Assembly: GCA_963789835.1 (NCBI GenBank)
Contig: CAWBMF010000003.1
Coordinates: forward strand, 441,068-505,067
Length of the DNA stretch: 64,000 bases
Direction of reading: 5' to 3'
Source of the DNA: an uncultured delta proteobacterium
GTDB lineage: Bacteria; Desulfobacterota; Binatia; Binatales; Binataceae
Made by a program: the position numbers and the translations under genes
Notes under the pieces: model-generated
Seen by the model: the letters and a program-made list of their open reading frames with translations, nothing else
Databases searched by the model: none
What the model was told of the DNA's origin: nothing
Shown: positions 1-64,000 of the stretch, in pieces
Layout of the letters: every line of letters starts with the position of its first letter
How positions within the stretch are numbered: position 1 is the first letter of the stretch

Positions 1-416
1 GCGACCGCAGACATGAGCGTCTGTTGTTCGGCAGGATCGAGCTTGGCGATAGCGGCTAGCAGCCATTTTTGCTTCGCGGCGCTACGCTTCCGCCTCGCCT
101 CGACGCCCTCGGCAGTCAGTGCGAACAGGACCTGCCGACCGTCCGTCGGATGAGGGTGACGCTTGACCAGGCCCTCGCGCTCCAGCTCAGCAAGCGTGGC
201 GCCCATGGACTGCGGCTTCACCGACTCTGCCCGCGCGAGGTCCGCCGTCGTCATCGGACCCGCCTTCTTCAGCCGTGACAGCGCCACGGTCTGTGACCAG
301 GTCAGCCCGTCTGGATTCGATTCCGTGCGCAAGCGCCGCAAAACCTGACCAATCGCTAGCGAAAGCTCGGTGACGGCCGTTTCCAGGGATATGGACGTGC
401 CGGAAGGAGCGCTCAT
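1..416 (-). CDS. MarR-family transcriptional regulator (3' end runs off window start)
   Basis: Minus-strand ATG (plus 'cat' at 414-416) opens a frame reading MSAPSGTSISLETAVTELSLAIGQVLRRLRTESNPDGLTWSQTVALSRLKKAGPMTTADLARAESVKPQSMGATLAELEREGLVKRHPHPTDGRQVLFALT... This is a winged-HTH MarR-like pattern. The frame is open to position 1, so it is not in the ORF track. Confidence 0.55.
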   Translation of the reverse strand, partial: MSAPSGTSISLETAVTELSLAIGQVLRRLRTESNPDGLTWSQTVALSRLKKAGPMTTADLARAESVKPQSMGATLAELEREGLVKRHPHPTDGRQVLFALTAEGVEARRKRSAAKQKWLLAAIAKLDPAEQQTLMSAV

Positions 417-1187
417 GAGCGAAGCATAGATATAAACAGGAAACCTTGCAAGTCATCCTGATGATATCTCAACGCGCCCTTCAGCCACGACGGTTAGGAT
501 CGCTTCGGCCTATGTGCTTCGCATCGAGAACACTGCTTGCGCCGCCACGCGCCCGATGGTTGATCGCATGCCAGCGAAAACGGAAGCAGCGATTCGTAAT
601 GTGTATTGGTTGCGGGGGCCCGAAAAACGCAAACAGTCCACCTTTATCTCGTGACGATTTTTGTCTGAAAGTCGTTGAAAAATAGAAATATTCGACGCTA
701 AAACGGCTATCGGAAACTGGTTTCTGTGAAGACCAAAAATGACCGCGAGCCTGGCCGTCAATGAGATCCAAATTCGTCCCCACACGCCCCGCGATGACCT
801 AACGCGGACGCAGGCTTGAACCGCCGAGACGTTCATCTGAACCGCGAGGTTTAGCGATTGACGCGGGCGGCGACAATTCCTGGTTTGCCGCTAAAATTAG
901 ATTGATGCCCAGGAAGACAATCCGCCAGCAATTTACTCATCGCGGTTTCGAAATAGCGATGCGCAAAGGGCGCAGGCTGAAGCCTTAGCCAAGGAAGGCT
1001 GGTGCGACGACAAATCAACAGCTAGGTGGCGGAGATCATCGCGCGTCATATCTGCATGCAAGCGACCGATTCCATCACGTTAAGAATAGATGCGGGCGTT
1101 CCTGTTAGATTCGCTTGACACATCTGGGTGTCAGGCGGCAGGCTCGATAAACGAAATCGAATCCCGGCGCCCAGCCGGCAAGATCAA

Positions 1188-1523
1188 ATGATATCCCGGG
1201 TTCATAGGAGCGGCACGACAGCCACGCGCGCGATCGCGATTTTCGGCGCGGCGCTGTTGCTCGTCTCGCAGACGATCGGTGCTGCACATTTTCATGATGG
1301 CGTGGCTTCGCACGATGGGGTTGCGTTTGCGCAGCTCACGGTCGATGAGGCGCTCTGCCCGCTCTGTCAGTTCGCTTTGCATTCGCCGGGCTCGATCTCA
1401 TCGCCGGCAACGGTCGCGCGCGGACCGGTAATTTTCCAAACGTTGTTGCTCCCCGCATCGTTCCGGCCCCGATCACCTGTCTTCTCGGCCGCGCGCATGC
1501 GCGCTCCCCCCGGATCGCTCTAA
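1188..1523 (+). CDS. hypothetical small secreted protein with HxH and CPLC motifs (possible metal binding)
   Basis: Internal Met of ORF 1128..1523 gives MISRVHRSGTTATRAIAIFGAALLLVSQTIGAAHFHDGVASHDGVAFAQLTVDEALCPLCQF...: a signal-peptide-like N-terminus followed by His/Cys motifs. Weak call. Confidence 0.25.
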   Translation: MISRVHRSGTTATRAIAIFGAALLLVSQTIGAAHFHDGVASHDGVAFAQLTVDEALCPLCQFALHSPGSISSPATVARGPVIFQTLLLPASFRPRSPVFSAARMRAPPGSL

Positions 1524-2076
1524 GCCGTCTTTTCTACAAATTCGATTCTTTACGTGCGCGTAACTAATGTCGCGTGCCGCCACTCGCGTCTGGAAAGCGC
1601 GGAGGCGGAAAACCGAACTGATGGGAGCCTTGAGATGCAGAGGAATTCATTGGTGCGGATCTCAACTGCGACGATCCTGATTCAACTGGGTTTTCCCATG
1701 CCAACAACGAGCGCCCTTCGCCGCTACCAGCAGCAGTGACGCTTCTTAAAGGTGATGTTTCGTCACGATCGGCGTCTCTAACCGTGTCTCAGGATCGACA
1801 AATGGCTTGGGTAACCCTTATGACGGTCATCATCGGCTCGACGGTCTTGGCGGTCGCGGTGGCCGCCATCTTATTCTACTCGTGTGCGGGCGAAAAATTT
1901 CTAAGGCAAATATCTGTGGCTGATGGTGCAGCCGTTCACTGCGAATGCGATCCCAATCCACAGCCTGGCTGTTCACCTTGAGGGGATTTATCCCGCCAAA
2001 AATAACCAGGATGAATTTCAAAACGCAGACTTACGTGAACTAGTCCAACTACCAAGCGATAATTCGTGCCAACTTA

Positions 2077-2934
2077 ATGCTTTCGCACTTTCAAGCGGTT
2101 GTACTGGGAACGCTCCAGGGACTCTCGGAACTATTCCCCATTTCGAGCTTGGGTCACAGTGTGATTCTGCCGGGTCTTCTGGGCTGGCCGATTGATCAGA
2201 ATGCGGATTACTTTCTCACGTTTGTTGTGGCAACTCACTTCGCAACGGCAGTGACACTGTTCGTCGCGTATCGGGATGATTGGGCTCGCATCATATCCGG
2301 ATTGCTGAAGTGCATTTGGGCACAGGAGTTCAGGCCCATGAATCCTGATGCTAAATTAGGATTGCTATTGATCATAGGCACTGTCCCCGCCGGTGCCGCG
2401 GGATTCATTTTCCAAAGACAGGTCCAGAAGCTCTTCATCTCGGCGACACTTGCCGCGATTTTTCTGACGATGAATGGCGGGTTGCTCTATCTGGCTGAGC
2501 GCTTGAGGAGAAACGCCAAGAAGAGCAATGACCTCGATGGCGTAGATCAGAGGATCGTCGCTCAGCTGTCGTGGTGGCAGTCTGCGAAGGTCGGAGTCGC
2601 GCAGATTCTCGCCCTGTTACCGGGATTTTCCAGAACCGGATCGACGATCGCGGGTGGTCTGTTGGTCGGACTATCTCACGAGGAGGCGCTCAGGTTCTCG
2701 TTTCTTTTAGCCACGCCGATAATTGGAGCGGCGGCGCTGCTGAAGCTGCCCGAGCTCTTCCGTCCAGGCAGTCGCGCCGCGCTAGATAATGCTTTGCTCG
2801 GTGCAATCTGTGCCGGCGTGACAGCCTGGGTTTCGATCAAGATCCTCACCAGATATTTCCAGACCAAGACCCTAACTCCTTTCGCGATCTATTGTGCCGC
2901 TGTTGGGTTGCTGAGTTTGATCGCGCTTCGTTAG
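2077..2934 (+). CDS. uppP: undecaprenyl-diphosphatase (UppP/BacA)
   Basis: Carries FPISSLGH and PGFSRTGSTI motifs, an 8-TM-like hydrophobic profile and a typical ~285 aa length. Confidence 0.85.
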   Translation: MLSHFQAVVLGTLQGLSELFPISSLGHSVILPGLLGWPIDQNADYFLTFVVATHFATAVTLFVAYRDDWARIISGLLKCIWAQEFRPMNPDAKLGLLLIIGTVPAGAAGFIFQRQVQKLFISATLAAIFLTMNGGLLYLAERLRRNAKKSNDLDGVDQRIVAQLSWWQSAKVGVAQILALLPGFSRTGSTIAGGLLVGLSHEEALRFSFLLATPIIGAAALLKLPELFRPGSRAALDNALLGAICAGVTAWVSIKILTRYFQTKTLTPFAIYCAAVGLLSLIALR

Positions 2935-3016
2935 GTCTCGCACACTGCGCGGCTCGCGTTTGAACCACAACCTCAAACTATCCATGAAAAGACGAAACTT
3001 CTTGAAGTAGTTAACG

Positions 3017-4771
3017 ATGAATACAGATCTAGTGACAGACAAAACCGACGAGCGCAGTCCCACCTCAGATAGGTTCGATCGCGTTTTCTGGAAACGCTTT
3101 TGGCGATTGATCCGCCCGTATTGGACATCGGAAAGACGGCGGTCGGCCTTCGTGCTGGTTTCGGCAATGACGGTGCTGAATCTCGGCACGGTCGGGATGC
3201 AAGCGGTTTTCAGCTACGTGTCGCGCGACGTGATGAACGCGCTGCAAGCGAAAGACGCCGCACGGTTTCATCATCTCCTGGTGCTATTCGCGCTTTGGAT
3301 CGTGGTGTTCGTGCCCATCGCTGCCTTTTATCCATACTTAAGCGGGCTCCTCAGCATCGACTGGCGCGACTGGATGACAGAAAAATTTGTCAAAGGCATG
3401 CTGCAGGGCAACGCGCTTTACTACATCATGCGCGATCGTACGGTCGACAATCCCGACCAGCGGATCAGCGAAGACGTCAATAGCTTCACGAGCGGTGCGC
3501 TTACCTACTCGATGACCGTGCTGCAGGCGATCGTAACTGCAATCGCGTTTTTTGGAATCTTGTGGGAGATCTCGCGTTGGCTCGCCGTAAGCTTGATCGG
3601 CTATTCGCTGGTCGGCAGCTGGCTGGCCATCGTCATCGGACGCCGTCTGATAGTTATCAACTTCAATCAGCAACGGTTCGAAGCGGACTATCGGTTCGGA
3701 TTGGTCCACGCGCGCGACAATGCCGAAGCGATCGCGCTCTACGACGGCGCGCGCGATGAAGCTCATCAGCTAGGGCGGCGCTTTGCGAGGGTGGTCAACA
3801 ATTACAAGCTGCTCATTTTGTGGCAGCGTCATCTGACGCTCTTTACAGCCGCCTACGACAACGCGGCCAACCTCGTCCCATATTTCGTTTTGGCCGGCGC
3901 CTACTTTTCCGGACGTTTTGCGCTGGGCGAATTTACCCAAGCGGCGTATGCGTTTTCGATTCTGCAGAGTTCGATGGCGCTGGTTGTCGATCAATTCCAG
4001 GCACTTACCGACTACGCATCGGTGGTTAATCGTCTGTCGGTTTTCGAGGAGTCCTGTGAAAAGGCAGCCAGCAAGCAAAGCGATGGCGAGCAGCAAATCG
4101 AGGTAGCGGAAGATGACTCACAGATTGCGCTTAAGAACATCACCCTGGCGACGCCGGATCGCGCGCGCGTTTTGCAGCAGGATGTTTCACTTGCGGTCGC
4201 CCGTAGAGACTCTCTGCTGATCACCGGTCCGACCGGTGCGGGCAAGACCTCGCTCATGAGGGCTGTCGCGGGCCTATGGAGAGCCGGTAGCGGGGGAATC
4301 TTGCGGCCGTCGCCGAATCATATCCTGTTCATGCCACAAAAGCCTTATTTGATCCTGGGTTCGATTCGCCAACAGATTCAATATCCAAGGGCCGACGCGG
4401 TCAGCGACGAAACTCTCATGGAAGTGCTGCGCGAAGTCGACCTTGCCTATCTCCCCGGCCGGTTCGGCGGTCTCGACGCCGAGCTCAACTGGGCCGACTT
4501 GCTGTCGGGGGGCGAGCAGCAGCGTCTGGCCTTCGCGCGGCTCCTGCTCAGTCGACCGCGCTTTGCAATTCTCGACGAGGCAACCAGCGCTCTCGATATT
4601 GCTTCTGAAGAGCGCTTGTACTCGCGGCTTGCGAGCCTGCCCATCGCCTTTATCAGCATCGGGCACCGGCCAAGCCTGCGCAAATTCCATAACCGGGTGA
4701 TCGAGCTGTCCCTTGGCTCCGAGTCGCCGATCGAGATCGTCGGATGCGCCACTAACGAGTCCTCATCCTGA
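3017..4771 (+). CDS. fused ABC transporter permease/ATP-binding protein (ABCD / SbmA-BacA-like, ABC_membrane_2 type)
   Basis: N-terminal TM domain contains the NPDQRISEDV motif. C-terminal NBD has Walker A (GPTGAGKTS), the ABC signature LSGGEQQRLAFARLL and Walker B (ILDEATSALD). Confidence 0.8.
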   Translation: MNTDLVTDKTDERSPTSDRFDRVFWKRFWRLIRPYWTSERRRSAFVLVSAMTVLNLGTVGMQAVFSYVSRDVMNALQAKDAARFHHLLVLFALWIVVFVPIAAFYPYLSGLLSIDWRDWMTEKFVKGMLQGNALYYIMRDRTVDNPDQRISEDVNSFTSGALTYSMTVLQAIVTAIAFFGILWEISRWLAVSLIGYSLVGSWLAIVIGRRLIVINFNQQRFEADYRFGLVHARDNAEAIALYDGARDEAHQLGRRFARVVNNYKLLILWQRHLTLFTAAYDNAANLVPYFVLAGAYFSGRFALGEFTQAAYAFSILQSSMALVVDQFQALTDYASVVNRLSVFEESCEKAASKQSDGEQQIEVAEDDSQIALKNITLATPDRARVLQQDVSLAVARRDSLLITGPTGAGKTSLMRAVAGLWRAGSGGILRPSPNHILFMPQKPYLILGSIRQQIQYPRADAVSDETLMEVLREVDLAYLPGRFGGLDAELNWADLLSGGEQQRLAFARLLLSRPRFAILDEATSALDIASEERLYSRLASLPIAFISIGHRPSLRKFHNRVIELSLGSESPIEIVGCATNESSS

Positions 4772-4844
4772 TGCAATCGGGAAAAGAATCCTGGTGAGAG
4801 AGAACCATGCTTCCGGCTTGATCGCGCCCTCCTCGCCTCCAGAG

Positions 4845-5444
4845 TCAGCTGGGCGGTTGCTTATCCGGTGCCGCATCTCCGTCAAGCAAGCGCTGCAAAT
4901 GGCTGGAGGGAGATTCGTGCGCGGCGTGGCCGTCGTGCCCGGTATTCAAAGCGCAGGCCGGCGTGACGTGAGTCTGCGGCGGCTTGAACTCTGTGGGCAA
5001 CAAACGCTCGCGGGCTGCCCACTGATCGAAATTGCCGGGAGCGCTCGCCAGCAGGCGAAATCGCATACAGACAGTGTTGCAGCCACAACCGGAATCGCAA
5101 TTTCCGTGGAGCTCGCCGGGTGACTTGACGATCAGATCAAGTGGCCGCGTCTTACCGGGAAAGATGTCCACCGCGTCTTTCATTCCAGAAATCCAAAAGC
5201 TGTGGATCACGTCGGCGGAGGCGAGTTCAAGCCGCACATTCGTAGCAGTGGGAAGGTACAGTACATCGCTGGTCTTGATGCCGAGCGACGGGTAATCGAA
5301 TTCCCACCACCACTGATGCGCGACCGCCTTGACCGTGAGCGCAGGCCGGCTGTCGCCATCGACGATTCGAGCGACAGAGATCACTCCGGCGCAGATGCAC
5401 GCCAGACCGACGAGGGCTGCCACGAATGGCAAGGACGATTTCAT
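4845..5444 (-). CDS. cytochrome c oxidase subunit II-like cupredoxin domain protein (single N-terminal TM/signal, divergent CuA motif)
   Basis: HQWWWEFDYP and DVIHSFWIS match the COX2 cupredoxin core. Metal-site region reads HGNCDSGCGCNTVCM, where canonical COX2 reads CxExCGxxHxxM. Start overlaps the upstream SCO gene stop (ATGA). Confidence 0.6.
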   Translation of the reverse strand: MKSSLPFVAALVGLACICAGVISVARIVDGDSRPALTVKAVAHQWWWEFDYPSLGIKTSDVLYLPTATNVRLELASADVIHSFWISGMKDAVDIFPGKTRPLDLIVKSPGELHGNCDSGCGCNTVCMRFRLLASAPGNFDQWAARERLLPTEFKPPQTHVTPACALNTGHDGHAAHESPSSHLQRLLDGDAAPDKQPPS

Positions 5445-6172
5445 GCGCGCGCCGCCTGAAAGATAAGCGCTATGATGGCGCCGTCGGCGGCCGCAACCGG
5501 CTCGTGATCTACAGCCTTCTCGACGTCGCTCGCGACGCGGTCCGGCTCGGCCTTCTCGCCCATGTACTGCAGCAATGCTTTGCCGTTCGCATCGACCAGG
5601 AAGAACTCGAGAACATGATCGACGGTGCCGTCCGCTTCGTGCTTTCGAATCAGATCGAAATGCGCCATCACATCGTCGATCTGTTTTGGCGTTCCCGTAA
5701 GAAACAGCCAGCCATTAACGTCGGCGCCTTGTGCCTTCGCGTATGCGTTCAGCTGTGTAGGTTGATCGTGTTCGGGATCAACCGTGATCGACACGATGCG
5801 CGCTTCCGTTCCAAGCTTGGGCCCGAGTCGATTGGCAATCTGCTTCATCCGGCTCGTGAGGACGAGGCACGGTCCCGGACAGGTGGTGTAGATGAAATCG
5901 AACAGCACGGGTTTGCCCTTCAGCGAGGCCAGGGAAACGTTGTGGCCGTTCTGATCGACCAGCGTGATATCGGGCAAGCAGTCGGAGGCGTCGCGCACCT
6001 CGAATCCTCCACGCTCGCCGATGTCTGGTGCCTCTTGAGCCTGCTGGCGGCAACCAGTCAGCGTCACCGCGCCAACGAGCGTGATCAGCAGCGTCAGAAA
6101 TAAGCTTTTCCTGATTGACGAAACGGTTCGAGTAGAATTCATGGTACTTCTTTTTTTAATTCTCGCCGGCAT
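5441..6172 (-). CDS. SCO1/SenC-family copper chaperone/thiol-disulfide protein (lipoprotein)
   Basis: Thioredoxin-like fold with FIYTTCPGPC (CxxxC) and a downstream His. N-terminal lipobox LTGC. Alternative start MNSTR at ~6142 would remove the overlap with the upstream gene. Confidence 0.75.
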   Translation of the reverse strand: MPARIKKRSTMNSTRTVSSIRKSLFLTLLITLVGAVTLTGCRQQAQEAPDIGERGGFEVRDASDCLPDITLVDQNGHNVSLASLKGKPVLFDFIYTTCPGPCLVLTSRMKQIANRLGPKLGTEARIVSITVDPEHDQPTQLNAYAKAQGADVNGWLFLTGTPKQIDDVMAHFDLIRKHEADGTVDHVLEFFLVDANGKALLQYMGEKAEPDRVASDVEKAVDHEPVAAADGAIIALIFQAARA

Positions 6173-6620
6173 AATTTCTTCGGAGCGCCTCGCGTATCTG
6201 TTCGACCGGCGAGCCCTGCTCCGACAGTTGCTCCGCCATCAACGCCTCTCCGACGCAGATTTCGCACACCGAGGCGTGGGTGCCTCGATAACAATCGAGC
6301 AGATTCTGATGGCCGTAGGTCTTGTCGCATCCGCAATAGCAATGGAGTTGAGCGAGCAGCGCGGGATTCTTCTCCGCGACCTGGTACGCCTGCTTTACCG
6401 GACCGACGTACTGGTTAGGATCGAGCGTCAAGCGCCCCTGCGATCCGCTAGTGGCAACCGTTCCTGCAGTCGCCCGGCCCGCGCAGCAGCAATGGCCCCC
6501 AATGCACATCGCGCCGCGCGCACCGCCATTGTCCGCGATTGAGGCGCCGAACGCTGACCAGAGAAATGCCACTACCAGAACGGCCGCGGCCGAGGAGCCT
6601 AAAATAATTGCTCGCTTCAT
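6156..6620 (-). CDS. PCYCGC-motif protein (PF13798-like) with Cys-rich N-terminal segment
   Basis: HCYCGCDKTYGHQNLLDCY... motif. Signal/TM segment followed by CIGGHCCCAGR. Confidence 0.6.
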   Translation of the reverse strand: MKRAIILGSSAAAVLVVAFLWSAFGASIADNGGARGAMCIGGHCCCAGRATAGTVATSGSQGRLTLDPNQYVGPVKQAYQVAEKNPALLAQLHCYCGCDKTYGHQNLLDCYRGTHASVCEICVGEALMAEQLSEQGSPVEQIREALRRNYAGEN

Positions 6621-6630
6621 TCCGGCACTC

Positions 6631-7275
6631 TCAACTATGGCTCAGAGTTTTCTTAACGTCGTCGACGATGTCCTGCGCCTTGACGATCTGACCGTTGTAT
6701 TCTCGCACCAGCCGCCCATCCGGTCCAATCAGCATCATATTGACCAGGTGGCCGACCGAACCGTCCGGCTCGATTTCCCGGCTCAGCTTGAATCCGGCCA
6801 GCGCCTGATCGATGTCGCCGGGACCTCCGGTCAGGAAATACCATCCCTTCTCATCCGCCCCTTGCTGACGGGAGTAGTCGAGCAATTGCTTGGGCCCGTC
6901 ATGCTCGGGATCGACGGTGATCGAAACGAGCGTCACCTTCGATCCGAGATCGCTGCCGAGCCGCAGCGCGACGTTCGCAAATTTTGCCGTTTCCATCAGG
7001 CACGGTCCCGGGCATGACGTGTAGATGAAATCCACCACCAGTGGTTTGCCCTTGAGTGATGAGAGCTCAACCGTATTGCCATTCTGATCGACCAGCTTGG
7101 TGTCGGTGAGGACACTAGCGGGGCCATTCACGGTTGAGCCGCTGTGGCATCCAGCCGCTGTAAATAAGCTCGAAGCTACGGCCAGCACGATGCCGAGAGA
7201 TCTAAGATTGAAACTAATATTACTCATATCTGTCTCCGTCAAAAGCTGTAACTCAAGATCGTTTTGATCGCGCAA
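6631..7275 (-). CDS. SCO1/SenC-family protein (second copy)
   Basis: FIYTSCPGPC CxxxC motif. Paralogous to 5441..6172 (VDQNGxxVxLxSLKGKPxxxDFIYTxCPGPC). Confidence 0.75.
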   Translation of the reverse strand: MRDQNDLELQLLTETDMSNISFNLRSLGIVLAVASSLFTAAGCHSGSTVNGPASVLTDTKLVDQNGNTVELSSLKGKPLVVDFIYTSCPGPCLMETAKFANVALRLGSDLGSKVTLVSITVDPEHDGPKQLLDYSRQQGADEKGWYFLTGGPGDIDQALAGFKLSREIEPDGSVGHLVNMMLIGPDGRLVREYNGQIVKAQDIVDDVKKTLSHS

Positions 7276-7297
7276 GGCGCCACCAATACTCGCGGCT

Positions 7298-7672
7298 TCA
7301 TGGCGTCAGCGACCACGTCAGGACCGGGAGGGGGACCTTCCGATCGAGTGCTTCGGCGTTCTCATACATGGTGCGATCGTCCTCAGCGAGGGTCTCTCTT
7401 GCTTGATTCGAGTTGGCCACGCATTGAGACACATCGCGCTTGAAATACAGTGACTGGATTTCCAGCGGAGAGAGCGCGCCGAGAGGCATCACGACGTTGC
7501 TGGTTACAGCGTCGTCGCTCATCGCCGCTTCTTCGATGCACTTATCCTCGTTTTGATCGAGGCGCTGCTCAGCCTGTTCGAGGTTACTCTTTGCCGCGAC
7601 CGAGTTGTCCGGAGTTTGCGTTGCACAGCCGACGAGAAGAATCGCGATAATGGCGAAGACTCTCATCTTCAA
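7298..7672 (-). CDS. hypothetical lipoprotein
   Basis: Signal peptide plus lipobox (LLVGC). Acidic, coiled protein. Translationally coupled with the upstream TlpA gene (overlap at 7669-7672). Confidence 0.45.
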   Translation of the reverse strand: MKMRVFAIIAILLVGCATQTPDNSVAAKSNLEQAEQRLDQNEDKCIEEAAMSDDAVTSNVVMPLGALSPLEIQSLYFKRDVSQCVANSNQARETLAEDDRTMYENAEALDRKVPLPVLTWSLTP

Positions 7673-8103
7673 TGTCCCTGGCCCGCGTCGTGGGACGCCG
7701 CTCGTTCAGACAATAACGGCAGGACGGCCTTGCTCAGGCTTTGCTCAGTCAGAGGAGTTTCGTCGGGGGTCAGCTTAGCGCGAACAATACCCTGCTCGTC
7801 GACGATGTAAGTGATGGGGAGTTCGGTAGGATCGTTGAAGCCGTTGGATTCGCAATCGCGCAACATCGCTGCCGGGTAAGCGAAGGACTCCATCGTCTTG
7901 GCAACATCCGACCGTTCGTGCAGCCGATTAGCCGCCAGACCGATCATCTCGAGTCCCTTGTCGTGATAGCGTCGATAGAACGCGTCGAGCGTCGGCATTT
8001 CCGCCTGGCACGGAGGGCACCAAGTGGCCCAGAAGTTGACTACGACCACCTTTCCGCGTTGTGCGGCGAGATCAAAGGATTGGCCGTTCAACTCCTGGAC
8101 CAC
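7669..8103 (-). CDS. TlpA/ResA-like thiol-disulfide oxidoreductase (thioredoxin fold); N-terminus probably extends upstream
   Basis: VVNFWATWCPPCQAEMP motif. ORF track starts at a GTG (8101-8103). The same frame stays open up to ~8217 and encodes a signal-like NALAALVLLTISFAATSAC, but has no canonical start codon. Confidence 0.65.
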   Translation of the reverse strand: MVQELNGQSFDLAAQRGKVVVVNFWATWCPPCQAEMPTLDAFYRRYHDKGLEMIGLAANRLHERSDVAKTMESFAYPAAMLRDCESNGFNDPTELPITYIVDEQGIVRAKLTPDETPLTEQSLSKAVLPLLSERAASHDAGQGH

Positions 8104-8223
8104 AAGTGCCGGCGCCGCCTGGCCGATTTCTGCTCCGCCGAAAGCCTCGCACGCACTCGTAGCCGCAAACGAGATTGTCAGAAGAACGAGCGCCGCGAGT
8201 GCATTGCCGCATCTCGATCACCT

Positions 8224-9195
8224 TCAGAAGCTATAGCTGACGATCGTTTTGATCGCGTAAGGCGCCGACAACTGGTAGCCGTTCATGTTGCGAAATATCG
8301 GCAGCTCGACATCTGAGTACCACCTAATCGACTTGTACGCCGTCTCAAGACCAGGAGCGACTTGTATTCTGAAGTAACCACTATCGTGGGGATCTGAATT
8401 TGTCCCGCGGTCGTGGTTCCGGTCGCTGACCAGAAACGTCAGGAACGGCGCAAATTCCGTGAGATAACTGACCTTACCGAAATCGTAGTACGTCCCATAG
8501 CCTCCGTCGAACTCGTGGCCGGGCTTGTAATGGTCCTGATACGCGAACGGCTGATCCCACATGCCTTGCGCATAGTAGCCAAAGGGGCGATCTTCCAATT
8601 TCAGTATCGGAAGAGTGCCCATGTGGTAAGCGCCTATCAGCAGGTCGGTGCTGCCCGTTCCGATCTGAGTGTCACGATCCCACGGCGGGTAGTGCCAGTT
8701 GCCCGACGGAACCTTGAAACCGGCCAAGACACCGGTCGACATATCCTCCTGCAAGCCCGTCCACATGCCCAATATGCGGATGTCGCCTATCGAGTTCGAG
8801 TCGTACGACTTCACGTCATCGTTGTCGCCATTGTAGGCGCCTCGATAATTCCTCTCCCAGTAGGGCACTTCCAGCATCACGCCCCAGCTCCGATTGAACA
8901 TGTATTGCCCGCCGACGGTAACAAAGTTGGTCGCCAACTTCTTGTCGTTGTTGTACTGCCCCGAGGCTGGCCCCGTTGCGTGCCAGTTTATGTACTGGTT
9001 CATGAAGTCGTACTCGATCCACGCCATCGCACCAGCGCCCATAGGAAGCAGTGAGGGCGTCGCGACTTCGAACACCCCACATCCGCATGCGCACGCCCGA
9101 ACCATGCCAGGCGTTAGCCCCACAAATAGAACGGCGGCGACCAACAAGCGTCGAGCCGCGTTGGACAAAAGCACAAACTCAGAAATCCGTCTCAT
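8224..9195 (-). CDS. putative outer-membrane beta-barrel protein
   Basis: Signal peptide, Gly/Tyr/aromatic-rich alternating sequence and C-terminal ...IVSYSF (terminal Phe). Unusual N-terminal MRACACGCGVFE Cys cluster. Confidence 0.5.
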   Translation of the reverse strand: MRRISEFVLLSNAARRLLVAAVLFVGLTPGMVRACACGCGVFEVATPSLLPMGAGAMAWIEYDFMNQYINWHATGPASGQYNNDKKLATNFVTVGGQYMFNRSWGVMLEVPYWERNYRGAYNGDNDDVKSYDSNSIGDIRILGMWTGLQEDMSTGVLAGFKVPSGNWHYPPWDRDTQIGTGSTDLLIGAYHMGTLPILKLEDRPFGYYAQGMWDQPFAYQDHYKPGHEFDGGYGTYYDFGKVSYLTEFAPFLTFLVSDRNHDRGTNSDPHDSGYFRIQVAPGLETAYKSIRWYSDVELPIFRNMNGYQLSAPYAIKTIVSYSF

Positions 9196-9349
9196 CTAAC
9201 CTTCCCCCGGCGAACACCTAGTGGCGCGCCGTTACCTGAACGAAAAGCCTCGCGCCCTGATGCTCGTAACATCGGGCGCTCAAATCGGATTGCTTGTCGA
9301 ACGAAGCTTTTAGACTGAGTGCTTAGGGGGAGGAGTATCGGGAGCGACC

Positions 9350-9625
9350 TTAAAATCGATCGATTGCACCGATTTTGTCACGGTGGTCGAGCCCAGGTCG
9401 AAAAGAGCGAACTCTGGTAGAACTGTCGCTGGACGGGCAAGCAACATGTTCTGAGACCTGATCGAACATTTGAAGCGGCTGGCAAATGTTAACGGTCAGT
9501 TCTGGATGGCTCGGTCCGGAGACAATCACGAACCCAGCAGTCGAGGGAGCGCTTCCCAAGAACAACACGATCGCTAAGATTAAACTCAACGCCCGTAGGT
9601 CAGCCTTTGAAAACAAGCCCCGCAT
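9350..9625 (-). CDS. small membrane/secreted protein (paralog of 10675..11031), partner of DUF2318 gene
   Basis: MRGLFSKADLRALSLILAIVLFLGSAPSTAGFVIVSGPSHPELTVNICQPLQMFD. Near-identical N-terminal half to the 10675..11031 product. Confidence 0.4.
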   Translation of the reverse strand: MRGLFSKADLRALSLILAIVLFLGSAPSTAGFVIVSGPSHPELTVNICQPLQMFDQVSEHVACPSSDSSTRVRSFRPGLDHRDKIGAIDRF

Positions 9626-9639
9626 ACTGCAGTGCACCC

Positions 9640-10131
9640 TTAGAACAGTCCCCGCTCGCGTTCAAGATCGGCCGGGTTGATGTTGACGGTGTGGCCAGTC
9701 GTCTGGAACGGCAGTTTCACCGGCACACACGACACGAACCCGGACTCCATTGATTCCAACTTGTATCGAGTGCCGCAATATCTGCAGACGAGATACCCGT
9801 GTGAACTGGCGTAACCCTCGCCATACATGGAGCAGCGTCGGCACGCGTCGAAAGCTCCCTTAATCTTTCCAGTGGAGTCACGAGCTAGAAGAAACCGAAT
9901 CTGGTCGCCCGCCCGATCCTTGTATGAGAAGAAATGAACATCACCGGGCTGTAGGCTATCGGTTTCAATGCTTACGATCGGATTTGCGCTGACGGTGATG
10001 AATTGAGGACCCGTCGCCATCGCGACCAATGAGACTGCGACTGTCATGAAAGCAGCGGCAATCAACAGTCCAGTACGCCCTCGAAATCTGGTGATCGCGG
10101 AAGCCGTTTTTAAGGACCGCGGAATCTTCAT
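9640..10131 (-). CDS. DUF2318-like Cys-rich membrane protein (CxxC...CxxC)
   Basis: TM segment followed by FDACRRCSMYGEGYASSHGYLVCRYCGTRYKL...CVPVKLP. Start placed at internal MKIPRSLK to avoid overlap with the upstream YHS gene; the ORF could extend to 10233. Confidence 0.5.
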   Translation of the reverse strand: MKIPRSLKTASAITRFRGRTGLLIAAAFMTVAVSLVAMATGPQFITVSANPIVSIETDSLQPGDVHFFSYKDRAGDQIRFLLARDSTGKIKGAFDACRRCSMYGEGYASSHGYLVCRYCGTRYKLESMESGFVSCVPVKLPFQTTGHTVNINPADLERERGLF

Positions 10132-10180
10132 AGCGAACGTCCTACCGTGTGTCTCAGTTAGACTCGAGCCGCGCGACCGC

Positions 10181-10552
10181 TTAAGGTGCCGAGTTCGCGG
10201 CGGGCGTAATGCCTTCCGATAGATGCTTCGCAAGATACTTCTTGGGAGTTTTCACGAAAGCGTCGCGCTCCATGTCGTCGCAAAAGTAGTAATCCTTCCC
10301 ATCGAACGTGGCGGCTGGCGTATCGGACTTTACCGTAAGATGCATTCCGCAATACGCGCACATCGTCTTCTTTCCAACGTCACTGGCTGGCGCTTGCGAA
10401 AGAACGCTTGCGATCTCAGGCGAAGCCGCGCGAGCGGAACCTGAGAAGTAGAAAAAGCCACTCAGAACCACCGACATCGTCGCGATTAAGACGATGGCCT
10501 TGTTTCTATGCAGTGCACTGCTCTTTCGTATCTCGGCTGATGTGAAATTCAT
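10181..10552 (-). CDS. YHS-domain-like metal-binding protein (membrane-anchored)
   Basis: N-terminal TM segment. MCAYCGMHLTVKSDTPAATFDGKDYYFCDDMERDAFVKTP resembles the YHS/TRASH CxxCGM motif. Confidence 0.5.
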   Translation of the reverse strand: MNFTSAEIRKSSALHRNKAIVLIATMSVVLSGFFYFSGSARAASPEIASVLSQAPASDVGKKTMCAYCGMHLTVKSDTPAATFDGKDYYFCDDMERDAFVKTPKKYLAKHLSEGITPAANSAP

Positions 10553-10674
10553 CTTTTATCTCCCGTCGCAATGAGCCGACTGACGCGACAATTCACCTGA
10601 AACGAAAAGCCTTGCGCCGCGCCATCCGCGGCGTCGGGCGCGCAAATCGTAATCAGGTTGTCGAACGGAACTAT

Positions 10675-11031
10675 CTAGACGGGTAGCTTTGGCGGCGGCG
10701 TGTCGGGAGCGAAGCGAAAATCGACCGGTCGCCCAGCCATCTTGACAACGGTCAAGCCCAGGTCGCGCAGAACGAACTCGGGCTGTACCGTCGCAGGTCG
10801 GGCAAGCAAGGTGTTCGACGCACGGTCGAACATTTGAAGCGGCTGGCAGATGTTGACGGTCAATTCAGGATGACTCGGTCCGGAGATAACGACGAACCCT
10901 GCCGTCGAAGGGAAGCTGGCCAACAACATGACGATGGCCAGGATTAAACTCAGATCTCGAAGATCCGACTTTGAAAACATGCGTCCCATTTCTTCTACAG
11001 ATCTCTTAGAACAGTCCTCGCTCATGTTCAA
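10675..11031 (-). CDS. small membrane/secreted protein (paralog of 9350..9625)
   Basis: MFSKSDLRDLSLILAIVMLLASFPSTAGFVVISGPSHPELTVNICQPLQMFD. C-terminal tail diverges from the other copy. Confidence 0.4.
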   Translation of the reverse strand: MNMSEDCSKRSVEEMGRMFSKSDLRDLSLILAIVMLLASFPSTAGFVVISGPSHPELTVNICQPLQMFDRASNTLLARPATVQPEFVLRDLGLTVVKMAGRPVDFRFAPDTPPPKLPV

Positions 11032-11039
11032 GATCGACG

Positions 11040-11419
11040 GGCTTGATGTCGACGGTGTGCCCGGTCATCCGAAATGGCAATTTCACGGGCACGCATGATC
11101 CGCGCCCGGATTCCATCGCATCCAACTTGTACCGATTGCCGCAATATCCGCAGACGAGGTCCCCGTGTGAACTGTCATAGCCCTTCCGATACATCGAGCG
11201 CCGTCGAATTCCTTGCCTGGCACATAGAGGTCGCTGTGCAGAAACGGATATTCGTACTGAACCTGCGCGTACCAGTTGATGGGCCGCTCCCACAAGGTGA
11301 GGTTGAAGTTGCCAATCCGGTTCGGAAGCGACCCTGTGTGTGGCGAATTGTTGATTTTGGCAGAACCGGAAGCCGGAGTGCAGACTTGCTAACGGTCCCC
11401 ACTCTCCCAAGGACAGCAA
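11040..11419 (-). pseudogene. degenerate DUF2318 paralog fragment fused to an outer-membrane-protein-like remnant
   Basis: The last ~65 aa (RRRSMYRKGYDSSHGDLVCGYCGNRYKLDAMESGRGSCVPVKLPFRMTGHTVDIKPVDLEHERGLF) align with the C-terminus of 9640..10131. The first CxxC and the TM region are lost. An overlapping frame (11083..11295) reads like the C-terminal strands of a beta-barrel protein. Confidence 0.4.
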
Positions 11420-11504
11420 ATGATCCCCACGACTCCGCTACCGCTCGCCGGTAAGACCGCTCGTCACCAAATGCACCTTTGCCGGCGTCAGTTTTATGGA
11501 ACTG

Positions 11505-14500
11505 CTACTTGGGGCATACTCCCGTCGTGTTCGGTTGCGTCGAGTAGAGGCATTGTGCGCCAGCTATAGTTGAGTTTTGGAGATTGTAGTTGACGTTCCA
11601 TTGGAACGGATTATCAGGATTCATTGCGTTGAATGGCGACGGCATCGGCCGCTCATCGCGATCATCGGCAACGAAGCACTTATCCTTCTCGTTGGGACCG
11701 CACGCGGCAGGAAAGGTTATCTGGAAGGCCGGACAACCCGGTGCCGGGCAGTCTACAAACTGGGGAGGGCAGCCGGCTGGATTCGTACAGTTAAGAGGGA
11801 AAGGCTGAATCGACCAATCGCAAACGGTCTGACCCAAGGGATTCGTTTGTTTGCAAATGCTCGCATAGGGGCCACTCGGATTGCACTGACACCGTTCGGC
11901 GCTCTGACTCCAGGTACACATAGTAGCTGGTTGGCAATAACGCTTACCCAGTGAAACGGGAGGTTTCGTGTTCGCGGCCGTTGCATTTAAGCTATAGTTA
12001 CCAGCGATCTGGGAGAAATTGGTGCTAAGTGTCAGGATGCCCGAGCTAGGAGTATACTTAGCCGTCCATGCGCCACTCATGACATCTTTGACTGGGGCTG
12101 GAGTGAAGTTAAACGGCAGGGTTAAACCTTCGTAGCCGAAGACTACATTGGTTGCGGCGAAGTCTTTGTTGTCCTTTGTCGGTATATTCTTACCCACGAA
12201 CACCTGGTAGGTCTGCTGCGTGTCCTGCTTCGAGAAGAGAAAGAAAAGATCGTAGACGCTCCCGCCAGTAAAAACATTGAAACTTTGGAAAGGTGGGACC
12301 GCGTTCGCCTGGCTCTTCCTCGAGACCGTCGTGTTGAGGTAGTAGGCGCCGTGATTGACGGTCAGAGCGCTGCGCTGGAAATTGTTCTGCCCCATCATCC
12401 GCTTCAATTGGATATCGGGATCTGTTTTTTCTCCCGGCGTGAGTAGTTGTCGATAGAGCTGTACGCCGGGGCATCCGAAGTTGGGAGGTGACGCCGTACA
12501 GACGCTGCCCCAGTTGTCGTCGTTTGGACAAAAACTGGGAGCTCCACTCTCAGGAGGCGGCGGAGCCAGCTTTGCGCATTCAGGATAGATCACCGTACTT
12601 ACATATTCGTAGGGGCTGGTTTTCGCGGTAGCGGGCAAGCACTTTGGAGCATAAGTACTGGCATTTGTCGGATAATCCGAAGCGCATTCCCAGGCTTCGG
12701 TCGGAGCCTTGAAGAAATCCGCCTTGTTGACCGAGATTGTGTCGTACTGGGTGCTCATACTTGGGGTTGGTGTCGCTGTTGGTACGGGAGGACCCACCGG
12801 GCTGGTCAAGCCGGTCAGCGTGCCGTCATCGTCGTTCAACACCGTCTCTCGATCGATGTCGGTAAAGCCTTGGAAGTATGCTGGATTCCAAGTGCAGTAT
12901 TCTTTTTTCGTCGCGTCCTCGTCGGTTTTGAAGCTCAAGGGGCCCTTTAGGAAGCTTGGGTCGGTGACAAAATGGCGGATGTCGACGCCGTTGAAGTACA
13001 GATTGAGCGAATGAAACGCGGGCGCGTAGTAAAAGCCGTTGGGCTGTTTCCATCCAATCCCTGCGTTGGGCTCAAAGCAGCGAGCGCCACCAGCGATCGG
13101 CATGTCCTTCGCGTCGAGCGGCCGGTAAGCGCGCAGGCCATTGACCCCGCCACTAATGAAACCCGCAAACTGACAGGGATTGCCGGCGACGCTGCTAGGC
13201 TCACACTTGCCGCCCTTGGTATCCAGCACCGCGCCTTTGGCAGTTCCGTCGGCGGTCAACCAGGTAGGGTGAATGTCGAGATAGGCGTTGGAGTCCTGAA
13301 AAATGGGACCGTCGTAAACGCTGAAGAGCCGCTGAAAGCCTGCGAAGGCGCCTACCTGAAAGTTCACGCCATCTTTCTGCGATAGACAGAATGCATTGTT
13401 AGAATTTCCGTTGAAGGGATCGAGGGCGCAGGTCAATCCAGTGATTTTACTGTTCTCGCCTGTTCCAATCGTGGCCTTAAATGGATTGAAAGGTCCGGCG
13501 TTGGACGCGTAGGGATTCGCGGCGAGAGCGCTGTTATTTGGATTCTGCCATTGAGAACTCCCGATGAGCGCAGATTGCCGCACCAACCCCCAATAACCGG
13601 GAAATACAGAAGCAGCGTCGTAACCGCCACTGGTTACGAAATTGACTCCGGCGTTCTGCGGATCGCTGATGATGCTGTCAACTGCCAACGACCACAGCGA
13701 TCTCATCCAGACGGCGGCGAAGTTGCCCTCCGCCCAGTTGAACGAGGTCGTAAACCCGTTGAGCACGACCACGTCGCAATTGGCTTGATTCGCCGATGCG
13801 CAGATGGGGACGGTTGAGCAGTCGGGGTTGGTGTTGCCATTGTCAGCCGCCGGACAGCGCGTCGGCAGACGCAGGCCGGTGACCTGAGGCCAGTAAGCAG
13901 TGCCGGAGGGCGGCGGAGCCTGGGGTGAGGGCACCATCAGAAGCGTAGAGTTTGGAGCTTTCAGGAAACTCGGATCAATCTGGTTGACGCCGTTGCAAGC
14001 GGCTAGAGCGCCGACCTCGACAAAGCCTTCCATTGCCGTGCTACAGGAGTTGCCGACGAAGTTTTGCAGCGGGCTGATGCCGGCCCGTCCTATGCCGACT
14101 TGCTCGCCGGCGTATCCGTACCATTTCTCGGTCTGCGAAGGGCCGCTAATCGCTCCCGGCACCAGCCAGTAGCAGGCGCCGCACTCGCCGGCGCCGGCCG
14201 CCATGTTGTACTGGAAGTCATTCATGCCGTTCATGATCCAGAACACTGACGGATTTTGTGAGTCCGAGTAATAAGGAAGGGTGCTATATCCGCTGACACA
14301 AAATTGAGGAGTCTCTTTTGTACAGCAATTTGGAGGGTTGCCCGTACAGGTTGGCGCAGTAGCCGTCAGGATACCTGGAACCATGCGCGGATTCTGCGGA
14401 TTGGCGTCGGCCGCCGTTAAGCCATTGGCCACTGCGCCGCGCGCGAAAGCGCCGAGATTGGCGTACAGCTGATTGCCGGTCTCGGTGCCGTCCTCGAGAT

Positions 14501-15902
14501 AATAGCCGTGACCGATCGACTCGAAGCCTACATTGCGCGCCAGCCGGACGCCCTGGGTAGCATGAATCGTTATCCAGCGCGTCATTGAATCCCATATCGA
14601 AGAGTCCTTGACGAAGGTGATCGGCTGGGTCGCGCCTATCCCTGGCACCTGGCGGTCCATGTGGAAGTGCACCGGGTAGTGCATGATGCTGCCGCCCTGG
14701 CCGAGTTGATAGAACTCGACGCCCTGCACCTGGTAAAGCAGGAAGCCCTGACGCACGATAGTGTGGCCGCCGAAATAGTTGTCGGGATTTCCCGGATCGA
14801 CTGTGAACTCCGAGCCCGGCGTATCGCCGTCGGAAACAACCCGGATGTTGCGCGACAGCAACCCCACCGAGGCGCGCAGATCGCCCGAGGTAGGGAAGTT
14901 CGGCCCAAGACGCGATATGCCGGGGAAGGTCGCGTTGGACAGGTCGAATAGTTGCCCATTGTGCGGATACTGGACCGCGGTGAGGAGTGGAATCGTCGTA
15001 ACCCCGCCGCTGGTAGTGGGCGTACCATTGATATTCAGGTGCTCCGAATGCCCAGGCAGATAGTCGGTGGTGGTCAGTACGATATCGTCGCCGTTTTGCC
15101 AATCCACTGCGCCAGCAACCTGCAGGCTCGTATCGCCGGGCAGCGCATTCTTATTCAAGCGAACCCAGCTGGTCCCGGTGCACGAGGAACTATTTTCCAT
15201 GCATCCGGTCGCGGACGTGCTGCCATAGGTTGCGCCTTTCGCGCCGAACATTTGTAGCGTGCCGTTGTAAGACACCGCCAGCACCTTGTGCCCAAAATAG
15301 GCGGTGGGGTTGTTCGTCTGATCCGCCGGGTCCAGTGCGTCATAGTCGTAGAAGCAGTCGCTAACGCCACCTGGCAGCGCAGACGGCTTGCACGTAGCTG
15401 GATTCATCGAGCGCGTATTGGTTCCCAGGGGAGGGCTCGGGATGCCGCAGTTGGCGGACGCACAGGTAACCCCGGGATCGCCCGGCGCACCCCACAGATG
15501 AATTGTCACCAGGCCGCCGTTGGTTCCGATCGGGGTTTCAGAGCCCGCGATTAAAGCGCCGCCGCTCTCGACGACGATGTTCTCCGCGTAGAAGTCGATC
15601 TGCGCGTCATCGAAGGTCAAGATGCCTTTACTGCCACCTGAAGTAAAAATGTTGACGTTGTGGAAGTAGTAGGTGAGAGAGGGGACGCTGGCGGAGCCCT
15701 TTACCTCGCACGGACCGGTGACCTGGAGATCGGTGGTGGCGCCGGCAGACATCTCGTTGGGCATCAACGGCATGTCCGCCGTGTCGTTACAGGTCACCAC
15801 CGTAGCCATTGCGGGGCTGGCGAAAAGTACGAACAGCATCGATAAGATCAAGCCGGAAAGTGAAAGCTTATTGGAGCATTCGATTCGAGACTTTATCGAC
15901 AT
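11505..15902 (-). CDS. very large secreted Cys-rich protein (1465 aa), function unknown; possible beta-helix / G8-like carbohydrate-active fold
   Basis: Signal peptide (LILSMLFVLFASPAMA), many Cys and Gly/Asn-rich repeats, and a central YPVHFHMDRQ motif. Long uninterrupted frame. Confidence 0.55.
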   Translation of the reverse strand: MSIKSRIECSNKLSLSGLILSMLFVLFASPAMATVVTCNDTADMPLMPNEMSAGATTDLQVTGPCEVKGSASVPSLTYYFHNVNIFTSGGSKGILTFDDAQIDFYAENIVVESGGALIAGSETPIGTNGGLVTIHLWGAPGDPGVTCASANCGIPSPPLGTNTRSMNPATCKPSALPGGVSDCFYDYDALDPADQTNNPTAYFGHKVLAVSYNGTLQMFGAKGATYGSTSATGCMENSSSCTGTSWVRLNKNALPGDTSLQVAGAVDWQNGDDIVLTTTDYLPGHSEHLNINGTPTTSGGVTTIPLLTAVQYPHNGQLFDLSNATFPGISRLGPNFPTSGDLRASVGLLSRNIRVVSDGDTPGSEFTVDPGNPDNYFGGHTIVRQGFLLYQVQGVEFYQLGQGGSIMHYPVHFHMDRQVPGIGATQPITFVKDSSIWDSMTRWITIHATQGVRLARNVGFESIGHGYYLEDGTETGNQLYANLGAFARGAVANGLTAADANPQNPRMVPGILTATAPTCTGNPPNCCTKETPQFCVSGYSTLPYYSDSQNPSVFWIMNGMNDFQYNMAAGAGECGACYWLVPGAISGPSQTEKWYGYAGEQVGIGRAGISPLQNFVGNSCSTAMEGFVEVGALAACNGVNQIDPSFLKAPNSTLLMVPSPQAPPPSGTAYWPQVTGLRLPTRCPAADNGNTNPDCSTVPICASANQANCDVVVLNGFTTSFNWAEGNFAAVWMRSLWSLAVDSIISDPQNAGVNFVTSGGYDAASVFPGYWGLVRQSALIGSSQWQNPNNSALAANPYASNAGPFNPFKATIGTGENSKITGLTCALDPFNGNSNNAFCLSQKDGVNFQVGAFAGFQRLFSVYDGPIFQDSNAYLDIHPTWLTADGTAKGAVLDTKGGKCEPSSVAGNPCQFAGFISGGVNGLRAYRPLDAKDMPIAGGARCFEPNAGIGWKQPNGFYYAPAFHSLNLYFNGVDIRHFVTDPSFLKGPLSFKTDEDATKKEYCTWNPAYFQGFTDIDRETVLNDDDGTLTGLTSPVGPPVPTATPTPSMSTQYDTISVNKADFFKAPTEAWECASDYPTNASTYAPKCLPATAKTSPYEYVSTVIYPECAKLAPPPPESGAPSFCPNDDNWGSVCTASPPNFGCPGVQLYRQLLTPGEKTDPDIQLKRMMGQNNFQRSALTVNHGAYYLNTTVSRKSQANAVPPFQSFNVFTGGSVYDLFFLFSKQDTQQTYQVFVGKNIPTKDNKDFAATNVVFGYEGLTLPFNFTPAPVKDVMSGAWTAKYTPSSGILTLSTNFSQIAGNYSLNATAANTKPPVSLGKRYCQPATMCTWSQSAERCQCNPSGPYASICKQTNPLGQTVCDWSIQPFPLNCTNPAGCPPQFVDCPAPGCPAFQITFPAACGPNEKDKCFVADDRDERPMPSPFNAMNPDNPFQWNVNYNLQNSTIAGAQCLYSTQPNTTGVCPK

Positions 15903-16011
15903 TGGCGATCTCTCCCCAGATCGTAGTGCCCGCGAGGTTTGCGTTGTTGAGAATGAACTAATATAACGCGGCAGAATATATCAAGCGTTCAGTCGACGAC
16001 AGAAACAAAAA

Positions 16012-18012
16012 ATGAACGATGCTGCGATGAAGATTGCACGCGACTGCGGGACCATACTCCCACTGATTCTTGCTCTGCTAGTGGGATCGTTGGTGCTTAG
16101 CGGATGCGGTGGTGGATCGAGTTCAAACTCGCAAGAGCATCGACGGCCGACGCCGACCGCCACGCCCACGCCTCCGCCCCCGGGCATCGTCGGCTTTCTA
16201 GTTGGCGGTTCACCGTCGGTTGGCAGTCCAATCAGCGGGGCCGTGATTACCTTGTATCAGGCGAGCGCGAGCGGCTATGGCACGGGAGCGCTCCAGCTCG
16301 CGCAGGTAGATTCACAATCCGACGGCAGCTTCAGCGTCTCGTCGTTCACGTGCCAGACTACGGGCTATTCGCAACAGATTTACCTGGTCGCGACCGGCGG
16401 CACGATTAGCGGTCAAAGCAACGCCAACCCAGCTATCGCGCTGGGCGCGGGCATCGGCACGTGCACCAACTTTGCTCACTCAGTGGTCATCAATGAAGCG
16501 ACCACAATTGCGACAGTCTGGGCGCTGGATCAGTTCATGGATCCGACCGGGCAAAACGTCGGGACGTCGGCGACCAACCAGACCGGGCTCAACAACTCCG
16601 CAACCGCGATGAGCTCGGACAGCTTCGTCGACCTGAGCACCGGGCTTGCACCAACGTCGTTTCCGGACGGGCTTACCTCGCCCACCGCCACACTATATTC
16701 ATTGGCCAACATATTGTCCGCATGTGTAAATTCGTCCGGCGAAAGCTCCGCCGGCTGTCAAAATCTGTTCAGCGCGGCGACTCCGCCTGGTGGCGTCGCG
16801 CCTACAACCACAGTGCAGGCGGCGCTGGACATCGCGCGCAATCCAGTCAACAACGTCAGCGCCCTGTTCGCGTTGATACCAGCCAGCCCGCCTTTCTCGC
16901 CGGGTCTGACTTCGGCGCCGGCAAGTTGGGTACTGGCGCTCAATTACGCGCCTGCAAGCGCCGATTTCAAATCGCCGTACCAAATCGCTTTAGATGCAGC
17001 CGGCAACGTTTGGGTAGTGAACGCCAGTGGCGACAGCGTCACCGAATTGATCGGCGCAAGTGGCTACACGACGGCACTGGAATTCGCACCCTCCGGCGCC
17101 GATCTGAGCTTCCCGGACTGGCTCGCCTTTGACGCGGCGGGCAACTTATGGGTGGCGAATCTGAACAGCAACAGTATTAGTGAACTGACAGCCACGAGCA
17201 ATTACTCGACTGGCTTTAATTTCGCGCCGGCGGGTGCGGTCCTAAGCAATCCTCTCTCGATCGTTTTCGATGCCGCCGACAACCTTTGGGTGGCGAACTT
17301 TGGCGGCGACAGCGTCAGTGAATTGCTGGCCGGATGCTCCAGCGCGACTTGCACCGGGACAAATTTTAACAACTCGAACACCGGCAGCCCCGGCGCCCTA
17401 TTCAGCAGTCCCAGCTCAATCATTGCCGACGTGGCCGGCAATCTGTGGATTACGAACTTCGCCGGCAATAGTGTCACCGAATTGCTGACAGGATGCTCCA
17501 GCACAGCTTGCACCGGCGCCAATTTCAATAGCAGCAACACCGGCAGTCCTGGCGCATCGTTTGCCGCGCCGCTCGAGGTTGAGGTCGACGGTGCTGGCAA
17601 TATCTGGGCGGTAAATTCCAACGGCAACAGCTTGAGCGAACTACCCGCAGGCTGCACTCTCGCCAGCTGTACCGCCGGAAATTTCAACAACTCAAATACC
17701 GGTAGCCCTGGTGCAATTTTCAGCGGTCCCAACTCGCTTGCAATCGACTCCAGCGCGAACATCTGGGTCGAAAATCTATCCGGCAACAGCGTGAGTGAGC
17801 TGACCGCGTCGAGTAGCTACGCGACCGGCTTCAACTTCGGACCCTGGCCAATAGCTTATGCGCAGTTCTCAATCGCGGCCGATGCGTCGGGCAACCTCTG
17901 GATAGCGAATAACTACGACGACAGTGTAAGCGAGGTGGTGGGTGTCGCAACTCCTATACTCACTCCTTCGCTAGCCTGCCTTCAGCTTGGCCGTAACGTG
18001 TGCCTGCCGTAG
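16012..18012 (+). CDS. NHL-repeat (beta-propeller) lipoprotein
   Basis: Lipobox LVLSGCGGG, then a Pro/Thr linker, then ~8 tandem ~45-aa repeats of the type FxxPxxIAxDxxGNLWVxNxxxNSVSELxA. Confidence 0.6.
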   Translation: MNDAAMKIARDCGTILPLILALLVGSLVLSGCGGGSSSNSQEHRRPTPTATPTPPPPGIVGFLVGGSPSVGSPISGAVITLYQASASGYGTGALQLAQVDSQSDGSFSVSSFTCQTTGYSQQIYLVATGGTISGQSNANPAIALGAGIGTCTNFAHSVVINEATTIATVWALDQFMDPTGQNVGTSATNQTGLNNSATAMSSDSFVDLSTGLAPTSFPDGLTSPTATLYSLANILSACVNSSGESSAGCQNLFSAATPPGGVAPTTTVQAALDIARNPVNNVSALFALIPASPPFSPGLTSAPASWVLALNYAPASADFKSPYQIALDAAGNVWVVNASGDSVTELIGASGYTTALEFAPSGADLSFPDWLAFDAAGNLWVANLNSNSISELTATSNYSTGFNFAPAGAVLSNPLSIVFDAADNLWVANFGGDSVSELLAGCSSATCTGTNFNNSNTGSPGALFSSPSSIIADVAGNLWITNFAGNSVTELLTGCSSTACTGANFNSSNTGSPGASFAAPLEVEVDGAGNIWAVNSNGNSLSELPAGCTLASCTAGNFNNSNTGSPGAIFSGPNSLAIDSSANIWVENLSGNSVSELTASSSYATGFNFGPWPIAYAQFSIAADASGNLWIANNYDDSVSEVVGVATPILTPSLACLQLGRNVCLP

Positions 18013-18465
18013 CCCTCTCGCAGTTTCATGCGAAGGGCGGTGTGAAGACGACTTAGTCGGCGGGCAGGTTCCAGATTAGGAATGCGCGCTGGCGCTCGGC
18101 GATAGGGTGATACTGGTTGGCGGCATTACCACCCGTTCTCACAATGGTTGGCTCTTCGACACGAGCAGCCGTCAGCATCGCGATCCATCGAGGGCGCTGG
18201 TTGTATCCAGGTAAAATCTGATCCTGGGTAACAGGTGGCTCAACGTGTGGTAGCAGGAAGAACCGTTCGCTGATGTAGGTTACCGGGTGCGCCGCTTAAC
18301 CAGCCGTAGATTTCGTATGTCGAGCTCGCTGGTGAGGATCATCTGCACCAGGCTCCCTCCTGATTTGCTGGACCTTCTTCTCGACGAGTATCGAAGAATT
18401 CATTGCCGGCGTGCGCCATCGTGCGGAGACGGAGAAGTGACCGCCTGGGACGGGCGGCTAAGCAC

Positions 18466-18666
18466 TCATTTTTGAGTCGAGCTCTTACCCTTTCCCGACA
18501 GTGAGACGGTCTGTTGAAACATCGGCCACGGCGAGGTAGCCAATTGCGCCCGCGCCGATACCACCGCAAGAATCAGAGCGGTCGCTCCCACGCAGGCAGT
18601 CAAGAAATTCTTTTTCAACCGCCTGGTTCCTCTCTCATGTTCCCGGTATTCACAGGAGGCCGTCAA
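18466..18666 (-). CDS. hypothetical small secreted protein
   Basis: Signal-like KKNFLTACVGATALILAVVSARAQL; 66 aa. Weak call. Confidence 0.25.
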   Translation of the reverse strand: MTASCEYREHERGTRRLKKNFLTACVGATALILAVVSARAQLATSPWPMFQQTVSLSGKGKSSTQK

Positions 18667-18696
18667 CCCGGAAAGCGTGACCCGAACCGCCCAACC

Positions 18697-20292
18697 TTAT
18701 GGCTCGAGGCAAAAGACTGGTCCCGGAGCACAGCCCCACCCGCTGAGTTCGTCCCACCAGATGGCTGTTTCTGTCGAGCTTCCAAAAATTTCAGTAGAAG
18801 TTTCTGAACTCCAGTCATCACAGGTATCCGTGAGATTTCCTCTCAGGTTCGGAGCTGTCGAGCCGGTGGACGGGTTCTGATCAAAGACTGTGGAATAGGT
18901 GCCGTCCGCGTGTTGCCAGATGCCGCTGCTGATGGCGCCCATTGCCAGCGAGGGAGCGTCGGCGATTTTGATCCCATCGGGACGCACGAACGGCTTCGAC
19001 CCCACGGTCATGTCGAAGCGTGAAGCTGCGGACGCTGTAGAAGTCGATAGCAGCGCCATAAAGGTGTCGGCATTTGCGAGCCCTGCGCTGGATGCTTCTG
19101 TTTGGCAGATCTTATCGGCCATCGCGATACCAGTGGATGGATCGAGATCTGTTTTCGATACGAAAGCGACTCGGCCGGAAACCGGTGTGTATGTCAGCTG
19201 CTCCGCATGAGACGTATCGAAGCAATAAAGATGCAATTGTTCGTTGTCATTGCAGCCAAAGGCTTCGTTGTCGTCGCTCCACTGGGCCGGGCCGCCGTCG
19301 AAGTGGCCGCTCTCGCCAAATTCTCCGCCGGAAATCGAGGTCCAGTCGTTGCAGGTTCCGTAAGGGCTTAAGGTCCCGGCGTTGGTCGAGCCGGTCCACA
19401 CATCTGAGTTCTCCGCTTCGCGTATGTCGTTGCCGGATTCATCCAGGTCGATGGGGTTCAGGATCTTGCCGGATGTGAGATCTGACGCCTGATCTGCAAT
19501 CGGTGCTCCATCGACCCGAACAAACGCGCGCGCACTTCCGAGCCTGCTAACTGCATCCACTGTCGAGGTCGAAAGCCACGCCTTGTAGGTTCCGGTGGGA
19601 AGCCCTGCATTGTTGGCCAACATCTGGCACGCCGAATCTGCGCCACTTATGCCCGTGCCGTCGATACTGCCGTCATAAACTTGAGAAGTCACGAATACCA
19701 CGTTAACCCCTGGCGAGGGCGTGGCAGTTGGTGTCGCGGTGGATGTTATCGTCGGAGTCGCAGTAGGCGTTGCCGTTGCCGTGGCAGACGCCGTTGCGGT
19801 TTCGGATGCTGTCGCCGTCGGAGTCGCAGTCCCCGTCGGCGTGGCAACCGCCGCGATTCCGATCCCTATCAGCTTCACCTTCTGTGGTTTCCTGACGCCC
19901 GCTTCGGTGAACCTCAACAGCCCATGTTTGAATTCGCCCTTCTTGAGCGGCACGAATGCCACCGAGACGCTGCAAGTGCCGCCCAATGCTGCGATCACGC
20001 CCTTGCATTCGTTGTCTTCGATCGCGAAGCCTGCGCTGATACCCACCGCCGGCGCAGCCAACTCGACGCTGCCGTTATTCGTCAGTGTGACTGTTTGCAG
20101 CGCGCTCATTAATCCCGCCGGCACTTTGCCGAACGTCAGTTTCTTCGGAGATAGTGCGACCGGCCGCTTACTGATCGACGAAATCACAGATTGTGCCGAG
20201 GCGAGGCGGGCCGCCGCAGACAAAATTACGCAAACACCCGCAACTGCTCCGATTCCCCATCTGGCGAGACGGGCAAAGGCGAACTTGAACAC
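18697..20292 (-). CDS. secreted protein with Thr/Ala/Pro linker and two tandem Cys-containing domains
   Basis: Signal peptide, an Ig-like N-terminal domain, a TPTGTATPTATASETATAS... linker, then two homologous modules (ADSACQMLANNAGLPTGTYKAWLSTSTVDAVSRL... and ADKICQTEASSAGLANADTFMALLSTSTASAASRF...). Confidence 0.55.
   Translation of the reverse strand: MFKFAFARLARWGIGAVAGVCVILSAAARLASAQSVISSISKRPVALSPKKLTFGKVPAGLMSALQTVTLTNNGSVELAAPAVGISAGFAIEDNECKGVIAALGGTCSVSVAFVPLKKGEFKHGLLRFTEAGVRKPQKVKLIGIGIAAVATPTGTATPTATASETATASATATATPTATPTITSTATPTATPSPGVNVVFVTSQVYDGSIDGTGISGADSACQMLANNAGLPTGTYKAWLSTSTVDAVSRLGSARAFVRVDGAPIADQASDLTSGKILNPIDLDESGNDIREAENSDVWTGSTNAGTLSPYGTCNDWTSISGGEFGESGHFDGGPAQWSDDNEAFGCNDNEQLHLYCFDTSHAEQLTYTPVSGRVAFVSKTDLDPSTGIAMADKICQTEASSAGLANADTFMALLSTSTASAASRFDMTVGSKPFVRPDGIKIADAPSLAMGAISSGIWQHADGTYSTVFDQNPSTGSTAPNLRGNLTDTCDDWSSETSTEIFGSSTETAIWWDELSGWGCAPGPVFCLEP
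19715..19865 (-). repeat. low-complexity Thr/Ala/Pro-coding tract (GCx/ACx codon repeats) inside the 18697..20292 CDS
   Basis: Plus strand reads gtcgcagtaggcgttgccgttgccgtggcagacgccgttgcggtttcggatgctgtcgccgtcggagtcgcagtccccgtcgg... Confidence 0.6.
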
Positions 20293-20620
20293 AACCCATT
20301 GTTAACACACTTCGAGGGAATAAGACGAAAAGAAAATACCTACGCTATGTGCCGTTGATGCGCAGGCGCTTTGATGATGGGGAACCGAACCATAGCGTCT
20401 TGAACCGAGACGAGTGTGAGGCAGATCATCATTCTTATGTCTTGTTGGGGACGTGATGGAAATTGCCATGAAAGGTGACTATCGCGGCATCGGTGCCGTT
20501 GACCTGAATCAATTCCTTTCCGCTCATTGCGATCAGGTTGTCGCTCTTCATCGCGATGTTTTCATCAGCGTAGATATCTTCCCGCGCATAGAACGGAAAA
20601 ACCCAAAGCAGGTCGTAGTC

Positions 20621-21022
20621 CTACTCGACCAAAGCGTGATTTCGCAGTCGGCTGGTACGGAGTCTCACATCGACCGCCGTGACATGATTGTCGAAGGCAA
20701 CAACGGTCAAATTGCTGTTGCCCAACTCGAATTCGGTGAGCACCAGATCTCCGCCACCTTCAGGACGGTGCCTGTAGCACAGCTGGTAGGTGATAGGTTC
20801 ATCGCGCAGCTGCTTGCCCGTCCAATTCAACGGAGTGAGTGAATCGCGGCCGTCAATCGTTCCTTCCCAGCATCCGTAGAAAGAAGCAGGCAAATCGTAG
20901 TCGAACGAGTCCAGCATGTTCGGCTTCAGAGCGTCCGCGTCGGGATTGGGAGCTGTCGTGCTGCAGCCTGTATAGATGAGCACCGCGAGAACACCGGCGA
21001 AGAGGCTGAATGACCGCGTCAA
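20621..21022 (-). CDS. lipoprotein; frame continues after an in-frame TAG for a further 62 codons (to 20435)
   Basis: Lipobox LIYTGC. After ...NHALVE-TAG the same frame reads DYDLLWVFPFYAREDIYADENIAMKSDNLIAMSGKELIQVNGTDAAIVTFHGNFHHVPNKT up to a TAA at 20435-20437. Confidence 0.4.
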   Translation of the reverse strand: MTRSFSLFAGVLAVLIYTGCSTTAPNPDADALKPNMLDSFDYDLPASFYGCWEGTIDGRDSLTPLNWTGKQLRDEPITYQLCYRHRPEGGGDLVLTEFELGNSNLTVVAFDNHVTAVDVRLRTSRLRNHALVE

Positions 21023-21058
21023 TGGTTCTTGCTGCGCCGCGCCTTGGACTTGCCTGCC

Positions 21059-22414
21059 TCAACAACCCGGCACATTGGTGCAGTTATCGGGCTGGTTGTT
21101 TCGCACGGGGCTGTCCTTGAAGCTCACAACGCCGCTGAAGACGTAGATGCCGCCACCGTCGGTGCTGGCAGTGTTGTCACTGACACGGCTTCCTTCCAGC
21201 GTCAGGGTCCCGTCGTCGGTGATGACGATCCCTCCGCCCAGCCCGCCGATCGGGCCGCTGGCGATGTTCTGAGAGACCCGACTGCGATCCAGGCGCACCG
21301 AACCACCGAATACGGCCAACCCACCGCCCTTTTGGCCGGTGGTGGTTGAGACAGCTTGATTTTCATCTATGGGACTATTTATCAGGGTTAGCCTGCCCCT
21401 ATCATTGGCGACCCCGCCGCCGTCGACGCCTGAGACGTTTTGAGCGATTGGACTGTTGGTTAATTCCGCGCTGGCGTCGAAGCCATTGTTTAGACCGCCG
21501 CCAGTGAGTGATGCCGAGTTACCGCGAATCTGGGTAGATGTAACCGAGACGGTGCCGCCGAGATTGTTAATGCCGCCCCCGATATCGGCCGTATTGCCAG
21601 CGATCAAACTGTTCTTCACGGTCATGGTCGGATTGTTGCGCACCGATGCCATGCGGTTGTTATCGAGCCCGCCGCCACCGGCTAGAGAGCCCTCTGTCGT
21701 GTGGTTGTCGACAATGCTGCAGTGGTTCACTTCAAGTTGACCTTGATTCTCGATGCCGCCTCCACCGCCGGCGGTCCCCACTATTTGGTTGCCACTTATT
21801 ATAGAGTGACTCAGGTACGCTATGCCGAAGTTGCGAAGGCCGGCCCCTGCCGCAACCGGGGGAGTCGGTGGAGGTGGAGGGGGCGGAGGTGGAGGCGGAG
21901 GCGGAGGTATCGTGGCTTCGTTGTCAATTACCTTGCAACGAATCAGCGTGAGCGTTCCATCGACGTCGTTGGCGATGCCCCCAGAAGCCTCTTGCCCTAC
22001 GTTTTGGCTGACGGTCACGTCGATAAGCTTCAGGGTGCCGTGATTCAGTATCCCGCCGGCAGCCAGACCTTTACCATTCGTGATGGTCACGCCGCTGATG
22101 GTTACGTCGTAATCGGTATCAACCTCCAGCACCAAGTCCTGCTGGTTTCCATCGACGATCGTCGTGAGCGCGCCCGAACCCTGCAGGGTTAGTCGCTTGG
22201 CCGCAGTGGGTGGGAGGATGCGCGGAGTCTCGGTGTAGGTCCCCGGAGCAATCTTGATGGTGTCACCTGTCTGGGCGGCGTCAATAGCGGCCTGGATGGT
22301 TGAGTATGGACAGCCATTGGCGCAGACGCGCAACTTGCCAGCCAAGGCGGTCGACGGGCGAATCCCTACGACAGCGATTGCCGCAACTAGAAGCATGACG
22401 AAGCGCATCCGCAT
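21059..22414 (-). CDS. secreted right-handed parallel beta-helix repeat protein with internal poly-proline tract
   Basis: Signal peptide MRMRFVMLLVAAIAVVG...ALA and CANGCPYSTIQAAIDAAQTGDTIKIAPGTY (pectate-lyase-like cap). Repeated NxxxxGGG(I/L)xN units. Central PPPPPPPPPPPPPPTPP. Confidence 0.6.
   Translation of the reverse strand: MRMRFVMLLVAAIAVVGIRPSTALAGKLRVCANGCPYSTIQAAIDAAQTGDTIKIAPGTYTETPRILPPTAAKRLTLQGSGALTTIVDGNQQDLVLEVDTDYDVTISGVTITNGKGLAAGGILNHGTLKLIDVTVSQNVGQEASGGIANDVDGTLTLIRCKVIDNEATIPPPPPPPPPPPPPPTPPVAAGAGLRNFGIAYLSHSIISGNQIVGTAGGGGGIENQGQLEVNHCSIVDNHTTEGSLAGGGGLDNNRMASVRNNPTMTVKNSLIAGNTADIGGGINNLGGTVSVTSTQIRGNSASLTGGGLNNGFDASAELTNSPIAQNVSGVDGGGVANDRGRLTLINSPIDENQAVSTTTGQKGGGLAVFGGSVRLDRSRVSQNIASGPIGGLGGGIVITDDGTLTLEGSRVSDNTASTDGGGIYVFSGVVSFKDSPVRNNQPDNCTNVPGC
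21838..21905 (-). repeat. GGN/CCN trinucleotide tract encoding a 14-Pro run
   Basis: Plus strand ggaggtggagggggcggaggtggaggcggaggcggaggt. Minus-strand translation PPPPPPPPPPPPPPTPP. Confidence 0.7.
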
Positions 22415-22793
22415 TTCCCAAACCCCCTGGCGCACCAATCAGGTCACAGAACGAACAGCAATGAATCGGCTCAATAGACTCATCATTCGGGATCACGAGT
22501 CAAATGCCGCCGGTTCTGTCCGGAGCCGCGAACAAGGTGATCCAGGTGGTTTGGCTACCGCTTAGCGCGCACCGAGCGTTACGATCTGCGGCATCCGCGA
22601 ACGCACTTCTTGCGCCGCCCCGGTTGGACTTATCGGACGTTCCGGGGCTGACCTATCGCAAGCGGTACATCGACAATTTCTCGTGGCTCGACGAGTTAGA
22701 GCTCGACGCTTGAGAGGTACAAGAGGTGGCCATTGTATGATTCAAGGTTCGACGGAAAAATCGTACGGCGGCTCCGTTCTGCAGGGATGCTTC

Positions 22794-23432
22794 CTAACAC
22801 CCACGTCCGGGAGGCTCACAAGGGAAACAACAACCACCATCGCAACAACCTTTGGAATAACACCTCGCGGTCCCGCATTTGTGGGACGGAGCCGGACGCG
22901 GAACGTGTAAGTGGTCCAGCATAAAGAGAGTTCCAATTCCGGTTTGTGGATCATAGGTCAACCGCCGAGTGCCCTTTCCCCACCCGAGGTTGACGGAAAC
23001 TACGGTCGGGCCGTGGAATATATCTTCGGAGTCAGACAACGAACAAGTCAGACCTGAATAACTCACCGAAAAGCCACCCAATATGCCGCTGGTTTCTATT
23101 TCGTCATTACCAAAGGTATTGCAGCAGGTCTGCATTCCATGGGGCGCACAGTCCGTCATCTGAAAATTTCCAGAAGAAGTCACGCTGTGCTTCCCATCTC
23201 CAGAACTGCCCTCGAACTGAAGGCAGATCGCATCGGAGTCGCAAGAAGAATATGGAGAGAGGGTAACCGCCATCTTCTTGCGAAATGTAACCTCTTCGTG
23301 ATGAATCCCGCTGGGATTGCGAGCGGAATTGTCGTCCAGGTCCTGCGCAAAGACAGATTGCACCGCAAGCGCAATTGGGATTAGTGCCGCCAGTAAAATC
23401 CACCGGCCTCTATTCGTTTTGAGCAGTGTCAT
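22794..23432 (-). CDS. secreted Cys-rich protein, unknown function
   Basis: Start MTLLKTNRGRWILLAALIPIALAVQSVFAQ (signal peptide) overlaps the upstream gene stop (ATGA at 23429-23432). C-terminus reads CYSKGCCDGGCCFPCEPPGRGC. Confidence 0.45.
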   Translation of the reverse strand: MTLLKTNRGRWILLAALIPIALAVQSVFAQDLDDNSARNPSGIHHEEVTFRKKMAVTLSPYSSCDSDAICLQFEGSSGDGKHSVTSSGNFQMTDCAPHGMQTCCNTFGNDEIETSGILGGFSVSYSGLTCSLSDSEDIFHGPTVVSVNLGWGKGTRRLTYDPQTGIGTLFMLDHLHVPRPAPSHKCGTARCYSKGCCDGGCCFPCEPPGRGC

Positions 23433-25594
23433 AATTTCCCCCCTTCGATGAGAGATGAACCGAAAGACGCGGTTCGCGCGGTGGTCGCTTCCTCTGGCGT
23501 CGACGGCGCTGGCATCCATGTTGGCGCATCCACGACGTAGCCGTTGTGAGCGGGAACTTGCACAGAAATCGACATTGTCGTCGGTGCGTAATCAGTGGGA
23601 GTGTGAGCGATGAACCCGATGGCGTAAGAATGCCGATCGCCGATCTCGCCCTCGATTTCTTCGCAAGCTTTTTTCAGCGCTGCACCGTCGCCAACTTTCT
23701 GGATTAAATAACTCTTGCCGCCGTTCGCACTGGCAAGTCGCGAGAGCGTAACGGTATCGACATGTTCGGAGTCGTCTCCACTCATAACAAAAGGCCCCAT
23801 CATTACGCTCGTTCCGCGTGGCGCGTTCGGATCTCCAATTCCGATCGAGTACACGAGCACGCCGCTACTCTTCGCCGCCTGCACGACCTCATCAGCGGTC
23901 GAGGAACTGGTGTTGTCCATGCCGTCCGTTATCACCAGCAAGACTTTTTTCTGATTGTGGGACTGCTCGACCTCGGCAATACCTTGCTTGATCGTGTCGA
24001 ACAGCGCGGTCTGGCCGTATGCGTGAAGCAAGTCGAGTCGTTGAATCACGGCCTGGTGGTCGTTGGTGAGCGGTTGTAACCGATATGGTTTATTTGAAAA
24101 CGCGAAGAGGAACACGTCGTCCTGTGGGTCGAGCGTCTTGACGAACTGTTCGATCGCGGCGCGAGCCTGCGGCAGCTTCGGAACCATACTGCCGGAAGTG
24201 TCGACCAGGATTCCGACCGCCGCCGGAGATTCTTCGCCAGCGCGAAAGAAATCGATTGGTAGCGGAGCACCATTGAGGGAAAGCTTGAAGTCGTTCTTGC
24301 TCAATCCCTCGACATAGCTGCCGTCGGGTTTTGCGACCGTCGCCGCGATTTCGGTATAGCCAGGAAGAGTGCGAATCGATTCGGGCGCGACAATGTCTGT
24401 CAAAGTGCCGACCTCGCGCTTCGGCATGGCCGGCCTGGCGGCGGCCTCGGCGAGCATTTCCGACGGCACCATTTCGGCGCGGACTACCCCGCCGGAATTG
24501 TTCGCAAGAGTCACGGTCGGCGCGGTCTTTCCTGGCGGCTGATCGACACCTAACTCATAGCCGCTGCCGAGTTCTTTGTTGATCGTAGTGACGGCCTCCG
24601 CCAGCGAAGATCCTTGATCAGAATCCACCGGCCTGGCGAACAGCACCCATCCGCCACCATCCGCAGCCAACTTCTTCACAGCGCCGGCATCGAGCCGAGT
24701 CGTGCCGCGCAGTTTCGCCAAGAGTCCTTCCTGCGCATCCGGATCGCCGATTCCAATCACCCAGAACGAGACGCCGCTCTCCCGAAGCTGCGCGAGCACC
24801 GGAGCGCTTTGGTCGATCGCCGCCTGGTCGAGGCCATCGGTCATCAGTACCAGCGCGCGATTTGGATAGTGTGCACCAGCGAGAGTCTCAAGCCCCATCC
24901 TAAGACCTTCGGAAAGCCGTTTCTCGCCCGAGGGAATCACCGAATACATTTTTTGCAGCGCAAGCGATTTGTCCGTCGTGAACGTCTGCGCGAGCGTTAC
25001 GGCGCCCAACGGCTGCTGAGCGATGGAAGAGGGATCGTTCAGGTATTTACCCCCAATCAGCACGAGAGCGACTTCGTCGCATTGGTTGAGCTGGCCTTCA
25101 GCCTGGTTCAGACCGCTTCGTGCCCTCTCAAGATTCTCCTGCGACGAAACGACGGTCTTCCGGTACATGCTTTCAGAAACATCGCCAACAATAACCAGAG
25201 AGACTGGGTTCGCGAGGGTGGATTCCTGACGAAAATAGACGATTGGATCCGGGTTCGGACCGGACCGCACTGCGAAATCGCCTTTTTTTAAGCCGTCGAG
25301 CGGCGCACCGTTCGCGTCCGTCAGCAAAACGGCCAGCTGCGTGTACCCCGGTTTGGAAAGGATGCCAGCGGCCGGGAGATCTGGCAGCCGGCAAAGTTCG
25401 AGCGGGGCGGGGGCCGCACTTGTCGCAGATGACGCGTTTGCGCTCGTGGCTGCCGCGTTTGGCGATCCGGGCGCAGGCTGACTCGCAGCGCCGCAACCCG
25501 CGATTACTCCTGCACAGGCCAGCAATACCAGGTATCGTTCAAAACATCGTTGGCGCATTGCCGGAATCCCCCCAACGATGATCTCGTATCGCAA
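23429..25594 (-). CDS. lipoprotein with two tandem von Willebrand factor A (VWA) domains
   Basis: Lipobox LLACAGVIAGC. Two repeats of the pattern VxLVxDxSxSM...TALxDxI...LLxITDGxD...GVxxYxIGIGDP (MIDAS-like DxSxS). Confidence 0.65.
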   Translation of the reverse strand: MRYEIIVGGIPAMRQRCFERYLVLLACAGVIAGCGAASQPAPGSPNAAATSANASSATSAAPAPLELCRLPDLPAAGILSKPGYTQLAVLLTDANGAPLDGLKKGDFAVRSGPNPDPIVYFRQESTLANPVSLVIVGDVSESMYRKTVVSSQENLERARSGLNQAEGQLNQCDEVALVLIGGKYLNDPSSIAQQPLGAVTLAQTFTTDKSLALQKMYSVIPSGEKRLSEGLRMGLETLAGAHYPNRALVLMTDGLDQAAIDQSAPVLAQLRESGVSFWVIGIGDPDAQEGLLAKLRGTTRLDAGAVKKLAADGGGWVLFARPVDSDQGSSLAEAVTTINKELGSGYELGVDQPPGKTAPTVTLANNSGGVVRAEMVPSEMLAEAAARPAMPKREVGTLTDIVAPESIRTLPGYTEIAATVAKPDGSYVEGLSKNDFKLSLNGAPLPIDFFRAGEESPAAVGILVDTSGSMVPKLPQARAAIEQFVKTLDPQDDVFLFAFSNKPYRLQPLTNDHQAVIQRLDLLHAYGQTALFDTIKQGIAEVEQSHNQKKVLLVITDGMDNTSSSTADEVVQAAKSSGVLVYSIGIGDPNAPRGTSVMMGPFVMSGDDSEHVDTVTLSRLASANGGKSYLIQKVGDGAALKKACEEIEGEIGDRHSYAIGFIAHTPTDYAPTTMSISVQVPAHNGYVVDAPTWMPAPSTPEEATTARTASFGSSLIEGGKL

Positions 25595-26264
25595 CTGACG
25601 ACAAAGATCGAGATCAACTGCTTGTCATGCGGATGGCGGTGACGGGCGTCACGCCGGTGGGCCAGCATGCAGTCACGACAAAGAGATTCGCGACGTGTCC
25701 GCGATGATCATTCTGTCTCGTAAAACGGCAACCGGAAGCAAGCTAAAGAGGCAATCACCATAGCTCGTGCCACGATAAACATCGCGGACAAGAGCCTGGC
25801 TACTCGCACTGATCGTGGGCTCCATGAAGCTGTCTCCTTGACTAACGGAAACGAGCCGTGGATGGCCCGCATTAGTGTGCGCAGCGGAATGTTATTTTGG
25901 ATTTTCAGGTAGAGAGCTCGATCCCTCGGGAAGCGTCCGATCTCCGAAAACGTTATTGGGAAGGCCGCGCAGTTCGCAATTGCGGCTCGAACCGCATCTA
26001 TGTCCCGATCGTCTAAAGGAGGGGTTCGCCACGGATACACCGACGCGACAGTGCGCTGTAGATTTGAGTCCGGCGAAAATCTGGAGCATCTTTCTCCAAT
26101 GAGAGATGGGTTCGGACTTCATTGTAATATGAAGCGTAAGCCTTCAGGACATTCCCAACTCCCTCTTGAATCAAACCCATCGCAGGGCCATAGGCGCTCC
26201 GCGTCTAACCCTGCACACCGATAGTTTCCAAGGACCTCGCCTCGTCTGTGTCAGATCAACCTGA

Positions 26265-27249
26265 TCAGTCGGTGGTCAATATGTTGAACCCAGGCTCGCT
26301 GCGAGTCTGAGTACTGACAGGCACATCAGTGATGATAAGCGTCGTTCCTGGCGAAACTGCTTTGCGCAGGTCTTCAAGAAATTCCGGTGCAATGGTCACC
26401 TGCTTCACGAGTGCCTTGATATCTGGAGCCCGGGCGCTGCCGAAGCTGGAGGTCGATGTCCAGTCCCGGAGTCCGTTCGCGTCGATTTTGTCGAGGGCTG
26501 AGTAGACATAGCTTCCAGAGCCCGGGGCCAGACCTGTCGAGGGCACAGCGGCGCGTCCGATCTCAATTCCATTGCGGTAAGCGTAGATCTGATGATCCGC
26601 TGTACTCAATATAATAGACAAAGGGCCGGTCGGGGCTTTCTCCGGATGCCACTCAAAACTACCTGCTGCCAGTGGCGGCGTGGAGGACTCGCCGGTCTTG
26701 CCCGATAGCAGGCGCCCGGGCTCCGCTGTTTCGCCCGGCGCAAATTTGTCGTCAGTAATGATTACGTTCGTACCGTTGTTCGTGACGGAATAGAGCTTCT
26801 CGGCGAAATCAATCGGCAGCCGCACACATCCGTGCGACGCGGGATAGCCGGGCAAGTTACCGGCGTGCATCGCAATGCCGGTCCACGTCAGCCGCTGCAT
26901 ATGCGGCATCTTTGCCCCTTTGTAGATACTCGACTCGTGACGGACCTTCTTCTGCAAGATAGTGAACATTCCGGTCGGAGTCGGATGACCTTTCGTTCCG
27001 GTGCTGACCGTCGAGCGACCGATGCGGACGCCGTTGCGGTAGACGTACATTTGCTGTTCCGGAAGGCTGACGATGATCACGACTGGTCCAGCGGGCGAAA
27101 TCTCAGGATGCCAGAGGTAATCACCGGGCTTGAACTCGGTCGTCAAAGGCTCAACGGCGCGGCCCTTTGTATGTCCAGCCGCATTTGCTGTCAGCGACCC
27201 ACTAAGAATGAGAACGAGGATGGCCAGGAGTGCGAGCTGCCGTTTCATT
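26265..27249 (-). CDS. L,D-transpeptidase with two tandem YkuD domains
   Basis: Signal peptide MKRQLALLAILVLILSGSLTANA. Catalytic motif ASHGCVRLP. A second homologous domain (WHPExxPxGPxxIIxS...YxYRNGxxIGR) lacks a clear Cys motif. Confidence 0.65.
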
Positions 27250-27517
27250 GCGTATGGATGAAAGATGCGGCGAATGTTGACTCGGAAATGGCGCGGCACT
27301 TCAAGTCTGGGATTAGACATCGACCACTCTTCCTTGGCGGCGCGCTCCTGTAAATCAGACCTTGGTCTGATTCGCCCCACGCGCCCGGTTAAAACTCGTT
27401 TTAATACTGAATGAAGTCGGTTGGCGATTCTTGTAACGCATTTGCGGCGTTGTCGTACGGACCATGGTCGGATATTGCATCCGACCGATATATGCAATCC
27501 TTTTAACCGAGGAACTG

Positions 27518-27904
27518 ATGACTGAGATAGTCACGCCTAAGCCGATCATCATTGTCGTCGACGATGATCCGTCGATACTGAAAGCCTTGCGCCGGCTTGT
27601 CTCCGGGGCCGGCTTCGAAGTTCGGACCTTCGATCGTCCGAGCGCGCTGCTCAGCAGCGATTTACCAAAGGCGGGGGCCTGCCTCATAGTTGATATCGAT
27701 CTGCCGGAGATGAACGGCGTGGAGTTATGCGAAACGCTTGCGGCGTCTGGATGCAGACTTCCGGTCATCCTAATCACAGCCCACACGGATGGGGAAACTC
27801 GGCGGCTGGCGGAAGGTGCTTTTCCAACAGCTCTGCTCATCAAGCCATTCGGTCGGGAACTCTTGGTGAATTCGATCGAGAGCGCGTTGCTCGCGGGCCG
27901 ATAG
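27518..27904 (+). CDS. stand-alone response-regulator receiver (REC) protein
   Basis: IIIVVDDDPSILKALRRLV...CLIVDIDLPEMNGVELCETL...LIKPF. CheY-like Asp pocket. Confidence 0.65.
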   Translation: MTEIVTPKPIIIVVDDDPSILKALRRLVSGAGFEVRTFDRPSALLSSDLPKAGACLIVDIDLPEMNGVELCETLAASGCRLPVILITAHTDGETRRLAEGAFPTALLIKPFGRELLVNSIESALLAGR

Positions 27905-28119
27905 TTGTTCGAGTAGGTTCCACTGGATATACCCCCGATAGACCGGATCCAGCCCGCGCCGAACGAACTCTACAATTCGGCGGATTTTCCGCTTGACAGA
28001 TGATTGGATCTGACACTACTTGTGCTGTTACGTCGCTTCAACCGGTCTTCTTTTGCTTCATACAATCGACGGGATTCGATCGGCTGGCAGTTGATTGACA
28101 TAGCGCTGGTGCCATCGAA

Positions 28120-29454
28120 ATGCACAACCGTGTTTCGGCCCACAAAACGATTTCACGGAAACTCCGCGCGGAGCGACGGGATCGACCGGCCGTCATCGCT
28201 TCTCTGGAGGGAAAGCGCTTTGAACGTTTCATCGAGGAGCTATCGGCGTCGTTCGTGCGCTCGTCCGTCGATGAAATCGGAGGCGAAATAGACCGTTGGA
28301 TCCGAGAGATCGTCCTCGGTCTCAACCTCGATCGAGGCGCGTTGTCTCAGATTGACGCGAAATCGGGCAAGCTGACGGTACGACATTCCTGGGGGCGGCA
28401 CCGCCTGGTCAAACTTCCCATCGGCCTCGAGCTTGCGCGACCGGCGCCGTGGTTTGATGGAATGCTGATGAAGGGTCGTACCGTTGCGTTTTCCAGCGTG
28501 AAAGAACTCCCTCCGGAATTCGTGGCAAATGATTGGATTACGTTCCGACGCTACGTTCCCAAGTCGAATGTCTCGGTGCCGATTAGAATCGGCGGGAAAC
28601 TCGTCGGATCACTTGGGTTTGCTTCGTTGAAAAAGGAACGTACCTGGTCGCCGCGCCTGATCCGGCGTTTGGAACTGGTTGGAGAGATTTTCGGTAATGC
28701 ACTGGAGCGAAGGCTTGCGGCAGAGGAAAATGCGCTACTCCGTGATGAGTTGAATCACCTTTCACGGACAGCAGTCCTGGGCGAGTTGACCGCAGCCCTG
28801 ACTCATCAGCTCAATCAGCCGATCGGCGCGATCTTGATGAACGCAGAAGAGATCCAAAGGATGCTCGAGTCTGCGACGCCCGATCTCGAGGACGTGCGGG
28901 CAGCGGTAGGCGATATCATTCTGGATGATCTGCGCGCAACCGAGACTATCAAGGGGCTGCGTAACTTCTTTCGCAAAAGCGAGGTCGAGAAAATACCGCT
29001 CCACCTTGGAGACGTAGTCGCCGAAGTAGTGCGCATGGTTCGCACCGACGCGCTGTTGCGAAACGTATCGTTGTCTTTTGAGGCTCCCGCTGAGCGGATG
29101 CGAGTGGTTGGCGATCGCACCCAACTCCAACAGGTAATTCTCAATCTGGTTCTTAATGCCTTCGACGCCGTTTCGGAAAAAGAAGACCACCTACGCGAAG
29201 TCTTCATCAGCATGAGCGCGGATAAAGACGAGGCCAGAATAGCTGTTCGTGATTCAGGTAATGGCATCGATCCCGTAGCGCTAGCGCACATCTTCGAGCC
29301 ATTTTTTTCTACCAAGCCCAACGGAATGGGCATGGGGTTGGCGATCGCTCGTTCGATCGTAAAGGCGCACGGCGGGCAGATTTTTGCCCGGCGGAACCCC
29401 GATCGCGGCTCCACGTTCGAAATTATGTTGCCAGCCTTGCAGGAAAAGATCTGA
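28120..29454 (+). CDS. sensor histidine kinase with N-terminal GAF/PAS-like domain
   Basis: H-box LTAALTHQLNQPIGAI. HATPase_c GNGIDPVALAHIFEPFFSTKPNGMGMGLAIARSIV. Confidence 0.7.
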   Translation: MHNRVSAHKTISRKLRAERRDRPAVIASLEGKRFERFIEELSASFVRSSVDEIGGEIDRWIREIVLGLNLDRGALSQIDAKSGKLTVRHSWGRHRLVKLPIGLELARPAPWFDGMLMKGRTVAFSSVKELPPEFVANDWITFRRYVPKSNVSVPIRIGGKLVGSLGFASLKKERTWSPRLIRRLELVGEIFGNALERRLAAEENALLRDELNHLSRTAVLGELTAALTHQLNQPIGAILMNAEEIQRMLESATPDLEDVRAAVGDIILDDLRATETIKGLRNFFRKSEVEKIPLHLGDVVAEVVRMVRTDALLRNVSLSFEAPAERMRVVGDRTQLQQVILNLVLNAFDAVSEKEDHLREVFISMSADKDEARIAVRDSGNGIDPVALAHIFEPFFSTKPNGMGMGLAIARSIVKAHGGQIFARRNPDRGSTFEIMLPALQEKI

Positions 29455-30140
29455 TGAACGAGAGTGCGAACGCAAGGACGATCAGCGACAAGGAAATCGT
29501 CGCCATTATCGACGACGACGAATCGATTCGAAGGGCGCTGCTTCGAACGCTGGTTGCGACTGGAATGGAGGTCCTGGCTTTTTCGTCAGCCCAGGATTTT
29601 CTGGCAGCAGCCGAAATTGAACGTGTGTCGTGCGTGGTTTCAGACCTGAAAATGCCCGGCATCGACGGGCTGCACCTCCAGAGTGCTTTGGCCGAACGCA
29701 TGCCCCATCTTGCTATCGTGTTTGTCACAGGACACGGCGATGTGCCTTCAACGGTGCAGGCTATGAAATCGGGTGCGGTCGACTTTCTTGAAAAACCCGT
29801 CAGACGAGCGGATCTGCTGGAGGCGATAGCGCGAGCCACGCAGCGAACTCACCGCGCGGAAGCGGAAGCAGTGGACTTGAATTCTCTAAAGCGGCGGTAT
29901 GCGAAGCTCACTCCTCGCGAGTGTCAAGTCTTCGCGCTCGTCGCAGCTGGCCTACTAAACAAGCAGATAGCCGCTGAGCTGGGGAACTCAGAAAAAACCA
30001 CGAAGCAACATCGCGGCGCCGTAATGCACAAGATGCAGGCAGAGTCGCTGGCCGATCTGGTACTTATGGCTGAGCACCTCGGTATAAGACCGTCGCATGC
30101 AGACTTTTCAAGCGCCAAAGGATTGGTTCGAAGCAATTGA
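29454..30140 (+). CDS. FixJ/NarL-family response regulator (REC + LuxR-type HTH)
   Basis: REC domain IVAIIDDDESIRRAL...VSDLKMPGIDGL. LuxR HTH LTPRECQVFALVAAGLLNKQIAAELGNSEKTTKQHRGAVMHKM. ATGA overlap with the kinase stop. Confidence 0.75.
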   Translation: MNESANARTISDKEIVAIIDDDESIRRALLRTLVATGMEVLAFSSAQDFLAAAEIERVSCVVSDLKMPGIDGLHLQSALAERMPHLAIVFVTGHGDVPSTVQAMKSGAVDFLEKPVRRADLLEAIARATQRTHRAEAEAVDLNSLKRRYAKLTPRECQVFALVAAGLLNKQIAAELGNSEKTTKQHRGAVMHKMQAESLADLVLMAEHLGIRPSHADFSSAKGLVRSN

Positions 30141-30325
30141 AGCGAATCTGTTTCGCTCACGCGCTATAGGACCTTAGAGCCTGAATTCCTTCATATATGT
30201 TTCCGCGTTGCGTCCATCGGACCAAAGTCCGATAGCGACTCGCTTGCTGTATTTGGCAGTTAGAAGACTTGAGCAGTTTGGCGGTCAGGTTCTATTTGTG
30301 ACCGCGGCTCGATAGGAGTCAGCAG

Positions 30326-31171
30326 TTGGAAGACAATCCGAAAGACAAACGATCGAAACGACCCTTATCGGCTCCTGTCACGAAGCAACCCAAGAAGCTG
30401 AAACGCGAAGAGTTCGAGGGGCATCTTGCGAAACTGGAGGCCGAGCTTGTGAAACTGCAACTCTGGGTCCAGCACAAAAAACTGAAGATCGTGGTGGTTT
30501 TCGAGGGTCGCGACGCTGCTGGCAAGGGCGGAGTCATCAAACGAATTACCGAAAGAGTCAGCCCCAGAATATTCCGACTGGTTGCACTGCCGGCACCTAC
30601 CGAACGTGAAAAGTCCCAGATGTACGTTCAGCGATATATTCCACACCTGCCGGCCGGGGGAGAGATAGTCATCTTCGATCGCAGTTGGTACAACCGCGCG
30701 GGCGTAGAGAGAGTTATGGGATTTTGCAGCGAAGATGAAGCAACTCGCTTTCTGGAAATGTGTCCTAACTGGGAACGTGCGATGATAGAGAACGGGATCA
30801 TCCTCATAAAGTATTGGTTCGAGGTGAGTCAAAAGGAACAGACAAAACGTTTCCTTGGTCGTATCAACGACGGCCGGAAAGTATGGAAGCTCAGTCCTAT
30901 GGACCTGGAATCTCATCGCCGATGGTACGATTATTCACGAGCAAGGGACGCCATGCTACTTGCCACGGATACTCCATTCGCGCCGTGGTACATAGTCAAC
31001 GCCGATGACAAGAGGCGCGCGCGGATTAACTGCATATCGCACCTTCTCAGTCTGATCCCGTATGAGACTGTCAAGCAGGCGCCGGTAAAGCTGCCCAAGA
31101 GACAAAAGCCGCACGGCTATGCAGAGCCCAAGAATCGTCGATACAACATTGTACCGGAAGCGCTGAAATAG
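30326..31171 (+). CDS. ppk2: polyphosphate kinase 2 (PPK2) family protein
   Basis: Walker A-like FEGRDAAGKGG, then RYIPHLPAGGEIVIFDRSWYNRAGVERVMGF and ILIKYWFEVSQKEQ. Confidence 0.8.
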   Translation: MEDNPKDKRSKRPLSAPVTKQPKKLKREEFEGHLAKLEAELVKLQLWVQHKKLKIVVVFEGRDAAGKGGVIKRITERVSPRIFRLVALPAPTEREKSQMYVQRYIPHLPAGGEIVIFDRSWYNRAGVERVMGFCSEDEATRFLEMCPNWERAMIENGIILIKYWFEVSQKEQTKRFLGRINDGRKVWKLSPMDLESHRRWYDYSRARDAMLLATDTPFAPWYIVNADDKRRARINCISHLLSLIPYETVKQAPVKLPKRQKPHGYAEPKNRRYNIVPEALK

Positions 31172-31196
31172 GGCATTCATCGCAAAGGAGAAAAAC

Positions 31197-31802
31197 ATGA
31201 AAGAGCGCAGAATGTTGTGGGTGTTGGGTTTGCTGATGCTCAGATTTGCGCTAAGTCCAGCGATGTCTCCAGCGCAAGCGCAGGCAACAGCCCCCGGTTC
31301 TGCTGGTGATGCTGAAAGCTTACGCGCCGCTACTGTCTTAACGATTCATGGAACAGTAACCGCCGTCGATAAAGCCGAGAAGTTGGTCACTATCCAGGTA
31401 CCTGGCGGAAAACAATTCACACTGAAAGTTGATAACCCTTACAATCTCGACGCCGCTCAGGTGGGCACGGGAGTCGTGGTCCGCTACTATGAGGCGGTTA
31501 GTGTCCGGAAGAAGAAACCTGGCGAGTCGCTACCAGCTCTATCGGTGAATGGCGGCGTTGTGACTGCAAAAGCGGGTGGAGTCCCTGGCGCCGTGGCCGA
31601 GGAGCATCTGAAAGCTGTTGTTTCAGTTGTACAGGTAGACAAAGCAACCGGAACGGTGACGATAAAAGGGGCAGATGGATCGGTCGAAACCGTGAAGGCG
31701 AATAATCCGAAAGTACTGTCCCAGCTGAAAGCTGGCGACGATCTGGTCATTACTGCCTCTCGCGCGACCGCGATTTCGTTAGACAAGGAATCTGCGAAGT
31801 AA
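31197..31802 (+). CDS. hypothetical periplasmic protein with two tandem ~65-aa beta-rich repeats
   Basis: Signal peptide. Repeats TIHGTVTAVDKAEKLVTIQVPGGKQFTLKVDNP... and VVSVVQVDKATGTVTIKGADGSVETVKANNP... Confidence 0.4.
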   Translation: MKERRMLWVLGLLMLRFALSPAMSPAQAQATAPGSAGDAESLRAATVLTIHGTVTAVDKAEKLVTIQVPGGKQFTLKVDNPYNLDAAQVGTGVVVRYYEAVSVRKKKPGESLPALSVNGGVVTAKAGGVPGAVAEEHLKAVVSVVQVDKATGTVTIKGADGSVETVKANNPKVLSQLKAGDDLVITASRATAISLDKESAK

Positions 31803-31863
31803 GCCTGCTGAGGGCCTTCGATCTGATCAAAAAAGGTGAGAAGGCATTGAGCGCGTTGCGCGT

Positions 31864-32436
31864 TCAGGGTTTTGGCGTGATTCTCGTAACCTTTGAGCCC
31901 TCGATGCCGATTCCACCCATCAGGCCCGACTGGCCGAAGACGAAAGCATAGACGTCCGACCGCAGGTTAGTGGTAGTGAGCGATCGCGCCATCCCTTGGT
32001 CGACCACCACGAGACTGGGCCCGGTACCTATCGCCCAGCCTCCACTCTTATCGAGGTACTCCACTGATGAATCGGTCATGAAGAACAATGCGTATGCAAA
32101 CTTCTTTACGCCGCCCTGAAAACCATAAGAGGCGGCGCTGGTGCGATAGTAGGCCACTGTGTGTGAACCTCTACGAAGAGCGCCGTAACCATATTGGGCG
32201 CCTACTATAAAGGCCCCTTTTCGTATGTCGGGAAAGACGAGTACTGCCTTTGCTTTCGCGGCGAGCGCTCTTGCCGCTTCGTTTTGAGAATATAGTTCGT
32301 TCAGTGCAGCTGTTACTTTTCCGTCGATTTCAGACGCACTCGGAGCGCTCAGCGGGCCCTGCGCAAACGCCCCGCTACCAAATGGCACGCCAACTAGAAC
32401 TTGAATCAAGATAGCGGTTGCCAATCGTTTCATTAT
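31864..32436 (-). CDS. SYLF (Ysc84-like, DUF500) domain lipid-binding protein
   Basis: Signal peptide, then KAKAVLVFPDIRKGAFIVGAQYGYGAL...YYRTSAASYGFQGG...FVFGQSGLMGGIGIEGSKVTRI. Typical SYLF glycine pattern. Confidence 0.55.
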   Translation of the reverse strand: MMKRLATAILIQVLVGVPFGSGAFAQGPLSAPSASEIDGKVTAALNELYSQNEAARALAAKAKAVLVFPDIRKGAFIVGAQYGYGALRRGSHTVAYYRTSAASYGFQGGVKKFAYALFFMTDSSVEYLDKSGGWAIGTGPSLVVVDQGMARSLTTTNLRSDVYAFVFGQSGLMGGIGIEGSKVTRITPKP

Positions 32437-33589
32437 CATCTGGCCCTCCAAGCTCGCAGGTCGAAGCACGATTCAGGTGAATTGTGACTTACTCGTATAC
32501 AACCTGGAAATCAGACCTTGGTCCGATAGAAACCGACTACGCCACTCGGCAAATATCGTGCGGGCACTCATACAGAGAGCAGCCTTATCTTCTCTCGAGC
32601 GGGAGCCGACAAGACGGAAGGACAATTGATCCCATGAAAAAGTCGATGATGATCAGCTCTTTAGTCGCTCGGAAGCGGCAGCGTATCTCAAGAATAAGAC
32701 TACTACGTCGACGCGAAGGCCGTTCTTTACCATTGATACTCGCGGTCGCAATAATCGCGTTTACGACGCCGACGGGCTACTCGTTCGGCGCAGATCAACC
32801 TGGCGCTGCATCGACTGAACCCGGACCGGCTCCGGGGGCTGCTACCCAGAAAGAACTGGAGGAGCTGGTCTCGCCGATAGCACTGTATCCGGACTTATTG
32901 GTTGCCCGAATCCTGGCGGCCTCGACCTATCCAAATCAAGTCGTCGAGGCGCATGAGTGGCTGCAACAAAACAAGAACCTTTCGCACGAACAGCTAGCGG
33001 CGCAAGTGAATGCGCAATCCTGGGATCCCAGCATCAAATCGTTGGCACAGTTTTCTCCGGTGCTACAAACGATGAGCGACAGCTTGGCATGGACTTCGGC
33101 GCTCGGGGAAGCATACTTCAACCAGCCTGACGATGTTATGGAGGCGATTCAGGCATTGCGCAGTCGAGCGATCGAAGCTGGAACCCTCAAGACTACGGCA
33201 CAACAAAAGGTCGAAGTTCAACCCGCAGCCCCACCTGCATCATCGGCAGGCGAGGCGACAGCCCGTCGCACAGCAGCAAACAGTAGTCATTCAGCCAGCC
33301 CAACAAAACGTCGTGTATGCGCCCCAATACGACCCCGCGACAGCCTACGGAGCTCCCGTGCAAGAACCCGCCGGATATACCGGGACCGAGATGTTGACGA
33401 CTGGGTTGTTGTCCTTCGGAGCCGGGATGGCGCTGGGGGCACTTATCAACGAAGACGACGATGATTGGGACTGCGATTGGTCTGATGGTGGCGGCTCGGT
33501 TCATTACAACAACAATGTTTACGTTTCCAATTCGCCGATCCCACCAGCAGGGGGCAACTATCCAGCAAGACCTCCGGCTGCAAACCGTC

Positions 33590-33775
33590 CGGGAGGAGTC
33601 GGCGGGCCAGGCGGTGCGGGCGGCCCTGGCGGAATCGGCGGGCCCGGGGCGGTCGGTAGACCCGGTGGAGTTGGCGGGCCTGGCGGTGTGGGCGGCGCTG
33701 GGGGAGTTGGCGGCCCTGGCGGTGTCGGGGGCCCAGGGGGAATCGGCAGGCCTGGAGGAGTTGGCGGAAGTCCTC
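33590..33775 (+). repeat. imperfect tandem repeats (period ~15-18 nt) encoding GGVGGPGG units
   Basis: ggagtcggcgggccaggcggtgcgggcggccctggcggaatcggcgggcccggggcggtcggtagacccggtggagttggcgggcctggcggtgtgggcggcgctggggga... Confidence 0.6.
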
Positions 33776-34164
33776 GACCTAACCCCGTCCGCGGAACGAG
33801 TTCCCCCAGCAGGATTTCAGGACCATCTACTCGGCCATATAATCCATCAAAGGCCAGGCCGTACGCTGGCGTAAATCCGAACGTAACTAAGCCGACCTTC
33901 CCAGCGGCCAGCACTCTTCCTAACAATCCGGGACTCGGGAACTCGAACGGAAATCTTGCGCAAAACCAGCCCATGCGAAATGGGAATGCGTCAGCGCAGT
34001 CAGCTAATAGGATGGCATCTAACCGACCCGCAACAGCGAATCGCGCCAACAATCAGATGCGAGGGTTTGGCAACGGTTCTGATTCGAAGGGCGGACGCAA
34101 CGGCGCATTCGGTGGCTATCAGCCCGGTGGAAGAGCTCAAGCCTCGAGCAATCGTGGAAGGGCC

Positions 34165-34282
34165 AGCCTCGGCGGAGGCGGGTCCGGCGGGCGCGGTGGA
34201 GGTGGTGGCCGGGGCGGCGGCGGTGGCCGAGGTGGTCGAGGTGGCGGTGGTGGCCGCGGCGGAGGCGGTGGACGACGACGCT
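34165..34282 (+). repeat. GGY/CGN repeat tract encoding (G5R)n tail
   Basis: ggcggaggcgggtccggcgggcgcggtggaggtggtggccggggcggcggcggtggccgaggtggtcgaggtggcggtggtggccgcggcggaggcggtgg. Confidence 0.6.
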
Positions 34283-34361
34283 AGTCGGCGATCCGGGCCG
34301 CTCCCGAGGCTCCTTCGCAATCGGAACGTGTTAGAGGAACCCGAATCAACAGAGATTAACG

Positions 34362-35318
34362 ATGCTCAAGATCATGAGTTCTACTATGGCCAACAGAGAT
34401 AGACATATCGGCATGATCGCGGCGCTCGCCTGTAGCGTTATGATCGCATCAACTGCAATAGCTGCGACCCCGTCAGGACAGCAGGCATACCCATCAGCGG
34501 CGGCAGCAGGAAAGGCTCTGGTAGCGGCAGCACGTGCTGACGATATGGCGGCTCTTTCGTCGATCCTGGGCGGAGACGCAAAAGAGATTCTCTCCTCCGG
34601 AGATCCGGTTGCCGATAACAACGCGCGTGACAATTTTGTTGCCAAATACAATGAAATGAACCGCTTGGGCTATGATGAGAAGGGACGAGTGATCTTGTAT
34701 CTGGGAGCCGACAACTGGCCCTTCCCGATTCCGCTGATAAAGAGGGCCGACGGATGGGTGTACGATACGGCGGCTGGCAAAAGAGAGCTACTCTACCGTC
34801 GGATCGGTCGCAACGAACTCTTTACGATCGACGTCCTGGCAGACCTTGCTGAGGCGCAACAGGAATATGCAAGCGAGATTGCGGATAAGGGCGGCCTCAA
34901 GGAATTTGCTCAAAAGATCCAGAGCGACCCTGGCAAACACGATGGCCTATATTGGCCTGTCAATTCTGGGGAAGAGGAGAGCCCAATCGGACCTCTAATT
35001 GCCGATGCTACAGCCGAGGGCTATAAGACTGGAACCGGCACGCCTATTCCTTTTCACGGCTACTACTACAAAGTCCTCACCCGGCAGGGAAAAAATGCTC
35101 CCGGTGGAGCGATAGACTATCTCGAACAGGGGAAAATGACGCGGGGGTTCGCCTTCCTCGCCTATCCGGCCAAATACGGTGCTTCAGGCGTTATGACGTT
35201 TATGATAAATCAGGACGGCGTTATCGTTCAGAAGGACCTTGGTGCAGATACGGCAAAGGCGGCTGGCGAAATAACCGAATACAATCCCGACGCGACTTGG
35301 GAGGAAGACGACGATTAA
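34362..35318 (+). CDS. DUF2950-family secreted protein
   Basis: Signal peptide. YYYKVLTRQGKNAPGGAIDYLEQGKMTRGFAFLAYPAKYGASGVMTFMIN matches the DUF2950 pattern. This family is usually encoded next to DUF3300. Confidence 0.6.
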   Translation: MLKIMSSTMANRDRHIGMIAALACSVMIASTAIAATPSGQQAYPSAAAAGKALVAAARADDMAALSSILGGDAKEILSSGDPVADNNARDNFVAKYNEMNRLGYDEKGRVILYLGADNWPFPIPLIKRADGWVYDTAAGKRELLYRRIGRNELFTIDVLADLAEAQQEYASEIADKGGLKEFAQKIQSDPGKHDGLYWPVNSGEEESPIGPLIADATAEGYKTGTGTPIPFHGYYYKVLTRQGKNAPGGAIDYLEQGKMTRGFAFLAYPAKYGASGVMTFMINQDGVIVQKDLGADTAKAAGEITEYNPDATWEEDDD

Positions 35319-35396
35319 CCTGTTCAGCCAAGGCGACAGAATACGCCCACGCCAATCGACCGAAGCAATTCATCGTAGCATAGGTGGAGCGGCTAG

Positions 35397-37076
35397 TTGA
35401 TAAGAAGTACGTCGCTGAGAAGCACCGACCTCCTCGCAGGCGTGGCTGTCGCGGCGGTCGCAATTCCGACCGGGCTTGCCTACGCTGAATTGGCCGGATT
35501 TCCCCCGGTCGTAGGACTCTACGCTAGCATTCTTCCTCTGATCGCGTATGCAATCGTCGGCTCGTCGCCACAGCTCATTGTAGGTCCTGATGCGGCGACT
35601 TGCGCGTTGGTTGCCGCCTCGCTCGAACCCTTGGCTGGTGGAAATCCACAACATTACTTGGACCTCTCGATCACTCTTTCCATTCTGGTCGGAGCTTTTT
35701 GCATTGTCGGCGGGCTGTTACGCCTGGGCGTGATTGCGAATTTTCTCTCGCGCCCAGTCCTAATCGGCTTTCTCAATGGTATAGCGTTGACCATAGTTAG
35801 CGGCCAGCTCGGAAAGTTGTGCGGATTTGCAGTGCGCACTGACGCGGGTCTCTTCCTGCGAACTGCAGATTTCATCCGGAAGCTCCCACAGACCCACTTC
35901 CCGACTTTGATCGTGGGAATCGTCACGCTCTTACTTATCTACGTGATGGGGAGACTCGTTCCCCGTCTGCCCAGCGCGCTGGTAGGCATCTGCGGTGGAA
36001 TTGCAATGATGACGCTGCTGGACTCGGAGAAATGGGCAGTGCCAACGTTGGGCGCGGTTCCAGCGGGATTCTTGAAGCCTCACTTGCCGGCGCACTTTCT
36101 TTCTGATGCCGTCCATCTTTCACCGGACGCAGCCGGCATCGCTCTGATTTGCTTCTGCAGTTCTATGGTAACGGCAAAGAGCTTTGCAATACGGAATAAG
36201 TACGAAGTCGCTGCAGATCAAGAATTCCTGGCGCTGGGTCTGGCAAATGTCGTGGCAGGTCTTTCGAGCGGCTTCGCGATTGCGGGTGCGGATTCGCGCA
36301 CGGCTATCAACGATACTACCGGCGGCCGGTCGCAGGTGAGCGGACTAACAGCTGCCCTTGTCATGACATTGGTCCTTACAGCTTGTACGGGCCCGCTCTC
36401 ATATATTCCGACTGCTTCGCTAGGTGCTGTTCTAGTCCTGGCGGGTGCGTCGCTTTTCGACTTTCAGACTGTGTGGAAGATGCGTGATATTAGTCGATCG
36501 GAATTTGGGCTTTCCCTTATCGCGACCTTTGGTGTCGCAACAATCGGAGTGCTGCCGGGAATTGCGCTGAGCGTGATCGTCAGCCTCGTTCTTCTCCTAA
36601 GGCGCGCCTCGAGTCCGTACGACGCGATCCTTGGACAGGTTCCCGGCGTGGATGGATTTACGGACATAAGCGAATACCCGAATGCACAAACCATCTCAGG
36701 GCTCTTGGTCTACCGCTTTGACGCGGCGATCTTGTTCTTCAATGCTGATTACTTCAGAAAGCGCGTTCGCGATGTAGTAGCTTTGTCCGATCACTCCTTA
36801 CGACTTTTTGTATTCGACATGGAGGCGATAAACGTTCTCGATATGGCCGGATTAGACGCCATAGAGGAGATTCGATCAGACCTGGCCGCAAGAGGAATCG
36901 CTTTCGCAGTGGCGCGCGCGAAGAACGAGATTCGGGACAAGCTGATCCGCTCAGGTCTGTGGGAGCGAATTGGCGCCACGAACTTCCATCCGTCGGTCAG
37001 GAGTGCGGTACAATCCGGATTGAATCCAGCCACTAGAAGTAGCGAGGGTCGCCAACCGCGGGCAGATTTTATCTGA
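35397..37076 (+). CDS. SulP-family inorganic anion (sulfate/bicarbonate) transporter with C-terminal STAS domain
   Basis: AYAELAGFPPVVGLYASILPLIAYAIVGSSPQLIVGPDAAT (SulP signature). ~10 TM helices. STAS-like C-terminus. Confidence 0.75.
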   Translation: MIRSTSLRSTDLLAGVAVAAVAIPTGLAYAELAGFPPVVGLYASILPLIAYAIVGSSPQLIVGPDAATCALVAASLEPLAGGNPQHYLDLSITLSILVGAFCIVGGLLRLGVIANFLSRPVLIGFLNGIALTIVSGQLGKLCGFAVRTDAGLFLRTADFIRKLPQTHFPTLIVGIVTLLLIYVMGRLVPRLPSALVGICGGIAMMTLLDSEKWAVPTLGAVPAGFLKPHLPAHFLSDAVHLSPDAAGIALICFCSSMVTAKSFAIRNKYEVAADQEFLALGLANVVAGLSSGFAIAGADSRTAINDTTGGRSQVSGLTAALVMTLVLTACTGPLSYIPTASLGAVLVLAGASLFDFQTVWKMRDISRSEFGLSLIATFGVATIGVLPGIALSVIVSLVLLLRRASSPYDAILGQVPGVDGFTDISEYPNAQTISGLLVYRFDAAILFFNADYFRKRVRDVVALSDHSLRLFVFDMEAINVLDMAGLDAIEEIRSDLAARGIAFAVARAKNEIRDKLIRSGLWERIGATNFHPSVRSAVQSGLNPATRSSEGRQPRADFI

Positions 37077-37560
37077 AAGCAACACCTCTTGATTAGCTCA
37101 ACGGCTGATGCGGTTTGGGTGTGGATTGCAGGAGGTCGGCTCCGACACCGGTGACTTTGAGGACCGAGCCAGTATCGTTCGACGCCAAACTGCCTCTCGG
37201 CGCAGAGGGATTGTCTTCATTGATCAGTTCCATCGCGCTGACAGTTGACGATGACTGGGCGCCTGATACTAACAAGGCCAAGGTCGGCGATGCGTTCACG
37301 CACGGCATCACGTTGTGCGCGGACGGCGTCCCAGGAATGGCTTTCCCTGCACTGCCCGAGGTACACGTGGACGATCGCGTGAGCGCTGCGTTTGCAAACT
37401 GCCGCGATGGGCCAAAGCGTGCACGCCCCAGTTTGGATACCCTGATCCGATGCCTTCGTAAGTACGTCGAGAGCAATCCTAGAAGGTTTAGAATTGTCGA
37501 GAACAGCGGAAAATCGCATCGGATCTGTATCGTCATGCTTCGCGATCCGGTTGAACCTTT

Positions 37561-37764
37561 GTGAGACTCGCGTTTTATGGACGCTTCAGCTCCGACAATC
37601 AAAGGGAAACCTCAATCGCCGACCAACTGCGCATAGTGCAAAGATGGTCGCATCAACACGGACATAAGATCATTTCCGAGTTCTCGGATGAGGCCACGTC
37701 CGGAGCCAATTTGAAGTTGCTGTTGGGGCTTCAAAGGGCACTTGATGCGGCACACCCGAGTTAG
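37561..37764 (+). pseudogene. N-terminal remnant of a serine recombinase (resolvase/integrase)
   Basis: MRLAFYGRFSSDNQRETSIADQLRIVQRWSHQHGHKIISEFSDEATSGAN matches the catalytic N-terminus of serine recombinases (YxRVSTxxQ...SIxxQ). Only 67 codons before a stop. Confidence 0.45.
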
Positions 37765-37817
37765 CATCCAACCAACCACGGGCGGACTGCTCGAGACAGG
37801 TAAGGTGCTCGGTTTGA

Positions 37818-37834
37818 TGGTTGCGGGGCAAGGG
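37818..37834. mobile_element. att-like direct repeat of the tRNA-Met 3' end (remnant integration scar)
   Basis: tggttgcggggcaaggg at 37818-37834 versus tggttgcgggggaagga at 38055-38071 (15-16 of 17 identical). The recombinase remnant lies immediately to the left. Confidence 0.4.
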
Positions 37835-38054
37835 CTCGAGATGCCGATCTCGGGCGAAACGTGAAAATCTGGCTCGCTAGACGGTCGACCTGACCCCTGC
37901 CAGGGAGGCGAGTCTAGCGTCTATGCTTTTTCTCAATTACGCCCAAAACTCAACCTCTCGACCTGCCTTTTTCGCAGACTTGCAAGATTCTTCGCCTTGC
38001 AGTTTAGTGCGAAGCCGCAAGCTCGATCGCAGAACTGCGTGAAGTAGGGACTAT

Positions 38055-38131
38055 TGGTTGCGGGGGAAGGATTTGAACCTTCGACCTCCGGGTTATGAGC
38101 CCGGCGAGCTACCAGACTGCTCCACCCCGCC
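38055..38131 (-). tRNA. tRNA-Met (anticodon CAT), initiator-like (three G-C pairs in anticodon stem)
   Basis: Reverse complement folds as ...GCGGGG-TG-GAGCAGTCTGGTAGCTC-GCCGGGCTCATAACCCGGAG-GTCGAAGGTTCAAATCCTTC-CCCCGCA-ACCA. Very similar to E. coli tRNA-fMet. Confidence 0.8.
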
Positions 38132-38258
38132 TCGGCAGTGTATCTGCCGCTTGGTCAGCCGGTCAACATCGAAGGCGTAAAATGCGCGCGGGCGTGTGAA
38201 TGCGACGATCGCGCAGCCGCGCCTGCAATCGCTGCGCGGACGCGAATCAAATCTGAAA

Positions 38259-38448
38259 TTAGCCGGCGAGAATCCGGATGTTGCAGTCGCGATGCGCCTT
38301 GCCGAACTCGATGATTTCTTTTTCGAGCTTGGTCGCATCGGGTTTGGCGTCGGTGAGCATCAACTGCTTGGCGACGGCGTTGTCGACTCCGTCGGCTTCG
38401 ACATCAACGTTGTGATCGTCACAGATAATAAATGCCATCTGGTTAAAA
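38259..38448 (-). CDS. hypothetical small protein (62 aa)
   Basis: MAFIICDDHNVDVEADGVDNAVAKQLMLTDAKPDATKLEKEIIEFGKAHRDCNIRILAG. Sits inside a longer, implausible ORF. Weak call. Confidence 0.3.
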
Positions 38449-38565
38449 GCACCTCGAACGAACCAAACTATAAGATTTTTTCGCCGAATTGAACCGCACT
38501 CGCGAGACGCAATTTGTGCTAGTCGTGATTGAAAGACGAAAAGCGCAAACGCGGGAGTCGATGCA

Positions 38566-39723
38566 ATGAGCCTCAAGGGAAAAGCCGCGGCGATTGGAAT
38601 CGGAGAACTCAAACCGTTCAAGGAGCACGGCGACCTCACCGCGCTCGGCTTGATGGCGCGCGTGTCGGCCGAAGCGATCGCGGACGCGGGATTGGAGAAG
38701 AAAGACATCGACGGCTTCCTGGTCGGCGTGCCGTATTCCGATCCGGGCATGATTTACCCGGCCAGCGCGGCTGAGGTGCTGGGACTCAACACGCGGATGC
38801 TGAATCAGGTCGATATCGGCGGCGCCAGTGCCGCCGGAATGATCTGGCGCGCGGCCGCCGCGATCGACGCAGGTATGTGCAGCGCAGTGCTGTGCCTCGT
38901 CGCCGATCTGAACAAGGTCGGCGACCAGCGCCCGCCAGTCATCTCGGTGCAGCGCGAGTTCGAGGCGCCGTATGGAAATATCGGCGCGAACTGCGGCTAC
39001 GCGATGATCGCGCATCGCCATATGTACGAATACGGAACCACGGCGCGGCAGATGGCGAAGGTCGCGGTCGATCAGCGGACCAACGCGCTTAAGAATCCGC
39101 TGGCGACGTTCAACGACAAGCCGCTCACGATCGACGACGTGCTGAACTCGCGCATGATCGTCGACCCGCTGCATCTATATGAAATCGTCAGCCCGGTGAG
39201 CGGCGGCGCAGCGATAATCGTCGCGTCGCCCGAAGTGGCGAAGCGTTCCAAGAATCCGCCGATTTGGCTGCTGGGCGCGGGCGAGTACGCCAACCATTCG
39301 ACCATCACGTACGCGCCGTCGATCACCACCTCGCCGATCAAGGTCGCCGCCGAGAATGCTTTCAAGATGGCCGGCCTGCAGCCGAAAGACATGGACCTCG
39401 TGTGCCCGTACGACTGCTACACGATTACGGTGATCGTCACGCTCGAGGATGCGGGCTTCTGCAAGAAGGGGGAGGGCGGTCCGTTCGTGATGGAGCACGA
39501 CCTGACGTACGCGGGCGATTTTCCGTGCAACACGCACGGCGGGCAATTGTCGTTCGGCCAGCCGGGCCTGGCGGGCGGCATGAGTCACGTGACGGAAGGG
39601 ATAAGACAGTTGATGGGGCGCGGCGGCGAGCGCCAGGTCAAAAACGCGGCGCTCGGCTACGTCAACGGCAACGGCGGAATCATGAGCGAGCAGGCAAGTC
39701 TCATTCTGGAGCGCAAATCATGA
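38566..39723 (+). CDS. thiolase-like / SCP-x-type lipid-transfer protein (acetyl-CoA C-acyltransferase family)
   Basis: Thiolase-fold N-terminus KAAAIGIGELKPF...; catalytic-region C-terminus NTHGGQLSFGQPGLAGGMSHVTEGIRQLMGRGG. Confidence 0.7.
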   Translation: MSLKGKAAAIGIGELKPFKEHGDLTALGLMARVSAEAIADAGLEKKDIDGFLVGVPYSDPGMIYPASAAEVLGLNTRMLNQVDIGGASAAGMIWRAAAAIDAGMCSAVLCLVADLNKVGDQRPPVISVQREFEAPYGNIGANCGYAMIAHRHMYEYGTTARQMAKVAVDQRTNALKNPLATFNDKPLTIDDVLNSRMIVDPLHLYEIVSPVSGGAAIIVASPEVAKRSKNPPIWLLGAGEYANHSTITYAPSITTSPIKVAAENAFKMAGLQPKDMDLVCPYDCYTITVIVTLEDAGFCKKGEGGPFVMEHDLTYAGDFPCNTHGGQLSFGQPGLAGGMSHVTEGIRQLMGRGGERQVKNAALGYVNGNGGIMSEQASLILERKS

Positions 39724-40121
39724 GCGAGTACTACAAACCGCTTCCGAAGCCATCGCCAACCAGCCGCCCGTTTTGGGAGGCAGCGCGGCGCCACGAGTTG
39801 ACGATTCAGCGATGCGGCGCGTGCCGCGAGTACATCTACTATCCGCGTCCTCGATGCCCGAAATGCTTCTCGGACAACCTTGGTTGGGAGCGCATAAGCG
39901 GTCGCGGCAAGGTCTACAGCTATACCGTCGTGCGGCGAGCGTCGAGCCGCGCGTTTGCGGACGGGCCGTACGTGCTGGCGATCATCGAGCTGGCCGAGGG
40001 CCCGCGCATGACGAGCAATCTAGTCGCGCCGCCGGAGCAAGTGCGCGTCGAGATGCCAGTCCAGGTTTTCTTCGATGACGTGACGCCGGACTGCACGCTG
40101 GTGAAATTCAAGCCTGCGTGA
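39720..40121 (+). CDS. DUF35 OB-fold / Zn-ribbon protein (thiolase partner)
   Basis: MSEYYKPLPKPSPTSRPFWEAARRHELTIQRCGACREYIYYPRPRCPKCFSDNLGWERISGRGKVYSYTVV: CxxC...CxxC rubredoxin-like ribbon plus OB fold. ATGA overlap with the thiolase stop. Confidence 0.65.
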   Translation: MSEYYKPLPKPSPTSRPFWEAARRHELTIQRCGACREYIYYPRPRCPKCFSDNLGWERISGRGKVYSYTVVRRASSRAFADGPYVLAIIELAEGPRMTSNLVAPPEQVRVEMPVQVFFDDVTPDCTLVKFKPA

Positions 40122-40142
40122 TTGCGGCGAGCAAGTCGCAGT

Positions 40143-40820
40143 TCACGCCAGCAGGACTGCGACGATTCCCGTCAGAAAGATCCCGTCGAAGGTGCCGGCC
40201 CCGCCGATCGAGGCGACCGGTGCGCCGAGATCGCGCAGGTTGCGGAGGTTGAGCAGGTCGGCGCCGATCAGCGTGCCAATCACGCCGCTGATGAATGCGA
40301 CCGCGTCGCGATGATGCTCCGAAGAGCCGAGGAAGTAGCCGCATAGCGCGGCGACGATCGGCGGAATCAGCATCGGCGTCGCGATTCCCATCCCCGGCAC
40401 CGGCATCGCGAACCGATGAACGATCGCGGTTACGATCGCGACGCCGATAAGCGAAGGCACCACTATCGTCGGCATCTGCATCAGCAGGTAAATCGAGATG
40501 AGCACCGGAACGATCGCGCCGCCGACGTTTACTGCGAGGATGGTCGAGCCGGTGACGTAGCGCGTCGGCACCCGGTAGCGGACGCCGAAACTGCGAACTA
40601 TCTCGGCGGGATGCGGCTGGCCGGCCGCGACGCGCGTGATTGGAATATTGATGTAGCTGCCGACCAGGCTGACGAGCAGCGCCGTAAACGCCAGCTCGGG
40701 CGGCAGTCCGAGCGACACGAAAGCGTAATTGATGACGTGGATTTCGACCAGGATGAAAAAGAACGCGAGGACGAAGAAGAAGATTATTGCGTAGAAGGCG
40801 AGGAACGGTGCGAAGAACAC
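40143..40820 (-). CDS. DUF1614-like polytopic membrane protein
   Basis: Highly hydrophobic, ~7 TM segments. Translationally close to the upstream methyltransferase gene. Confidence 0.4.
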   Translation of the reverse strand: MFFAPFLAFYAIIFFFVLAFFFILVEIHVINYAFVSLGLPPELAFTALLVSLVGSYINIPITRVAAGQPHPAEIVRSFGVRYRVPTRYVTGSTILAVNVGGAIVPVLISIYLLMQMPTIVVPSLIGVAIVTAIVHRFAMPVPGMGIATPMLIPPIVAALCGYFLGSSEHHRDAVAFISGVIGTLIGADLLNLRNLRDLGAPVASIGGAGTFDGIFLTGIVAVLLA

Positions 40821-40829
40821 CGAGCTATC

Positions 40830-41402
40830 TTAGCTATGGCGCAAGCCCGGGAAAAACCGGCGGCGCGTGCCGAGGGCGTCGGCGTACCGCCCGCCCATCG
40901 CGCGTTCCTCGGCTGGAATTCGCACGGCGAGAATCAGCGCGTTGCCGATCGAGAATGCGATCGCCGTGAAAATCGCGCCGCCGATCATCGGCACGGCCGC
41001 GATCTCGATCACGACGGCGAGATAATTCGGATGACGCATGAAGCGATACGGGCCGTTGGTCGCGGGCGCGCGGTCGGGACTCACTATGATTCGCGTGTTC
41101 CATCGATCGCCGAGCGTCGCCACCGCCCAGTAGCGCAGCGCTTGCGCGACGAGTTCAGCCGCCAACGCGATCCACGCGACCGCCGGTGGAAACGCGCGCG
41201 GGAAAAACGTCGCCTCGACGGCGCACGACACGATGAACAGCGTGTGGAACGCGACCATTACGCGGTAATGCACCTGGCCGACTTCGACCGCGCCATGCTG
41301 GAATGCGCGACGAGCGTTGCGCCGCGCGCGATCGAGCTCGAACACGCGCTCGACGATCAGCAGCGCAAGGATGATCAGATACGTGCGGAGCGAGATGAAC
41401 AC
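40830..41402 (-). CDS. isoprenylcysteine carboxyl methyltransferase (ICMT)-family membrane methyltransferase
   Basis: RHPNYLAVVIEIAAVPMIGGA motif plus a C-terminal EERAM element. 4-5 TM helices. Confidence 0.65.
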   Translation of the reverse strand: MFISLRTYLIILALLIVERVFELDRARRNARRAFQHGAVEVGQVHYRVMVAFHTLFIVSCAVEATFFPRAFPPAVAWIALAAELVAQALRYWAVATLGDRWNTRIIVSPDRAPATNGPYRFMRHPNYLAVVIEIAAVPMIGGAIFTAIAFSIGNALILAVRIPAEERAMGGRYADALGTRRRFFPGLRHS

Positions 41403-41412
41403 GTCAGCGAAA

Positions 41413-42480
41413 TTACCACTTCAACAGTACGAGCTCGACCGAGAATCCCGGACCCATCCCGACGATGAGGCCGTAGTCGCCGGGCGCTGCTTCGTGGTCC
41501 TCGAGCAAATCGTCGAGGATGAACATCACGGAGGCCGACGAAAGATTTCCCACCGATCGCAGCGAGTCCCACGAGCGTGCCAGCGCCGCCTCGGGCAGCT
41601 CGAGCGCGCCTTCGAGAGTTTCGAGCACCTTGGGGCCGCCCGCGTGCGCGATCCAGTGCTTGATATCCGAGCGGTCGATATTTTGCGTCGCGAGGAATGA
41701 ATCAACTTCGTCGAGGATGTTGGCGCGCACGAGGTCGGTAAGCTTCGACGACAGCACGATCTTGAATCCGCTGTCGACTATCTCCCAGCCGAGAATTTCT
41801 TCGGTGTTGGGGAACACGAGCGAACGCGTCGCCTGTACCTGCGGACCGTCCTCCGCACTCGCATTGCCGCCGATCAGCATCGCGGCCGCGCCGTCGCCAA
41901 AAAGACCGGACGCTATAATGTTGGCAATCGACAGATCTTCGCGCTGCAGCGTCAGCGAGCACAGCTCGACCGACAGCAGCATCGCAACCTCCCCCGGATA
42001 CGCGCGAATGTAGTCGGCGGCGCGCGCAGTCCCGGCCGCTCCCGCCACGCATCCGAGCCCGAATATTGGTGTGCGCTTGATTTCCTTGCGCATCCCGAGC
42101 GCGCTGATGACGCGAGTGTCGATGCTCGGAACGGCGATGCCGGTCACGGTGACGAAGAACAAATGATCGACGTCGCGCGGCTTCAGCCCTGCGCGTTCGA
42201 GCGCAATCTCAGCGGCCGCCGTGCCGACCTCGGGCGCAACTCGCAGCCACGCGTCGTTGGCCTTGGCGAACGTGTCGAGCGGGATGTATTCCTCGATCGG
42301 CAGCGCAAGATGACGCCCGGTGATTCCGAGCGCGCCCTGGATTTTGTCGAAGCGGCGCATATCCGACCATCGCCGCTCCCATAACTCGCGGAGCCGCGAA
42401 GTCAGCTGTTCCTGATTGACGTAATTACCAGGTAGCGCGGTGCCGGTTCCGATCACTCGGGGTGAATCGTTGCTTATCAC
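41413..42480 (-). CDS. type III polyketide synthase (chalcone/stilbene-synthase-like)
   Basis: Catalytic Cys context GLGCVAGAAGTARAADYIRA. C-terminal HAGGPKVLE...GMGPGFSVELVLLKW (His/Asn region). Confidence 0.7.
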   Translation of the reverse strand: MISNDSPRVIGTGTALPGNYVNQEQLTSRLRELWERRWSDMRRFDKIQGALGITGRHLALPIEEYIPLDTFAKANDAWLRVAPEVGTAAAEIALERAGLKPRDVDHLFFVTVTGIAVPSIDTRVISALGMRKEIKRTPIFGLGCVAGAAGTARAADYIRAYPGEVAMLLSVELCSLTLQREDLSIANIIASGLFGDGAAAMLIGGNASAEDGPQVQATRSLVFPNTEEILGWEIVDSGFKIVLSSKLTDLVRANILDEVDSFLATQNIDRSDIKHWIAHAGGPKVLETLEGALELPEAALARSWDSLRSVGNLSSASVMFILDDLLEDHEAAPGDYGLIVGMGPGFSVELVLLKW

Positions 42481-42685
42481 TTATAATCGCGTAGCGCCCG
42501 AGTCGCGGGACCCTTGCGATATCGCTGCCTCTCCTTCTCCGCCCGGCGAACCTACACGATCCATCGAGCAAGAGCTATGCAGTCAGTCTTGGTTCGGGGG
42601 CGGGCGTGTTTCACGCTATCAACAGCGCGACTACTATTATTACGCTCTTGTGCCCCACGTTACATCCGTTAAGATCACCCCAATT

Positions 42686-43258
42686 ATGAAATCTGAAGAG
42701 CGCCGCGAGCTGCTGGCGATGCTCGCCCGGGAGTCGTATTTCGAGCGACAACTCACGCTTTCCTCCGGGCGCGCGTCCAATTACTACCTCGATTGTAAAC
42801 GCACGCTGTACCTGCCACGTGGTGCGTACCTCGCCGGAGAGTTAGTGCTTGAGCTCGTAAAGGCGGCCGGCGTCGAGCAACTCGGCGGCATGGCGGCCGG
42901 AGCGCTGCCGGTGACTGACGCGGTGATGGCCGCGGCGCATCGTGGCGGCGTCGAGATCCGCGGATTTTTCGTGCGCAAGGAAACCAAGCAGCACGGCCTG
43001 CAGCAAATGATCGAAGGCGCTTTCAAGCCGGGGCTCAAGACCGCCGTGATTGACGACACCAACACGACCGGCGGATCGAGCTTGCAGGCTGTCGCCGCGA
43101 TGCGCGAGGCAGGTGCGAATGTGGTCGCGGCAATCACGCTGGTGGAGCGCGGTGAAGGCGCGGCCGAAGCGTTCGCGCGCGAGGGACTGAAGTACAGCTG
43201 GGTGTTTACCGCAGACGAAGTGCGCGCCGAACGCGCCGCACATCCCGTCGCCGGCTGA
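42686..43258 (+). CDS. pyrE: orotate phosphoribosyltransferase
   Basis: PRPP-binding motif TAVIDDTNTTGGSSLQAV. MKSEERRELLAML... start with an upstream RBS region. Confidence 0.7.
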   Translation: MKSEERRELLAMLARESYFERQLTLSSGRASNYYLDCKRTLYLPRGAYLAGELVLELVKAAGVEQLGGMAAGALPVTDAVMAAAHRGGVEIRGFFVRKETKQHGLQQMIEGAFKPGLKTAVIDDTNTTGGSSLQAVAAMREAGANVVAAITLVERGEGAAEAFAREGLKYSWVFTADEVRAERAAHPVAG

Positions 43259-44134
43259 ATGCCTTCGGCAACTTCTCGCGACATCGCGGTCGCGGCGATT
43301 TTCGGCGACCCCGTCGCACATTCCAAGTCGCCCGCGATGCACAACGCCGCCTATGCGGCGCTCGGCATGAACCGAACCTACGCCGCGTTTCGCGTCATGC
43401 CGGCGAATCTTGCGGCGGCGCTTCGCGCGATTGTTCCGCTCGGAATCGTCGGCGTAAATCTGACGGTTCCGCACAAGGAAGCCGCGGCCCGCTACATCAA
43501 GGATCTGAGCGGCGAGGCGCGGATGCTCGGCGCCGTCAATTGCGTCGTCAATCGGCGCGGTGCGCTCCGCGGCGACAATACCGATGCGCTCGGCCTCGAG
43601 CGCGACTTGCGCGATCTCGAATGCGATCTGCGCGGACGGCTCGCGATCGTGATCGGTGCCGGCGGCGGCGCCGCATCGTCGGTGCTTGCCTGCAAGCGGC
43701 TGGGCGCGAGCCAGGTAGTGATCGTAAATCGTACGCCTGCTCGCGCGGCTGCCCTCGCGCGGCGTCTTTCGGCGAAGGGCATGAGGCGCGCGGCCGGTGA
43801 ACCTCGCGGCCTCGACGCGCTGATGGACTCGGCGCTGCTCGCCGACGCCGGATTGATCGTCAACGCAACCTCGATGGGCCTGACGACGGGACACTTCGCG
43901 CGCCTCGACTACCACTCAACCGCCGCCGACTGTTTTTTTTACGACCTGATTTATGCGCCCGAGCCGACCGCGTTCATGAAGCCCGCGCTTGCCGCCGGCC
44001 GGCGCGCTGCAGACGGCGCCGGGATGCTCGTGAACCAGGGCGAGCTCGCCTTCAAACTGTTCAATCGAGTCGCGCCGCCGGCCGGCGTGATGCGCGCGGC
44101 TTTGCTCAACTCGCTGGGCCGGGTAGAAAGTTAG
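43259..44134 (+). CDS. aroE: shikimate dehydrogenase
   Basis: GDPVAHSKSPAMHNAAYAALG, VNLTVPHKEAA, and the Rossmann motif VIGAGGGAASSV. Confidence 0.75.
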   Translation: MPSATSRDIAVAAIFGDPVAHSKSPAMHNAAYAALGMNRTYAAFRVMPANLAAALRAIVPLGIVGVNLTVPHKEAAARYIKDLSGEARMLGAVNCVVNRRGALRGDNTDALGLERDLRDLECDLRGRLAIVIGAGGGAASSVLACKRLGASQVVIVNRTPARAAALARRLSAKGMRRAAGEPRGLDALMDSALLADAGLIVNATSMGLTTGHFARLDYHSTAADCFFYDLIYAPEPTAFMKPALAAGRRAADGAGMLVNQGELAFKLFNRVAPPAGVMRAALLNSLGRVES

Positions 44135-44153
44135 TTGACCGGAGGTTTCCACT

Positions 44154-44564
44154 ATGGGCGCAGGAGTCGATCACATAATCGTCAACGTCAATGACTATCC
44201 GGCGGCGAAAAAGTTCTACGCATGGCTGATGCCGCAAATCGGCTATCCGAAGGCGATGTCCTACGATCAGGCGCAGACCGACGTCACCACCGGTTACTTC
44301 GGCGACCATGGCTCGTTGTGGATTCGGCCGTCCGATCCGGAATTCCGCGGCGACACGTTCCATCGCCATCGCGTAGGTCTGTGCGAGATTGCGTTTGCCG
44401 CCGAGAGCCGTCAGCAGATTGACGATCTGGCGACGAAGATTTCGACCAACGGCGGCAAGGTCACCGACCCGCCGAAAGAGTACGACTATCTGCCGGGTTA
44501 CTACGCGGTGTTCTTCACCGATCCCGACGGGCTGAAGCTGGAGTTGGTGCACGTCCCGCGCTGA
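44154..44564 (+). CDS. VOC/glyoxalase-family protein
   Basis: GVDHIIVNVNDYPAAKKFYAWLM...GLCEIAFAAES...YAVFFTDPDGLKLELV. Confidence 0.6.
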   Translation: MGAGVDHIIVNVNDYPAAKKFYAWLMPQIGYPKAMSYDQAQTDVTTGYFGDHGSLWIRPSDPEFRGDTFHRHRVGLCEIAFAAESRQQIDDLATKISTNGGKVTDPPKEYDYLPGYYAVFFTDPDGLKLELVHVPR

Positions 44565-44579
44565 GTGGCGCGGAATTGC

Positions 44580-44786
44580 TTAGACTAGTGCGGTGAATGC
44601 GCGCCGCGCCATCAGCAAGCCGGCCGGCGCGAGCAGTTCCGGTTGCAGGATAATCACCGCCGCGACTGCCACCAGGCCCGCCGCGATCAACAGGTCGCGC
44701 TTGTCGACGTGAAAGGTCCAGCGCTCGCAATCATCGCAGTAGCTCGCTCGAAATCTTCCGCTGCTTTCGCACGAATTGCAGGCCAT
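44580..44786 (-). CDS. hypothetical small zinc-ribbon membrane protein
   Basis: MACNSCESSGRFRASYCDDCERW (CxxC...CxxC), then TM segment LIAAGLVAVAAVIIL. Confidence 0.3.
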   Translation of the reverse strand: MACNSCESSGRFRASYCDDCERWTFHVDKRDLLIAAGLVAVAAVIILQPELLAPAGLLMARRAFTALV

Positions 44787-44818
44787 GGCTTGAGCTCCTT
44801 CGCGATTGAGGCGTCGCA

Positions 44819-45955
44819 TTAGCCGAACATCTCCTTGAGCTTGTCGACGAAGCCCTTGGAGAGCGGATGGTTGACGGCTTTGCCGTCGAGCTTGGCAAAT
44901 TCCTCGAGCAGCTCGCGCTGGCGCGCCGTCAGGCTGCGCGGCGTCTCGACGATCACCTTGATTAGCTGGTCGCCTTTTCCGTAGCCGTGAAGATCGACGA
45001 TGCCCTTGCCCTTGAGGCGCAGAATCTTGCCCGACTGCGTGGCGGCCGGAATCTTCAGCTTCACTTTGCCTTCGAGCGTCGGCACTTCAATCTCGGTGCC
45101 GACCGCCGCCTGCGGGAAACTGATCGGCGCTTCGATTATCACGTCGTTGTCCTGGCGCACGAACATCTCGTGCTCCTTGACGTGGATGACGACGTAGAGA
45201 TCGCCCTGCGGCCCGCCGCCGTAGCCGGCCTCGCCCTCGCTGCGCAGCTTGAGGCGCGATCCATTGTCGACGCCCGGCGGAATTTTCACGGCGAGCGATT
45301 CATGCTTGCGGATTCGCCCCTGTCCCTGGCACTTGGGGCACGGGTCGGAAATGATCATGCCTTCGCCGCGGCATTGCCCGCAGGTCGTCGAGATCGAAAA
45401 AAATCCCTGCTGCGTGCGCACCTGGCCGCTGCCGCGGCAATTGGGGCACTGGCGTGCGCCGCTGGAGCCGCCGCGCGCGCGCGTGCCGTTGCACGACTCG
45501 CATTGCGTGAGGCGCTGGAACTTTACGACTCGCTCGACTCCGCGCGCCGCTTCTTCGAATTCGATTTCCAGATCGTAGCGCAGGTCGTCGCCGCGCCGGG
45601 TGCGCGAGCGCGAACGTCCGCGGCCGGTGCCGAAGAAATCGCCGAAGATGTCGGAGAAAACTTCCTCGAAGCCCTGGCTGAAGTCGAAGCCCCCGAATCC
45701 GCCCGGACCGCCCTGCGGTCCCTGGAAGGCCGCGTGACCGAAGCGATCGTACTGCGCGCGCCGCTCGGGATCGGACAGAACCTGGTAAGCCTCGTTGAGT
45801 TCCTTGAATCGCTCCTCGGCTTCCTTGTTGCCGGGATTGCGATCGGGATGACACTGAATGGCGAGCGTGCGGTAGGCCTTCTTCAGCTCTACTTCGCTGG
45901 CTCCCCGATTGACACCGAGAATTTCGTAGTAATCTCGCTTATTGGCTGGCGGCAT
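44819..45955 (-). CDS. dnaJ: chaperone DnaJ
   Basis: J-domain YYEILGV...HPDRNP, G/F-rich region, four CxxCxGxG zinc-finger repeats. Confidence 0.92.
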
Positions 45956-46040
45956 CGCGCAAAAATTCTATGCCATCATCAGTGGCGACGCCATTGGCGT
46001 GTTGAAAAGAAAGGGGCCGCTTGCGCGGCCCCGCCAATCG

Positions 46041-47984
46041 CTACTGATCTTTGACTTCTTTGTAGTCCGCATCGACTACGTCTTCTTTCGCTCCGCTTTC
46101 GCCGTTACCGCTCTGAGAGCCACTCTGCGCGCCTGCGCTATCCTGCGGCCCGGCTCCCGCTTGCGGTCCCGCTCCAGCTTTGGTCTTGCTGTACATCGCT
46201 TCGGCCAGCTTGTGCGACGCGTTCTGCAACGCCTCGGCCGCGCGATTGATCTCGTCGGCGTCCTTGGACTCGAGCTTGGTCCTCGCTTCCGCCAGCGCGT
46301 CCTCGACCTGCTTGCGCCCGGCTTCGTCGATTTCGGCGCCATGATCCTTCAGCGTCTTCTCGGTCGTGTAGATCAGGTTGTCGAGCTTGTTGCGCGCCTC
46401 GGCCTGCTGACGGCGGGCATGGTCGTCGGCGGCATGCGCCTCGGCCTCGCGCACCATCTTCTTGATCTCTTCCTCGTTGAGTCCCGACGACGCCGTAATC
46501 TTGATCGACTGCTCCTTGTTGGTGCCCAGGTCCTTGGCGTGCACGTTCACGATTCCGTTCGCGTCGATATCGAACGTGACCTCGACCTGCGGCATCCCGC
46601 GCGGAGCCGGTGGAATTCCAATCAAGTCGAACTGGCCGAGCAGCTTGTTGTCCGACGCCATCTCACGCTCGCCCTGGAAGACGCGAATCGTGACCGCCGT
46701 CTGATTATCCTGCGCGGTCGAGAAGGTCTGGCTCTTGCGCGTCGGAATGGTCGTGTTCTTTTCGATCAGCTTGGTAAACACGCCGCCCAGCGTTTCGATT
46801 CCGAGCGAGAGCGGAGTCACGTCGAGCAGCAGTACGTCTTTGACTTCGCCCTTGAGCACGCCCGCCTGGATAGCCGCGCCAATCGCGACGACTTCATCCG
46901 GGTTGACGCCCTTGTGTCCTTCCTTGCCGAACAGGCGCTTCACGCGCTCCTGCACGGCGGGCATGCGGGTCATGCCTCCGACCAGCACGATCTCGTTGAT
47001 CTCGCTGGCCTTCAGGCCCGCATCGCGCAGCGCAGTGACGCATGGCGCGTCGAGCCGATCGAGCAGGTCGCCGCACAGCGCTTCGAGCTTGGCGCGCGAC
47101 AGCTTCATATTAAGATGCTTGGGGCCAGACTGATCGGCGGTGATGAACGGCAGATTGATATCCGTCTCGGTCACGGTCGACAGCTCGGTCTTGGCCTTCT
47201 CGGCCGCTTCCTTGAGCCGCTGCAGCGCCATCCGATCTTTGCGCAGATCGATCCCCTGGTCCTTGCGGAATTCGTCGGCCAGGTAGTCCATGATGCGCTG
47301 ATCGAAATCCTCGCCGCCGAGGAAGGTGTCGCCGTTGGTCGCCTTGACCTCGAACACGCCTTCGCCCAGCTCGAGAATCGAAATATCGAAAGTGCCGCCG
47401 CCGAGATCGAAGACCGCGATCTTTTCGTCCTTCTTCTTGTCGAGGCCGTACGCCAGCGATGCGGCCGTCGGCTCGTTGATAATTCGCAGCACGTTCAAGC
47501 CCGCGATCCGGCCGGCGTCCTTGGTCGCTTGCCGCTGGCTGTCGTTGAAGTACGCGGGCACGGTGATAACGGCCTCGGTGACTTTCTCGCCGAGGTAGTC
47601 CTCCGCCGTCTGCTTCATCTTCTGCAGAATGAACGCGGAAATTTCCGGCGGGCTGTATTTCTTGCCGCGGATTTCGACCCACGCCGCGCCGTCGTCGTTC
47701 TTCACGACTTTGTACGGCAGCACCTTGAGCGCCTTCTGAACTTCGGCGTCATCGTAACGCCGGCCCATCAGGCGCTTGATCGCAAAAACTGTGTTGGTTG
47801 GATTGGTGATCGACTGGCGCTTGGCGATCTGACCGACCAGCCGCTCGCCTGCCTCCGTGAATGCGACAACCGACGGTGTCGTGCGACTGCCTTCGGAGTT
47901 GGCGATAACTACCGGGTCGCCGCCCTCCATGATCGCGACGCAACTGTTGGTCGTGCCCAGATCGATACCGATTACTTTTGCCAT
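46041..47984 (-). CDS. dnaK: chaperone DnaK (Hsp70)
   Basis: [25 protein letters not shown], and the full-length Hsp70 pattern. Confidence 0.95.
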
Positions 47985-48034
47985 GTTTCTAAAGGTCCCC
48001 TGATATAGAGCTTAAGATAAGAAATAATCACGCT

Positions 48035-48607
48035 TCAGTTGTTTTCAACATCCGAAGCATCATTTTCGCCCCCGTTTCGCTTTCCAGAATTAGCGCCCTT
48101 TGCAACTGACACTCGCGCCGGCCGCAGGACCCGGTCACCAATCAGGTAGCCGCGATGGAACTCATCGACCACCGTGTTCGGCGGATGCGTCTGCGAGGCC
48201 ACGTGATCGACCGCCTCATGCCGATTTGGATCGAAGGCCTGCCCGACCGACTGCACCGGAGTCACGCCCTGCGCGCGCAGGAAATCTATGAGCGCCCGCA
48301 CCGTCATCTCGACGCCGTCGACTATCGTCTTCGCGTCGGTGCCCTCGCGGCTAGCCGCCAGCGCACGCTCGAGGTTGTCGATAATCGGCAGCAGGTCGCG
48401 GAGAATCGCCTCGCGCTGAATACGCACGGATTCCTCGCTCTGCTGACGGACGCGCTTGCGCGCATTTTCAGTGTCGGCGAGCGTGCGAAGGTACTTGTCC
48501 TTCAGCTCGGCGATTTCTTTGTCTTTTTCGGCCAGCTGCGCCCGCAAGGCGTCAAGCTCGGCGCCCGCAGCCTTCCGTTCCAGCCTCGGCCTGATCGAAG
48601 TCACCAT
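48035..48607 (-). CDS. grpE: nucleotide exchange factor GrpE
   Basis: Coiled-coil N-terminus, then LRTLADTENARKRV...LLPIIDNLERAL. Confidence 0.85.
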   Translation of the reverse strand: MVTSIRPRLERKAAGAELDALRAQLAEKDKEIAELKDKYLRTLADTENARKRVRQQSEESVRIQREAILRDLLPIIDNLERALAASREGTDAKTIVDGVEMTVRALIDFLRAQGVTPVQSVGQAFDPNRHEAVDHVASQTHPPNTVVDEFHRGYLIGDRVLRPARVSVAKGANSGKRNGGENDASDVENN

Positions 48608-48766
48608 CCATACCGGGATTCCCGTCCTGAGGATGCTTGTGTCGCTTGTTCATTTTAACGAACCGAACCGAGCATAAATGTAAGCATCATTTATGACCAT
48701 GCCACTGCCGGCAGGGCGGAATCGTTGGTTATTTTTCGGATTTCGGGTCGGAAGGGGCTTGCGCGC

Positions 48767-49807
48767 TCAGTATTCCATCAGCCGCGACAATGCTCGCGCA
48801 GTGTACTCGACCAGCGGTATCACGCGGTCGTAGTCCATCCGCACCGGCCCGACGATCGCCAGGCTGCCCAGCGCGCTGGAGCCGCTGGCGTACGAAGCCG
48901 CAACCACGCTCAACGACGACAGCCGCGGATCGTAGTTCTCGGAGCCGATCGACACGGTGAGGCCGGCGTTGGTCAGGCTTCGCTCGAGCAATTCGAGCAG
49001 GGCCGTCTTGTCGTCGAGCGCGCGCAACAGCTCGCGCATCTTGCCGCGATCGGAAAACTCCGGCTGCTCGAGCGCCTGCAGGCTGCCCTCGACGTACAGC
49101 TCGGTGCGCCCGACGTAATCCGCGATCGCCTCGCCGAGCGCGAGCGCGTCGTGCATGAAGCGATCGTAGTTCGCCCGCTCCTGGCGCAGTTGCGCCTCTA
49201 TCCATCGGCGCGCCTCGTCGAGCGTGCGTCCTTCGAGCGACTCGTTCAGGTAGCGAGCCATTCGATCGAGCTCGTCCTGCGAATGGTCGCGATCGGTATC
49301 GACGATGCGATTCTGCACTGCGCCTTTCGTCGCGACGAAAACCGCCAGCACCTGGTTGTCGCGCAGGCGCACGAAGTTCACCCGCTCGACGATCGACGAC
49401 TCGAGCCGCGGCGCCATCACCAGCGCCGCCTGCCCCGTCAGCAGTGAGAGCAGGCGGGGAGTGTCGCGCAGCACTTCGCCCAGGTTGCGCACGGCGGTCG
49501 AGTAATGCAGCTCGATTTGCGCGCGATCCTCGAAGCCGATTCGCGTCGCCGCCGCCAGATGGTCGACGTAGTAACGAAACGCCTTCTCCGTCGGGACGCG
49601 CCCGGCCGAGGTATGCGGCTGGCGCAGGTAGCCGCCGTCTTCGAGCTCGGCCATCAGGTTGCGCACCATCGCGGCGCGCACGCCCAGCTGATGGTGCGCG
49701 ACTATCTGCGCCGATCCGACCGGCTCCGCAGTCGCGATGAATTCCTGCACAGCGGCAAGGATCAGCGCATGCTGCCGGTTCGAGAGTGGGTCGGATTCCT
49801 GCGTCAT
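48767..49807 (-). CDS. hrcA: heat-inducible transcription repressor HrcA
   Basis: N-terminal wHTH ILAAVQEFIATAEPVGSAQIV...LGVRAAMVRNLMAELEDGGYL. Sits at the head of the grpE-dnaK-dnaJ run. Confidence 0.85.
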   Translation of the reverse strand: MTQESDPLSNRQHALILAAVQEFIATAEPVGSAQIVAHHQLGVRAAMVRNLMAELEDGGYLRQPHTSAGRVPTEKAFRYYVDHLAAATRIGFEDRAQIELHYSTAVRNLGEVLRDTPRLLSLLTGQAALVMAPRLESSIVERVNFVRLRDNQVLAVFVATKGAVQNRIVDTDRDHSQDELDRMARYLNESLEGRTLDEARRWIEAQLRQERANYDRFMHDALALGEAIADYVGRTELYVEGSLQALEQPEFSDRGKMRELLRALDDKTALLELLERSLTNAGLTVSIGSENYDPRLSSLSVVAASYASGSSALGSLAIVGPVRMDYDRVIPLVEYTARALSRLMEY

Positions 49808-49946
49808 CTAATTTGGCGGGTCGCACGGCGCGGCCCTGTTACAATTCTGTTACCCATCCAGCGATACATTCAAGCACCATCGTAACGCAAATGGCGGAAA
49901 CTCAAGACATGGCGAGCCGGATTTCTCTCACGTAGGATCGATCCCG

Positions 49947-51551
49947 ATGCCGCGCAAAGCCAAAACCATCAAACCGCGACGCCTCTATGTCCCTGTAGTG
50001 CCCACCAGCGCGTCATGGTTCGAGAGCGACAGCTACGACCGGCGCACGTGGAATGAAATCGTCGCCGACGCGCCGTCGATCGCCGACCTCGCCGAAGCGG
50101 GCGAGCGGTTGGTCCCTCACTTCGGCGCGCTGGTGCAGGATATGTTCTTCGCGCTGTTCAAGATGAACCCGGTCTTCCGCAAGGCCGGCGACGTGCGCCT
50201 CGCGGCCGCGCTCAACCGCACCATCCTCGAACAGATGGTGCCGTCGGCTCCCTTCCAGGCACTGCGCTCGCGCACCGCACTCGAGGAAGACAAGGCCGCG
50301 ATCGCCGCGATCGTGATGAGCGAGCATGCGCTCGAGATGATGAAATCCGAGAAGCTCATCAACCGCAGCGAGATGCTCGACTTGTGGGACCTCGCGCGGC
50401 AGGAGCAGGACCTCGAAGCTCGCGCCGAAGCGGTCAAGGCCGTCGACGAAATCCAGCAACCGAAAGAGAACCAGCCCGGCGAGGAAGCAGAGAATCCGGC
50501 AGCGAAGAAGGAACTCGCCGAGATGGCCGACGCGGCCGAGCGCGCGGCGAAGGTCTCCGAGGCGCGGCTCAATCAGAAGGCGCGGCAGTTCGAGACTCAA
50601 CTGAAGGGCGCCGATCAGAGCGCGCTGAAGCGGATGCAGCTCAAGACCGCCGAGCTGGCGAGTGAAATCGATCAAGCCGCCGAAGACAGCCACGACTTCA
50701 GCCGCGAATTCGGGCAGGGCGGGCGCGTCGCTGCCGGTGCGCGGCTCGAACTCGGCCGGCGCCTCGCGCGCAACAAGAAACTCGGCGAGCTGGCGCGGAT
50801 GGTCGGCCGCTTCAAGCAGGACGCGCGCGCGCTCAAGCGCAAAACGCTCGAGCGCGGCGTCGCCGAAGCCTACGACATCGAGCTCGGCTCCGAGCTCGGC
50901 CGCCTGATACCCGCCGAGCTGCTCGCGATGCATCATCCCGTCCTCAAGCGCGATTTCCATCGCCGCGTGCTCGAGGGCACCGTCCTGCAGTACCGCCTGC
51001 GCGACGACGAGCAGAAGGGCAAGGGCCCGATGGTCGTATGTATCGACGTGAGCTCCTCGATGCAGGGCGACAAGGAGATGTGGTCGAAGGCGGTCGCGTT
51101 GACGCTGATGGATATTGCGCGCCGCCAGCGTCGGCTGTTCCGCGCCGTCATGTTTTCGTCGGGCGACGTGAGCCTCAAGGTGCTCGACCTCAATCGCGAG
51201 CGGCGCTACCAGCCCGACCTGAACAAGGTCGTCGAGATGGCCGAATACTTCCCCGGCGGCGGCACCGACTTCGAAACTCCAATCGACGCCGCGGTCGAGC
51301 TGCTCGGCGAAAAGAAACTCAAGCGCGGCGACATCGTGATTATCACCGACGGCGAGTCGCAGGTCAGTCCCGAATGGCTGGCGCGGCTGCGCGAGCGCAA
51401 AGCCGATCTGGATTTTTCGATCTTCGCGGTGCTGGTCGACGTCGGCTCGGCCGAGACCTCATCGCTGGCGCAGTTCGCCGATCGAATCACGTCGGTCAAA
51501 CGCATCAGCGACGAGCACGCGCGCGACATCTTTCTGCATCTGCAATCATGA
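49947..51551 (+). CDS. VWA-domain protein with long coiled-coil/acidic N-terminal region
   Basis: C-terminal VWA: MVVCIDVSSSMQG...ITDGESQ (DxSxS MIDAS). No AAA/MoxR partner in the window. Confidence 0.55.
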   Translation: MPRKAKTIKPRRLYVPVVPTSASWFESDSYDRRTWNEIVADAPSIADLAEAGERLVPHFGALVQDMFFALFKMNPVFRKAGDVRLAAALNRTILEQMVPSAPFQALRSRTALEEDKAAIAAIVMSEHALEMMKSEKLINRSEMLDLWDLARQEQDLEARAEAVKAVDEIQQPKENQPGEEAENPAAKKELAEMADAAERAAKVSEARLNQKARQFETQLKGADQSALKRMQLKTAELASEIDQAAEDSHDFSREFGQGGRVAAGARLELGRRLARNKKLGELARMVGRFKQDARALKRKTLERGVAEAYDIELGSELGRLIPAELLAMHHPVLKRDFHRRVLEGTVLQYRLRDDEQKGKGPMVVCIDVSSSMQGDKEMWSKAVALTLMDIARRQRRLFRAVMFSSGDVSLKVLDLNRERRYQPDLNKVVEMAEYFPGGGTDFETPIDAAVELLGEKKLKRGDIVIITDGESQVSPEWLARLRERKADLDFSIFAVLVDVGSAETSSLAQFADRITSVKRISDEHARDIFLHLQS

Positions 51552-52051
51552 AGACCAACGACCCGAAAGTAATTCTCGAGCCGATCGATCGCGACAACTT
51601 CCAGCATCTGTTCAGGATGCAGCTGCGGCCCGAGCAGACCACGTTCGTCACGCCGCCGCGATGGACGCTCGCGCGATGCTACGTGAAATTGTTCGGCGAC
51701 AGGTTCGAGCACCTGCCGCATCTCATTCGCGCGGGCGACGAGGTGGTCGGCTACGCGACGACCGTGTGCGATCCGAAGAGCGGCCACAATTACTGGATCG
51801 ACGACATCATGATCGCCGCCGAGCACCAGGGCAAAGGCTACGGCCGCGCCGCGATGCTCGCCGTGCTCAAAATGATCGTCGCACGCTATCCGAAATGCCG
51901 CGCTGTGCAACTAACCTGCTTTCGCACCAACACCAACGCCGCCGCGCTGTATGTGAGCCTGGGATTCGAGCCGACCGGCAGCGTCGACGAAGAATTCGGC
52001 GAGCCCAACTACAAACTCGCCGGCGCCGCGCTCGCAAAATTCCGAAACTAA
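51548..52051 (+). CDS. GNAT-family N-acetyltransferase
   Basis: HQGKGYGRAAMLAVLKMI (acetyl-CoA-binding motif). ATGA overlap with the upstream VWA gene. Confidence 0.65.
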   Translation: MKTNDPKVILEPIDRDNFQHLFRMQLRPEQTTFVTPPRWTLARCYVKLFGDRFEHLPHLIRAGDEVVGYATTVCDPKSGHNYWIDDIMIAAEHQGKGYGRAAMLAVLKMIVARYPKCRAVQLTCFRTNTNAAALYVSLGFEPTGSVDEEFGEPNYKLAGAALAKFRN

Positions 52052-52093
52052 GGACATCGCGAGCTGACGGCGCTCTGATAGTATCGCATCACG

Positions 52094-52996
52094 ATGAGAG
52101 ATTTTCGCGACAAGGGCCGCAAGCCGCGCTTCAATCGCAACGCGCCGAATCCCCCGCGCCGCAATTCGCCCGCGATACAGCCGGCGCCCCGGCCCGCGCC
52201 GACACCGGTGCGTGAGTATCAACGCGCCGACGCGGACCCGCGCGAGCCGCGCCGCGCGAGCGGCAACGATCGCGAAATAGTTTACGGCGTCGAGCCAATC
52301 CGCGAGCTGGTCGCCGCCGCCCCCGCCTCGATTCGGGTGCTCTACGTGAAATCGGGCGACGAGCGGCGCTTCACCGCTGAAATCGATCTCGTCAGAACCG
52401 GCGGCGGCCGGGTCGAGTTCGCCGACGACGCCGGCCTCGAGCGGCTGGCGGGACCGGCGGCTCGGCACCAGGGGATTGCAGCCCTGATGCGCGAGTACGA
52501 GTACACGCCGCTCGAGGATATCCTCGCCGCGCAGCCCGACCCGATCGTGCTGGTGGACGGTGTCACCGATCCGCGGAACCTGGGCGCACTGATGCGTTCG
52601 GCCGAAGGCGCCGGCGTCGGCGCGATCGTTCTCGCCAAGGACCGCACGGCAGGCATCACGCCCGCGGCGGTCAAGTCGTCGGCCGGTGCGTGGATACATC
52701 TGAAGATCGCGCGATGCGGCAACGTGGCGCGCACGATCGAGCAGCTCAAGCAGGCGGGTTACTGGACGGCGGCGCTCGCGCCCGGCGGCGACACGTCGAT
52801 CTACACGCTCGACACCTCGCGCAAGCTCGCGATCATCGTCGGCTCAGAGGGGCGCGGCGTTCGCGACATCGTCAGGAAGGGCGCCGACTTCGTCGTCGAC
52901 ATCCCGATGCGCGGCAAAGTCGGCTCGCTCAACGTATCGGTCGCCGCCGCGGTGGCGCTATTCGAAATCGCCCGCCGCCGAGCCGCCGCGAAGTAG
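52094..52996 (+). CDS. rlmB: 23S rRNA (guanosine-2'-O)-methyltransferase RlmB (SpoU/TrmH family) with basic N-terminal extension
   Basis: VLVDGVTDPRNLGALMRSAEGAGV...IIVGSEGRGV...GSLNVSVAAAVALFE. Confidence 0.8.
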   Translation: MRDFRDKGRKPRFNRNAPNPPRRNSPAIQPAPRPAPTPVREYQRADADPREPRRASGNDREIVYGVEPIRELVAAAPASIRVLYVKSGDERRFTAEIDLVRTGGGRVEFADDAGLERLAGPAARHQGIAALMREYEYTPLEDILAAQPDPIVLVDGVTDPRNLGALMRSAEGAGVGAIVLAKDRTAGITPAAVKSSAGAWIHLKIARCGNVARTIEQLKQAGYWTAALAPGGDTSIYTLDTSRKLAIIVGSEGRGVRDIVRKGADFVVDIPMRGKVGSLNVSVAAAVALFEIARRRAAAK

Positions 52997-53144
52997 CTCT
53001 CGCCGCACTGCGCATAGATCCGTCTGTACTTAAGTCCGCCAATCTGATTATAAGGCCACGAATCGAGCGGCCATGCGCAAACCCGCATGGCATCGAGGCG
53101 ATCCATCTCTACATCCGGGTCAGTTCAAGCGAAGGAGTAGCAGG

Positions 53145-53633
53145 ATGATTCAAATTCTCACGATAATCCGCGACAAGGAACAGGATCTCGAACTCGCAGG
53201 GATTGCTGCTACCGCAGTTTGCGGCGCCGGCCTTACGCAGCCCTTCCCCGACGGCTCCCCATCGCGAGGCGATGTGGCCGACGGAGGCTCGCTCGAAGTT
53301 CAGTGCGATCCGGCGATCGCGCCGCGCGTCAGGGCAGGATTCGTTGCGGCCGGATTCGACACGATCGAGCGAGTCGCTGATCCGGTGATTCCGCCGAAGA
53401 CGAAGATCGTGACGATCGCAGTTGGCCCGGAGAATCAGGAGTATCTCCAGATGGCTGATCCGGCCGCCGACGCGCTTTGCGGTGCGGGACTTACCGTCGC
53501 TTACCCGGACGGCAGATCATACTCGGGCGATCTGTCGACCGATGCGACCGTGAACGTGCAATGCGATCAAATCGACGCCGCCGCCGTCCAGCAGGGGTTC
53601 GGCGCAGTATGGCAAATGCTCCAGTCCGGCTAG
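53145..53633 (+). CDS. hypothetical cytoplasmic protein with two tandem ~70-aa Cys-containing repeats
   Basis: RBS gaaggag 8 nt upstream of the ATG. Repeats AxxAxCGAGLTxxxPDGSxxxGDxxxxxxxxVQCD...A. Confidence 0.4.
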   Translation: MIQILTIIRDKEQDLELAGIAATAVCGAGLTQPFPDGSPSRGDVADGGSLEVQCDPAIAPRVRAGFVAAGFDTIERVADPVIPPKTKIVTIAVGPENQEYLQMADPAADALCGAGLTVAYPDGRSYSGDLSTDATVNVQCDQIDAAAVQQGFGAVWQMLQSG

Positions 53634-53645
53634 ACGGAGAACTGC

Positions 53646-53870
53646 GTGGAATTCCTGGTTGTTAATTTCGATGATGATGGTCGTGGAGTGATAGTCAATT
53701 CCGCGCCCGGCGCATGGACCACGAACCAGATTTTGATGCTCGAAGCGGGTACGTACTACATCGAGCTCGCGCCACCAGCGGATTTCACGCCGCTGCAAAT
53801 CCCAATCCAATTAGTCGATACGTCGGTGGACAATCCGTATCAACTCTATTTCACCAAGACTGCCTCATGA
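53646..53870 (+). CDS. hypothetical small protein (74 aa)
   Basis: Sits between the repeat protein and the patatin gene. ATGA overlap with the patatin start. Confidence 0.35.
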   Translation: MEFLVVNFDDDGRGVIVNSAPGAWTTNQILMLEAGTYYIELAPPADFTPLQIPIQLVDTSVDNPYQLYFTKTAS

Positions 53871-55364
53871 CCGCGGCGAAGCGCTGGCGCGCCGGCTTCG
53901 TGCTCTATCTGTCGATAGCTGCGATTTCGTGCGCGACCGCGACTACGAAGTTGCGCACCGATCAGCTTCCGACCGCGGGCGGCGACGGCCAGGGCTACCG
54001 GTTCGAAAACCTCGCAGGTGGCAAGCAAGACAAGCAACTCTTCGTATGCCTCGCGTTCTCGGGTGGCGGCACTCGCGCCGCCGCGCTCGCTTACGGAGCG
54101 ATGCTGGCGTTGCGTCAAACGCACATCGACTGGCCGCAGAAGGGCGGGACGCTGCTCAACGAGGTCGACTGCATCTCGTCGGTGTCCGGCGGCTCGTTCC
54201 CCGCCGCCTACTATGCGCTCTACCACGACCGCATCTTCGACGACTTTGAGAGCCGGTTCCTGTATCGCAACATCGAGGGTCGCCTTATTCTCGAGGCGCT
54301 TGCCCCGTGGAATTGGCCCTGGCTCTGCGTCTCCATATTACAGCCGAATCGATCTGGCGGCGGACATGTATGACGACGAGCTGTTCGATCATGCGAGCTA
54401 CGATCAATTGATAAGTCAGAAGCGTCGTCCGTTCGTGATTCTCAACGCTACGAACATCGGCTCTGGCAATCGATTCCCGTTCACGCAGGATCAGTTCGAC
54501 CTGATCGGATCCGATCTCGGCCCTTACCCCGTTGCGCGCGCAGTCGCCGCGTCTTCTGCGTTTCCGTTCCTGCTCAGTCCCATAACGCTGGAGAACTATC
54601 AGCCGCTGCAGGGGTTTCCGGTGTTGACCGAATATCAAACCGGGCTGCAGGACTACTACAACGATCGCAGCCGCTACTACTGGTCTCAGAGCCAGCTGGA
54701 CTACGTCGATCAGCCGCACCCGTATGTTCATCTGATGGACGGCGGACTCGCCGACAACATTGGACTGCGATCGATCATCAACGCCTACGAACAAAGCAAC
54801 GGCTTCATCGCGCGCAACATTCCCGACATCGATCGCCTGGTGGTGATCGCCGTCAATGCGCGCACGCAGTCGACCGACACGATCAGCAACAGCCATCACA
54901 CGCCGCACATAATCCCCACGGTCGCGATGGCGACGGCGACGATCGCGATGGACAACTACAGCTTCGATACGGTCGATTTCACCAACGAGTTGGCGAACGA
55001 ACTGAAGCAAGCCGAGGAGGTGAGCGCCAAATCGGGAGGAAAACTGAAATTACACGCGCCCGTGCCGTACGTGATTGAGCTGAGCTTCGAGGCGATCCCC
55101 GATGCGAAAACCCGCCAGCAGTTCTACGGTATCGGCACCAACTTCGACCTGCCAGCCGACCAGGTCAAAGCGCTAATCAACATGGGATGCGTTCTGCTCA
55201 AGAACGATCCCGTCTTCCGATGCATGCTGGCCGATATCGAAAACGAGGCCGCCGGCCACCCTGATGCAGCTTCGGCTTGCAACGGCGGATCGACGACTGC
55301 CGATCCGGTCGCCGCGCGGCAAATCAGTTGTCCTGACCCCGGTCTCTGGCCGGGCAACTCCTAA
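53867..55364 (+). pseudogene. patatin-like phospholipase, reading frame interrupted by a -1 frameshift near 54305-54320
   Basis: Frame A (53867..54373) carries the signal/TM region, the GGGxR oxyanion motif (FSGGGTRAAALAYG) and the GxSxG motif (SSVSGGSFP). Frame B (to 55364) carries the catalytic Asp motif MDGGLADNIG. Junction is around ...EALAPWNW / PGSASPYYSRIDLAADMY. Confidence 0.5.
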
Positions 55365-55724
55365 GCCCGGCGCGCCGAGCGCGATTTGCTCTTCGCGGTT
55401 TTCTTTCTCGCACTTTTGGCGCGCGGTCGACTTGCCGTCGTTGAATCCCGGATATTTCCGCTCGAGCGCTTTTTTGATCGTGTTCATCCAGCTGGATTCG
55501 TACTGGCTCGCGATTTTTCTCATCCCGCCAACCTGCTGACTGGCCTCTTTCATCTGCGCCTTCAACAGCAGCGCGCCCTTGACCAGGTGCGGATGCATTG
55601 CGTGCGCGTTGAGGTCCGACAGCGTTTTGCCGATCAGCTTCAGCTCTTCTCTGATCCGGTCCGCATAAACTCTGGCCCATTCGAGATCCATCAGGGTGCT
55701 ACTGTTCGGCTTCGCTTTCGGCAT
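55173..55724 (-). CDS. hypothetical Lys-rich protein (3' portion overlaps patatin gene end; extent uncertain)
   Basis: MPKAKPNSSTLMDLEWARVYADRIREELKLIGKTLSDLNAHAMHPHLVKGALLLKAQMKE... looks protein-like. The last ~60 codons overlap the convergent patatin CDS and look like shadow translation. Confidence 0.3.
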   Translation of the reverse strand: MPKAKPNSSTLMDLEWARVYADRIREELKLIGKTLSDLNAHAMHPHLVKGALLLKAQMKEASQQVGGMRKIASQYESSWMNTIKKALERKYPGFNDGKSTARQKCEKENREEQIALGAPGLGVARPETGVRTTDLPRGDRIGSRRSAVASRSCIRVAGGLVFDIGQHASEDGIVLEQNASHVD

Positions 55725-55978
55725 GAGGATCACTTTCACGGATTGGCAGTTCCGCCGCAAGTCTGCAAATTGTCACGCAGGGAACACACAAATTGTTTTC
55801 GCGGAATAATTTACAAAAGCGATGAGCAGTGTATTTTGCAATGGACCCACGCGTGGCACTTTAGTAAAAGGGACAATGCCGGTTGGGTTTGCCCCCCTTT
55901 CCCAGTCGGTAACGGGTCAGCGTACTAACTTCTGTACGTTGGCCCGTTTGTTTTGCGAGCGTCGCTTTACCGGCTGCA

Positions 55979-56212
55979 TTGCGCCATTATCGTATTGGTA
56001 TGTGGGAATCGATTTATCATGTCGAGTCGCTCCTCTCCGACCAGTGGGACCGCCTGTCTGGAAACGGAAGGATCCTCGTCGTGGCCGTCGGCATCCTCGC
56101 GTTGTTTTACCTGGCCAGGGGTTCAAACAGCCTGGTCGTCAATACGGTAGCCGCGATGGTTTTGCTGACGCTGGTGGCCTATCTGATCATGCACTACACG
56201 GGCCGCGTATAA
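55979..56212 (+). CDS. hypothetical small two-TM membrane protein
   Basis: ILVVAVGILALFYLA...VVNTVAAMVLLTLVAYLIM. Confidence 0.3.
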   Translation: MRHYRIGMWESIYHVESLLSDQWDRLSGNGRILVVAVGILALFYLARGSNSLVVNTVAAMVLLTLVAYLIMHYTGRV

Positions 56213-56363
56213 TTTGGCCGCGTCTAGTCAAATTGGAAATGCGCGGGCCCGGACCTGTCTTCATGATCCAACTAATGCAAGAAGCAGACCCTCGCCAACC
56301 CGTTTTGCTTGACAGTCGCACCCGCGCCGAATAGCTTTTCCTTCTTAACGTTGTCGTCGTTTT

Positions 56364-56435
56364 GCCGATGTAGCTCAACGGTAGAGCACCTGATTTGTAA
56401 TCAGGTGGTTGCGAGTTCGATTCTCGCCATCGGCT
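56364..56435 (+). tRNA. tRNA-Thr (anticodon TGT)
   Basis: GCCGATGTAGCTCAACGGTAGAGCACCTGATTTGTAATCAGGTGGTTGCGAGTTCGATTCTCGCCATCGGCT. Cloverleaf with loop TTTGTAA. Confidence 0.75.
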
Positions 56436-56459
56436 TGGTCGGCATTTTTGCCTTCGGAG

Positions 56460-56545
56460 GGAGAGGTTCCCGAGTGGACAAAGGGAGCAGACTGTAAATC
56501 TGCCGGCTTATGCCTTCGAAGGTTCGAATCCTTCCCTCTCCACCA
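56460..56545 (+). tRNA. tRNA-Tyr (anticodon GTA), long variable arm, CCA encoded
   Basis: GGAGAGGTTCCCGAGTGGACAAAGGGAGCAGACTGTAAATCTGC...GGTTCGAATCCTTCCCTCTCCACCA. Near-identical core to E. coli tRNA-Tyr. Confidence 0.8.
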
Positions 56546-56571
56546 GTATGATATTTGGATCGACGGGAAGA

Positions 56572-56647
56572 GCGGGAGTAGCTCAGTTGGTAGAGCGCGA
56601 GCCTTCCAAGCTCGGGGTCGCGGGTTCGAGTCCCGTCTCCCGCTCCA
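56572..56647 (+). tRNA. tRNA-Gly (anticodon TCC)
   Basis: GCGGGAGTAGCTCAGTTGGTAGAGCGCGAGCCTTCCAAGCTCGGGGTCGCGGGTTCGAGTCCCGTCTCCCGCTCCA. Confidence 0.8.
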
Positions 56648-56727
56648 GAGTTTTCGCGATGACTAGAGGCAGCGAGTTTTGCGAGGCGTTTTTTACTGAG
56701 AGATTCCGGTTGAGCGGCGCATCGGAG

Positions 56728-56803
<76 letters not shown>

Positions 56804-56853
56804 AGTTTTGAGCGCCGGCTGAGCGGCGCAGGAATTTTTTCGAGGCTATTACA

Positions 56854-57009
56854 ATGAGAGATCTGATTTCACTTTCGTGCGACACCTGCAAGTCGCGCAA
56901 CTACACGACCAGCAAGAACAAGAAGACGCAGACCGACAAATTTTCGATCAAGAAATTCTGTCCGCGATGCCGCTCGCATACCGTGCACAAAGAAGGGAAA
57001 ATTACCTGA
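56854..57009 (+). CDS. rpmG: 50S ribosomal protein L33
   Basis: [51 protein letters not shown]: 51 aa with a C4 zinc ribbon. Below the 60-aa cutoff of the ORF track. Confidence 0.8.
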
Positions 57010-57050
57010 TCATTGTATATGCGGTGCGCAACACGCTTGCCTGAACAGAC

Positions 57051-57127
57051 GGGTCAGTAGCTCCAATTGGCAGAGCATCGGACTCCAAATCCGAGGGTTC
57101 CAGGTTCGACCCCTGGCTGGCCCGCCA
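57051..57127 (+). tRNA. tRNA-Trp (anticodon CCA)
   Basis: GGGTCAGTAGCTCCAATTGGCAGAGCATCGGACTCCAAATCCGAGGGTTCCAGGTTCGACCCCTGGCTGGCCCGCCA. Confidence 0.8.
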
Positions 57128-57180
57128 AAAATAGACTGGTTTATCGAAGGTTCACACGGTTCTTGATTTAGGCACGAAAA

Positions 57181-57384
57181 ATGAATAGTCTGAAAAGTTA
57201 CTTCAATCAGGGCGTAAGTTTCGTCTCGGAAGCGTGGACGGAGCTTGCCAAGGTCCATTACCCCTCGCCCAAGGAAACCATGCAGGCCACGATTGTGGTT
57301 GTCGGTCTGGCGTTTGTGATGGCGTTGTGGCTCGGAGTGATCGACTTTTTCGCGGTGCGCGGCGTGCAGATGCTGCTCCGCTAG
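57181..57384 (+). CDS. secE: preprotein translocase subunit SecE
   Basis: Conserved position after tRNA-Trp. Single C-terminal TM IVVVGLAFVMALWLGVIDFF; 67 aa. Confidence 0.85.
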   Translation: MNSLKSYFNQGVSFVSEAWTELAKVHYPSPKETMQATIVVVGLAFVMALWLGVIDFFAVRGVQMLLR

Positions 57385-57420
57385 GAACGAAAGAGGGGAC
57401 GCAGTACCGCAGATATTCAA

Positions 57421-57984
57421 ATGACTGAACCGATCACAGAAGCCGTCAAGCCCGTCATGAAGTGGTATATCGTCCATACCTACTCGGGCTACGAGCACAA
57501 GGCCAAGGCCGCGCTCGAGGAGCGCGTGCGCTCGCTCCACAAGGAAGAGAAAATCGGCAAGGTGCTGGTGCCAATCGAGCGCGTGCAGGAGCTCGGCAAG
57601 GGCGGCGCGCGCAAGGTTTCGAGCCGCAAATTTTTCCCCGGCTACATTTTCGTGCAGATGGTGCTCGACGACGAGACCTGGCACGTGATCAAGGACACGC
57701 CGAAAATCACCGGCTTCGTCGGGCACTCGACCAATCCGCCCGAAGTGCCGATTTCCGAAGTTGCGGAAATCGAGCAGCAGATGGAAGAGGGCGCGCTGCG
57801 GCCGAAGCCCAAAGTATTGTTCGAAGTCGGCGAGGCGATCAAAGTCGTCGACGGCCCGTTCCAGGACTTCAACGGCACCGTCGAGGAAGTCAAGCCGGAG
57901 AAGGGCAAGGTGCGCGTTCTCATTTCAATCTTCGGCCGCGCAACTCCGGTCGAGCTGGACTTTGTGCAGGTAGAGAAGGCCTGA
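57421..57984 (+). CDS. nusG: transcription termination/antitermination factor NusG
   Basis: KWYIVHTYSGYEHKA (NGN domain). C-terminal KOW: FEVGEAIKVVDGPFQDFNGTVEEV. Confidence 0.9.
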   Translation: MTEPITEAVKPVMKWYIVHTYSGYEHKAKAALEERVRSLHKEEKIGKVLVPIERVQELGKGGARKVSSRKFFPGYIFVQMVLDDETWHVIKDTPKITGFVGHSTNPPEVPISEVAEIEQQMEEGALRPKPKVLFEVGEAIKVVDGPFQDFNGTVEEVKPEKGKVRVLISIFGRATPVELDFVQVEKA

Positions 57985-58118
57985 AAACGAAACAATCGAA
58001 TCGTCGAGGGACGCCTTCGCAGCGCTCTCGTGACTGATCAACGCGCGCAGCCAAGGAAATTGTCGTCGCTGATTGAGCACAAAACGGATTCACTGAAAAA
58101 AGGGATTCACTAAAAAGA

Positions 58119-58544
58119 GTGGCTAAGAAAGTAGTCGGATCGATCAAGCTGCAGATTCCAGCGGGCGCGGCCAATCCGTCGCCGCCGGTGGGGCCTGCGC
58201 TCGGCCAGCGCGGCGTCAATATCATGGAGTTCTGCAAGGCCTTCAACGCGCAGACCCAGAACATGCAGGGCCTCGTCATCCCGGTAATCGTCACCGTCTA
58301 TGCCGACCGCTCGTTCACCTTCGTCACCAAGAGTCCGCCCGCATCTATCCTGCTGCTGCGCGCGGCGGGAATCGAAAAGGGCTCGCCGATGCCCAACAAG
58401 AACAAGGTCGGCAAGGTCACGCGCGCGCAGGTCGAGGAAATCGCCAAGACCAAGCTCAAGGACCTGACCGCGGCCGACCTGGCCGCCGCCGTAAACACGG
58501 TGTCGGGCACCGCCCGCAGCATGGGAATCGACGTCACCGACTGA
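58119..58544 (+). CDS. rplK: 50S ribosomal protein L11 (GTG start)
   Basis: [43 protein letters not shown]. Confidence 0.95.
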
Positions 58545-58556
58545 GGCTCAAAGAAC

Positions 58557-59270
58557 ATGGCAGGCAAGAAATATAAAGAAGCGCTCAAAAAGATCGATCG
58601 CGAAAAGCGCTACTCGCTCGAAGAAGCGGTCAAGCTGGTGGTCGACAACAAGGTCGCCAAGTTCGACGAGACGGTCGAAATCGCCGTGCGGCTCGGCGTC
58701 GATCCGCGCCAGGCCGATCAGAACGTCCGCGGCACTATCGTGCTGCCGCACGGCACCGGTTCGACCGCGCGCGTGCTGGTGGTGGCCAAGGGCGAGAAAG
58801 AGCGCGAGGCGCGCGAAGCGGGCGCCGACTTCGTCGGCGGCGACGACATCATTAAAAAGATACAGGAAGAGAACTGGCTCGACTTCGACCGCGTCATTGC
58901 CACGCCCGACATGATGGGCCAGGTCGGACGTATCGGCAAAATTCTCGGACCCCGCGGCCTGATGCCCAATCCGAAAGTCGGCACCGTCACCTTCGACGTC
59001 GCCAAGGCCGTCGCCGAAATCAAGGCCGGTAAGGTCGATTACCGCGTCGACAAGGCGGGCGTCGTCCACGCGCGCGTCGGCAAGCTGAGTTTCGGCGAGC
59101 AGAAGTTGCTCGACAACGTGCGCGCGCTGCTCGGTGCGATCGTTCGCTCCAAGCCGGCCAGCGCCAAGGGCAATTACGTGCGCAGCGTCGCGCTCGCCTC
59201 GACCATGGGCCCCGGTGTCCGCGTCGATACGGCGGTGGCGGCGCCCAAGGCGCTCGCGGCGGCAGCATAG
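58557..59270 (+). CDS. rplA: 50S ribosomal protein L1
   Basis: [27 protein letters not shown]...[10 protein letters not shown]. Confidence 0.95.
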
Positions 59271-59314
59271 ATGATGATGGTTTTCGTTGGTGGGAGCTGG
59301 GTCGGTATAATTAG

Positions 59315-59875
59315 ATGAAGAAATCAGAAAAAACCGCGCTGGTCGAAAGTCTGTCGAGTAGTTTCGGCCGCGCCAGTATCGCGCTCGTGTCCGAATACCG
59401 CGGGATGACCGCGGCGGAATCGACCGAGATGCGCAAGCGCCTGCGCGCCGTGCGCGGCGAGATGCGTATCGCGAAGAACACGCTGGTCCGCCACGCTATC
59501 AAGGGCACCCGGTTCGAAGCGCTCGACACCAACCTCGGCGGGCAGGTCGGGTTGATTCTGAGCTACGAGGACCCGGTCGTCCTGGCGAAGACGTTCACGT
59601 CGTTCGGGCCGTTGGGCGAGAAGCTCAAGCTGCGCGGCGCCGTGCTCGACGGCAAGGCGCTCACGCCCGCCGAAGTGCAGGCGTTGGCGACGTTGCCGTC
59701 GCGCGAGGTGATTTTCAGCCAGTTGCTCGGCTTGCTCAACGCGCCGGCGACCCAATTGGTCCGCCTGCTCAACGAGCCCGGTTCGTACCTGGCGCGCGTG
59801 ATCGACGCGATTGGAAAGAAGAACGGCGCCGGCGCGGCGCCTGCCCGAAGTTCCGCCTGCGGCGGCCCCAACTGA
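59315..59875 (+). CDS. rplJ: 50S ribosomal protein L10
   Basis: MKKSEKTALVESLSSSFGRASIALVSEYRGMTAAESTEMRKRLR. Confidence 0.9.
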   Translation: MKKSEKTALVESLSSSFGRASIALVSEYRGMTAAESTEMRKRLRAVRGEMRIAKNTLVRHAIKGTRFEALDTNLGGQVGLILSYEDPVVLAKTFTSFGPLGEKLKLRGAVLDGKALTPAEVQALATLPSREVIFSQLLGLLNAPATQLVRLLNEPGSYLARVIDAIGKKNGAGAAPARSSACGGPN

Positions 59876-59947
59876 GGCGCCTCCGACTGAGGCTCCGCCG
59901 ACGGCAGCGGCGCCCGAGGCCTGACGAGTTGATTTGAATTTGAAGGT

Positions 59948-59965
59948 CGCGTGCAAGGGCACGCG
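59948..59965 (+). promoter_or_regulatory. perfect 7-bp stem / 4-nt loop hairpin in the rplJ-rplL intergenic region
   Basis: cgcgtgc-aagg-gcacgcg. Not followed by a U-tract, so more likely a processing/attenuation structure than an intrinsic terminator. Confidence 0.3.
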
Positions 59966-60062
59966 TGATGATTAGATTAAACGATCCGCTTAGCTCAAAA
60001 AAAAGAAGATTCTGGGGCGCTCCCACATCTCCCCGGATAGGTGAACAAGGAGAGAAGGTAAA

Positions 60063-60455
60063 ATGTCAGAAGCACAACTCAGCCGCGATCAGGTGAAGGA
60101 TTATCTGAAGAACCTCAGCCTGATGGAAGCAGCGGCTCTGGTTAAGGAACTCGAGACTGAGCTCGGCGTATCGGCTGCGGCTCCGGTCGCGGCAGCGGCT
60201 GCTCCGGCGGCCGGCGGTGGTGCGGCAGCGGCGGCGCCCGAGAAAGAAGAGTTCAACGTCGTGCTGACGGGCTCCGGCGACAAGAAGATCCAGGTGATCA
60301 AGGTCGTGCGCGAATTGACCGGACTCGGCCTGAAAGAGGCCAAGGACCTGGTCGACGGCGCGCCGAAGGCGGTCAAGGAAGGCGTCAACAAAGCCGAAGC
60401 CGAAGATATCAAGAAGAAGCTCGAGGCAGCGGGCGGCACGGTGGAGCTGAAGTAG
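60063..60455 (+). CDS. rplL: 50S ribosomal protein L7/L12
   Basis: Ala-rich hinge [21 protein letters not shown] and C-terminal domain [22 protein letters not shown]. Confidence 0.9.
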
Positions 60456-60645
60456 GAAGGATTTAGTCTTTTTGACTTACAACAAGGGATCGGGGAATTC
60501 ACGCAGCGCGGCCTTGGCCGGCGTGCAGGAATTTCCAACGGTCTTTATCGATGAAGCCGTGGGCACGGGGGAGACCCCTGCGCCCGCGTCCTCTATTGCT
60601 TCACGGCGCGCCGAAGTTTGTGGCGCACGCACAGTGAGGTAGCTG

Positions 60646-64000
<3,355 letters not shown>

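Follow-up and report, generated by a model that had tools for sequence, protein, structure and literature searches.

A Binataceae-specific gene cassette encoding Sco and TlpA-like proteins together with a COX2-derived cupredoxin that lacks a neighboring oxidase subunit I

In a 64 kb window of genomic DNA (the whole stretch analyzed here), we found a gene set of the type used for CuA assembly, i.e., genes for Sco proteins and a TlpA-like thioredoxin, around a gene for a COX2-type cupredoxin, termed cox2L, without a gene for an oxidase catalytic subunit. The arrangement recurred in 33 independent genome loci and is therefore more than a chance association; the cassette is a conserved unit and not an accident of one genome. 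Its host is a member of the Binataceae (Binatota), an uncultured soil bacterium, and not an acidobacterium as originally supposed, and the cassette is specific for this family. We found it described neither in the literature nor in the curated family libraries, in line with the earlier suggestion of an undescribed operon type. Thus, the observation behind the original prediction was confirmed, whereas its interpretation as a copper delivery or sequestration system built around a soluble CuA-like protein was partly supported.

The genes are located on the minus strand from position 10552 to 4845 in the order YHS, DUF2318, small membrane protein, barrel, TlpA-like thioredoxin, lipoprotein, Sco, CYCXC/PCYCGC, Sco, and COX2-like cupredoxin (Table 1). 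Open reading frames and profile searches reproduced the gene order described before as well as the tight packing, with overlaps of 4 nt at 5441-5444 and at 7669-7672 and one of 17 nt at 6156-6172. All of the nine genes named originally were present, but a tenth one, encoding the small single-pass membrane protein, had been overlooked. The DUF2318 and YHS genes are indeed encoded upstream on the same strand, but the small gene separates them from the barrel gene and the YHS match stayed under the cutoff. The other proposed families (PF02630, PF13798, PF00116, and PF10080, the latter now called FtrD-like and formerly DUF2318) were all matched. The statement that every gene encodes a copper accessory protein was too strong, as the lipoprotein and the barrel belong to no family and, to our knowledge, PCYCGC, DUF2318, and YHS proteins have no established copper role. 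The window copy contains two 1-nt frameshifts. An insertion after codon 3 of the TlpA-like gene, located by comparison with loci L001 and L003, puts the ATG at 8213 and the signal peptide in different frames, and an insertion near 9449 breaks the small gene, leaving an uninterrupted reading frame at 9350-9637. These two lesions speak against a copper relay.

Table 1. Features of the cox2L region (positions within the window).
Feature	Position	Strand	Characteristics
cox2L, COX2-derived cupredoxin	4845..5444	-	199 aa; predicted N-terminal membrane helix and periplasmic cupredoxin domain
Sco/SenC copper chaperone, cupredoxin-coupled type	5441..6172	-	CPGPC motif, distal His; PF02630 (SCO1-SenC) 100.4 bits
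CYCXC/PCYCGC Cys-rich exported protein	6156..6620	-	HCYCGCD...C...C..C; NF041379, PF13798
Second Sco/SenC, type accompanying the CYCXC gene	6631..7275	-	CPGPC and His; PF02630 84 bits
Small lipoprotein	7298..7672	-	lipobox VGC, two more conserved Cys
TlpA/ResA-like periplasmic thioredoxin	7669..8213	-	WCPPC; 7669-8103 plus signal peptide up to about 8213
Outer-membrane 12-stranded beta-barrel	8224..9195	-	CxCxC (CACGCGVFEV) at mature N-terminus
Conserved leader	9196..9309	-	GC hairpin and U-rich tract, then second hairpin ending at the GGGAGA ribosome-binding site of the barrel gene
Small single-pass membrane protein	9310..9637	-	conserved ...TVNICQPLQ..., C-terminal PDTPPPK
DUF2318/FtrD-like Cys-rich domain protein, membrane-anchored	9640..10233	-	DAC..C ... 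CR.CG ... SC.P; PF10080 68.4 bits
YHS-like exported protein	10181..10552	-	CAYCG...; PF04945 21.2 bits, under cutoff 30.3
Second leader copy (hairpin, U-tract, hairpin)	10553..10674	-	precedes YHS gene; sequence and fold
small2, intact paralogue of the small membrane protein	10675..11031	-	
Remnant of duplicated module	11006..11419	-	barrel fragment (...YAQVQYEYPF..PGKEFDG) fused to 3' part of DUF2318 gene

Sequence comparisons clearly point to a descent of cox2L from COX2. The protein matched the COX2 profile PF00116 with 50.7 bits and the CoxB equivalog with 98.9 bits, under the cutoff of 147.7. Its best solved relative was subunit II of the Thermus caa3 oxidase (2yev_B, E 1.7e-24), whose alignment places the ligands, followed by CyoA (1cyx/1cyw, E about 1e-15). 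The structural model (pLDDT 75) showed a COX2 fold with a predicted membrane helix at residues 5-29, which refutes the soluble protein proposed originally, and its fold matches included solved CoxB domains and the TlpA-CoxB mixed disulfide (PDB 4txv). The metal loop C-x-E-x-C-G-x-x-H-x-x-M of CuA sites is changed to C-D-S-G-C-G-C-x-T-V-C-M, which in the window reads C116-D-S-G-C120-G-C122-N-T-V-C126-M127 and is complemented by H81. According to the 2yev_B alignment, H81, C116, C120, and M127 are retained from the CuA site, the Glu is replaced by S118 (Ser or Ala in the family) and the second His by T124, and C122 and C126 are gained; the aromatic motif HQWWWEFDYP is kept and the C-terminal tail holds the conserved Cys164. 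With these replacements and the two added cysteines, cox2L does not strictly qualify as a CuA protein. The loop hardly varied across 36 genome loci, was conserved in 120 of 120 database homologues among the matches listed, and stayed essentially invariant at 40 to 94% identity, with His81 and Met127 invariant. Across 1.84 billion representatives, only about 17-20 clusters (50% identity) carried it.

Comparison with canonical COX2 genes showed that cox2L systematically lacks a subunit I gene beside it. A common location next to an aa3/caa3 operon had been named beforehand as a refutation, but a subunit I gene was present within 10 kb in only one of the 33 variant loci (L003, at a distance of about 7 kb) versus 44 of the 45 canonical loci, in which it was the immediate neighbor of COX2. 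In agreement with the original prediction, no oxidase, NosZ, or P-type ATPase domains were found in the scanned large ORFs of the window, and tblastn with a Binataceae COX1 query gave no match there. One metagenome-assembled genome (MAG), DATJRJ01, contains both the variant (L011) and a canonical COX2 (L042), so the variant is a paralogue of COX2 and not its replacement. A natural COX2 homologue changed at the CuA ligands is also known in CyoA, subunit II of the bo3 quinol oxidase. However, no copper ligand is left in CyoA, which is still part of an oxidase and encoded beside CyoB, whereas cox2L has kept two Cys, one His, and Met, has gained two Cys, and is not accompanied by subunit I. We tentatively consider that cox2L no longer serves an oxidase and could be the membrane-tethered end product of the cassette.

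The core of barrel, TlpA-like thioredoxin, lipoprotein, Sco, and cupredoxin was syntenic in about 20-32 of the 33 loci. A Sco gene lies immediately upstream of cox2L in about 29 loci and anywhere in the locus in 32; the two genes overlap by 4 nt in the window and several other loci and are separated by a short gap in others. In three more divergent metagenome contigs (L083, L084, L085), Sco also directly precedes cox2L, and the thioredoxin is kept in one of them. The TlpA-like gene was present in 28 loci, the barrel gene in 27, and a lipoprotein ORF cluster at the matching position in 20. The TlpA-like protein matched AhpC-TSA (67.4 bits), Redoxin (65.1 bits), and the Thioredoxin family, while the ResA subfamily (80.8 bits) and TlpA equivalog (58.5 bits) models stayed under their cutoffs. 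Neither the lipoprotein nor the barrel matched a Pfam family. The CYCXC protein was recognized by NF041379 of NCBIfam (111.2 bits, cutoff 90) and by PF13798 (43.2 bits); its gene is mostly located immediately 3' of a Sco gene in other loci, and this pair recurs in L001 (twice), L002, L016, L025, L027, and L029. Both the Sco-CYCXC pair and the YHS/DUF2318/small module are accessory and vary between loci.

Within this module, an ORF cluster for the small protein, which had no match among Pfam and NCBIfam profiles, was found in 24 of the 33 loci, and the DUF2318 gene in 13, several others retaining just its last codons. YHS homologues occurred in L016 (31.0 bits with PF04945), L025, L027, and L029. 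The leader between the small gene and the barrel gene was aligned from 28 loci. Both hairpins appeared in the minimum free energy folds, with z-scores that were not significant; RNAalifold gave a few compensatory pairs, and Rfam no match. The hairpin and U-rich tract could divide the proposed single transcript or attenuate it. Searches for a copper-responsive regulator or operator yielded none, which counts against a copper relay, and promoter and sigma-54 scans gave no informative signal. In the remnant further upstream, PF10080 matched the last 60 residues only, and the N-terminal part matched the barrel genes of L001, L003, and L027 in a different frame; the region 10675-11419 is a decayed duplicate of the DUF2318-small-barrel module. 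DUF2318 and YHS also occur together, beside periplasmic thioredoxins, in FetA of the iron-uptake cluster fetMP-fetABCDEF of Campylobacter jejuni (PMC10783030). FetA is one 8-helix protein in which both are fused, encoded near an FTR1-type permease, P19, and an ABC transporter, whereas the Binataceae proteins are separate and small, with no FTR1 or P19 gene nearby. Because of this fusion in an iron-uptake system, the upstream module may not be copper-specific.

Possibly, cox2L is a thiolate-rich copper protein that is matured by Sco and TlpA and acts in a periplasmic copper relay, the cassette serving envelope copper handling. This tentative reading, which we prefer to the others, is modeled on the CoxB/ScoI/TlpA system of Bradyrhizobium diazoefficiens (Canonica et al., 2019, PMC6669012; PDB 4w9z, 4txv), where a periplasmic COX2 cupredoxin that has His, Met, and a Cys-x3-Cys loop is likewise encoded with a TlpA-like thioredoxin and a Sco chaperone. 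The Binataceae unit differs by its loop, the single membrane helix, the lack of subunit I and of a recognized PCuAC/PcuC homologue in the cassette, and the additional outer-membrane channel and lipoprotein. By analogy, the TlpA-like thioredoxin would keep the cysteines of Sco, the cupredoxin, and perhaps the CxCxC tail of the barrel reduced, and Sco would load copper into the cupredoxin encoded just downstream. As the putative site now comprises one His, four Cys, and Met, a thiolate-rich bi- or polynuclear Cu(I) cluster would be expected instead of a classical mixed-valence CuA center. Anchored in the inner membrane, the cupredoxin could then accept or relay copper between the 12-stranded channel of the outer membrane and consumers in the inner membrane, e.g., CopC/CopD or cuproenzyme assembly, so that the cassette would function in copper acquisition and allocation and not in respiration. 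CopC and CopD genes located downstream of the cassette in L001, L002, and L020 strengthen the copper theme. With Sco, thioredoxin, an outer-membrane channel, and CopCD, and with no efflux pump or multicopper oxidase, the gene set resembles cuproprotein-biogenesis or acquisition systems and is unlike resistance operons. A precedent is CupA of Streptococcus pneumoniae (PDB 4f2e; PMC7558416), a Cu(I) chaperone with one N-terminal membrane anchor, a cupredoxin domain, and a binuclear Cys/Met site used for trafficking and not for electron transfer. Its likeness to cox2L, whose site is putatively sulfur-rich, is a working analogy only: CupA showed no detectable sequence relation to cox2L, ranked outside the top 50 fold matches, and faces the cytoplasm, where it feeds the CopA ATPase, whereas the Binataceae cassette has no P-type ATPase.

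Other functions have to be considered. The cupredoxin could be a redox-active, CuA-like electron-transfer protein in which a thiolate takes the place of the lost His, the cassette building the metal center of a periplasmic shuttle. The COX2 fold, HQWWWEFDYP, H81, both bridging Cys, and Met127 are all retained, the full Sco/TlpA assembly set is attached, and engineered CuA sites have been reported to tolerate loss of this His. A gene for a 135-aa c-type cytochrome immediately follows the divergent cox2L of L084, a hint at electron transfer and to that extent against a copper relay. Nevertheless, we regard this function as unlikely, since the 33 loci share neither a conserved cytochrome c nor another redox partner, and four thiolates plus Met typify sites for trafficking or storage of Cu(I) more than those for electron transfer. 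Detoxification, with Cu(I) absorbed in the periplasm by the cupredoxin, the Sco proteins, and CYCXC and exported by the barrel, seems quite unlikely: no efflux ATPase, RND pump, or multicopper oxidase was seen in the window or recognized among the recurrent ORF clusters of related loci, each protein is a one-copy stoichiometric binder and thus offers little sequestration capacity, and the CopCD neighbors are more often tied to copper uptake.

In 15-16 loci, cox2L is followed by genes for a membrane-anchored rhodanese and a MauE/DoxX protein, which suggest thiol or sulfur chemistry as much as copper and in this respect speak against a copper relay. The cysteines of the cupredoxin might accordingly be redox dithiols and not ligands, in a periplasmic thiol/disulfide or persulfide relay active under oxidative or sulfur stress. 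Such a relay would agree with the presence of a TlpA-like thioredoxin and of the CYCXC family, which is occasionally a selenoprotein, and with the superoxide dismutase present in L003, a DoxX-rhodanese-SodA complex having been described in Mycobacterium tuberculosis. We consider it distinctly improbable, however, because Sco, a copper chaperone family, accompanies cox2L more constantly than any other partner (32 of 33 loci), the CopCD neighbors indicate copper, the invariant His81 and Met127 would have no purpose in a pure dithiol relay, and the window has neither rhodanese nor MauE. An alternative subunit II, joining a heme-copper subunit I encoded elsewhere in the genome, e.g., under special conditions, would explain the COX2 match by sequence and fold, and a single membrane helix is also found in ba3-type subunit II; even so, it is very improbable despite the subunit I gene of L003. 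All other variant loci lack subunit I within 10 kb, the second His is lost, the replaced Glu also binds Mg at the subunit I/II interface of A-type oxidases, and canonical COX2 genes paired with a subunit I of their own occur both in this lineage and in the MAG that carries the variant.

For the barrel, the putative outer-membrane component of the copper relay, comparison with the COG4313 channel (PDB 4rl8), FapF (5o65), and, more distantly, the copper-resistance protein PcoB (7pge) revealed no sequence-level relationship, and its N-terminal CxCxC motif is specific to its own family.

The cassette comprises a minus-strand run of genes from position 10552 to 4845 of the window, whose products and profile matches are listed in the table. 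Most family assignments of the original prediction were confirmed by matches to PF00116, PF02630, NF041379/PF13798, and DUF2318. The proposed gene order was also recovered, but a gene for a small single-pass membrane protein upstream of the barrel gene had been overlooked, and the YHS assignment (PF04945) rests on a match that is present but below the cutoff. Adjacent genes overlap by 4 nt at 5441-5444 and at 7669-7672. Both Sco proteins contain a CPGPC motif, and in the translations the distal histidine lies within DHVLEF in one and GHLVNM in the other. The CYCXC protein contains an HCYCGCD motif and passes both curated family cutoffs. The TlpA-like protein has a thioredoxin fold with its WCPPC motif, scoring 58.5 bits with the TlpA equivalog model (cutoff 230) and 80.8 bits with the ResA subfamily model (cutoff 170).

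Features of the cassette and its upstream region (window positions)
Feature	Position	Strand	Evidence
COX2-type cupredoxin (cox2L)	4845-5444	minus	PF00116, 50.7 bits, cutoff 22
Sco, next to cox2L	5441-6172	minus	PF02630, 100.4 bits, cutoff 22.8
PCYCGC/CYCXC protein	6156-6620	minus	NF041379, 111.2 bits, cutoff 90; PF13798, 43.2 bits, cutoff 25
Second Sco	6631-7275	minus	PF02630, 84 bits, cutoff 22.8
Lipoprotein	7298-7672	minus	matches no family
TlpA/ResA-like thioredoxin	7669-8213	minus	WCPPC motif
Outer-membrane barrel	8224-9195	minus	mature protein begins with CACGCGVFEV; no above-threshold family
Leader, small gene to barrel gene	9196-9309	minus	
Small single-pass membrane protein	9310-9637	minus	
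DUF2318/FtrD-like protein	9640-10233	minus	68.4 bits
Weak YHS protein	10181-10552	minus	21.2 bits, under cutoff 30.3
Leader, second copy, before YHS gene	10553-10674	minus	
Second copy of small gene (small2)	10675-11031	minus	
Barrel-fragment/DUF2318 3' chimera	11006-11419	minus	
1465-aa secreted protein	11505-15902	minus	G8 and CEMIP beta-helix domains

The last gene of the cassette, cox2L, encodes a 199-aa protein derived from cytochrome oxidase subunit II (COX2). In its AlphaFold model (pLDDT 75), residues 5-29 form a single N-terminal helix, and the prediction is good for the beta-sandwich but poor for the tail; the best Foldseek matches were all subunit II chains (probability 1.00). The closest relative of solved structure by sequence is subunit II of the Thermus caa3 oxidase (2yev_B, E 1.7e-24), and the CuA ligand positions were assigned by alignment to this chain. 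The first histidine (H81), the two bridging cysteines (C116 and C120) and the methionine (M127) are retained, whereas the glutamate between the cysteines is replaced by S118 and the second histidine by T124, which is flanked by two extra cysteines, C122 and C126. The earlier description of a CuA-like protein thus holds for the fold and these four ligands, but not for the glutamate and the second histidine. The resulting loop reads C-D-S-G-C-G-C-N-T-V-C-M, and the full CuA set H ... C-x-E-x-C-x3-H-x2-M is absent in 36 genome loci. Across homologues of 40 to 94% identity the pattern C-D-[SA]-x-C-G-C-x-x-x-C-M is near-invariant, and H43, H81, and C164 are kept as well. The canonical COX2 loop of the same lineage is CAEFCGLSHANM, with the pattern CAEFCGxxHxxM in the canonical loci; one metagenome-assembled genome (MAG), DATJRJ01, encodes both kinds, the variant in locus L011 and the canonical form in locus L042. 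Among 1.84 billion cluster representatives searched by profile, only about 17-20 clusters had the variant loop, and the matches after them were canonical sequences. With the CoxB equivalog model TIGR02866 cox2L reached 98.9 bits, short of the cutoff of 147.7, and NCBIfam holds no dedicated model for it. A degenerate relic was ruled out, since the residues at the ligand positions are all invariant in more than 100 sequences of 50 to 94% identity. An Fe-S cluster on the four cysteines also seems unlikely, judging from the lack of a twin-arginine signal, the Sec-type appearance of the anchor and the Sco partners. In the divergent metagenome contig L084, the variant cupredoxin lacks the fourth cysteine (CDTSCGCNAIGM).

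Few metal sites in biology vary as little as the CuA centre, and subunit II does not normally occur apart from its oxidase. The original prediction had stressed the lack of an oxidase catalytic subunit, with the reservation that the gene set might commonly flank an aa3/caa3 operon outside the window. A Binataceae COX1 query found no match in the window, and L003 was the only one of 33 variant loci with COX1 within 10 kb of the cupredoxin gene, at a distance of about 7 kb and not in the cassette, whereas COX1 lies immediately beside COX2 in 44 of 45 loci with the canonical loop. The prediction stands up to this objection. The protein is a natural, conserved paralogue which has retained the scaffold and the assembly factors but abandoned the oxidase, and whose ligand set has been rewired by the loss of a histidine and a glutamate and the gain of two cysteines. 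It offers a ready natural experiment on the evolution of copper sites and on the range of centres that Sco and TlpA are able to assemble.

The original prediction had looked to Acidobacteria for conserved synteny, but the nearest relatives of both the cupredoxin and the barrel are found in Candidatus Binatus and other Binataceae MAGs from soils and peat. A scan with one genome per species yielded 80 loci. The variant metal loop is present in 36 of them (L001-L033 and L036); the loop of L034 is canonical. Gene content was compared in L001-L033 by ORF clustering and tblastn. Conserved synteny was indeed present in these 33 loci: a core of barrel (27 loci), TlpA-like thioredoxin (28), lipoprotein (20), Sco (32), and cupredoxin recurs, and the genes for the small protein (24/33) and DUF2318 (13/33), where present, are mostly found upstream of it. 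The cupredoxin gene is immediately preceded by a Sco gene in about 29 of the 33 loci, often with an overlap, and Sco also stands directly before it in the divergent metagenome loci L083, L084, and L085, the last of which additionally has a thioredoxin gene and a 139-aa gene between thioredoxin and Sco. Since CYCXC (8/33 loci) is nearly always found behind its own Sco, the window contains a Sco-CYCXC pair inserted into the core. Downstream of the cupredoxin gene, related loci encode a membrane-anchored rhodanese (16/33) and a MauE/DoxX membrane protein (15/33), identities supported by Pfam, and in L001, L002, and L020 these two genes are followed by CopC and CopD. No homologue of rhodanese, MauE, CopC, or CopD was detected in the window.

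Several variations accompany single loci or subgroups. In L001 (11723-12649), L002, and L020 a 308-aa exported protein without a Pfam or NCBIfam match is encoded between MauE and CopC-CopD; this barrel-like protein, which in L001 stands before CopC, has no detectable similarity to the CxCxC barrel of the cassette. In one Binataceae subgroup (L004-L010), the small gene is directly preceded on the cassette strand by a gene for a ZIP/ZupT-type metal transporter, about 20-60 nt away (e.g., L004 5230-5976). L003 carries a gene for an Fe/Mn superoxide dismutase inside the cassette (7933-8631), at the position of a Sco gene of the window; its 41-residue N-terminal extension suggests that the enzyme is exported or anchored. 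In L084, a 135-aa c-type cytochrome (833-1240) is encoded immediately after the variant cupredoxin.

In the protein collection, the barrel family counts over 2000 homologues. Among the 120 homologues listed, none had a Pfam domain or an informative name, and 116 had a C-x-C-x-C motif directly after the signal peptide. The only Pfam match of the window protein, to OMP_b-brl, was sub-threshold at 17.5 bits (cutoff 28.7), NCBIfam gave no match, and no relative of solved structure was detected by profile. The predicted structure (pLDDT 78) is a 12-stranded barrel, the fold seen in COG4313/FapF-like outer-membrane channels. As the N-terminus of such barrels faces the periplasm, the cysteine triad would lie at the site where Sco and thioredoxin act.

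Taken together, the cassette is probably a Sco/TlpA-client copper module of some kind. The maturation of CoxB by ScoI and TlpA of the Bradyrhizobium type (PMC6669012; PDB 4txv is among the fold matches of cox2L) serves as a model: the TlpA-like thioredoxin would hold the cysteines of the cassette proteins reduced, and the adjacent Sco, judging from its position, would metallate the cupredoxin. With a predicted site of one histidine, four cysteines, and one methionine, cox2L would accept and relay periplasmic copper as a membrane-tethered Cu(I)-thiolate protein. We tentatively favor this relay because of the predicted site and because the gene content, with Sco, thioredoxin, an outer-membrane channel, and CopCD, and without pumps or a multicopper oxidase, resembles that of acquisition or biogenesis systems. 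A membrane-anchored cupredoxin able to serve as Cu(I) chaperone is known in CupA of Streptococcus pneumoniae (PMC7558416). The resemblance is functional only, as CupA appeared neither in the sequence matches nor in the top 50 fold matches of cox2L; the absence of a P-type ATPase, as originally predicted, was borne out for the window ORFs of at least 600 aa and sets the cassette apart from the CupA system with its CopA ATPase, which carries a cupredoxin metal-binding domain. Electron transfer via a thiolate-capped CuA-like centre is unlikely: the conserved scaffold and the cytochrome c gene beside the cupredoxin gene in one contig speak for it, but a c-type cytochrome had to be rejected as a conserved partner, being present in none of the 33 loci and only in the divergent contig L084.

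Copper detoxification is quite unlikely. A thiol or persulfide relay, supported by the rhodanese and MauE neighbors and by the superoxide dismutase inserted in L003, is quite unlikely as well, and a role as alternative subunit II of a distant oxidase is highly improbable. It is possible, though rather doubtful, that C-x3-C-x-C-x3-C-M together with His81 forms an undescribed CuA-derived copper centre, either binuclear with a thiolate cap or a Cu-thiolate cluster of three or four copper ions within the cupredoxin scaffold. In that case the cassette would be a dedicated copper relay found only in Binatota, leading from the outer to the inner membrane and equipped with a channel, a reductase, and a chaperone of its own. 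For the metal centre itself being new there is a fair chance, though below even odds. Because the soluble domain is of modest size and the gene of its Sco partner adjoins cox2L, the question of the metal centre lends itself to direct test. The COX2/Sco/TlpA type of system is familiar, but no description of the cassette was found in the literature, including that on Binatota copper and orphan CuA cupredoxins, or in the family libraries. Binatota are a widespread uncultured phylum of soil and peat, which would gain an additional copper-handling route. Certain members of the phylum rely on copper enzymes, copper membrane monooxygenases among them (PMC8262859).

The upstream module need not be specific for copper, since in the FetMP iron-uptake cluster of Campylobacter a single protein, FetA, combines DUF2318 and YHS domains, alongside thioredoxins (PMC10783030). 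Of these two domains only DUF2318 is clearly present here, YHS being sub-threshold, and in contrast to the FetMP/P19 system the scanned window ORFs revealed neither an FTR1 nor a P19 gene. In L012, L017, L018, L026, and L028, DUF2318 is reduced to its final codons (roughly ...ADLERERGLF*) before the small gene, indicating repeated loss from an ancestral DUF2318-small pair. The G8/CEMIP protein directly upstream is probably unrelated to the cassette, because it stands beside it in none of the 33 related loci. The remaining large ORFs of the window are housekeeping or unrelated, with no copper operon elsewhere along it, and include genes for DnaK/DnaJ, PPK2, a two-component system, a sulfate permease, and a type III PKS.

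In the leader between the small and the barrel gene, a conserved GC hairpin is followed by a U-rich tract and then by another hairpin, which abuts the ribosome-binding site GGGAGA. This architecture is repeated before the YHS gene, each copy following a small gene, and is shared by about 15 loci of Binataceae. Between the two copies of the window, the second hairpin varies in sequence while its pairing is preserved; overall, covariation is modest with a few compensatory changes, and folding z-scores were not significant compared to shuffled sequences. A search of Rfam with positions 4600-16200 gave nothing relevant and left the leader without a match. The element is probably an intercistronic terminator or attenuator rather than a riboswitch, and may act as an attenuator or translational control element. 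Its arrangement points to attenuation, or to termination in part, where the upstream module gives way to the core from barrel to cupredoxin. The single nine-gene operon originally proposed is therefore unproven. Sigma-70 promoters and terminators showed no excess over shuffled sequence in 4600-16200, and for the sigma-54 consensus there was neither a correct-strand site upstream of the cassette nor an excess over shuffles. Loci with a nearby sigma-54 activator also had no sigma-54 site upstream of the small gene.

Two genes of the window copy carry 1-nt insertions, which may be assembly errors or genuine lesions. In the TlpA-like gene, otherwise intact in signal peptide and thioredoxin domain, an insertion after codon 3 (about 8200-8213, minus strand; CAATGCA versus CAGGCA in L001 and L003) places the sole ATG out of frame with the signal peptide. 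The small gene has an insertion at about 9449 relative to its paralogue small2 and to L003, so that the ORF 9350-9637 terminates in out-of-frame sequence. Upstream, the chimera combines a barrel-gene fragment, closest at the DNA level to the L003-type barrel, with the 3' third of a DUF2318 gene; a short microhomology, TTCGACG, marks the junction. This indicates that the DUF2318-small-barrel module underwent tandem duplication and deletion in the past.

Follow-up and report, generated by a model that had tools for sequence, protein, structure and literature searches.

The CuA centre is one of the few classic copper centres in biology, with a ligand set considered essentially invariable. To our knowledge, variation in CuA has so far been mostly a matter of protein engineering, with PmoD as the lone odd case. 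The canonical ligand motif reads H-X34-CXEXCX3HX2M (PMC6669012). Among the described proteins that carry a COX2 cupredoxin domain are the CoxB/CtaC subunits of caa3-type oxidases (structures 2yev_B and 4w9z), as well as CyoA and QoxA, in which the canonical CuA site is absent. In CyoA the copper ligands have all been lost, but the protein is still an oxidase subunit encoded beside the subunit I gene. That wild-type CyoA without CuA (1cyw) and CyoA with an engineered CuA (1cyx) exist as separate entries indicates that the fold does not need the CuA ligands.

Other cupredoxins act outside the oxidases. PmoD and AmoD are membrane-anchored periplasmic cupredoxins with a non-canonical Cys/Met/His copper site, encoded near copCD and chaperone genes in bacteria with copper monooxygenases, and copper loading or electron supply has been proposed as their role (PMC6189053). 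PmoD has an N-terminal signal peptide, a C-terminal transmembrane (TM) helix and a Cx7MxHxnC motif, and its site lies at a homodimer interface, formed from the Cx7MxH motif near the N-terminus (PMC6189053). PCuAC/PcuC and CopI use a cupredoxin-type fold for copper handling, capture and pass copper with flexible His/Met-rich extensions, and cooperate functionally with Sco (PMC6669012, PMC13308877). The PcuC motif is H(M)X10MX21HXM and the protein has a C-terminal extension (PMC6669012), while CopI combines a plastocyanin-like site with His/Met regions (PMC13308877).

A COX2-type cupredoxin with a single membrane anchor

The gene under study, here termed COX2L, lies in a 64 kb stretch of DNA that was analysed as a whole (the window). 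Its features are as follows.

4845..5444, minus strand: COX2-like gene (COX2L), 199 aa, final gene of a minus-strand operon
5358..5432, minus strand: single N-terminal TM anchor, residues 5-29, a helix in the AF2 model
5202..5204, minus strand: His81, the retained first CuA His (DVIHSFW)
5181..5183, minus strand: Met88, clade-specific, replacing the canonical Leu (125/129 clade members)
5064..5099, minus strand: rewired ligand loop C116-D-S-G-C120-G-C122-N-T124-V-C126-M127, supported by alignment, codons and clade conservation
5043..5339, minus strand: cupredoxin beta-sandwich domain, residues 36-134, strands at AF2 pLDDT 84-96
4848..4997, minus strand: flexible C-terminal tail, residues 150-199, with near-invariant Pro162 and Cys164, a His/Arg-rich part (170-182) and LQRLLD (183-188)

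COX2L matches the Pfam COX2 profile PF00116 (E 2.1e-13, 50.7 bits against a cutoff of 22), a domain also present in all 120 homologues among the matches listed. In the PDB, the top phmmer match was subunit II of the Thermus caa3 oxidase (2yev_B; E 1.7e-24, 33% identity), with the alignment beginning at query residue 17 and chain residue 102. Foldseek related the AF2 model to the same chain with a probability of 1.00, and superposed it on the soluble CoxB of Bradyrhizobium (4w9z; rmsd 2.0 Å, 132 columns) and on CyoA (1cyx; rmsd 1.8 Å, 123 columns). A preliminary description, made from the sequence letters, had placed the protein in the COX2 cupredoxin core. The PF00116 match and the superposition at ~2 Å on solved subunit II domains bear this out, and its reading of the ligand loop, examined below, was upheld by the alignment to 2yev_B.

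The one N-terminal hydrophobic segment noted in that description appears in the model as a lone helix (residues 5-29) that aligns with TM2 of 2yev_B. CoxB has two TM helices whereas COX2L has one, and COX2L has neither a cytochrome c domain nor an adjacent COX1 gene. Judging from the topology of its homologs, the cupredoxin domain is expected on the periplasmic side. No twin-arginine motif was visible in the COX2L sequence. Any cofactor must thus be inserted in the periplasm, which fits copper and not an Fe-S cluster. With regard to family profiles, COX2L scored below the cutoffs of the CoxB equivalog TIGR02866 (98.9 bits against 147.7), of CyoA TIGR01433 (55.3 against 266.2) and of QoxA TIGR01432 (35.5 against 240.95).

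Half of the CuA site is rewired

The ligand loops of 2yev_B (GFCAELCGASHARM) and of COX2L (GNCDSGCGCNTVCM) were aligned by phmmer without gaps. Cys116 and Cys120 align with the two bridging CuA Cys and Met127 with the axial Met, while Thr124 occupies the position of the second CuA His and Ser118 that of the Glu. Cys122 and Cys126 are additional to the CuA loop. The residues can be read directly in the DNA, with Cys codons at 5097-5099, 5085-5087, 5079-5081 and 5067-5069, the Thr codon at 5073-5075 and the Met codon at 5064-5066. The loss of the second His and the Glu and the gain of two Cys, as initially proposed, were confirmed by this ungapped alignment. The possibility that a His had simply been misaligned was ruled out; the loop is ungapped against both 2yev_B and 1cyx, and the sole His nearby (H113) is not conserved. 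The DVIHSFW segment and the spacing were also as described: His81 is found in 129/129 members of the clade and 118/118 canonical COX2 proteins, and is separated from Cys116 by X34, the spacing of the canonical motif.

COX2L thus keeps half of the CuA ligand set, namely His81, Cys116, Cys120 and Met127. The His and the Glu of the remaining half are replaced, and sulfur has been added through Cys122, Cys126 and, in the tail, Cys164. Met88 is a possible extra thioether donor. Beyond the residues of the loop, COX2L shares with CoxB the fold and the QWWW motif, and the electron-entry Trp (W45), the Trp of QWWW and most of the COX2 core and surface are kept throughout the clade. Confidence of the AF2 model drops at the loop, with pLDDT values of ~65-75 for residues 120-130.

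The four-Cys loop defines a clade under purifying selection

The pattern H-X34-C-[DE]-S-G-C-G-C-x-T-V-C-M was found in at least 129 homologues of ~190-205 aa, in which His81, the four Cys and Met127 are essentially invariant. His81 and Met127 are each present in 129/129 members; we take this retention as an argument that a metal site persists. The Glu and the second His, found in 118/118 canonical relatives, occur in 0/129 members of the four-Cys clade. The former His position varies among T, A, S, K, G and N, and either Cys122 or Cys126 has been naturally lost in rare members. dN/dS values of COX2L against eight orthologues were 0.16-0.27, and the residues of the site are under strong purifying selection. 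That COX2L is a pseudogene, or a piece of a longer ctaC, was ruled out, as a length of ~200 aa is maintained in >120 homologues with a dN/dS of ~0.2.

The four-Cys sequences group as one clade, and the clade is confined to Binatia-type MAGs. These MAGs also carry normal COX2-COX1 operons; COX2L differs from CoxB in being restricted to Binatia, in hosts that keep a canonical COX2 as well. Loops transitional between the canonical and four-Cys forms were not found among 1.84 billion representatives, with three degenerate exceptions only, and the switch from one loop to the other is sharp, at E ~1e-38. Divergent four-Cys members bear only automatic labels of the type 'oxidase subunit 2'.

The C-terminal tail had attracted attention for its richness in His. 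The stretch is indeed present (HDGHAAHESPSSH, residues 170-182); conservation of its His residues is partial, with H173 in 90/121 sequences and each of the others in ~50/121. Residues 167-199 of the tail have pLDDT values below 50. Conservation in places that the preliminary description had not singled out was seen at Met88, at Cys164 and in a C-terminal L-Q-R-L-L-D motif that recurs among the homologues. Cys164 is a fifth near-invariant periplasmic Cys, found in a P-A-C-A-L context in 118/121 sequences. The tail may serve as a metal-passing or docking arm, as the C-terminal extension of PcuC suggests by analogy.

Gene neighbourhood in the window

COX2L is preceded by a series of genes for copper- and thiol-related proteins.

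5441..6172, minus strand: SCO1/SenC copper chaperone (CPGPC motif and His), Pfam PF02630, E 1e-28, directly upstream of COX2L
6156..6620, minus strand: Cys-rich protein of the CYCXC/PCYCGC family, NCBIfam NF041379 (111 bits against a cutoff of 90), Pfam PF13798
6631..7275, minus strand: second SCO1/SenC paralogue, forming a pair with the CYCXC gene in this and other loci
7298..7672, minus strand: lipoprotein of ~124 aa, family unassigned, without Pfam match, a conserved cluster member with two conserved Cys
7669..8103, minus strand: TlpA/ResA-like periplasmic thioredoxin (WCPPC), with profile matches
8224..9195, minus strand: putative outer-membrane beta-barrel protein (weak OMP_b-brl Pfam match), A-C-A-C-G-C-G-V-F after the signal peptide
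9350-9637, minus strand: small membrane protein with a ELTVNICQPLQMFD motif, upstream part of the cluster
9640-10233, minus strand: FtrD-like Cys4 protein, upstream part of the cluster
10181-10552, minus strand: YHS-domain protein, upstream part of the cluster

The start of COX2L and the stop of the SCO1 gene before it share 4 bp, and from this arrangement the two genes are probably translationally coupled. The A-C-A-C-G-C-G-V-F motif of the outer-membrane protein is kept in three loci (L001, L002 and L004), and the gene is syntenic in most loci. A PDB sequence search with this CxCxC protein and with the CYCXC protein gave no meaningful relatives. Neither rhodanese-MauE nor CopCD genes are present downstream of COX2L in this window, indicating that they are not obligatory partners. 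COX1 and COX3 were not found within the 64 kb window. In a promoter and terminator scan of the COX2L operon, counts did not differ from those in shuffled sequences.

Linkage to SCO and separation from oxidase genes

A SCO1 gene adjoins COX2L in every four-Cys locus with readable flanks; one locus (L036) consists of a minimal COX2L and SCO pair with unrelated genes on both sides. A TlpA-like gene is part of the cluster in most four-Cys loci whose upstream sequence is long enough. The core of the cluster runs in the order small protein, CxCxC outer-membrane protein, TlpA, SCO and COX2L. The CYCXC, FtrD-like and YHS proteins also belong to the conserved cluster. Rhodanese-MauE and OMP-CopC-CopD genes are frequent in four-Cys loci, the rhodanese often directly downstream of COX2L. 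Sco and TlpA are also the genetic partners for site assembly in the case of CoxB, and the conserved linkage to SCO in all readable four-Cys loci together with the frequent presence of TlpA is the genetic association expected of a TlpA/Sco client. A regular-expression search of the window and all 85 loci gave no credible match to the PCuAC motif, a weak negative.

The COX1 motif GHPEVY was found ~1 kb downstream in 44/47 canonical loci, as against 1/38 four-Cys loci, where it was 7.6 kb away. Including a B-type COX1 that was missed by the motif scan and added via Pfam (L040), an oxidase gene is nearby in 2/38 four-Cys loci. In one of the two (L008), COX1/COX3 lie 6-8 kb upstream of the COX2L cluster, and in the other (L040) a frameshifted B-type COX2-COX1 pair stands directly upstream of SCO-SCO-COX2L. 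A long stop-free frame in the latter locus raised the possibility of a SCO-COX2L fusion; this was rejected, since the genes are separate and the stretch upstream is GC-rich sequence out of frame. Oxidase operons of Binataceae with their own canonical COX2 were seen in L038, L046, L051, L060 and L073.

The initial suggestion that COX2L is not an electron-entry CuA protein is well supported by these results: the ligand set is incomplete, the protein has a single TM helix, its score does not reach the CoxB cutoff and COX1 is not adjacent. A role as a chaperone or in copper handling, also suggested at that stage, gained strong but indirect support from the neighbouring SCO1, TlpA-like, CopCD, YHS and Cys-rich proteins.

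Possible function of COX2L

The sequence and its context suggest that COX2L is probably a new copper-handling protein. We estimate a probability of about 0.5 that it provides a Sco-loaded, TlpA-reduced, thiolate-rich periplasmic site for copper trafficking and not for respiratory electron entry. The chances are about even that it descends from an orphaned subunit II and now, tethered to the membrane, binds copper in the periplasm as part of a Sco-centred trafficking system of Binatia. In such a system, the TlpA-like thioredoxin would keep the cysteines of SCO and COX2L reduced, and the MauE/DoxX-rhodanese pair, which is downstream in many loci, may feed this thioredoxin. SCO would dock on COX2L as ScoI does on CoxB and hand over copper, which COX2L would hold in a thiolate/thioether-rich site, with Met88 probably one of the added sulfur donors. 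This site could be a modified binuclear centre with Cys for His, or a small Cu(I)-thiolate cluster. COX2L may then buffer or relay copper that moves between the Cys-motif outer-membrane channel, SCO, and the CopC/CopD importer or target cuproenzymes, with its Cys/His tail as the transfer arm. The flow of copper via COX2L may serve uptake, delivery to enzymes or sequestration. Points that do not sit easily with this copper-trafficking role are that the five periplasmic Cys could form disulfides instead, that W45 and the overall COX2 surface are kept and are compatible with electron transfer, and that an oxidase operon is nearby in L008 and L040.

Taking into account that half of the CuA ligand set, the QWWW Trp and most of the COX2 core are invariant, we considered the possibility that COX2L is still an electron-transfer cupredoxin. 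Its centre would be a modified purple-like binuclear (or mononuclear) one with thiolate for His, and would carry electrons within the periplasm instead of storing or handing on copper, for instance to convert Cu(II) to Cu(I) for import by CopCD or to serve the MauE/rhodanese module. SCO and TlpA are assembly factors needed by a CuA-type centre (PMC6669012), and PmoD sets a precedent for a CuA-like centre with unorthodox ligands in a membrane-anchored cupredoxin near copCD (PMC6189053). We nevertheless regard this as rather unlikely: the only conserved redox neighbours are thiol proteins, thiolate-rich ligands and a flexible Cys/His tail are closer to Cu(I) chaperones than to rigid sites, and neither the residue at the former His position nor, in rare members, Cys122 or Cys126 is maintained. 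The COX2 homology that runs throughout the protein and the correspondence of its helix to TM2 would also suit an alternative subunit II, one that assembles in trans with a heme-copper oxidase whose genes lie at another site and that offers a modified electron-entry site. Subunit II of ba3-type oxidases also has one helix, and COX2L follows B-type COX2-COX1 in L040 as its cluster follows COX1/COX3 in L008. However, no oxidase gene is nearby in 36/38 loci and the window, Binataceae oxidase operons carry their own canonical COX2, and the scores are under the CoxB and CyoA cutoffs. Furthermore, the Glu, which in the CuA site also binds Mg at the interface of subunits I and II, is missing in all clade members, and an oxidase subunit appears quite improbable to us.

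The remaining alternatives concern the Cys residues themselves. A Cys4 constellation is compatible with an Fe-S cluster or Zn, or the site could bind a soft toxic metal (Hg, Ag, Cd); the FtrD-like Cys4 protein in the cluster and the rhodanese, a possible sulfur donor, often directly downstream would be in line with another cofactor. Against this, there is no Tat signal to export a pre-assembled Fe-S protein, C-x3-C-x-C-x3-C corresponds to no Fe-S motif that we know of, and SCO, CopCD and YHS proteins are copper-specific neighbours, so that we give this explanation very little weight. Five periplasmic Cys, thioredoxin-fold neighbours (TlpA and two SCO) and MauE/rhodanese could alternatively point to a metal-free thiol/disulfide protein with a redox-active or structural disulfide array, acting as a decoy or substrate of TlpA/SCO or as a redox sensor, and some Sco proteins have been proposed to be thiol-disulfide oxidoreductases (PMC6669012). 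This would leave the invariant His81 and Met127 unexplained. CopC/CopD, YHS and SCO indicate copper, and a TlpA-type reductant implies that the reduced thiol is the functional state; we consider a metal-free protein improbable.

Among the described systems, PmoD resembles COX2L in being a periplasmic cupredoxin anchored in the membrane, in the Cys/Met/His composition of a copper site that is not canonical, and in being encoded near copCD and chaperone genes (PMC6189053). However, the anchor of COX2L is N-terminal and its Cys are inside the classical beta7-beta8 CuA loop, to which the PmoD site is not homologous. CyoA and QoxA share with COX2L a COX2 cupredoxin lacking canonical CuA (1cyw, 1cyx; rmsd ~2 Å), but COX2L keeps His/Cys/Cys/Met and has gained sulfur ligands, and its gene does not accompany those of an oxidase. 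PcuC and CopI belong to other families with other motifs and rely mainly on Met/His chemistry, whereas COX2L is dominated by Cys. Tentatively, and with more doubt than confidence, COX2L could represent a new class of copper centre that is sulfur-dominated (4-5 Cys, 1-2 Met, 1 His), either binuclear with a terminal thiolate instead of His or a tri-/tetranuclear Cu(I)-thiolate cluster, with its own dedicated Sco, at the hub of a Binatia-specific Cys-based route from the CxCxC outer-membrane channel via SCO/COX2L to CopCD or cuproenzymes.

In the literature on PCYCGC proteins, copC/copD/rhodanese/MauE/Sco clusters, orphan subunit II-like cupredoxins and copper in Binatota, we found no description of COX2L. 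It is a natural family, under purifying selection and outside the oxidase, in which half of the CuA site has been kept and half swapped for cysteines, and as such a natural experiment on the forms open to the CuA loop. COX2L is also a probable new client of Sco, whose roles beyond oxidase assembly are a long-standing question. The automatic label 'cytochrome c oxidase subunit II' on these genes would inflate the respiratory capacity predicted for their hosts. Binatia are abundant uncultured bacteria of soil and peat that encode copper monooxygenases (PMC8262859), and COX2L offers a way into their Cys-rich copper-trafficking cluster.

A COX2 domain with an altered copper loop

The COX2-like protein of the window, COX2L, is encoded by the following ORF.

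4845..5444, minus strand: COX2L, 199 residues

COX2L matches Pfam COX2 (PF00116) with 50.7 bits, the cutoff being 22, and its best match among solved structures is Thermus caa3 oxidase subunit II (2yev_B, E 1.7e-24). An AF2 model, with 62 family members as input, displayed a confident beta-sandwich (pLDDT 84-96) and a single N-terminal helix (residues 5-29), with lower pLDDT in the copper loop (~65-75) and a disordered tail. As proposed in a preliminary description, the model was compared with COX2 structures; it superposed on soluble CoxB (4w9z) at 2.0 Å and on CyoA (1cyx) at 1.8 Å. The family HMM and the fold both place COX2L in the COX2 domain superfamily.

The copper loop of COX2L (GNCDSGCGCNTVCM) aligns without gaps to that of 2yev_B (GFCAELCGASHARM). 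In this alignment, the bridging cysteines are Cys116 and Cys120 and the axial Met is Met127, while Thr124 occupies the position of the second His, Ser118 that of the Glu, and Cys122 and Cys126 are extra. The codons of the loop residues were verified in the DNA. The canonical CuA motif is H-X34-CXEXCX3HX2M (PMC6669012), and X34 also separates His81, in DVIHSFW, from Cys116. The preliminary description had claimed a COX2 cupredoxin core with the first His and its spacing, loss of the second His and the Glu, two additional Cys, one N-terminal hydrophobic segment and a His-rich tail. Since alignment, codons, spacing and AF2 model agree, every element of it is real, the tail being a His/Arg-rich stretch after Cys164. 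A second His hidden by misalignment was ruled out by the gap-free loop alignment.

Conservation and distribution of the four-Cys clade

A word-indexed search gave 304 homologues of COX2L. The best 120 of these are 54-94% identical to it and ~190-205 residues long, and their named sources are Candidatus Binatus or Binataceae. The loop is near-invariant among the homologues (C-[DE]-S-G-C-G-C-x-T-V-C-M). We compared a clade defined by the four loop Cys (n=129) with canonical relatives (n=118). His81 and Met127 were present in all 129 members and are conserved in the canonical relatives too, whereas Glu at position 118 and His at position 124 were each found in 0/129 versus 118/118. The former second-His position is variable (T, A, S, K, G, N) and its residue is thus not a ligand. 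Replacements specific to the clade are Leu to Met88 (125/129), Ala to Asp117, Gln to Asn115 and Trp to Asp103. A fifth periplasmic cysteine, Cys164, lies within a conserved P-A-C-A-L in 118 of 121 homologues, and the His/Arg-rich stretch behind it is followed by a conserved LQRLLD motif.

At E <= 1e-30, an HMM run exhaustively against 1.84 billion cluster representatives matched 35, and the four-Cys loop is present in ~17 representatives. Beyond these the list turns abruptly to canonical COX2, with only three degenerate exceptions, and no intermediates between the two loops were found in this search. When one genome per GTDB species was scanned, 33 of the 80 best loci had the four-Cys loop, all in MAGs of Binatia type recovered from samples such as soil, peat and palsa; the remaining 47 were canonical COX2 from Chloroflexota, Acidimicrobiales and also Binataceae themselves. 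The question of whether the loop variant forms a clade was addressed with a rough neighbour-joining tree without bootstrap, in which all four-Cys proteins fell together. The dN/dS values of COX2L against eight orthologues were 0.16-0.27. The four-Cys loop is a feature of a family, not an accident. Neither our literature searches nor the curated family models yielded a description of this clade, and public records label its members 'cytochrome c oxidase subunit II' or 'hypothetical protein'.

Relation to terminal oxidases

The CuA-loop Glu side chain binds Mg at the interface of subunits I and II, and this residue is lost from COX2L. The protein scored 98.9 bits with the CoxB equivalog model, below the cutoff of 147.7, and far under the CyoA/QoxA cutoffs, and has one TM helix. 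In 44 of 47 canonical loci the COX1 motif GHPEVY follows COX2 downstream at a distance of ~1 kb; among the 38 four-Cys loci it occurs in L008 only, 7.6 kb away. The motif is nowhere within the 64 kb window, and Pfam scans of its large ORFs detected no COX1 or COX3. COX2L thus differs from a functional CoxB in ligand set, model score, TM number and COX1 linkage, likewise lacks what defines CyoA/QoxA, and is no oxidase subunit in the usual sense. The earlier suggestion that this is not the electron-entry CuA of an oxidase is strongly supported by these four features.

Oxidase genes lie close by in two four-Cys loci. In L008 the entire COX2L cluster is situated after COX1/COX3. L040, the most divergent member, has a frameshifted B-type COX2-COX1 pair followed by SCO-SCO-COX2L. 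This ba3-like pair (3650-5766, loop CHEYCGAGH) is broken over three reading frames, and may be a leftover from the origin of the family or an effect of long-read indels.

Gene neighbourhood

A minus-strand operon ends with COX2L, whose start overlaps the stop of a SCO1 gene by 4 bp. Upstream in the cluster are, in this order, the following genes.

6156-6620, minus strand: CYCXC/PCYCGC protein (NCBIfam 'CYCXC family (seleno)protein')
6631-7275, minus strand: second SCO1
Same cluster: small lipoprotein
Same cluster: TlpA/ResA-like thioredoxin
8224-9195, minus strand: putative outer-membrane barrel, A-C-A-C-G-C-G after the signal peptide
Same cluster: small membrane protein, FtrD-like Cys4 protein and YHS protein

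This gene order was found again in other Binatia contigs. Using tblastn of the neighbours, we found a SCO gene adjoining COX2L in all four-Cys loci with readable flanks, and the chaperone link suggested beforehand is strongly supported as a tie to copper chaperones. The recurrent core consists of a small protein, a CxCxC outer-membrane protein, TlpA, (lipoprotein), SCO and COX2L; frequent extras are a downstream rhodanese-MauE/DoxX pair, OMP-CopC-CopD and additional SCO-CYCXC pairs. In L036 the module is pared down to COX2L and SCO, with unrelated genes on both sides.

The mature N-terminus of the barrel starts with a conserved Cys-x-Cys-x-Cys (A-C-A-C-G-C-G-V-F). In most Binatia loci its gene shows synteny with the SCO/COX2L cluster. 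The protein matches no Pfam family above cutoff, has no relative in the PDB and may be a thiolate-lined copper channel. The pairing of a SCO1 paralogue with a CYCXC/PCYCGC protein occurs in the window and in L006, L021, L030, L032 and L034, and an FtrD-like-SCO pair in L002 and L025; several Sco paralogues seem each to have a Cys-rich partner of their own. In about 20 loci (L001, L004-L007, L016-L020, L022-L024, L027, L029, L031-L033), COX2L is directly followed by genes for a rhodanese with a membrane anchor (YCSGGDCHDSR) and for a MauE/DoxX membrane protein (LDCGCFG), often with a ~306-residue barrel-like protein and CopC-CopD thereafter. The rhodanese and MauE/DoxX genes, absent downstream of COX2L in the window, may supply the cluster with reducing power or sulfur.

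Sequence irregularities and other genes of the window

A signal-peptide-like stretch, ALAALVLLTISFAATSACEAFG (8103-8215, minus strand), lies in frame upstream of the listed GTG start of the TlpA-like gene, and the only ATG (about 8211) is in a different frame. Either the start codon is unusual or there is a 1-bp indel, which would be a true frameshift or an error of the assembly. At 10700-11340 (minus strand) lies a decayed, incomplete duplicate of the cluster's upstream genes, with a CxCxC OMP fragment (residues 191-232), the last third of the FtrD-like protein (74% identity) and another, frame-broken copy of the small ELTVNICQPLQMFD protein. The gene next upstream of the copper cluster (11505-15902, minus strand) codes for a very large secreted protein of 1465 residues that carries CEMIP beta-helix and G8 domains. 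A DUF3300/DUF2950 gene pair lies at 32484-35318 (plus strand), and the division of its DUF3300 region between overlapping ORFs (32484-33464 and 33133-34284) suggests a frameshift.

Proposed role

In CoxB maturation, cysteines of both ScoI and CoxB are first reduced by TlpA; copper-loaded ScoI then docks on CoxB, and CuA is completed by a chaperone that has a flexible Met/His arm (PMC6669012). COX2L has kept the CoxB scaffold and half of the CuA site, together with genetic ties to Sco/TlpA factors. The most economical reading, to which we give a probability of roughly 0.5, is a Sco-loaded copper-trafficking protein. COX2L would be a Sco client kept reduced by the TlpA-like protein, would hold copper in a thiolate/thioether-rich site, and would act as a buffer or relay among the envelope channel, SCO and CopCD or cuproenzymes.

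Every rival fits part of the data, and each is disfavoured by the neighbourhood, the ligand conservation or the type of signal. On these grounds we consider it unlikely that COX2L is an electron-transfer cupredoxin whose CuA-like centre has Cys for His, and rather improbable that it is a metal-free thiol/disulfide protein. An alternative subunit II acting in trans is more doubtful still, and a site for another metal or an Fe-S cluster would be quite unexpected. The lack of a Tat signal in COX2L, the invariance of His81 and Met127 and the dedicated reductant in the cluster favour copper over an Fe-S site or an array of disulfides that is only structural.

The nearest functional precedents for such a copper-trafficking protein, by analogy, would be PmoD, a cupredoxin that has a membrane anchor and an unorthodox copper site of Cys, Met and His and is encoded beside copCD (PMC6189053), and PcuC and CopI, cupredoxin-type proteins that handle copper and carry flexible extensions for metal binding (PMC6669012; PMC13308877). 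In the copper loop, neither PmoD nor PcuC/CopI is homologous to COX2L. The finding would be of interest for bioinorganic chemists and for researchers studying Sco proteins.

Follow-up and report, generated by a model that had tools for sequence, protein, structure and literature searches.

A conserved FtrD-like, small Cys protein and outer-membrane barrel cassette in a putative envelope copper-handling cluster of an uncultured Binataceae bacterium, with a recent truncation of one of two FtrD-like genes

We analyzed a 64,000-nucleotide stretch of DNA (the window) from an uncultured Binataceae bacterium of the Binatota, an uncultured phylum for which genomes predict methylotrophy and alkane degradation. 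A cluster of genes was found there, every one of them on the (-) strand (Table 1). Two units, each with an FtrD-like (DUF2318) gene and a gene for a small Cys protein, are called here FtrD-1 and small-1 (upstream) and FtrD-2 and small-2 (downstream). A first-pass annotation had placed this DNA in a metal-handling locus, and Pfam and NCBIfam agreed with that, since two SCO1 genes, a TlpA-like gene, a PCYCGC/CYCXC gene, a YHS-like gene and a CoxB-like cupredoxin are present; L002, one of the related loci numbered from L001, additionally has CopC/CopD. The CoxB-like protein is a stand-alone protein of 199 aa with no oxidase subunit I adjacent. From these neighbour genes, the gene set of the window appears to be an envelope copper-handling cluster. 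The ancestral order in the clade, 5' to 3' on the (-) strand, was probably FtrD-1, small-1, YHS, FtrD-2, small-2 and OMP (the outer-membrane barrel), with SCO1, PCYCGC, TlpA, a second SCO1 and the CoxB-like cupredoxin downstream in an order that differs by lineage. As regards the metal, the Cys-rich set would be just as compatible with other thiophilic metals or with a relay of disulfides only, and DUF2318 has its characterized context (FetMP) in iron uptake; both points count against the copper reading.

Table 1. Genes and sequence features of the cluster, by position in the window
Feature	Position	Strand	Remarks
Remaining cluster (six genes below)	4845-8211	(-)	Pfam and NCBIfam matches; colinear with L002 12632-16130 at 83.5%
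CoxB-like cupredoxin	4845-5444	(-)	Pfam/NCBIfam
SCO1 (other copy)	5441-6172	(-)	Pfam/NCBIfam
PCYCGC/CYCXC	6156-6620	(-)	NF041379 passed: 111 bits, cut-off 90
SCO1	6631-7227	(-)	Pfam/NCBIfam
124-aa lipoprotein-like gene	7298-7672	(-)	
TlpA-like redoxin	7669-8211	(-)	Pfam/NCBIfam
OMP, 'A-type' beta-barrel, 323 aa	8224-9195	(-)	CACGCG block after predicted signal peptide
Hairpin and U-tract	9238-9279	(-)	After small-2, before OMP
small-2, downstream paralogue	9310-9625	(-)	+1 frameshift near 9450-9455; matches small-1 in two frames
Promoter-like box, second copy, CTTGAAC-N17-TAAGG	9637-9666	(-)	Before small-2, in FtrD-2 3' end
FtrD-2, full-length FtrD-like/DUF2318, 163 aa	9640-10131	(-)	PF10080 68.4 bits (cut-off 26.3), positions 2-101 of 101
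YHS/TRASH-like protein, 123 aa	10181-10552	(-)	Between the two units; N-terminal hydrophobic segment
GC-rich hairpin and U-tract	10599-10643	(-)	After small-1, within the duplicated segment; hairpin in fold
small-1, intact, 104 aa	10675-10989	(-)	Predicted exported/anchored; motifs NICQPLQ and APDTPPPK
Promoter-like box CTTGAAC-N17-TAAGA	11003-11032	(-)	Before small-1; second box overlaps FtrD-1 stop codon
FtrD-1 3' remnant, ~63-66 codons	11006-11206	(-)	Pseudogene without N-terminal anchor and first CxxC
'B-type' barrel allele fragment, 140 nt	11198-11337	(-)	Residues ~191-237; frame differs from that of the FtrD remnant
Filler	11338-11504	(-)	Between stop of 1465-aa G8/CEMIP beta-helix gene (11505-15902) and barrel fragment

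FtrD-2 has an N-terminal hydrophobic segment, a CxxC...CxxC pattern and a fifth Cys, and its orthologues were found in L001, L035, L027 and L002. Comparison of the FtrD-like protein with PDB sequences returned chance-level zinc-ribbon matches alone. The gene between the units had been annotated as a YHS-domain protein; its position was right, while the domain can be called YHS-like only, scoring under the Pfam threshold (PF04945, 21.2 bits against a gathering cut-off of 30.3, E 2.9e-4, profile positions 6-44 of 47). A CxxC...YYFC pattern is visible in its sequence, which also touches NF041384 (NCBIfam 'YHS domain-containing (seleno)protein') weakly, and the protein is 95% identical to the L001 orthologue in the matching position, with a dN/dS of 0.10. 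An Rfam scan of 4500-12000 at E 1 gave no match, indicating that the conserved spacer is not a known RNA family.

The small protein belongs to a family of 212 homologues, typically of 104 aa, in which the N-terminus is signal-like, one Cys is invariant and the C-terminus carries PDxPPPK. Across 33 aligned members this Cys was kept, as was the PPP core of PDxPPPK; a family profile search collected 97 clusters at 50% identity, and most of the wider family has Cys-His at the invariant Cys. The protein is uncharacterized, as first noted: it had no Pfam match at E 0.01 (chance-level at E 10) and no NCBIfam match at E 0.1. The family is new, and its motifs give it a clear signature. Small-1 had been read as extending to 11031, and the family length of 104 aa instead puts it at 10675-10989; a 118-aa reading was rejected since the family start is the ATG at 10989. 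In the collection, 49 blocks contain a protein identical to small-1, for which 24 contigs were examined, and its dN/dS against orthologues was 0.18-0.24. An AF2 model from 106 sequences reached a pLDDT of 55, too weak for a fold search; with confidence this low, 'unstructured' may simply mean unmodelled.

For the OMP we found 2166 homologues, and among the 120 matches listed none had a Pfam domain or a name. Its N-terminal block is invariant as C35-A-C-G-C39. The AF2 model (pLDDT 78) has the 12-stranded barrel fold of FapF/COG4313 size, with FapF (5o65/5o67) and the COG4313 channel 4rl8 as the best Foldseek matches (E 1.2e-8 to 5.8e-7, TM 0.53-0.68, probability 1.0). By sequence the OMP falls outside FapF/COG4313, with no match to PF13557 even at E 10, and a phmmer search of PDB sequences gave no match. 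Much of the wider family has, in place of the OMP, another barrel-like protein that starts AHG..., and hhalign of the A-type OMP alignment against this 'AHG' barrel detected no relationship.

The duplication had been proposed with a nucleotide alignment as its check. We compared 10560-11520 with 8200-10600 by blastn and obtained a single strong match, 10595-11206 with 9234-9840 (75.7% identity, 617 columns, E 2.3e-116). The repeat spans the 3' third of the FtrD-like gene (~200 nt), the small gene and 80-115 nt of the downstream spacer, so the similarity reaches past both small genes on either side. The near-identical core reported for the two small proteins was also recovered, with 42 of 50 residues matching and 75% identity over 60 aa.

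Small-2 had been assigned to an ORF that proved to be a frameshifted reading (9350-9637); the true gene is the one in Table 1. At the frameshift site the window has TCAGAAC, while the relatives have TCAGGC or TCGAAC. The gene is intact in L045 and L001 and carries different indels in L044, L046, L047 and L048. Exact look-ups in the collection found neither the frameshifted product nor the intact L045 allele. Among sibling strains small-2 is the most divergent segment, at 93.4-96.9% versus 96.6-100% for the other segments, a range to which lp124 (the lipoprotein-like gene, 91.8-99.5%) and the small-2-OMP spacer (92.0-100%) are exceptions. The lineage may be resolving its redundancy by reciprocal loss, with small-1 and FtrD-2 kept, and the frameshift in the window could equally be a long-read consensus error. 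The frameshift resembles a blend of the two sibling alleles and the gene is intact in at least one sibling strain (L045), which counts against reciprocal loss. We give a little less than an even chance to the reading that FtrD-1 alone is broken and that the frameshift is a consensus or polishing error, so that two working small genes accompany one working FtrD-like gene. Besides the blended appearance and the intact 104-aa genes of L045 and L001, this reading draws on the indels of the sibling assemblies, which lie at differing places and some of them in homopolymers, and on a dN/dS of 0.15-0.27 between genomes, the range found for both small paralogues. However, small-2 has 14 gaps versus 0-9 in neighbouring, mostly longer genes and also has the most substitutions in the same assemblies, its raw nonsynonymous to synonymous counts are 22:21 versus 4:22 for the OMP, and sequencing error by itself would not cluster in small-2.

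Both units are intact, with all four genes, in L001/L053-L055 and L008, where the order is FtrD-small-YHS-FtrD-small-OMP, and a rearranged form of the two-unit arrangement was found in L002/L003, L027 and L035. The upstream small protein of the window is 92% identical to the upstream copy of L001, while the window's own two copies are 75% identical over the 60-aa core. In NJ trees of the small and FtrD proteins, built on 100-160 aa and carrying no support values, upstream and downstream copies formed separate clades. The two copies are not mutual closest relatives and the arrangement is present in related genomes, which speaks against a recent, lineage-specific tandem duplication. From these comparisons the two units are evidently old paralogues, each with its own orthologues, held by purifying selection in related genomes.

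The two units may have arisen by tandem duplication in place. The fusion of two already diverged loci by recombination or horizontal transfer is a real but somewhat less probable origin. Small-1 clusters with single-copy FtrD-small-OMP-SCO1-PCYCGC-TlpA loci (L005-L007, L010) and small-2 with the single-copy L026 and L027, of which L026 has the order OMP-TlpA-lipoprotein; some genomes have two separate loci, such as L006 and L010 on one contig; the cluster of the window is visibly mosaic, and that of a sister lineage has a serine recombinase and a DUF2924 gene at a distance of 8 kb. Yet in both copies the duplicated segment stops ~40 nt short of the following start codon, which fits a simple tandem event, and the trees in favour of fusion come from short proteins and have no support values.

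The first-pass interpretation, in which [DUF2318 + small] was recently duplicated in tandem within this genome and its second copy then underwent gradual reductive decay, is very unlikely. The units are adjacent and co-oriented with 75.7% nucleotide identity, and one FtrD copy is truncated, but both units occur intact at the same positions in other Binataceae genomes and the orthologues of each copy are much closer than the copies are to each other in the shared core. In addition, the truncation is a single junction with the retained part nearly identical to the intact L001 gene, and in the 'decayed' copy it is the small gene that is conserved best within the unit. Of the proposed duplicated module, therefore, the two paralogous units stand and the recent tandem origin does not. 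Nor is the second copy decayed as a whole: its FtrD-like gene alone is broken, small-1 is intact, and the frameshift sits in the small gene of the 'good' copy.

The second DUF2318 copy does keep only its C-terminal CxxC half, as had been stated, and ORF 11006-11419 covers PF10080 positions 42-101 with 36.4 bits. This ORF does not hold a complete domain because the first CxxC is destroyed at the junction and no anchor is left. The remnant ORF aligns to FtrD-2 residues 132-197 at 75% identity and to L001 at 90% nucleotide identity from 11199 downstream. Only 1 residue of the retained 63 codons differs from the intact L001 gene, and the remaining 200 nt of FtrD-1 have no visible decay; one illegitimate-recombination event takes the place of the gradual reductive decay. 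Full-length orthologues had been named as a way to refute the decay. The FtrD part has such orthologues of 156 aa (at least 90% identity), which confirms the remnant as a pseudogene, and the whole chimeric ORF has none outside its own lineage. The exact 62-aa product was found on 24 contigs (NCBI, JGI, ENA, Logan), and full-length 156-aa alleles share its 90% cluster.

Upstream of the remnant, sequence that reads in another frame had been described as C-terminal strands of a beta-barrel. The barrel origin was borne out and the location was not, since residues 191-237 of ~327 are mid-barrel. The frame 11340-11197 matches the OMP of the window with E 1.8e-6. The fragment is 97.1% identical in nucleotides to L026 11004-11143 and 93.6% to L002 12314-12453; in amino acids it is 96% identical to the L026 OMP versus 44% to the window's own OMP. 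At the junction (...GAATTCGACGGC/GCTCGATGTAT...) there is a 2-nt microhomology, inside the second Cys codon of the L001 CRQC. When further barrel pieces, inverted ones included, were sought in 11150-11560, the 140-nt fragment alone was significant, and the filler had no nucleotide or translated match elsewhere in the window or in the fetched loci beyond its own lineage. Illegitimate recombination at this microhomology joined the 140-nt foreign barrel piece and unrelated DNA by the G8/CEMIP gene to the middle of FtrD-1, and so stripped FtrD-1 of its membrane anchor and first CxxC.

The truncation is recent and is carried by every sampled member of the lineage. The same junction and the same order of G8, fragment, small, YHS and FtrD were seen in at least six independent samples or assemblies, including the Logan assembly of run SRR28024189. 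It is highly improbable that the 62-aa remnant (Met at 11194, one CxxC and one Cys) is a functional small protein beyond carrying a promoter. Its ATG-start ORF persists and was called by gene finders in five of six sibling assemblies, it is 99-100% conserved between strains, and it still scores above the PF10080 threshold; however, with no signal or anchor it would be cytoplasmic, apart from its periplasmic partners, and it is without the first CxxC that is conserved in all aligned full-length FtrD-like proteins. That it is so well conserved follows from how recent the event is, the flanks being equally identical (G8 3' end 99.5-100%), and in other lineages the FtrD ORF is cut to 10-15 codons. 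That the chimera is a metagenome assembly artefact, with strains or paralogous loci mis-joined, is scarcely credible: the locus is pieced together from 'L001-like' and 'L002/L026-like' stretches, the 140-nt insert is 97% identical to another genome's OMP and indels are frequent in many related contigs, but the non-homologous sequences meet with 2 nt in common, where assemblers do not join, the structure is identical in six assemblies from six different samples with junction segments 97-100% identical, and the 24 contigs with the 62-aa product come from four sources.

The truncated lineage shows one FtrD-like paralogue to be dispensable, in contrast to the small gene and the box upstream of it. 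In relatives, 46 small genes were inspected and 42 have a TTGAAC-like first box in front; 19 of these have no FtrD ORF and keep the conserved hexamers at the fixed 17-nt spacing. FtrD-less loci retain the last 10-15 FtrD codons only, and in the four most diverged of them (L031-L034) the spacer has changed in sequence but not in its 17-nt length, and both boxes remain. In the window the box had 1 match versus 0.02 expected; its second hexamer is without the usual T6 of the sigma-70 type. The 3' end of FtrD-1 had a dS of 0.10-0.15 versus 0.73-0.86 for the adjacent small-1 (window-L008 and L001-L008 pairs), and gene conversion could also give a low dS there. Hairpins with U-tracts were conserved in the small-OMP spacers of 12 aligned loci. 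A generic sigma-70 promoter and terminator scan flagged neither the conserved box nor the hairpins, so both rest on comparative conservation. We propose that TTGAAC-N17-TARRA, ~42 nt upstream of the small gene, is the small gene's own promoter and that the hairpins act as terminators or attenuators; the FtrD-1 remnant would persist since it holds the promoter box. Taken together, the locus is probably best read as an old two-unit duplication common to relatives, followed by a recent, lineage-specific truncation of FtrD-1 whose remnant is kept for the small-gene promoter, within a putative copper/thiol relay.

Synteny of FtrD with the small gene, which the first-pass annotation had suggested examining, was found elsewhere. 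In 39 species-representative Binatia loci, 19 of 43 small genes were preceded by FtrD and 37 of 43 were followed by the OMP, and TlpA was present in 35 loci. The locus scan used a narrower alignment, as alignment A3 was too diverse. Among divergent family members (45 loci), a barrel-like gene was next in all 31 with enough sequence, and FtrD lay upstream in 16 of 23, with SCO1 in between in nine of those. By gene order, FtrD-like, (SCO1), small Cys protein and outer-membrane barrel form a conserved cassette at about 85 loci from genomes and soil metagenomes. A literature search on DUF2318, PF10080, FtrD and Binatota with copper returned the C. jejuni FetA work and nothing on the cassette. While duplication and a pseudogene are routine genome evolution, the cassette they exposed is a useful result, and it suggests partners for the envelope copper supply of Binatota.

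The cassette may work as an envelope copper/thiol relay. The small protein would be Sec-exported through a cleavable signal peptide or an N-terminal anchor and would be largely unstructured; through its invariant Cys (for most members of the wider family, Cys-His) it may bind Cu(I) or form a mixed disulfide, and its partner would be the 12-stranded FapF/COG4313-like barrel encoded next. The Cys4 FtrD-like protein, the YHS-like protein, SCO1 and the TlpA-like reductase would then relay metal and reducing equivalents to periplasmic cupredoxin-type targets. A bolder and unlikely version has the small protein and the following barrel as a previously undescribed two-partner envelope copper-acquisition device. 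Here a Sec-exported disordered peptide of ~73 residues, with the invariant Cys(-His) and the PDxPPPK tag, would be threaded into or through the FapF/COG4313-like channel, would capture Cu(I) at or beyond the outer membrane and would hand it to the FtrD-like Cys4, SCO1 and the YHS-like protein, while TlpA would keep the thiols reduced and the small gene would have its own promoter inside the FtrD-like coding sequence.

Several known systems resemble parts of this cassette. FapF is an amyloid-subunit secretion channel that exports unfolded polypeptides. The OMP model matches the similarly sized 12-stranded barrels of FapF and the COG4313 channel Pput2725 (PDB 4rl8), and, as a further likeness to FapF, the OMP lies downstream of a gene for a small, putatively exported protein with predicted disorder. 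Unlike FapF/COG4313, the OMP has 11-14% sequence identity to them, no Pfam membership, no other fap genes, and the invariant CACGCG N-terminus. The TlpA-ScoI-CoxB pathway assembles the CuA centre in Bradyrhizobium, and the window likewise encodes a TlpA-like reductase, SCO1-family proteins and a CoxB-like cupredoxin together; however, the CoxB-like protein has CDSGCGCNTVCM instead of the canonical CxExCGxxHxxM CuA loop, and the FtrD-like, small, OMP and YHS-like components lie outside the described pathway. The NCBIfam models 'CYCXC family (seleno)protein' and 'YHS domain-containing (seleno)protein' each stand for one protein and do not describe a system. In C. jejuni FetA, DUF2318 and YHS domains are fused in a single 8-TM protein of the FetMP-FetABCDEF iron uptake system, which is linked to an FTR1/P19 permease and an ABC transporter; FetA, itself biochemically uncharacterized, works with the thioredoxins FetE/FetF (PMC10783030). 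FetA has a DUF2318/FtrD-like domain with two CxxC and a YHS domain, both predicted to be periplasmic, and acts beside these membrane-associated thioredoxins, and the window has the YHS-like, FtrD-like and TlpA-like counterparts as adjacent genes. Unlike in FetA, each of these domains is a protein of its own with a single anchor, FTR1, P19 and ABC partners are absent, and the genes nearby encode copper chaperones (SCO1, PCYCGC) and a CoxB-like cupredoxin, so that the orphan DUF2318/FtrD-like domain, so far known from FetA iron uptake only, would gain a second, copper-flavoured context.

The relevant genes of the cluster all lay on the minus strand (table). By blastn we found one strong internal repeat, in which 10595-11206 matched 9234-9840 with 75.7% of 617 columns identical (E 2e-116). 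The repeat extended past the two small genes, which encode copies of an uncharacterised, putatively exported 104-aa protein, to include the last ~66 FtrD-like (DUF2318, PF10080) codons and an 80-115 nt spacer 3' of the small gene, and both copies ended ~40 nt short of the next start codon. This alignment bore out the tandem two-gene unit described in the first-pass annotation. The truncated DUF2318 paralogue that it reported was also real, since the ORF matched only the second half of PF10080. On the other hand, its small-gene coordinates needed correction: the upstream gene starts at 10989, the family is 104 aa long and the downstream gene is frameshifted. The decay that it assigned to the second copy was found to be divided between both units, the upstream FtrD-like gene being truncated and the downstream small gene frameshifted.

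Features of the cluster, in minus-strand order, followed by elements flanking the small genes
Feature	Position	Strand	Remark
G8/CEMIP beta-helix protein	15902-11505	minus	1465 aa
Unmatched sequence		minus	167 nt, between G8/CEMIP gene and barrel fragment
Outer-membrane-barrel fragment	11337-11198	minus	140 nt
Upstream FtrD-like gene	11206-11006	minus	3' 200 nt
Upstream small gene	10989-10675	minus
YHS-like gene	10552-10181	minus
Downstream FtrD-like gene	10131-9640	minus	full-length
Downstream small gene	9625-9310	minus
Outer-membrane barrel (OMP)	9195-8224	minus	323 aa
TlpA-like redoxin		minus
Lipoprotein-like gene	7298-7672	minus	124 aa
OMP C-terminus relic	7239-7301	minus
SCO1		minus
PCYCGC/CYCXC protein	6156-6620	minus
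Second SCO1		minus
CoxB-like cupredoxin	4845-5444	minus
Bipartite box	11003-11032 and 9637-9666	minus	within last FtrD-like codons; same element in L001-L043
GC-rich hairpin, then U-tract	9238-9279 and 10599-10643	minus	spacer 3' of each small gene

The small protein had 212 database relatives, almost all of 104 aa and without names, and a genome scan yielded 39 small loci, all from Binataceae/Binatota MAGs. A close relative, L001, shared 90% nucleotide identity over window 11199-8210. In its lineage, represented by three samples (L053-L055), all genes were intact in the order FtrD(156)-small(104)-YHS(123)-FtrD(163)-small(104)-OMP-SCO1-PCYCGC-TlpA-130 aa-SCO1-COX2; locus L008 had the gene order of L001, and variants occurred in L002/L003, L027 and L035. 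In trees of the small and FtrD-like proteins the upstream and downstream copies formed separate clades, each with several genomes, and dN/dS between genomes was 0.15-0.27 for both small paralogues. Together, these observations place the duplication before the divergence of these genomes, indicating from sequence comparison that it is ancient, and the recent duplication proposed earlier was not borne out. Fusion of two diverged loci could have produced the two-unit arrangement instead, and would be dated by the same evidence. The sister lineage also carried a large serine recombinase (Resolvase and Recombinase domains) and a DUF2924 gene ~8 kb upstream of the cluster (L053 1-1817, also L001/L054), a possible sign that a mobile element carries the cluster.

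The event that broke the upstream FtrD-like gene could be located at base level, where the minus-strand junction joins ...GGCAAGGAATTCGACGGC to GCTCGATGTATCGG... The left side matched the OMP gene of locus L026 (97% over 140 nt; 94% for L002) and the right side followed the upstream FtrD-like gene of L001. The only bases common to both sources at the joint were GC, within the codon for the second Cys of CRQC. Upstream of the 140-nt barrel piece there was no match to any relative. The first-pass annotation had correctly noted barrel sequence in another frame, which we located at 11340-11197; it had read this as C-terminal strands, but residues 191-237 of ~327 are the ones encoded, placing the segment in the middle of the barrel. 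The Cys-rich G8/CEMIP protein is encoded directly upstream of the broken gene, and of 43 related loci from other lineages not one had this gene adjoining the cluster, so that it marks the rearrangement boundary. Mis-assembly was ruled out, as the order G8-fragment-small-YHS-FtrD was present in 6 assemblies from 6 samples with junction segments 97-100% identical. In addition, the exact 62-aa remnant was found in 24 contigs from four sources, and its 90% cluster also contained full-length 156-aa alleles. The 63 retained FtrD-like codons differed from L001 by one residue, indicating that the junction event was recent.

The cluster as a whole was a mosaic, with 11199-8210 following L001 and 8322-4874 colinear with L002 (83.5%). 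The TlpA protein shared 93% amino acid identity with L002 and 90% with L026 as compared to 64% with the L001 type. Between the 124-aa gene and SCO1 we observed a relic OMP C-terminus (..AIKTILSYSF and a stop), which shared 67% identity with the end of the real OMP (8224-8286). The segment with TlpA and the 124-aa gene (8210-7281) is thus bounded by two OMP 3' ends, and it is of L002/L026 type, not L001 type. The sequences indicate that the upstream FtrD-like gene was truncated in a single recent rearrangement rather than by gradual reductive decay. The original observation was confirmed, and its interpretation was partly supported. The window's lineage shows naturally that one FtrD-like paralogue is dispensable.

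The downstream small gene was matched by its upstream copy in two frames, 9628-9449 and 9459-9310. Relative to TCAGGC or TCGAAC in sibling strains, the TCAGAAC of the window contains an additional base. The gene was intact at 104 aa in sibling L045 and in L001, and siblings L044, L046, L047 and L048 had other indels. This gene (93.4-96.9% identity), the 124-aa gene and the spacer between small gene and OMP were the most divergent segments among the siblings, as compared to 96.6-100% elsewhere. The small gene also had the most gaps, and its raw nonsynonymous to synonymous ratio was 22:21, versus 4:22 for OMP; its variation fits relaxed constraint. There is about an even chance that the frameshift in the window is a consensus artefact. 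The 124-aa gene was the least constrained coding segment among the siblings, at 91.8-99.5% identity with 1-4 gap openings and with 20 nonsynonymous as compared to 9 synonymous variants.

All that was left of the FtrD ORF 5' of the small gene in 19 Binatia loci was its last 10-15 codons (..DLERERGLF). Alignment of the 60 nt upstream of the small genes of relatives revealed CTTGAAC-N17-TA(G/A)(A/G)A in 42 out of 46, at a distance of ~42 nt from the start codon. Both boxes and the 17-nt spacing were retained in L031-L034, the FtrD-less loci that had diverged most, although the sequence of the spacer had changed there. The 64-kb window contained one occurrence of the pattern, where 0.02 would be expected. 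In the window-L008 and L001-L008 pairs, dS was 0.10-0.15 for the 3' end of the upstream FtrD-like gene versus 0.73-0.86 for the adjacent small gene. On the basis of this conservation and low dS, we read the box as a putative promoter of the small gene embedded in FtrD-like coding sequence, a candidate of sigma-70 or possibly ECF type; a generic promoter scan did not flag it. The hairpin and U-tract lie within the duplicated segment and were also common to small-OMP spacers of other Binatia loci. They may act as a partial terminator setting the small:OMP ratio.

Among 39 species-representative Binatia loci, OMP directly followed 37 of the 43 small genes and YHS followed 3; an FtrD ORF preceded 19, and TlpA was present in 35 loci. 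In several FtrD-less loci (L011-L018, L023) the gene upstream of small resembled, by eye, a ZIP-family metal transporter, which if real would be one more connection of the small-OMP pair to metal. A profile search of 1.84 billion representatives yielded 97 small-family clusters, almost all of ~100-108 aa, with a signal-like N-terminus, an invariant Cys and a C-terminal PDxPPPK; the Cys motif is usually DICHPLQ and is NICQPLQ in Binatia. Among 45 loci of divergent members, a barrel-like gene came next in all 31 with enough sequence, either of the CACGCG type (that of OMP) or of a type starting AHG, and hhalign detected no relationship between the two. FtrD was upstream in 16 of 23 divergent loci, with SCO1 in between in 9 of those. 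In most divergent members (metagenome loci L050, L052, L058-L076 and others) the next gene encoded a ~290-aa AHG barrel-like protein with a weak PF13557 match. Its His is, by eye, the first residue past the predicted signal-peptide cleavage between ..AYA and HGTVGDY.., and could form a histidine-brace-type metal site.

The OMP model (pLDDT 78) had its best fold matches in the FapF polypeptide channel and a COG4313 channel, and the small-protein model had helices at 7-25 and 48-61 (short), the rest being low-confidence coil. The PCYCGC protein passed NCBIfam 'CYCXC family (seleno)protein' with 111 bits (cut-off 90), and several cluster members have relatives annotated as occasional selenoproteins. 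The stand-alone CoxB-like cupredoxin matched PF00116 and was below cut-off for TIGR02866; its metal loop has CDSGCGCNTVCM in place of the canonical CuA CxExCGxxHxxM, a four-Cys variant. From gene context, we infer that the cassette may serve an envelope Cu(I)/thiol relay, with the small protein as putative partner of the barrel. Genome evolution here is ordinary, and the value of the locus lies in the undescribed FtrD-(SCO1)-small-barrel cassette and its embedded promoter-like element. The closest described association to the FtrD-like/YHS context of the cluster is FetA of C. jejuni, in which DUF2318 and YHS are fused and the thioredoxins FetE/FetF are needed (PMC10783030).

Follow-up and report, generated by a model that had tools for sequence, protein, structure and literature searches.

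The proteins CEMIP and TMEM2 play central roles in hyaluronan turnover, cancer invasion, arthritis and deafness. Related G8 modules in fibrocystin are mutated in recessive polycystic kidney disease. The GG domains of animal CEMIP and TMEM2 are lectin-like and of the POMGNT1/ILEI type, with GG-1 inserted in the β-helix. The same module of G8 plus a parallel β-helix is found in fibrocystin (PKHD1) and PKHD1L1 (PMC13424714). It is contested whether TMEM2 has catalytic activity of its own, and it has no assigned active site (PMC10206443 and PMC10276149 vs. PMC10474455). Our literature search returned neither a paper on bacterial G8/CEMIP-like proteins nor one on a bacterial enzyme that cites the structure of the TMEM2 ectodomain (PDB 8C6I).

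Here we describe a large secreted, disulfide-rich protein that is a bacterial relative of human CEMIP and TMEM2. It is encoded in a 64,000-nucleotide stretch of Binataceae DNA (hereafter the window; Table 1), and the closest known systems are the ectodomain of human TMEM2 (CEMIP2) and its paralogue CEMIP (HYBID, KIAA1199).

A bacterial relative of CEMIP and TMEM2

The single unbroken ORF reported in a preliminary description of the locus was recovered in full from the ORF list and translation, and was placed on the minus strand, which that description had not given. The ORF is far beyond chance; the protein has more than 1000 homologues with 40–80% identity across the full length.

No family had been assignable from sequence alone. 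The family is now clear (G8/CEMIP-TMEM2 β-helix) from Pfam, a PDB relative and the fold. Both family-defining Pfam domains, PF10162 and PF24606, scored above gathering. CEMIP_beta-hel matched with 138.6 bits (cut-off 27.3) at aa 376–623, covering model positions 1–207 of 212, and G8 with 26.2 bits (cut-off 22.9) at aa 93–138 (model positions 39–83). When aa 140–345 were scanned alone, the second half of G8 was found at aa 195–223 (13.7 bits, model positions 88–116). G8 lies N-terminal to the β-helix and is continuous with it, making its first turns, and the predicted model shows β-strands from residue 35 on. An NCBIfam scan gave nothing meaningful.

The TMEM2 ectodomain was the only sequence relative in the PDB (E = 2e-21 for a query by the single sequence and 4e-40 for the family profile), and the fold also matched it, with a long right-handed β-helix followed by a β-sandwich that probably corresponds to TMEM2 "domain X". 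The preliminary description would have given up its view of the protein as one of unknown function on clear full-length homology to a well-characterised enzyme family. That refutation is only half borne out: homology extends by sequence over approximately the first 620 aa and by fold over approximately 690 + 230 residues, but the family so matched is not well characterised mechanistically. Eukaryotic relatives retrieved in a search for full-length ones were exon-sized fragments only.

Table 1 Features of the CEMIP-like gene and its surroundings (positions in the window; aa, residues of the CEMIP-like protein).
Feature	Position	Strand	Basis
CDS, 1465-aa CEMIP/TMEM2-like G8 β-helix protein (stop codon 11505-11507)	11505..15902	-	ORF list, translation, full-length homologues
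Signal peptide, aa 1-33, predicted cleavage AMA/T	15804..15902	-	Inspection; homologues have AxA consensus there
G8 domain in two parts, aa 93-138 and aa 195-223, with ~55-aa insertion between	15234..15626	-	Pfam PF10162; weak TMEM2 alignment of both segments
CEMIP-type right-handed β-helix core, aa 376-623	14034..14777	-	
Invariant polar set, candidate functional site, aa 408-482 (H408, H412, H414, R417, D433, R442, H447, R456, H465, E470, D471, E474, N477, N482)	14457..14681	-	Conservation, TMEM2 alignment, model strand register
C574-G-A-C577 motif	14172..14183	-	C574 invariant, C577 98% conserved in bacterial family; both missing from TMEM2
DIDRETVLNDDDG, aa 1015-1027, second most conserved stretch, acidic DDDG motif	12822..12860	-	Conservation
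β-sandwich region, ~aa 1050-1300	12003..12755	-	Matches TMEM2 ectodomain
Cys-rich C-terminal region, aa 1323-1465	11508..11936	-	Nine Cys ≥80% conserved
Ribosome-binding site GGGGAGAG (GGAGAG), 7 nt upstream of ATG at 15902	15910..15917	-	Read from sequence
Divergent intergenic region, 109 bp, common to CEMIP-like and NHL lipoprotein genes	15903..16011	.	ORF list, sequence
Partner gene, 666-aa lipoprotein: lipobox LSGC, N-terminal domain, NHL/Vgb-lyase-like β-propeller	16012..18012	+	Pfam, sequence

Compared with animal CEMIP and TMEM2, the bacterial protein lacks the two lectin-like domains GG-1 and GG-2, on which hyaluronan degradation in animals depends; in a sequence-level search, a GG/ILEI-type Pfam domain was found neither in the complete protein (E ≤ 1) nor in sub-regions of it (E ≤ 10). 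Unlike TMEM2, it has no transmembrane anchor, carries the insertion within G8, adds the Cys-rich C-terminal region of ~140 aa and has a lipoprotein partner gene. Fibrocystin and PKHD1L1, likened here by description, are receptor-like proteins of giant size whose many domains include IPT, PA14 and SEA.

Other β-helix families were more distant. The polyuronate lyases and C5-epimerases (AlgG, 4NK8; AlgE4, 2PYG; PL6 lyases; a Paenibacillus alginate lyase, 6KFN) share 7–13% sequence identity with the CEMIP-like protein and themselves lack the G8 segment and domain X. An identity as an AlgG/AlgE mannuronan C5-epimerase or related lyase was rejected, the catalytic DPH(D/E) motif being missing, as was a GH28 polygalacturonase (no NTD and no RIK; only GHG at aa 464 and, away from the core, one GDD at aa 271). 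NosD (PDB 7O0Y), the periplasmic β-helix of the NosDFY maturation system, shares 10% identity, and a NosD-type maturation factor was rejected because no nosF/nosY ABC genes and no nosZ/nosL lie beside the gene, either in the window or among the 82 related loci. An autotransporter β-helix adhesin (Vag8-like) was likewise discarded, as there was no autotransporter Pfam match and the C-terminus is Cys-rich rather than a β-barrel.

The CEMIP-like protein is predicted to be extracytoplasmic from its signal peptide, the lack of a second hydrophobic segment and its conserved paired cysteines. By inspection, the signal peptide that had been noted before is Sec-like, with a K/R-containing start and a hydrophobic stretch (LSLSGLILSMLFVLFA, the sole hydrophobic segment of the protein) followed by SPAMA/T. 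A few homologues carry RTX repeats, which we counted as support for export. The protein contains 47 Cys (46 once the signal peptide is removed), fewer than the "over 60" first given, and 33 are conserved in at least 94% of homologues. Variable cysteines are gained and lost in pairs: both 171 and 183 are present in 41 sequences and one alone in none, and the pairs 1372/1378 and 1401/1409 likewise appear and disappear together. The Cys-dense string CTWSQSAERCQC was located at aa 1329, in a C-terminal region that has little regular secondary structure and matched no known fold or family. The Gly/Asn/Thr richness described earlier fits a composition high in Gly, Ala, Pro, Thr, Ser and Asn. The "beta-type repeats", however, are structural rungs of the β-helix and not repeated sequence, as self-BLAST at E ≤ 10 gave the identity match alone.

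Conserved residues in the β-helix

The polar set at aa 408–482 is invariant in 50 sequences, and nearly all of it is also kept in 109 sequences from several phyla. Invariance extends to nine of the protein's 16 His and to D433, E470, D471, E474, R417, R442 and R456. Alignment to human TMEM2 and to eukaryotic TMEM2-/CEMIP-like fragments showed the core motifs YPxHxH (within YPVHFHMDRQ at aa 409–418, a motif already pointed out in the preliminary description), R..T.HG, GH, LEDG.E and FW. Most of the polar set is retained in these eukaryotic sequences. H314, H380, H412, H414, R442, H447, H465, E470, D471, E474, N477 and N482 are kept in human TMEM2, and H412, H414, R442, H447, H465, E470, D471 and E474 also in the divergent fragments. 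With the numbering offset taken from Cys554, equivalent residues in human TMEM2 include H550 and H552. Invariants specific to the bacterial proteins when compared with TMEM2 are H408, R417, R456, C574-x-x-C577, H964, R976/H977 and the DDDG loop. This last is possibly Ca2+-binding, and its region supplied one of the two peptide patterns picked as most conserved for the locus search.

In the predicted strands, H412/H414, H447 and Y468/E470 fall on one stacked sheet. From strand register and inside/outside alternation, rather than from distances, we infer that the invariant residues would cluster on an exposed groove. The His ladder could be structural.

Genomic neighbourhood

As first described, the gene is divergent from that of an NHL lipoprotein, whose lipobox was confirmed; no consensus promoter was called in the spacer between them. 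To define the recurrent neighbours, 1383 flanking ORFs were clustered all against all, and all 19 neighbouring window proteins were compared with the 82 related loci by tblastn. NHL was the sole recurrent flanking family (the next family occurred in nine loci and was not adjacent). In 21 of the 82 other loci an NHL gene directly adjoins the CEMIP-like gene, either divergent from it or 16–91 bp downstream on the same strand, and of the 23 NHL-type ORFs across all flanks, 22 lie right beside it. In addition, the identity of the NHL partner declines in step with that of the CEMIP-like protein. The NHL lipoprotein gene is thus a genuine recurrent neighbour, and its link to the CEMIP-like gene is supported. 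It is missing, however, beside 61 of the 82 homologues, including the two closest (L010 and L014, 77% identity), which counts against a partnership. The conserved residues of the NHL protein include only two His, two Lys and five Arg, none catalytic-looking, and a role as lactonase or lyase was therefore dropped.

A copper-handling cluster does lie downstream on the same strand, with no terminator or stable structure between the CEMIP-like gene and the FtrD-like ORF that follows (z = 0.44). The tie to this cluster implied by the preliminary description did not hold: by tblastn, none of the FtrD-like, YHS, SCO1, OMP-like and COX2-like genes recurs in the 82 loci (copper genes, 0/82). The only copper-cluster proteins with any match were a Trx-like protein and the SCO1/redoxin ORF (5441-6172), both in the same two loci (L045 and L050). 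A functional copper link was rejected as coincidental on this non-recurrence. In cultured species (Thiocapsa, Paludibaculum, Methylotetracoccus) the gene has varied neighbours, among them a CLC channel, MlaD, DUF4874/DUF4832, a sulfotransferase and an aldehyde dehydrogenase.

Possible functions

We favour, with moderate confidence, a Sec-exported and heavily disulfide-bonded G8/CEMIP-TMEM2 β-helix protein that is a putative glycan-cleaving or glycan-modifying enzyme acting with the NHL lipoprotein. Such an extracytoplasmic carbohydrate-active enzyme would cleave or modify a polysaccharide, most plausibly an anionic exopolysaccharide, handling it in the β-helix groove; hyaluronan is not expected to be what the family acts on in its hosts, which are bacteria of soil, peat and sediment. 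Outward residues on successive rungs (H412/H414, H447 and Y468/E470/D471), with H465, E474, D433 and R442 nearby, would form the binding and catalytic centre, possibly with a bound metal, and the long conserved loop at aa 489–550 would cover it. In the Binataceae lineage and some others, the protein may work with the adjacent NHL-propeller lipoprotein, which would tether or present the enzyme or its substrate at the membrane. The NHL protein is more likely such a tether or presenter than a catalyst, because hardly any of its conserved residues are charged or look catalytic. It counts against an enzyme that no conserved neighbour in the related loci serves sugar transport, catabolism or EPS synthesis, that GG-1, which in animals is required for hyaluronan degradation (PMC12423501), is absent by Pfam, and that the protein has none of the DPH(D/E), NTD and RIK motifs with which known β-helix enzymes catalyse.

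Of the three roles offered in the preliminary description (large extracellular hydrolase, adhesin or binding protein), the hydrolase is still the most plausible, and the other two are less likely because the polar residues are invariant. It is possible, but in our view unlikely, that the protein has no catalytic role and serves instead at the surface, in the periplasm or after secretion as a binding protein, adhesin or scaffold, in which the β-helix would be a rigid platform as in Vag8, PfbA, or TMEM2 itself if the latter is only a regulator or translocation component. Adhesins evolve fast, whereas strong conservation of His, Asp, Glu, Arg and Asn here spans Binatia, Acidobacteriota, Proteobacteria, Myxococcota, NC10 and animals, which is unusual for adhesins. 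Moreover, Pfam and sub-region scans found neither an autotransporter barrel nor a sortase signal or any further kind of anchor, and the closest fold matches after TMEM2 are mostly enzymes.

A metal-dependent protein is improbable. It would be either an oxidative polysaccharide cleaver with a metal site in the His ladder or a NosD-like periplasmic metal/sulfur trafficking factor, and in this organism the neighbouring copper genes would be functionally related to it. Against this, no copper-locus gene lies near a homologue in any of the 82 loci, and ABC genes of the NosF/NosY type are not adjacent (six loci have ABC ATPase ORFs, always 2.5–7 kb off). The His set is common to animal TMEM2 and CEMIP, which act in hyaluronan turnover and whose reported cofactor is Ca2+ (PMC10474455), and the CxxC is not common to TMEM2.

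A bolder extension of the enzyme reading, which we consider doubtful, is that the bacterial proteins are the ancestral, self-sufficient catalytic form of the G8/CEMIP/TMEM2/fibrocystin family. The His ladder with E470/D471/E474, possibly holding a metal, would then be an active site under the loop thought to obstruct the TMEM2 groove, and activity would need a membrane-tethered partner, here the NHL-propeller lipoprotein. If true, this need would account for the apparent inactivity of soluble animal ectodomains.

Whichever role applies, the bacterial protein is a compact version without lectin domains that has the same β-helix, probably domain X, the same invariant His and acidic residues and a genetically linked partner. 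Because the core residues are kept, it could be an easier system for the disputed function of CEMIP and TMEM2, and its conserved set is a list of residues to mutate. For microbial ecology, it represents an uncharacterised family of secreted proteins that occurs in roughly 420 species and recurs in Binatia and in peat and soil Acidobacteriota. Homologues are also present in cultured Thiocapsa, Paludibaculum, Methylotetracoccus and Sorangium, providing prokaryotic proteins on which the basic chemistry could be studied.

A secreted G8/CEMIP-type protein

The gene is a single uninterrupted ORF on the minus strand encoding 1465 aa (ORF listing and translation of the window), with a ribosome-binding site (GGAGAG) 7 nt upstream of its ATG at 15902. 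Its G+C content (57.1% vs. 58.8% for the window) gives the gene no foreign look. By inspection, the N-terminus (MSIKSRIECSNKLSLSGLILSMLFVLFASPAMA, followed by TVV) is predicted to be a typical Sec signal peptide, and it is the sole hydrophobic segment of the protein. The 4.4-kb reading frame and the signal peptide of the preliminary description were thus recovered, as were the motifs quoted there (YPVHFHMDRQ at aa 409, CTWSQS... at aa 1329). However, we counted 47 Cys rather than more than 60, and a self-BLAST of the protein returned no internal sequence repeat where repeats had been proposed.

A family, which could not be named from the initial reading, can now be given. On sequence evidence and by Pfam's definition, it belongs to the broad G8/CEMIP beta-helix family. 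Specifically, PF24606 (CEMIP beta-helix) matched aa 376-623 (E=3.3e-40; 138.6 bits, cut-off 27.3) and PF10162 (G8) matched aa 93-138 (26.2 bits, cut-off 22.9). The second half of G8 was found at aa 195-223 on scanning that region alone, and G8 therefore carries an insertion of ~55 aa. An NCBIfam search of the protein gave nothing meaningful. The sole relative among all PDB sequences was the human TMEM2/CEMIP2 ectodomain, 8C6I (E=2e-21 with the single sequence, 4e-40 with the family profile). NCBI lists the homologues as "G8 domain-containing protein", JGI as "cell migration-inducing and hyaluronan-binding protein".

Relatives are encoded in 420 stretches from representative genomes of 185,579 species, with carriers that include Binataceae/Binatia, Terriglobia, Thiocapsa roseopersicina, T. 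marina, Paludibaculum fermentans, Methylotetracoccus oryzae, Dadabacteria and one Burkholderiales MAG; Sorangium and NC10 were seen among the protein matches. Searching aa 340-1040 against 1.84 billion cluster representatives retrieved 278 (E<=1e-30), 1580 (E<=1e-10) and 3153 (E<=1e-3) matches. The closest relatives come from MAGs that carry the label Binataceae or "uncultured delta proteobacterium", and the organism of the window most likely belongs to Binataceae as well. A few family members (P0092, P0099, P0116) carry RTX/HemolysinCabind repeats (PF00353). These repeats point to type I secretion in part of the lineages and lend support to a role outside the cell.

Predicted structure and candidate functional site

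The structure was predicted as two pieces, each from a 109-sequence alignment (aa 34-1200: pLDDT 90.2, pTM 0.93; aa 1001-1465: pLDDT 86.5, pTM 0.89). The models matched the folds of the Vag8 passenger domain, a phage pectin-lyase-like protein, alginate lyase, the C5-epimerases AlgG and AlgE4, PL6 lyases, NosD, and GH87 and GH28 enzymes. The architecture derived from these models and from Pfam scans of sub-regions is tabulated below; the same scans detected no GG/ILEI-type lectin domain, even at E<=10.

Regions of the 1465-aa protein (aa) and genes of its neighbourhood (window positions)
Feature	Position	Strand	Part
Signal peptide	aa 1-33		protein
G8 part of helix, with insertion	aa ~34-225		protein
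Small beta-sandwich insert	aa ~246-306		protein
CEMIP-type helix core	aa ~340-640		protein
Further beta-rich region	aa 640-1000		protein
Acidic stretch, extremely conserved, DIDRETVLNDDDG	aa 1015-1027		protein
Domain-X-like sandwich	aa ~1050-1300		protein
Cys-rich tail, no recognisable family	aa 1323-1465		protein
BacA/UppP	2077-2934	+	neighbour
SbmA/BacA-like ABC transporter	3017-4771	+	neighbour
COX2-like cupredoxin	4845-5444	-	copper cluster
SCO1 (two genes)	5441-6172, 6631-7275	-	copper cluster
PCYCGC-motif protein	6156-6620	-	copper cluster
Trx/AhpC-like protein	7669-8103	-	copper cluster
OMP-like protein	8224-9195	-	copper cluster
FtrD-like proteins (two)	9640-10233, 11006-11419	-	copper cluster
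YHS-domain protein	10181-10552	-	copper cluster
CEMIP-like gene	11505-15902	-	ORF
NHL lipoprotein, 666 aa	16012-18012	+	partner
Ig-like (HYDIN/VesB-type) + DUF1554 protein, 531 aa	18697-20292	-	neighbour
ORF without Pfam match, 459 aa	21059-22438	-	neighbour
VWA-domain protein, 721 aa	23429-25594	-	neighbour
YkuD L,D-transpeptidase	26265-27497	-	neighbour
GAF histidine kinase + LuxR-type response regulator	28120-30140	+	neighbour

A search of the protein collection retrieved more than 1000 homologues. Most are full-length (~1240-1530 aa), with identities of 40-80%. In a 50-sequence alignment covering Binataceae, Terriglobia, NC10 and Sorangium, 33 Cys were at least 94% conserved. Cys 171/183 occurred together in 41 sequences, were both missing from 9 and never occurred singly, and Cys 1372/1378 and 1401/1409 were likewise gained or lost strictly in pairs, as expected for disulfides of an exported protein. 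Nine of the 16 His were invariant (H285, H314, H408, H412, H414, H447, H465, H964, H977), together with R417, D433, R442, R456, E470, D471, E474, N477, N482, D1017, R1018, D1024 and D1026.

Strands 411-418 (VHFHMDRQ), 444-450 (ITIHATQ) and 467-469 (YYL, then ED) form successive rungs of the same stacked sheet in the predicted model. Judging from strand register, in which F413, I446 and L469 would point inward, H412/H414, H447 and Y468/E470 would form an outward-facing ladder. In the profile alignment, human TMEM2 keeps H314, H380, H412, H414, R442, H447, H465, E470, D471, E474, N477 and N482 and lacks H408, R417, R456 and the C574-x-x-C577 pair. Eukaryotic TMEM2-/CEMIP-like fragments, down to ~40% identity to TMEM2, retain YP[VI]H[FWY]H, R..T[IV]HG, GH, LEDG.E and FW. 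With numbering anchored on the unpaired Cys554 (Niu et al.), the HFH of TMEM2 is H550 and H552. In TMEM2, the region where such folds usually have their active site is described as obstructed by two loops, one of them residues 627-662 (PMC10206443); the corresponding long loop after the invariant set (aa 489-550) also holds conserved residues in the bacterial family.

On the best-supported reading, the protein is a carbohydrate-active enzyme with a beta-helix fold that works outside the cytoplasm. A polysaccharide, most plausibly an anionic exopolysaccharide, would be bound and processed by residues of the groove (the His ladder, E470/D471/E474, D433 and R442), and a membrane-tethered propeller lipoprotein would assist. 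The analysis establishes the family and fold, the export signal, the paired Cys, the invariant residues held in common with animals and the gene linkage, whereas exposure of those residues at the surface, catalysis, the class of substrate and the partner's role are inferred. A non-catalytic binder or scaffold appears less likely in view of the residues held in common with animals. A metal-dependent or NosD-like function is improbable. The fold is all that AlgG/AlgE, PL6, GH28 and NosD have in common with the protein; the motifs or gene contexts of those proteins were looked for and not found.

GG domains are one of the features that define the animal proteins depolymerising hyaluronan, which cannot degrade it without GG-1 (PMC12423501, PMC10206443). 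No GG domain was detected in the bacterial protein, which should therefore be labelled neither a hyaluronidase nor, whatever its JGI name suggests, a CEMIP orthologue. Our literature search turned up neither a paper on bacterial members of the family nor a bacterial-enzyme paper citing 8C6I. The bacterial protein offers a simpler model for this medically important family, in which catalysis itself and the location of the active site are still under dispute (PMC10206443, PMC10276149, PMC10474455, PMC12423501).

The NHL lipoprotein gene and other neighbours

We compared the 19 genes around the ORF with 82 loci from other genomes (L001 and L010 being one contig region fetched twice). Only the divergent NHL gene, already noted in the preliminary description and encoding an NHL/Vgb-lyase-like propeller lipoprotein (lipobox LSGC), recurs. 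It was present in 21/82 loci and directly adjoined the homologue in every one. In 11 of them it lies upstream and divergent, the arrangement of the window; in the others it lies downstream in the same orientation, and for most of these a gap of only 16-91 bp implies co-transcription. A partner HMM detected 23 NHL-type ORFs across all flanks, 22 of which were the adjacent gene. Partner identity drops from 70% to 22-34% as the main protein itself diverges, which is what co-inheritance as a module would predict. The linkage is not universal, being missing in 61/82 loci, including the two closest relatives (L010 and L014, 77% identity). Several MAGs hold two paralogues (L012/L057, L015/L036, L022/L070, L028/L042, L064/L074), and for the Binatia-type pairs (L012/L057, L015/L036) just one of the two copies adjoins an NHL lipoprotein gene. 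Charged residues are very few in the partner, and outside the structural NHL pattern none of its conserved positions looks catalytic. The partner belongs to a paralogous group that is very greatly expanded in Binatia (>1200 matches); many of the matches bear the automatic name "streptogramin lyase", and fusions to Ig-like or choice-of-anchor D domains occur in some.

The copper locus reported near the ORF is real in the window, a compact copper and thiol-redox cluster (4845-11419, minus strand) directly downstream, but it was never beside a homologue elsewhere (0/82 loci). No terminator or stable hairpin was found between the cluster and the ORF, so the two may be co-transcribed in this organism. 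The 82 loci showed no other conserved neighbour family, and neighbour genes in cultured carriers are heterogeneous. Beyond the NHL gene, neither the 531-aa nor the 459-aa protein recurs near homologues.

In L001 (14626-16440) and L010 (14584-16440), which carry a 77%-identical homologue and lack the NHL gene, a ~600-aa membrane protein with DCC1-like and LMF1 (lipase-maturation-factor/HTTM-like) domains follows ~180-220 bp after the homologue. In both Thiocapsa genomes, a ~170-aa ORF without Pfam match lies directly after the homologue (L060, 14156-14668; L065, 14107-14628) and may be a lineage-specific partner.
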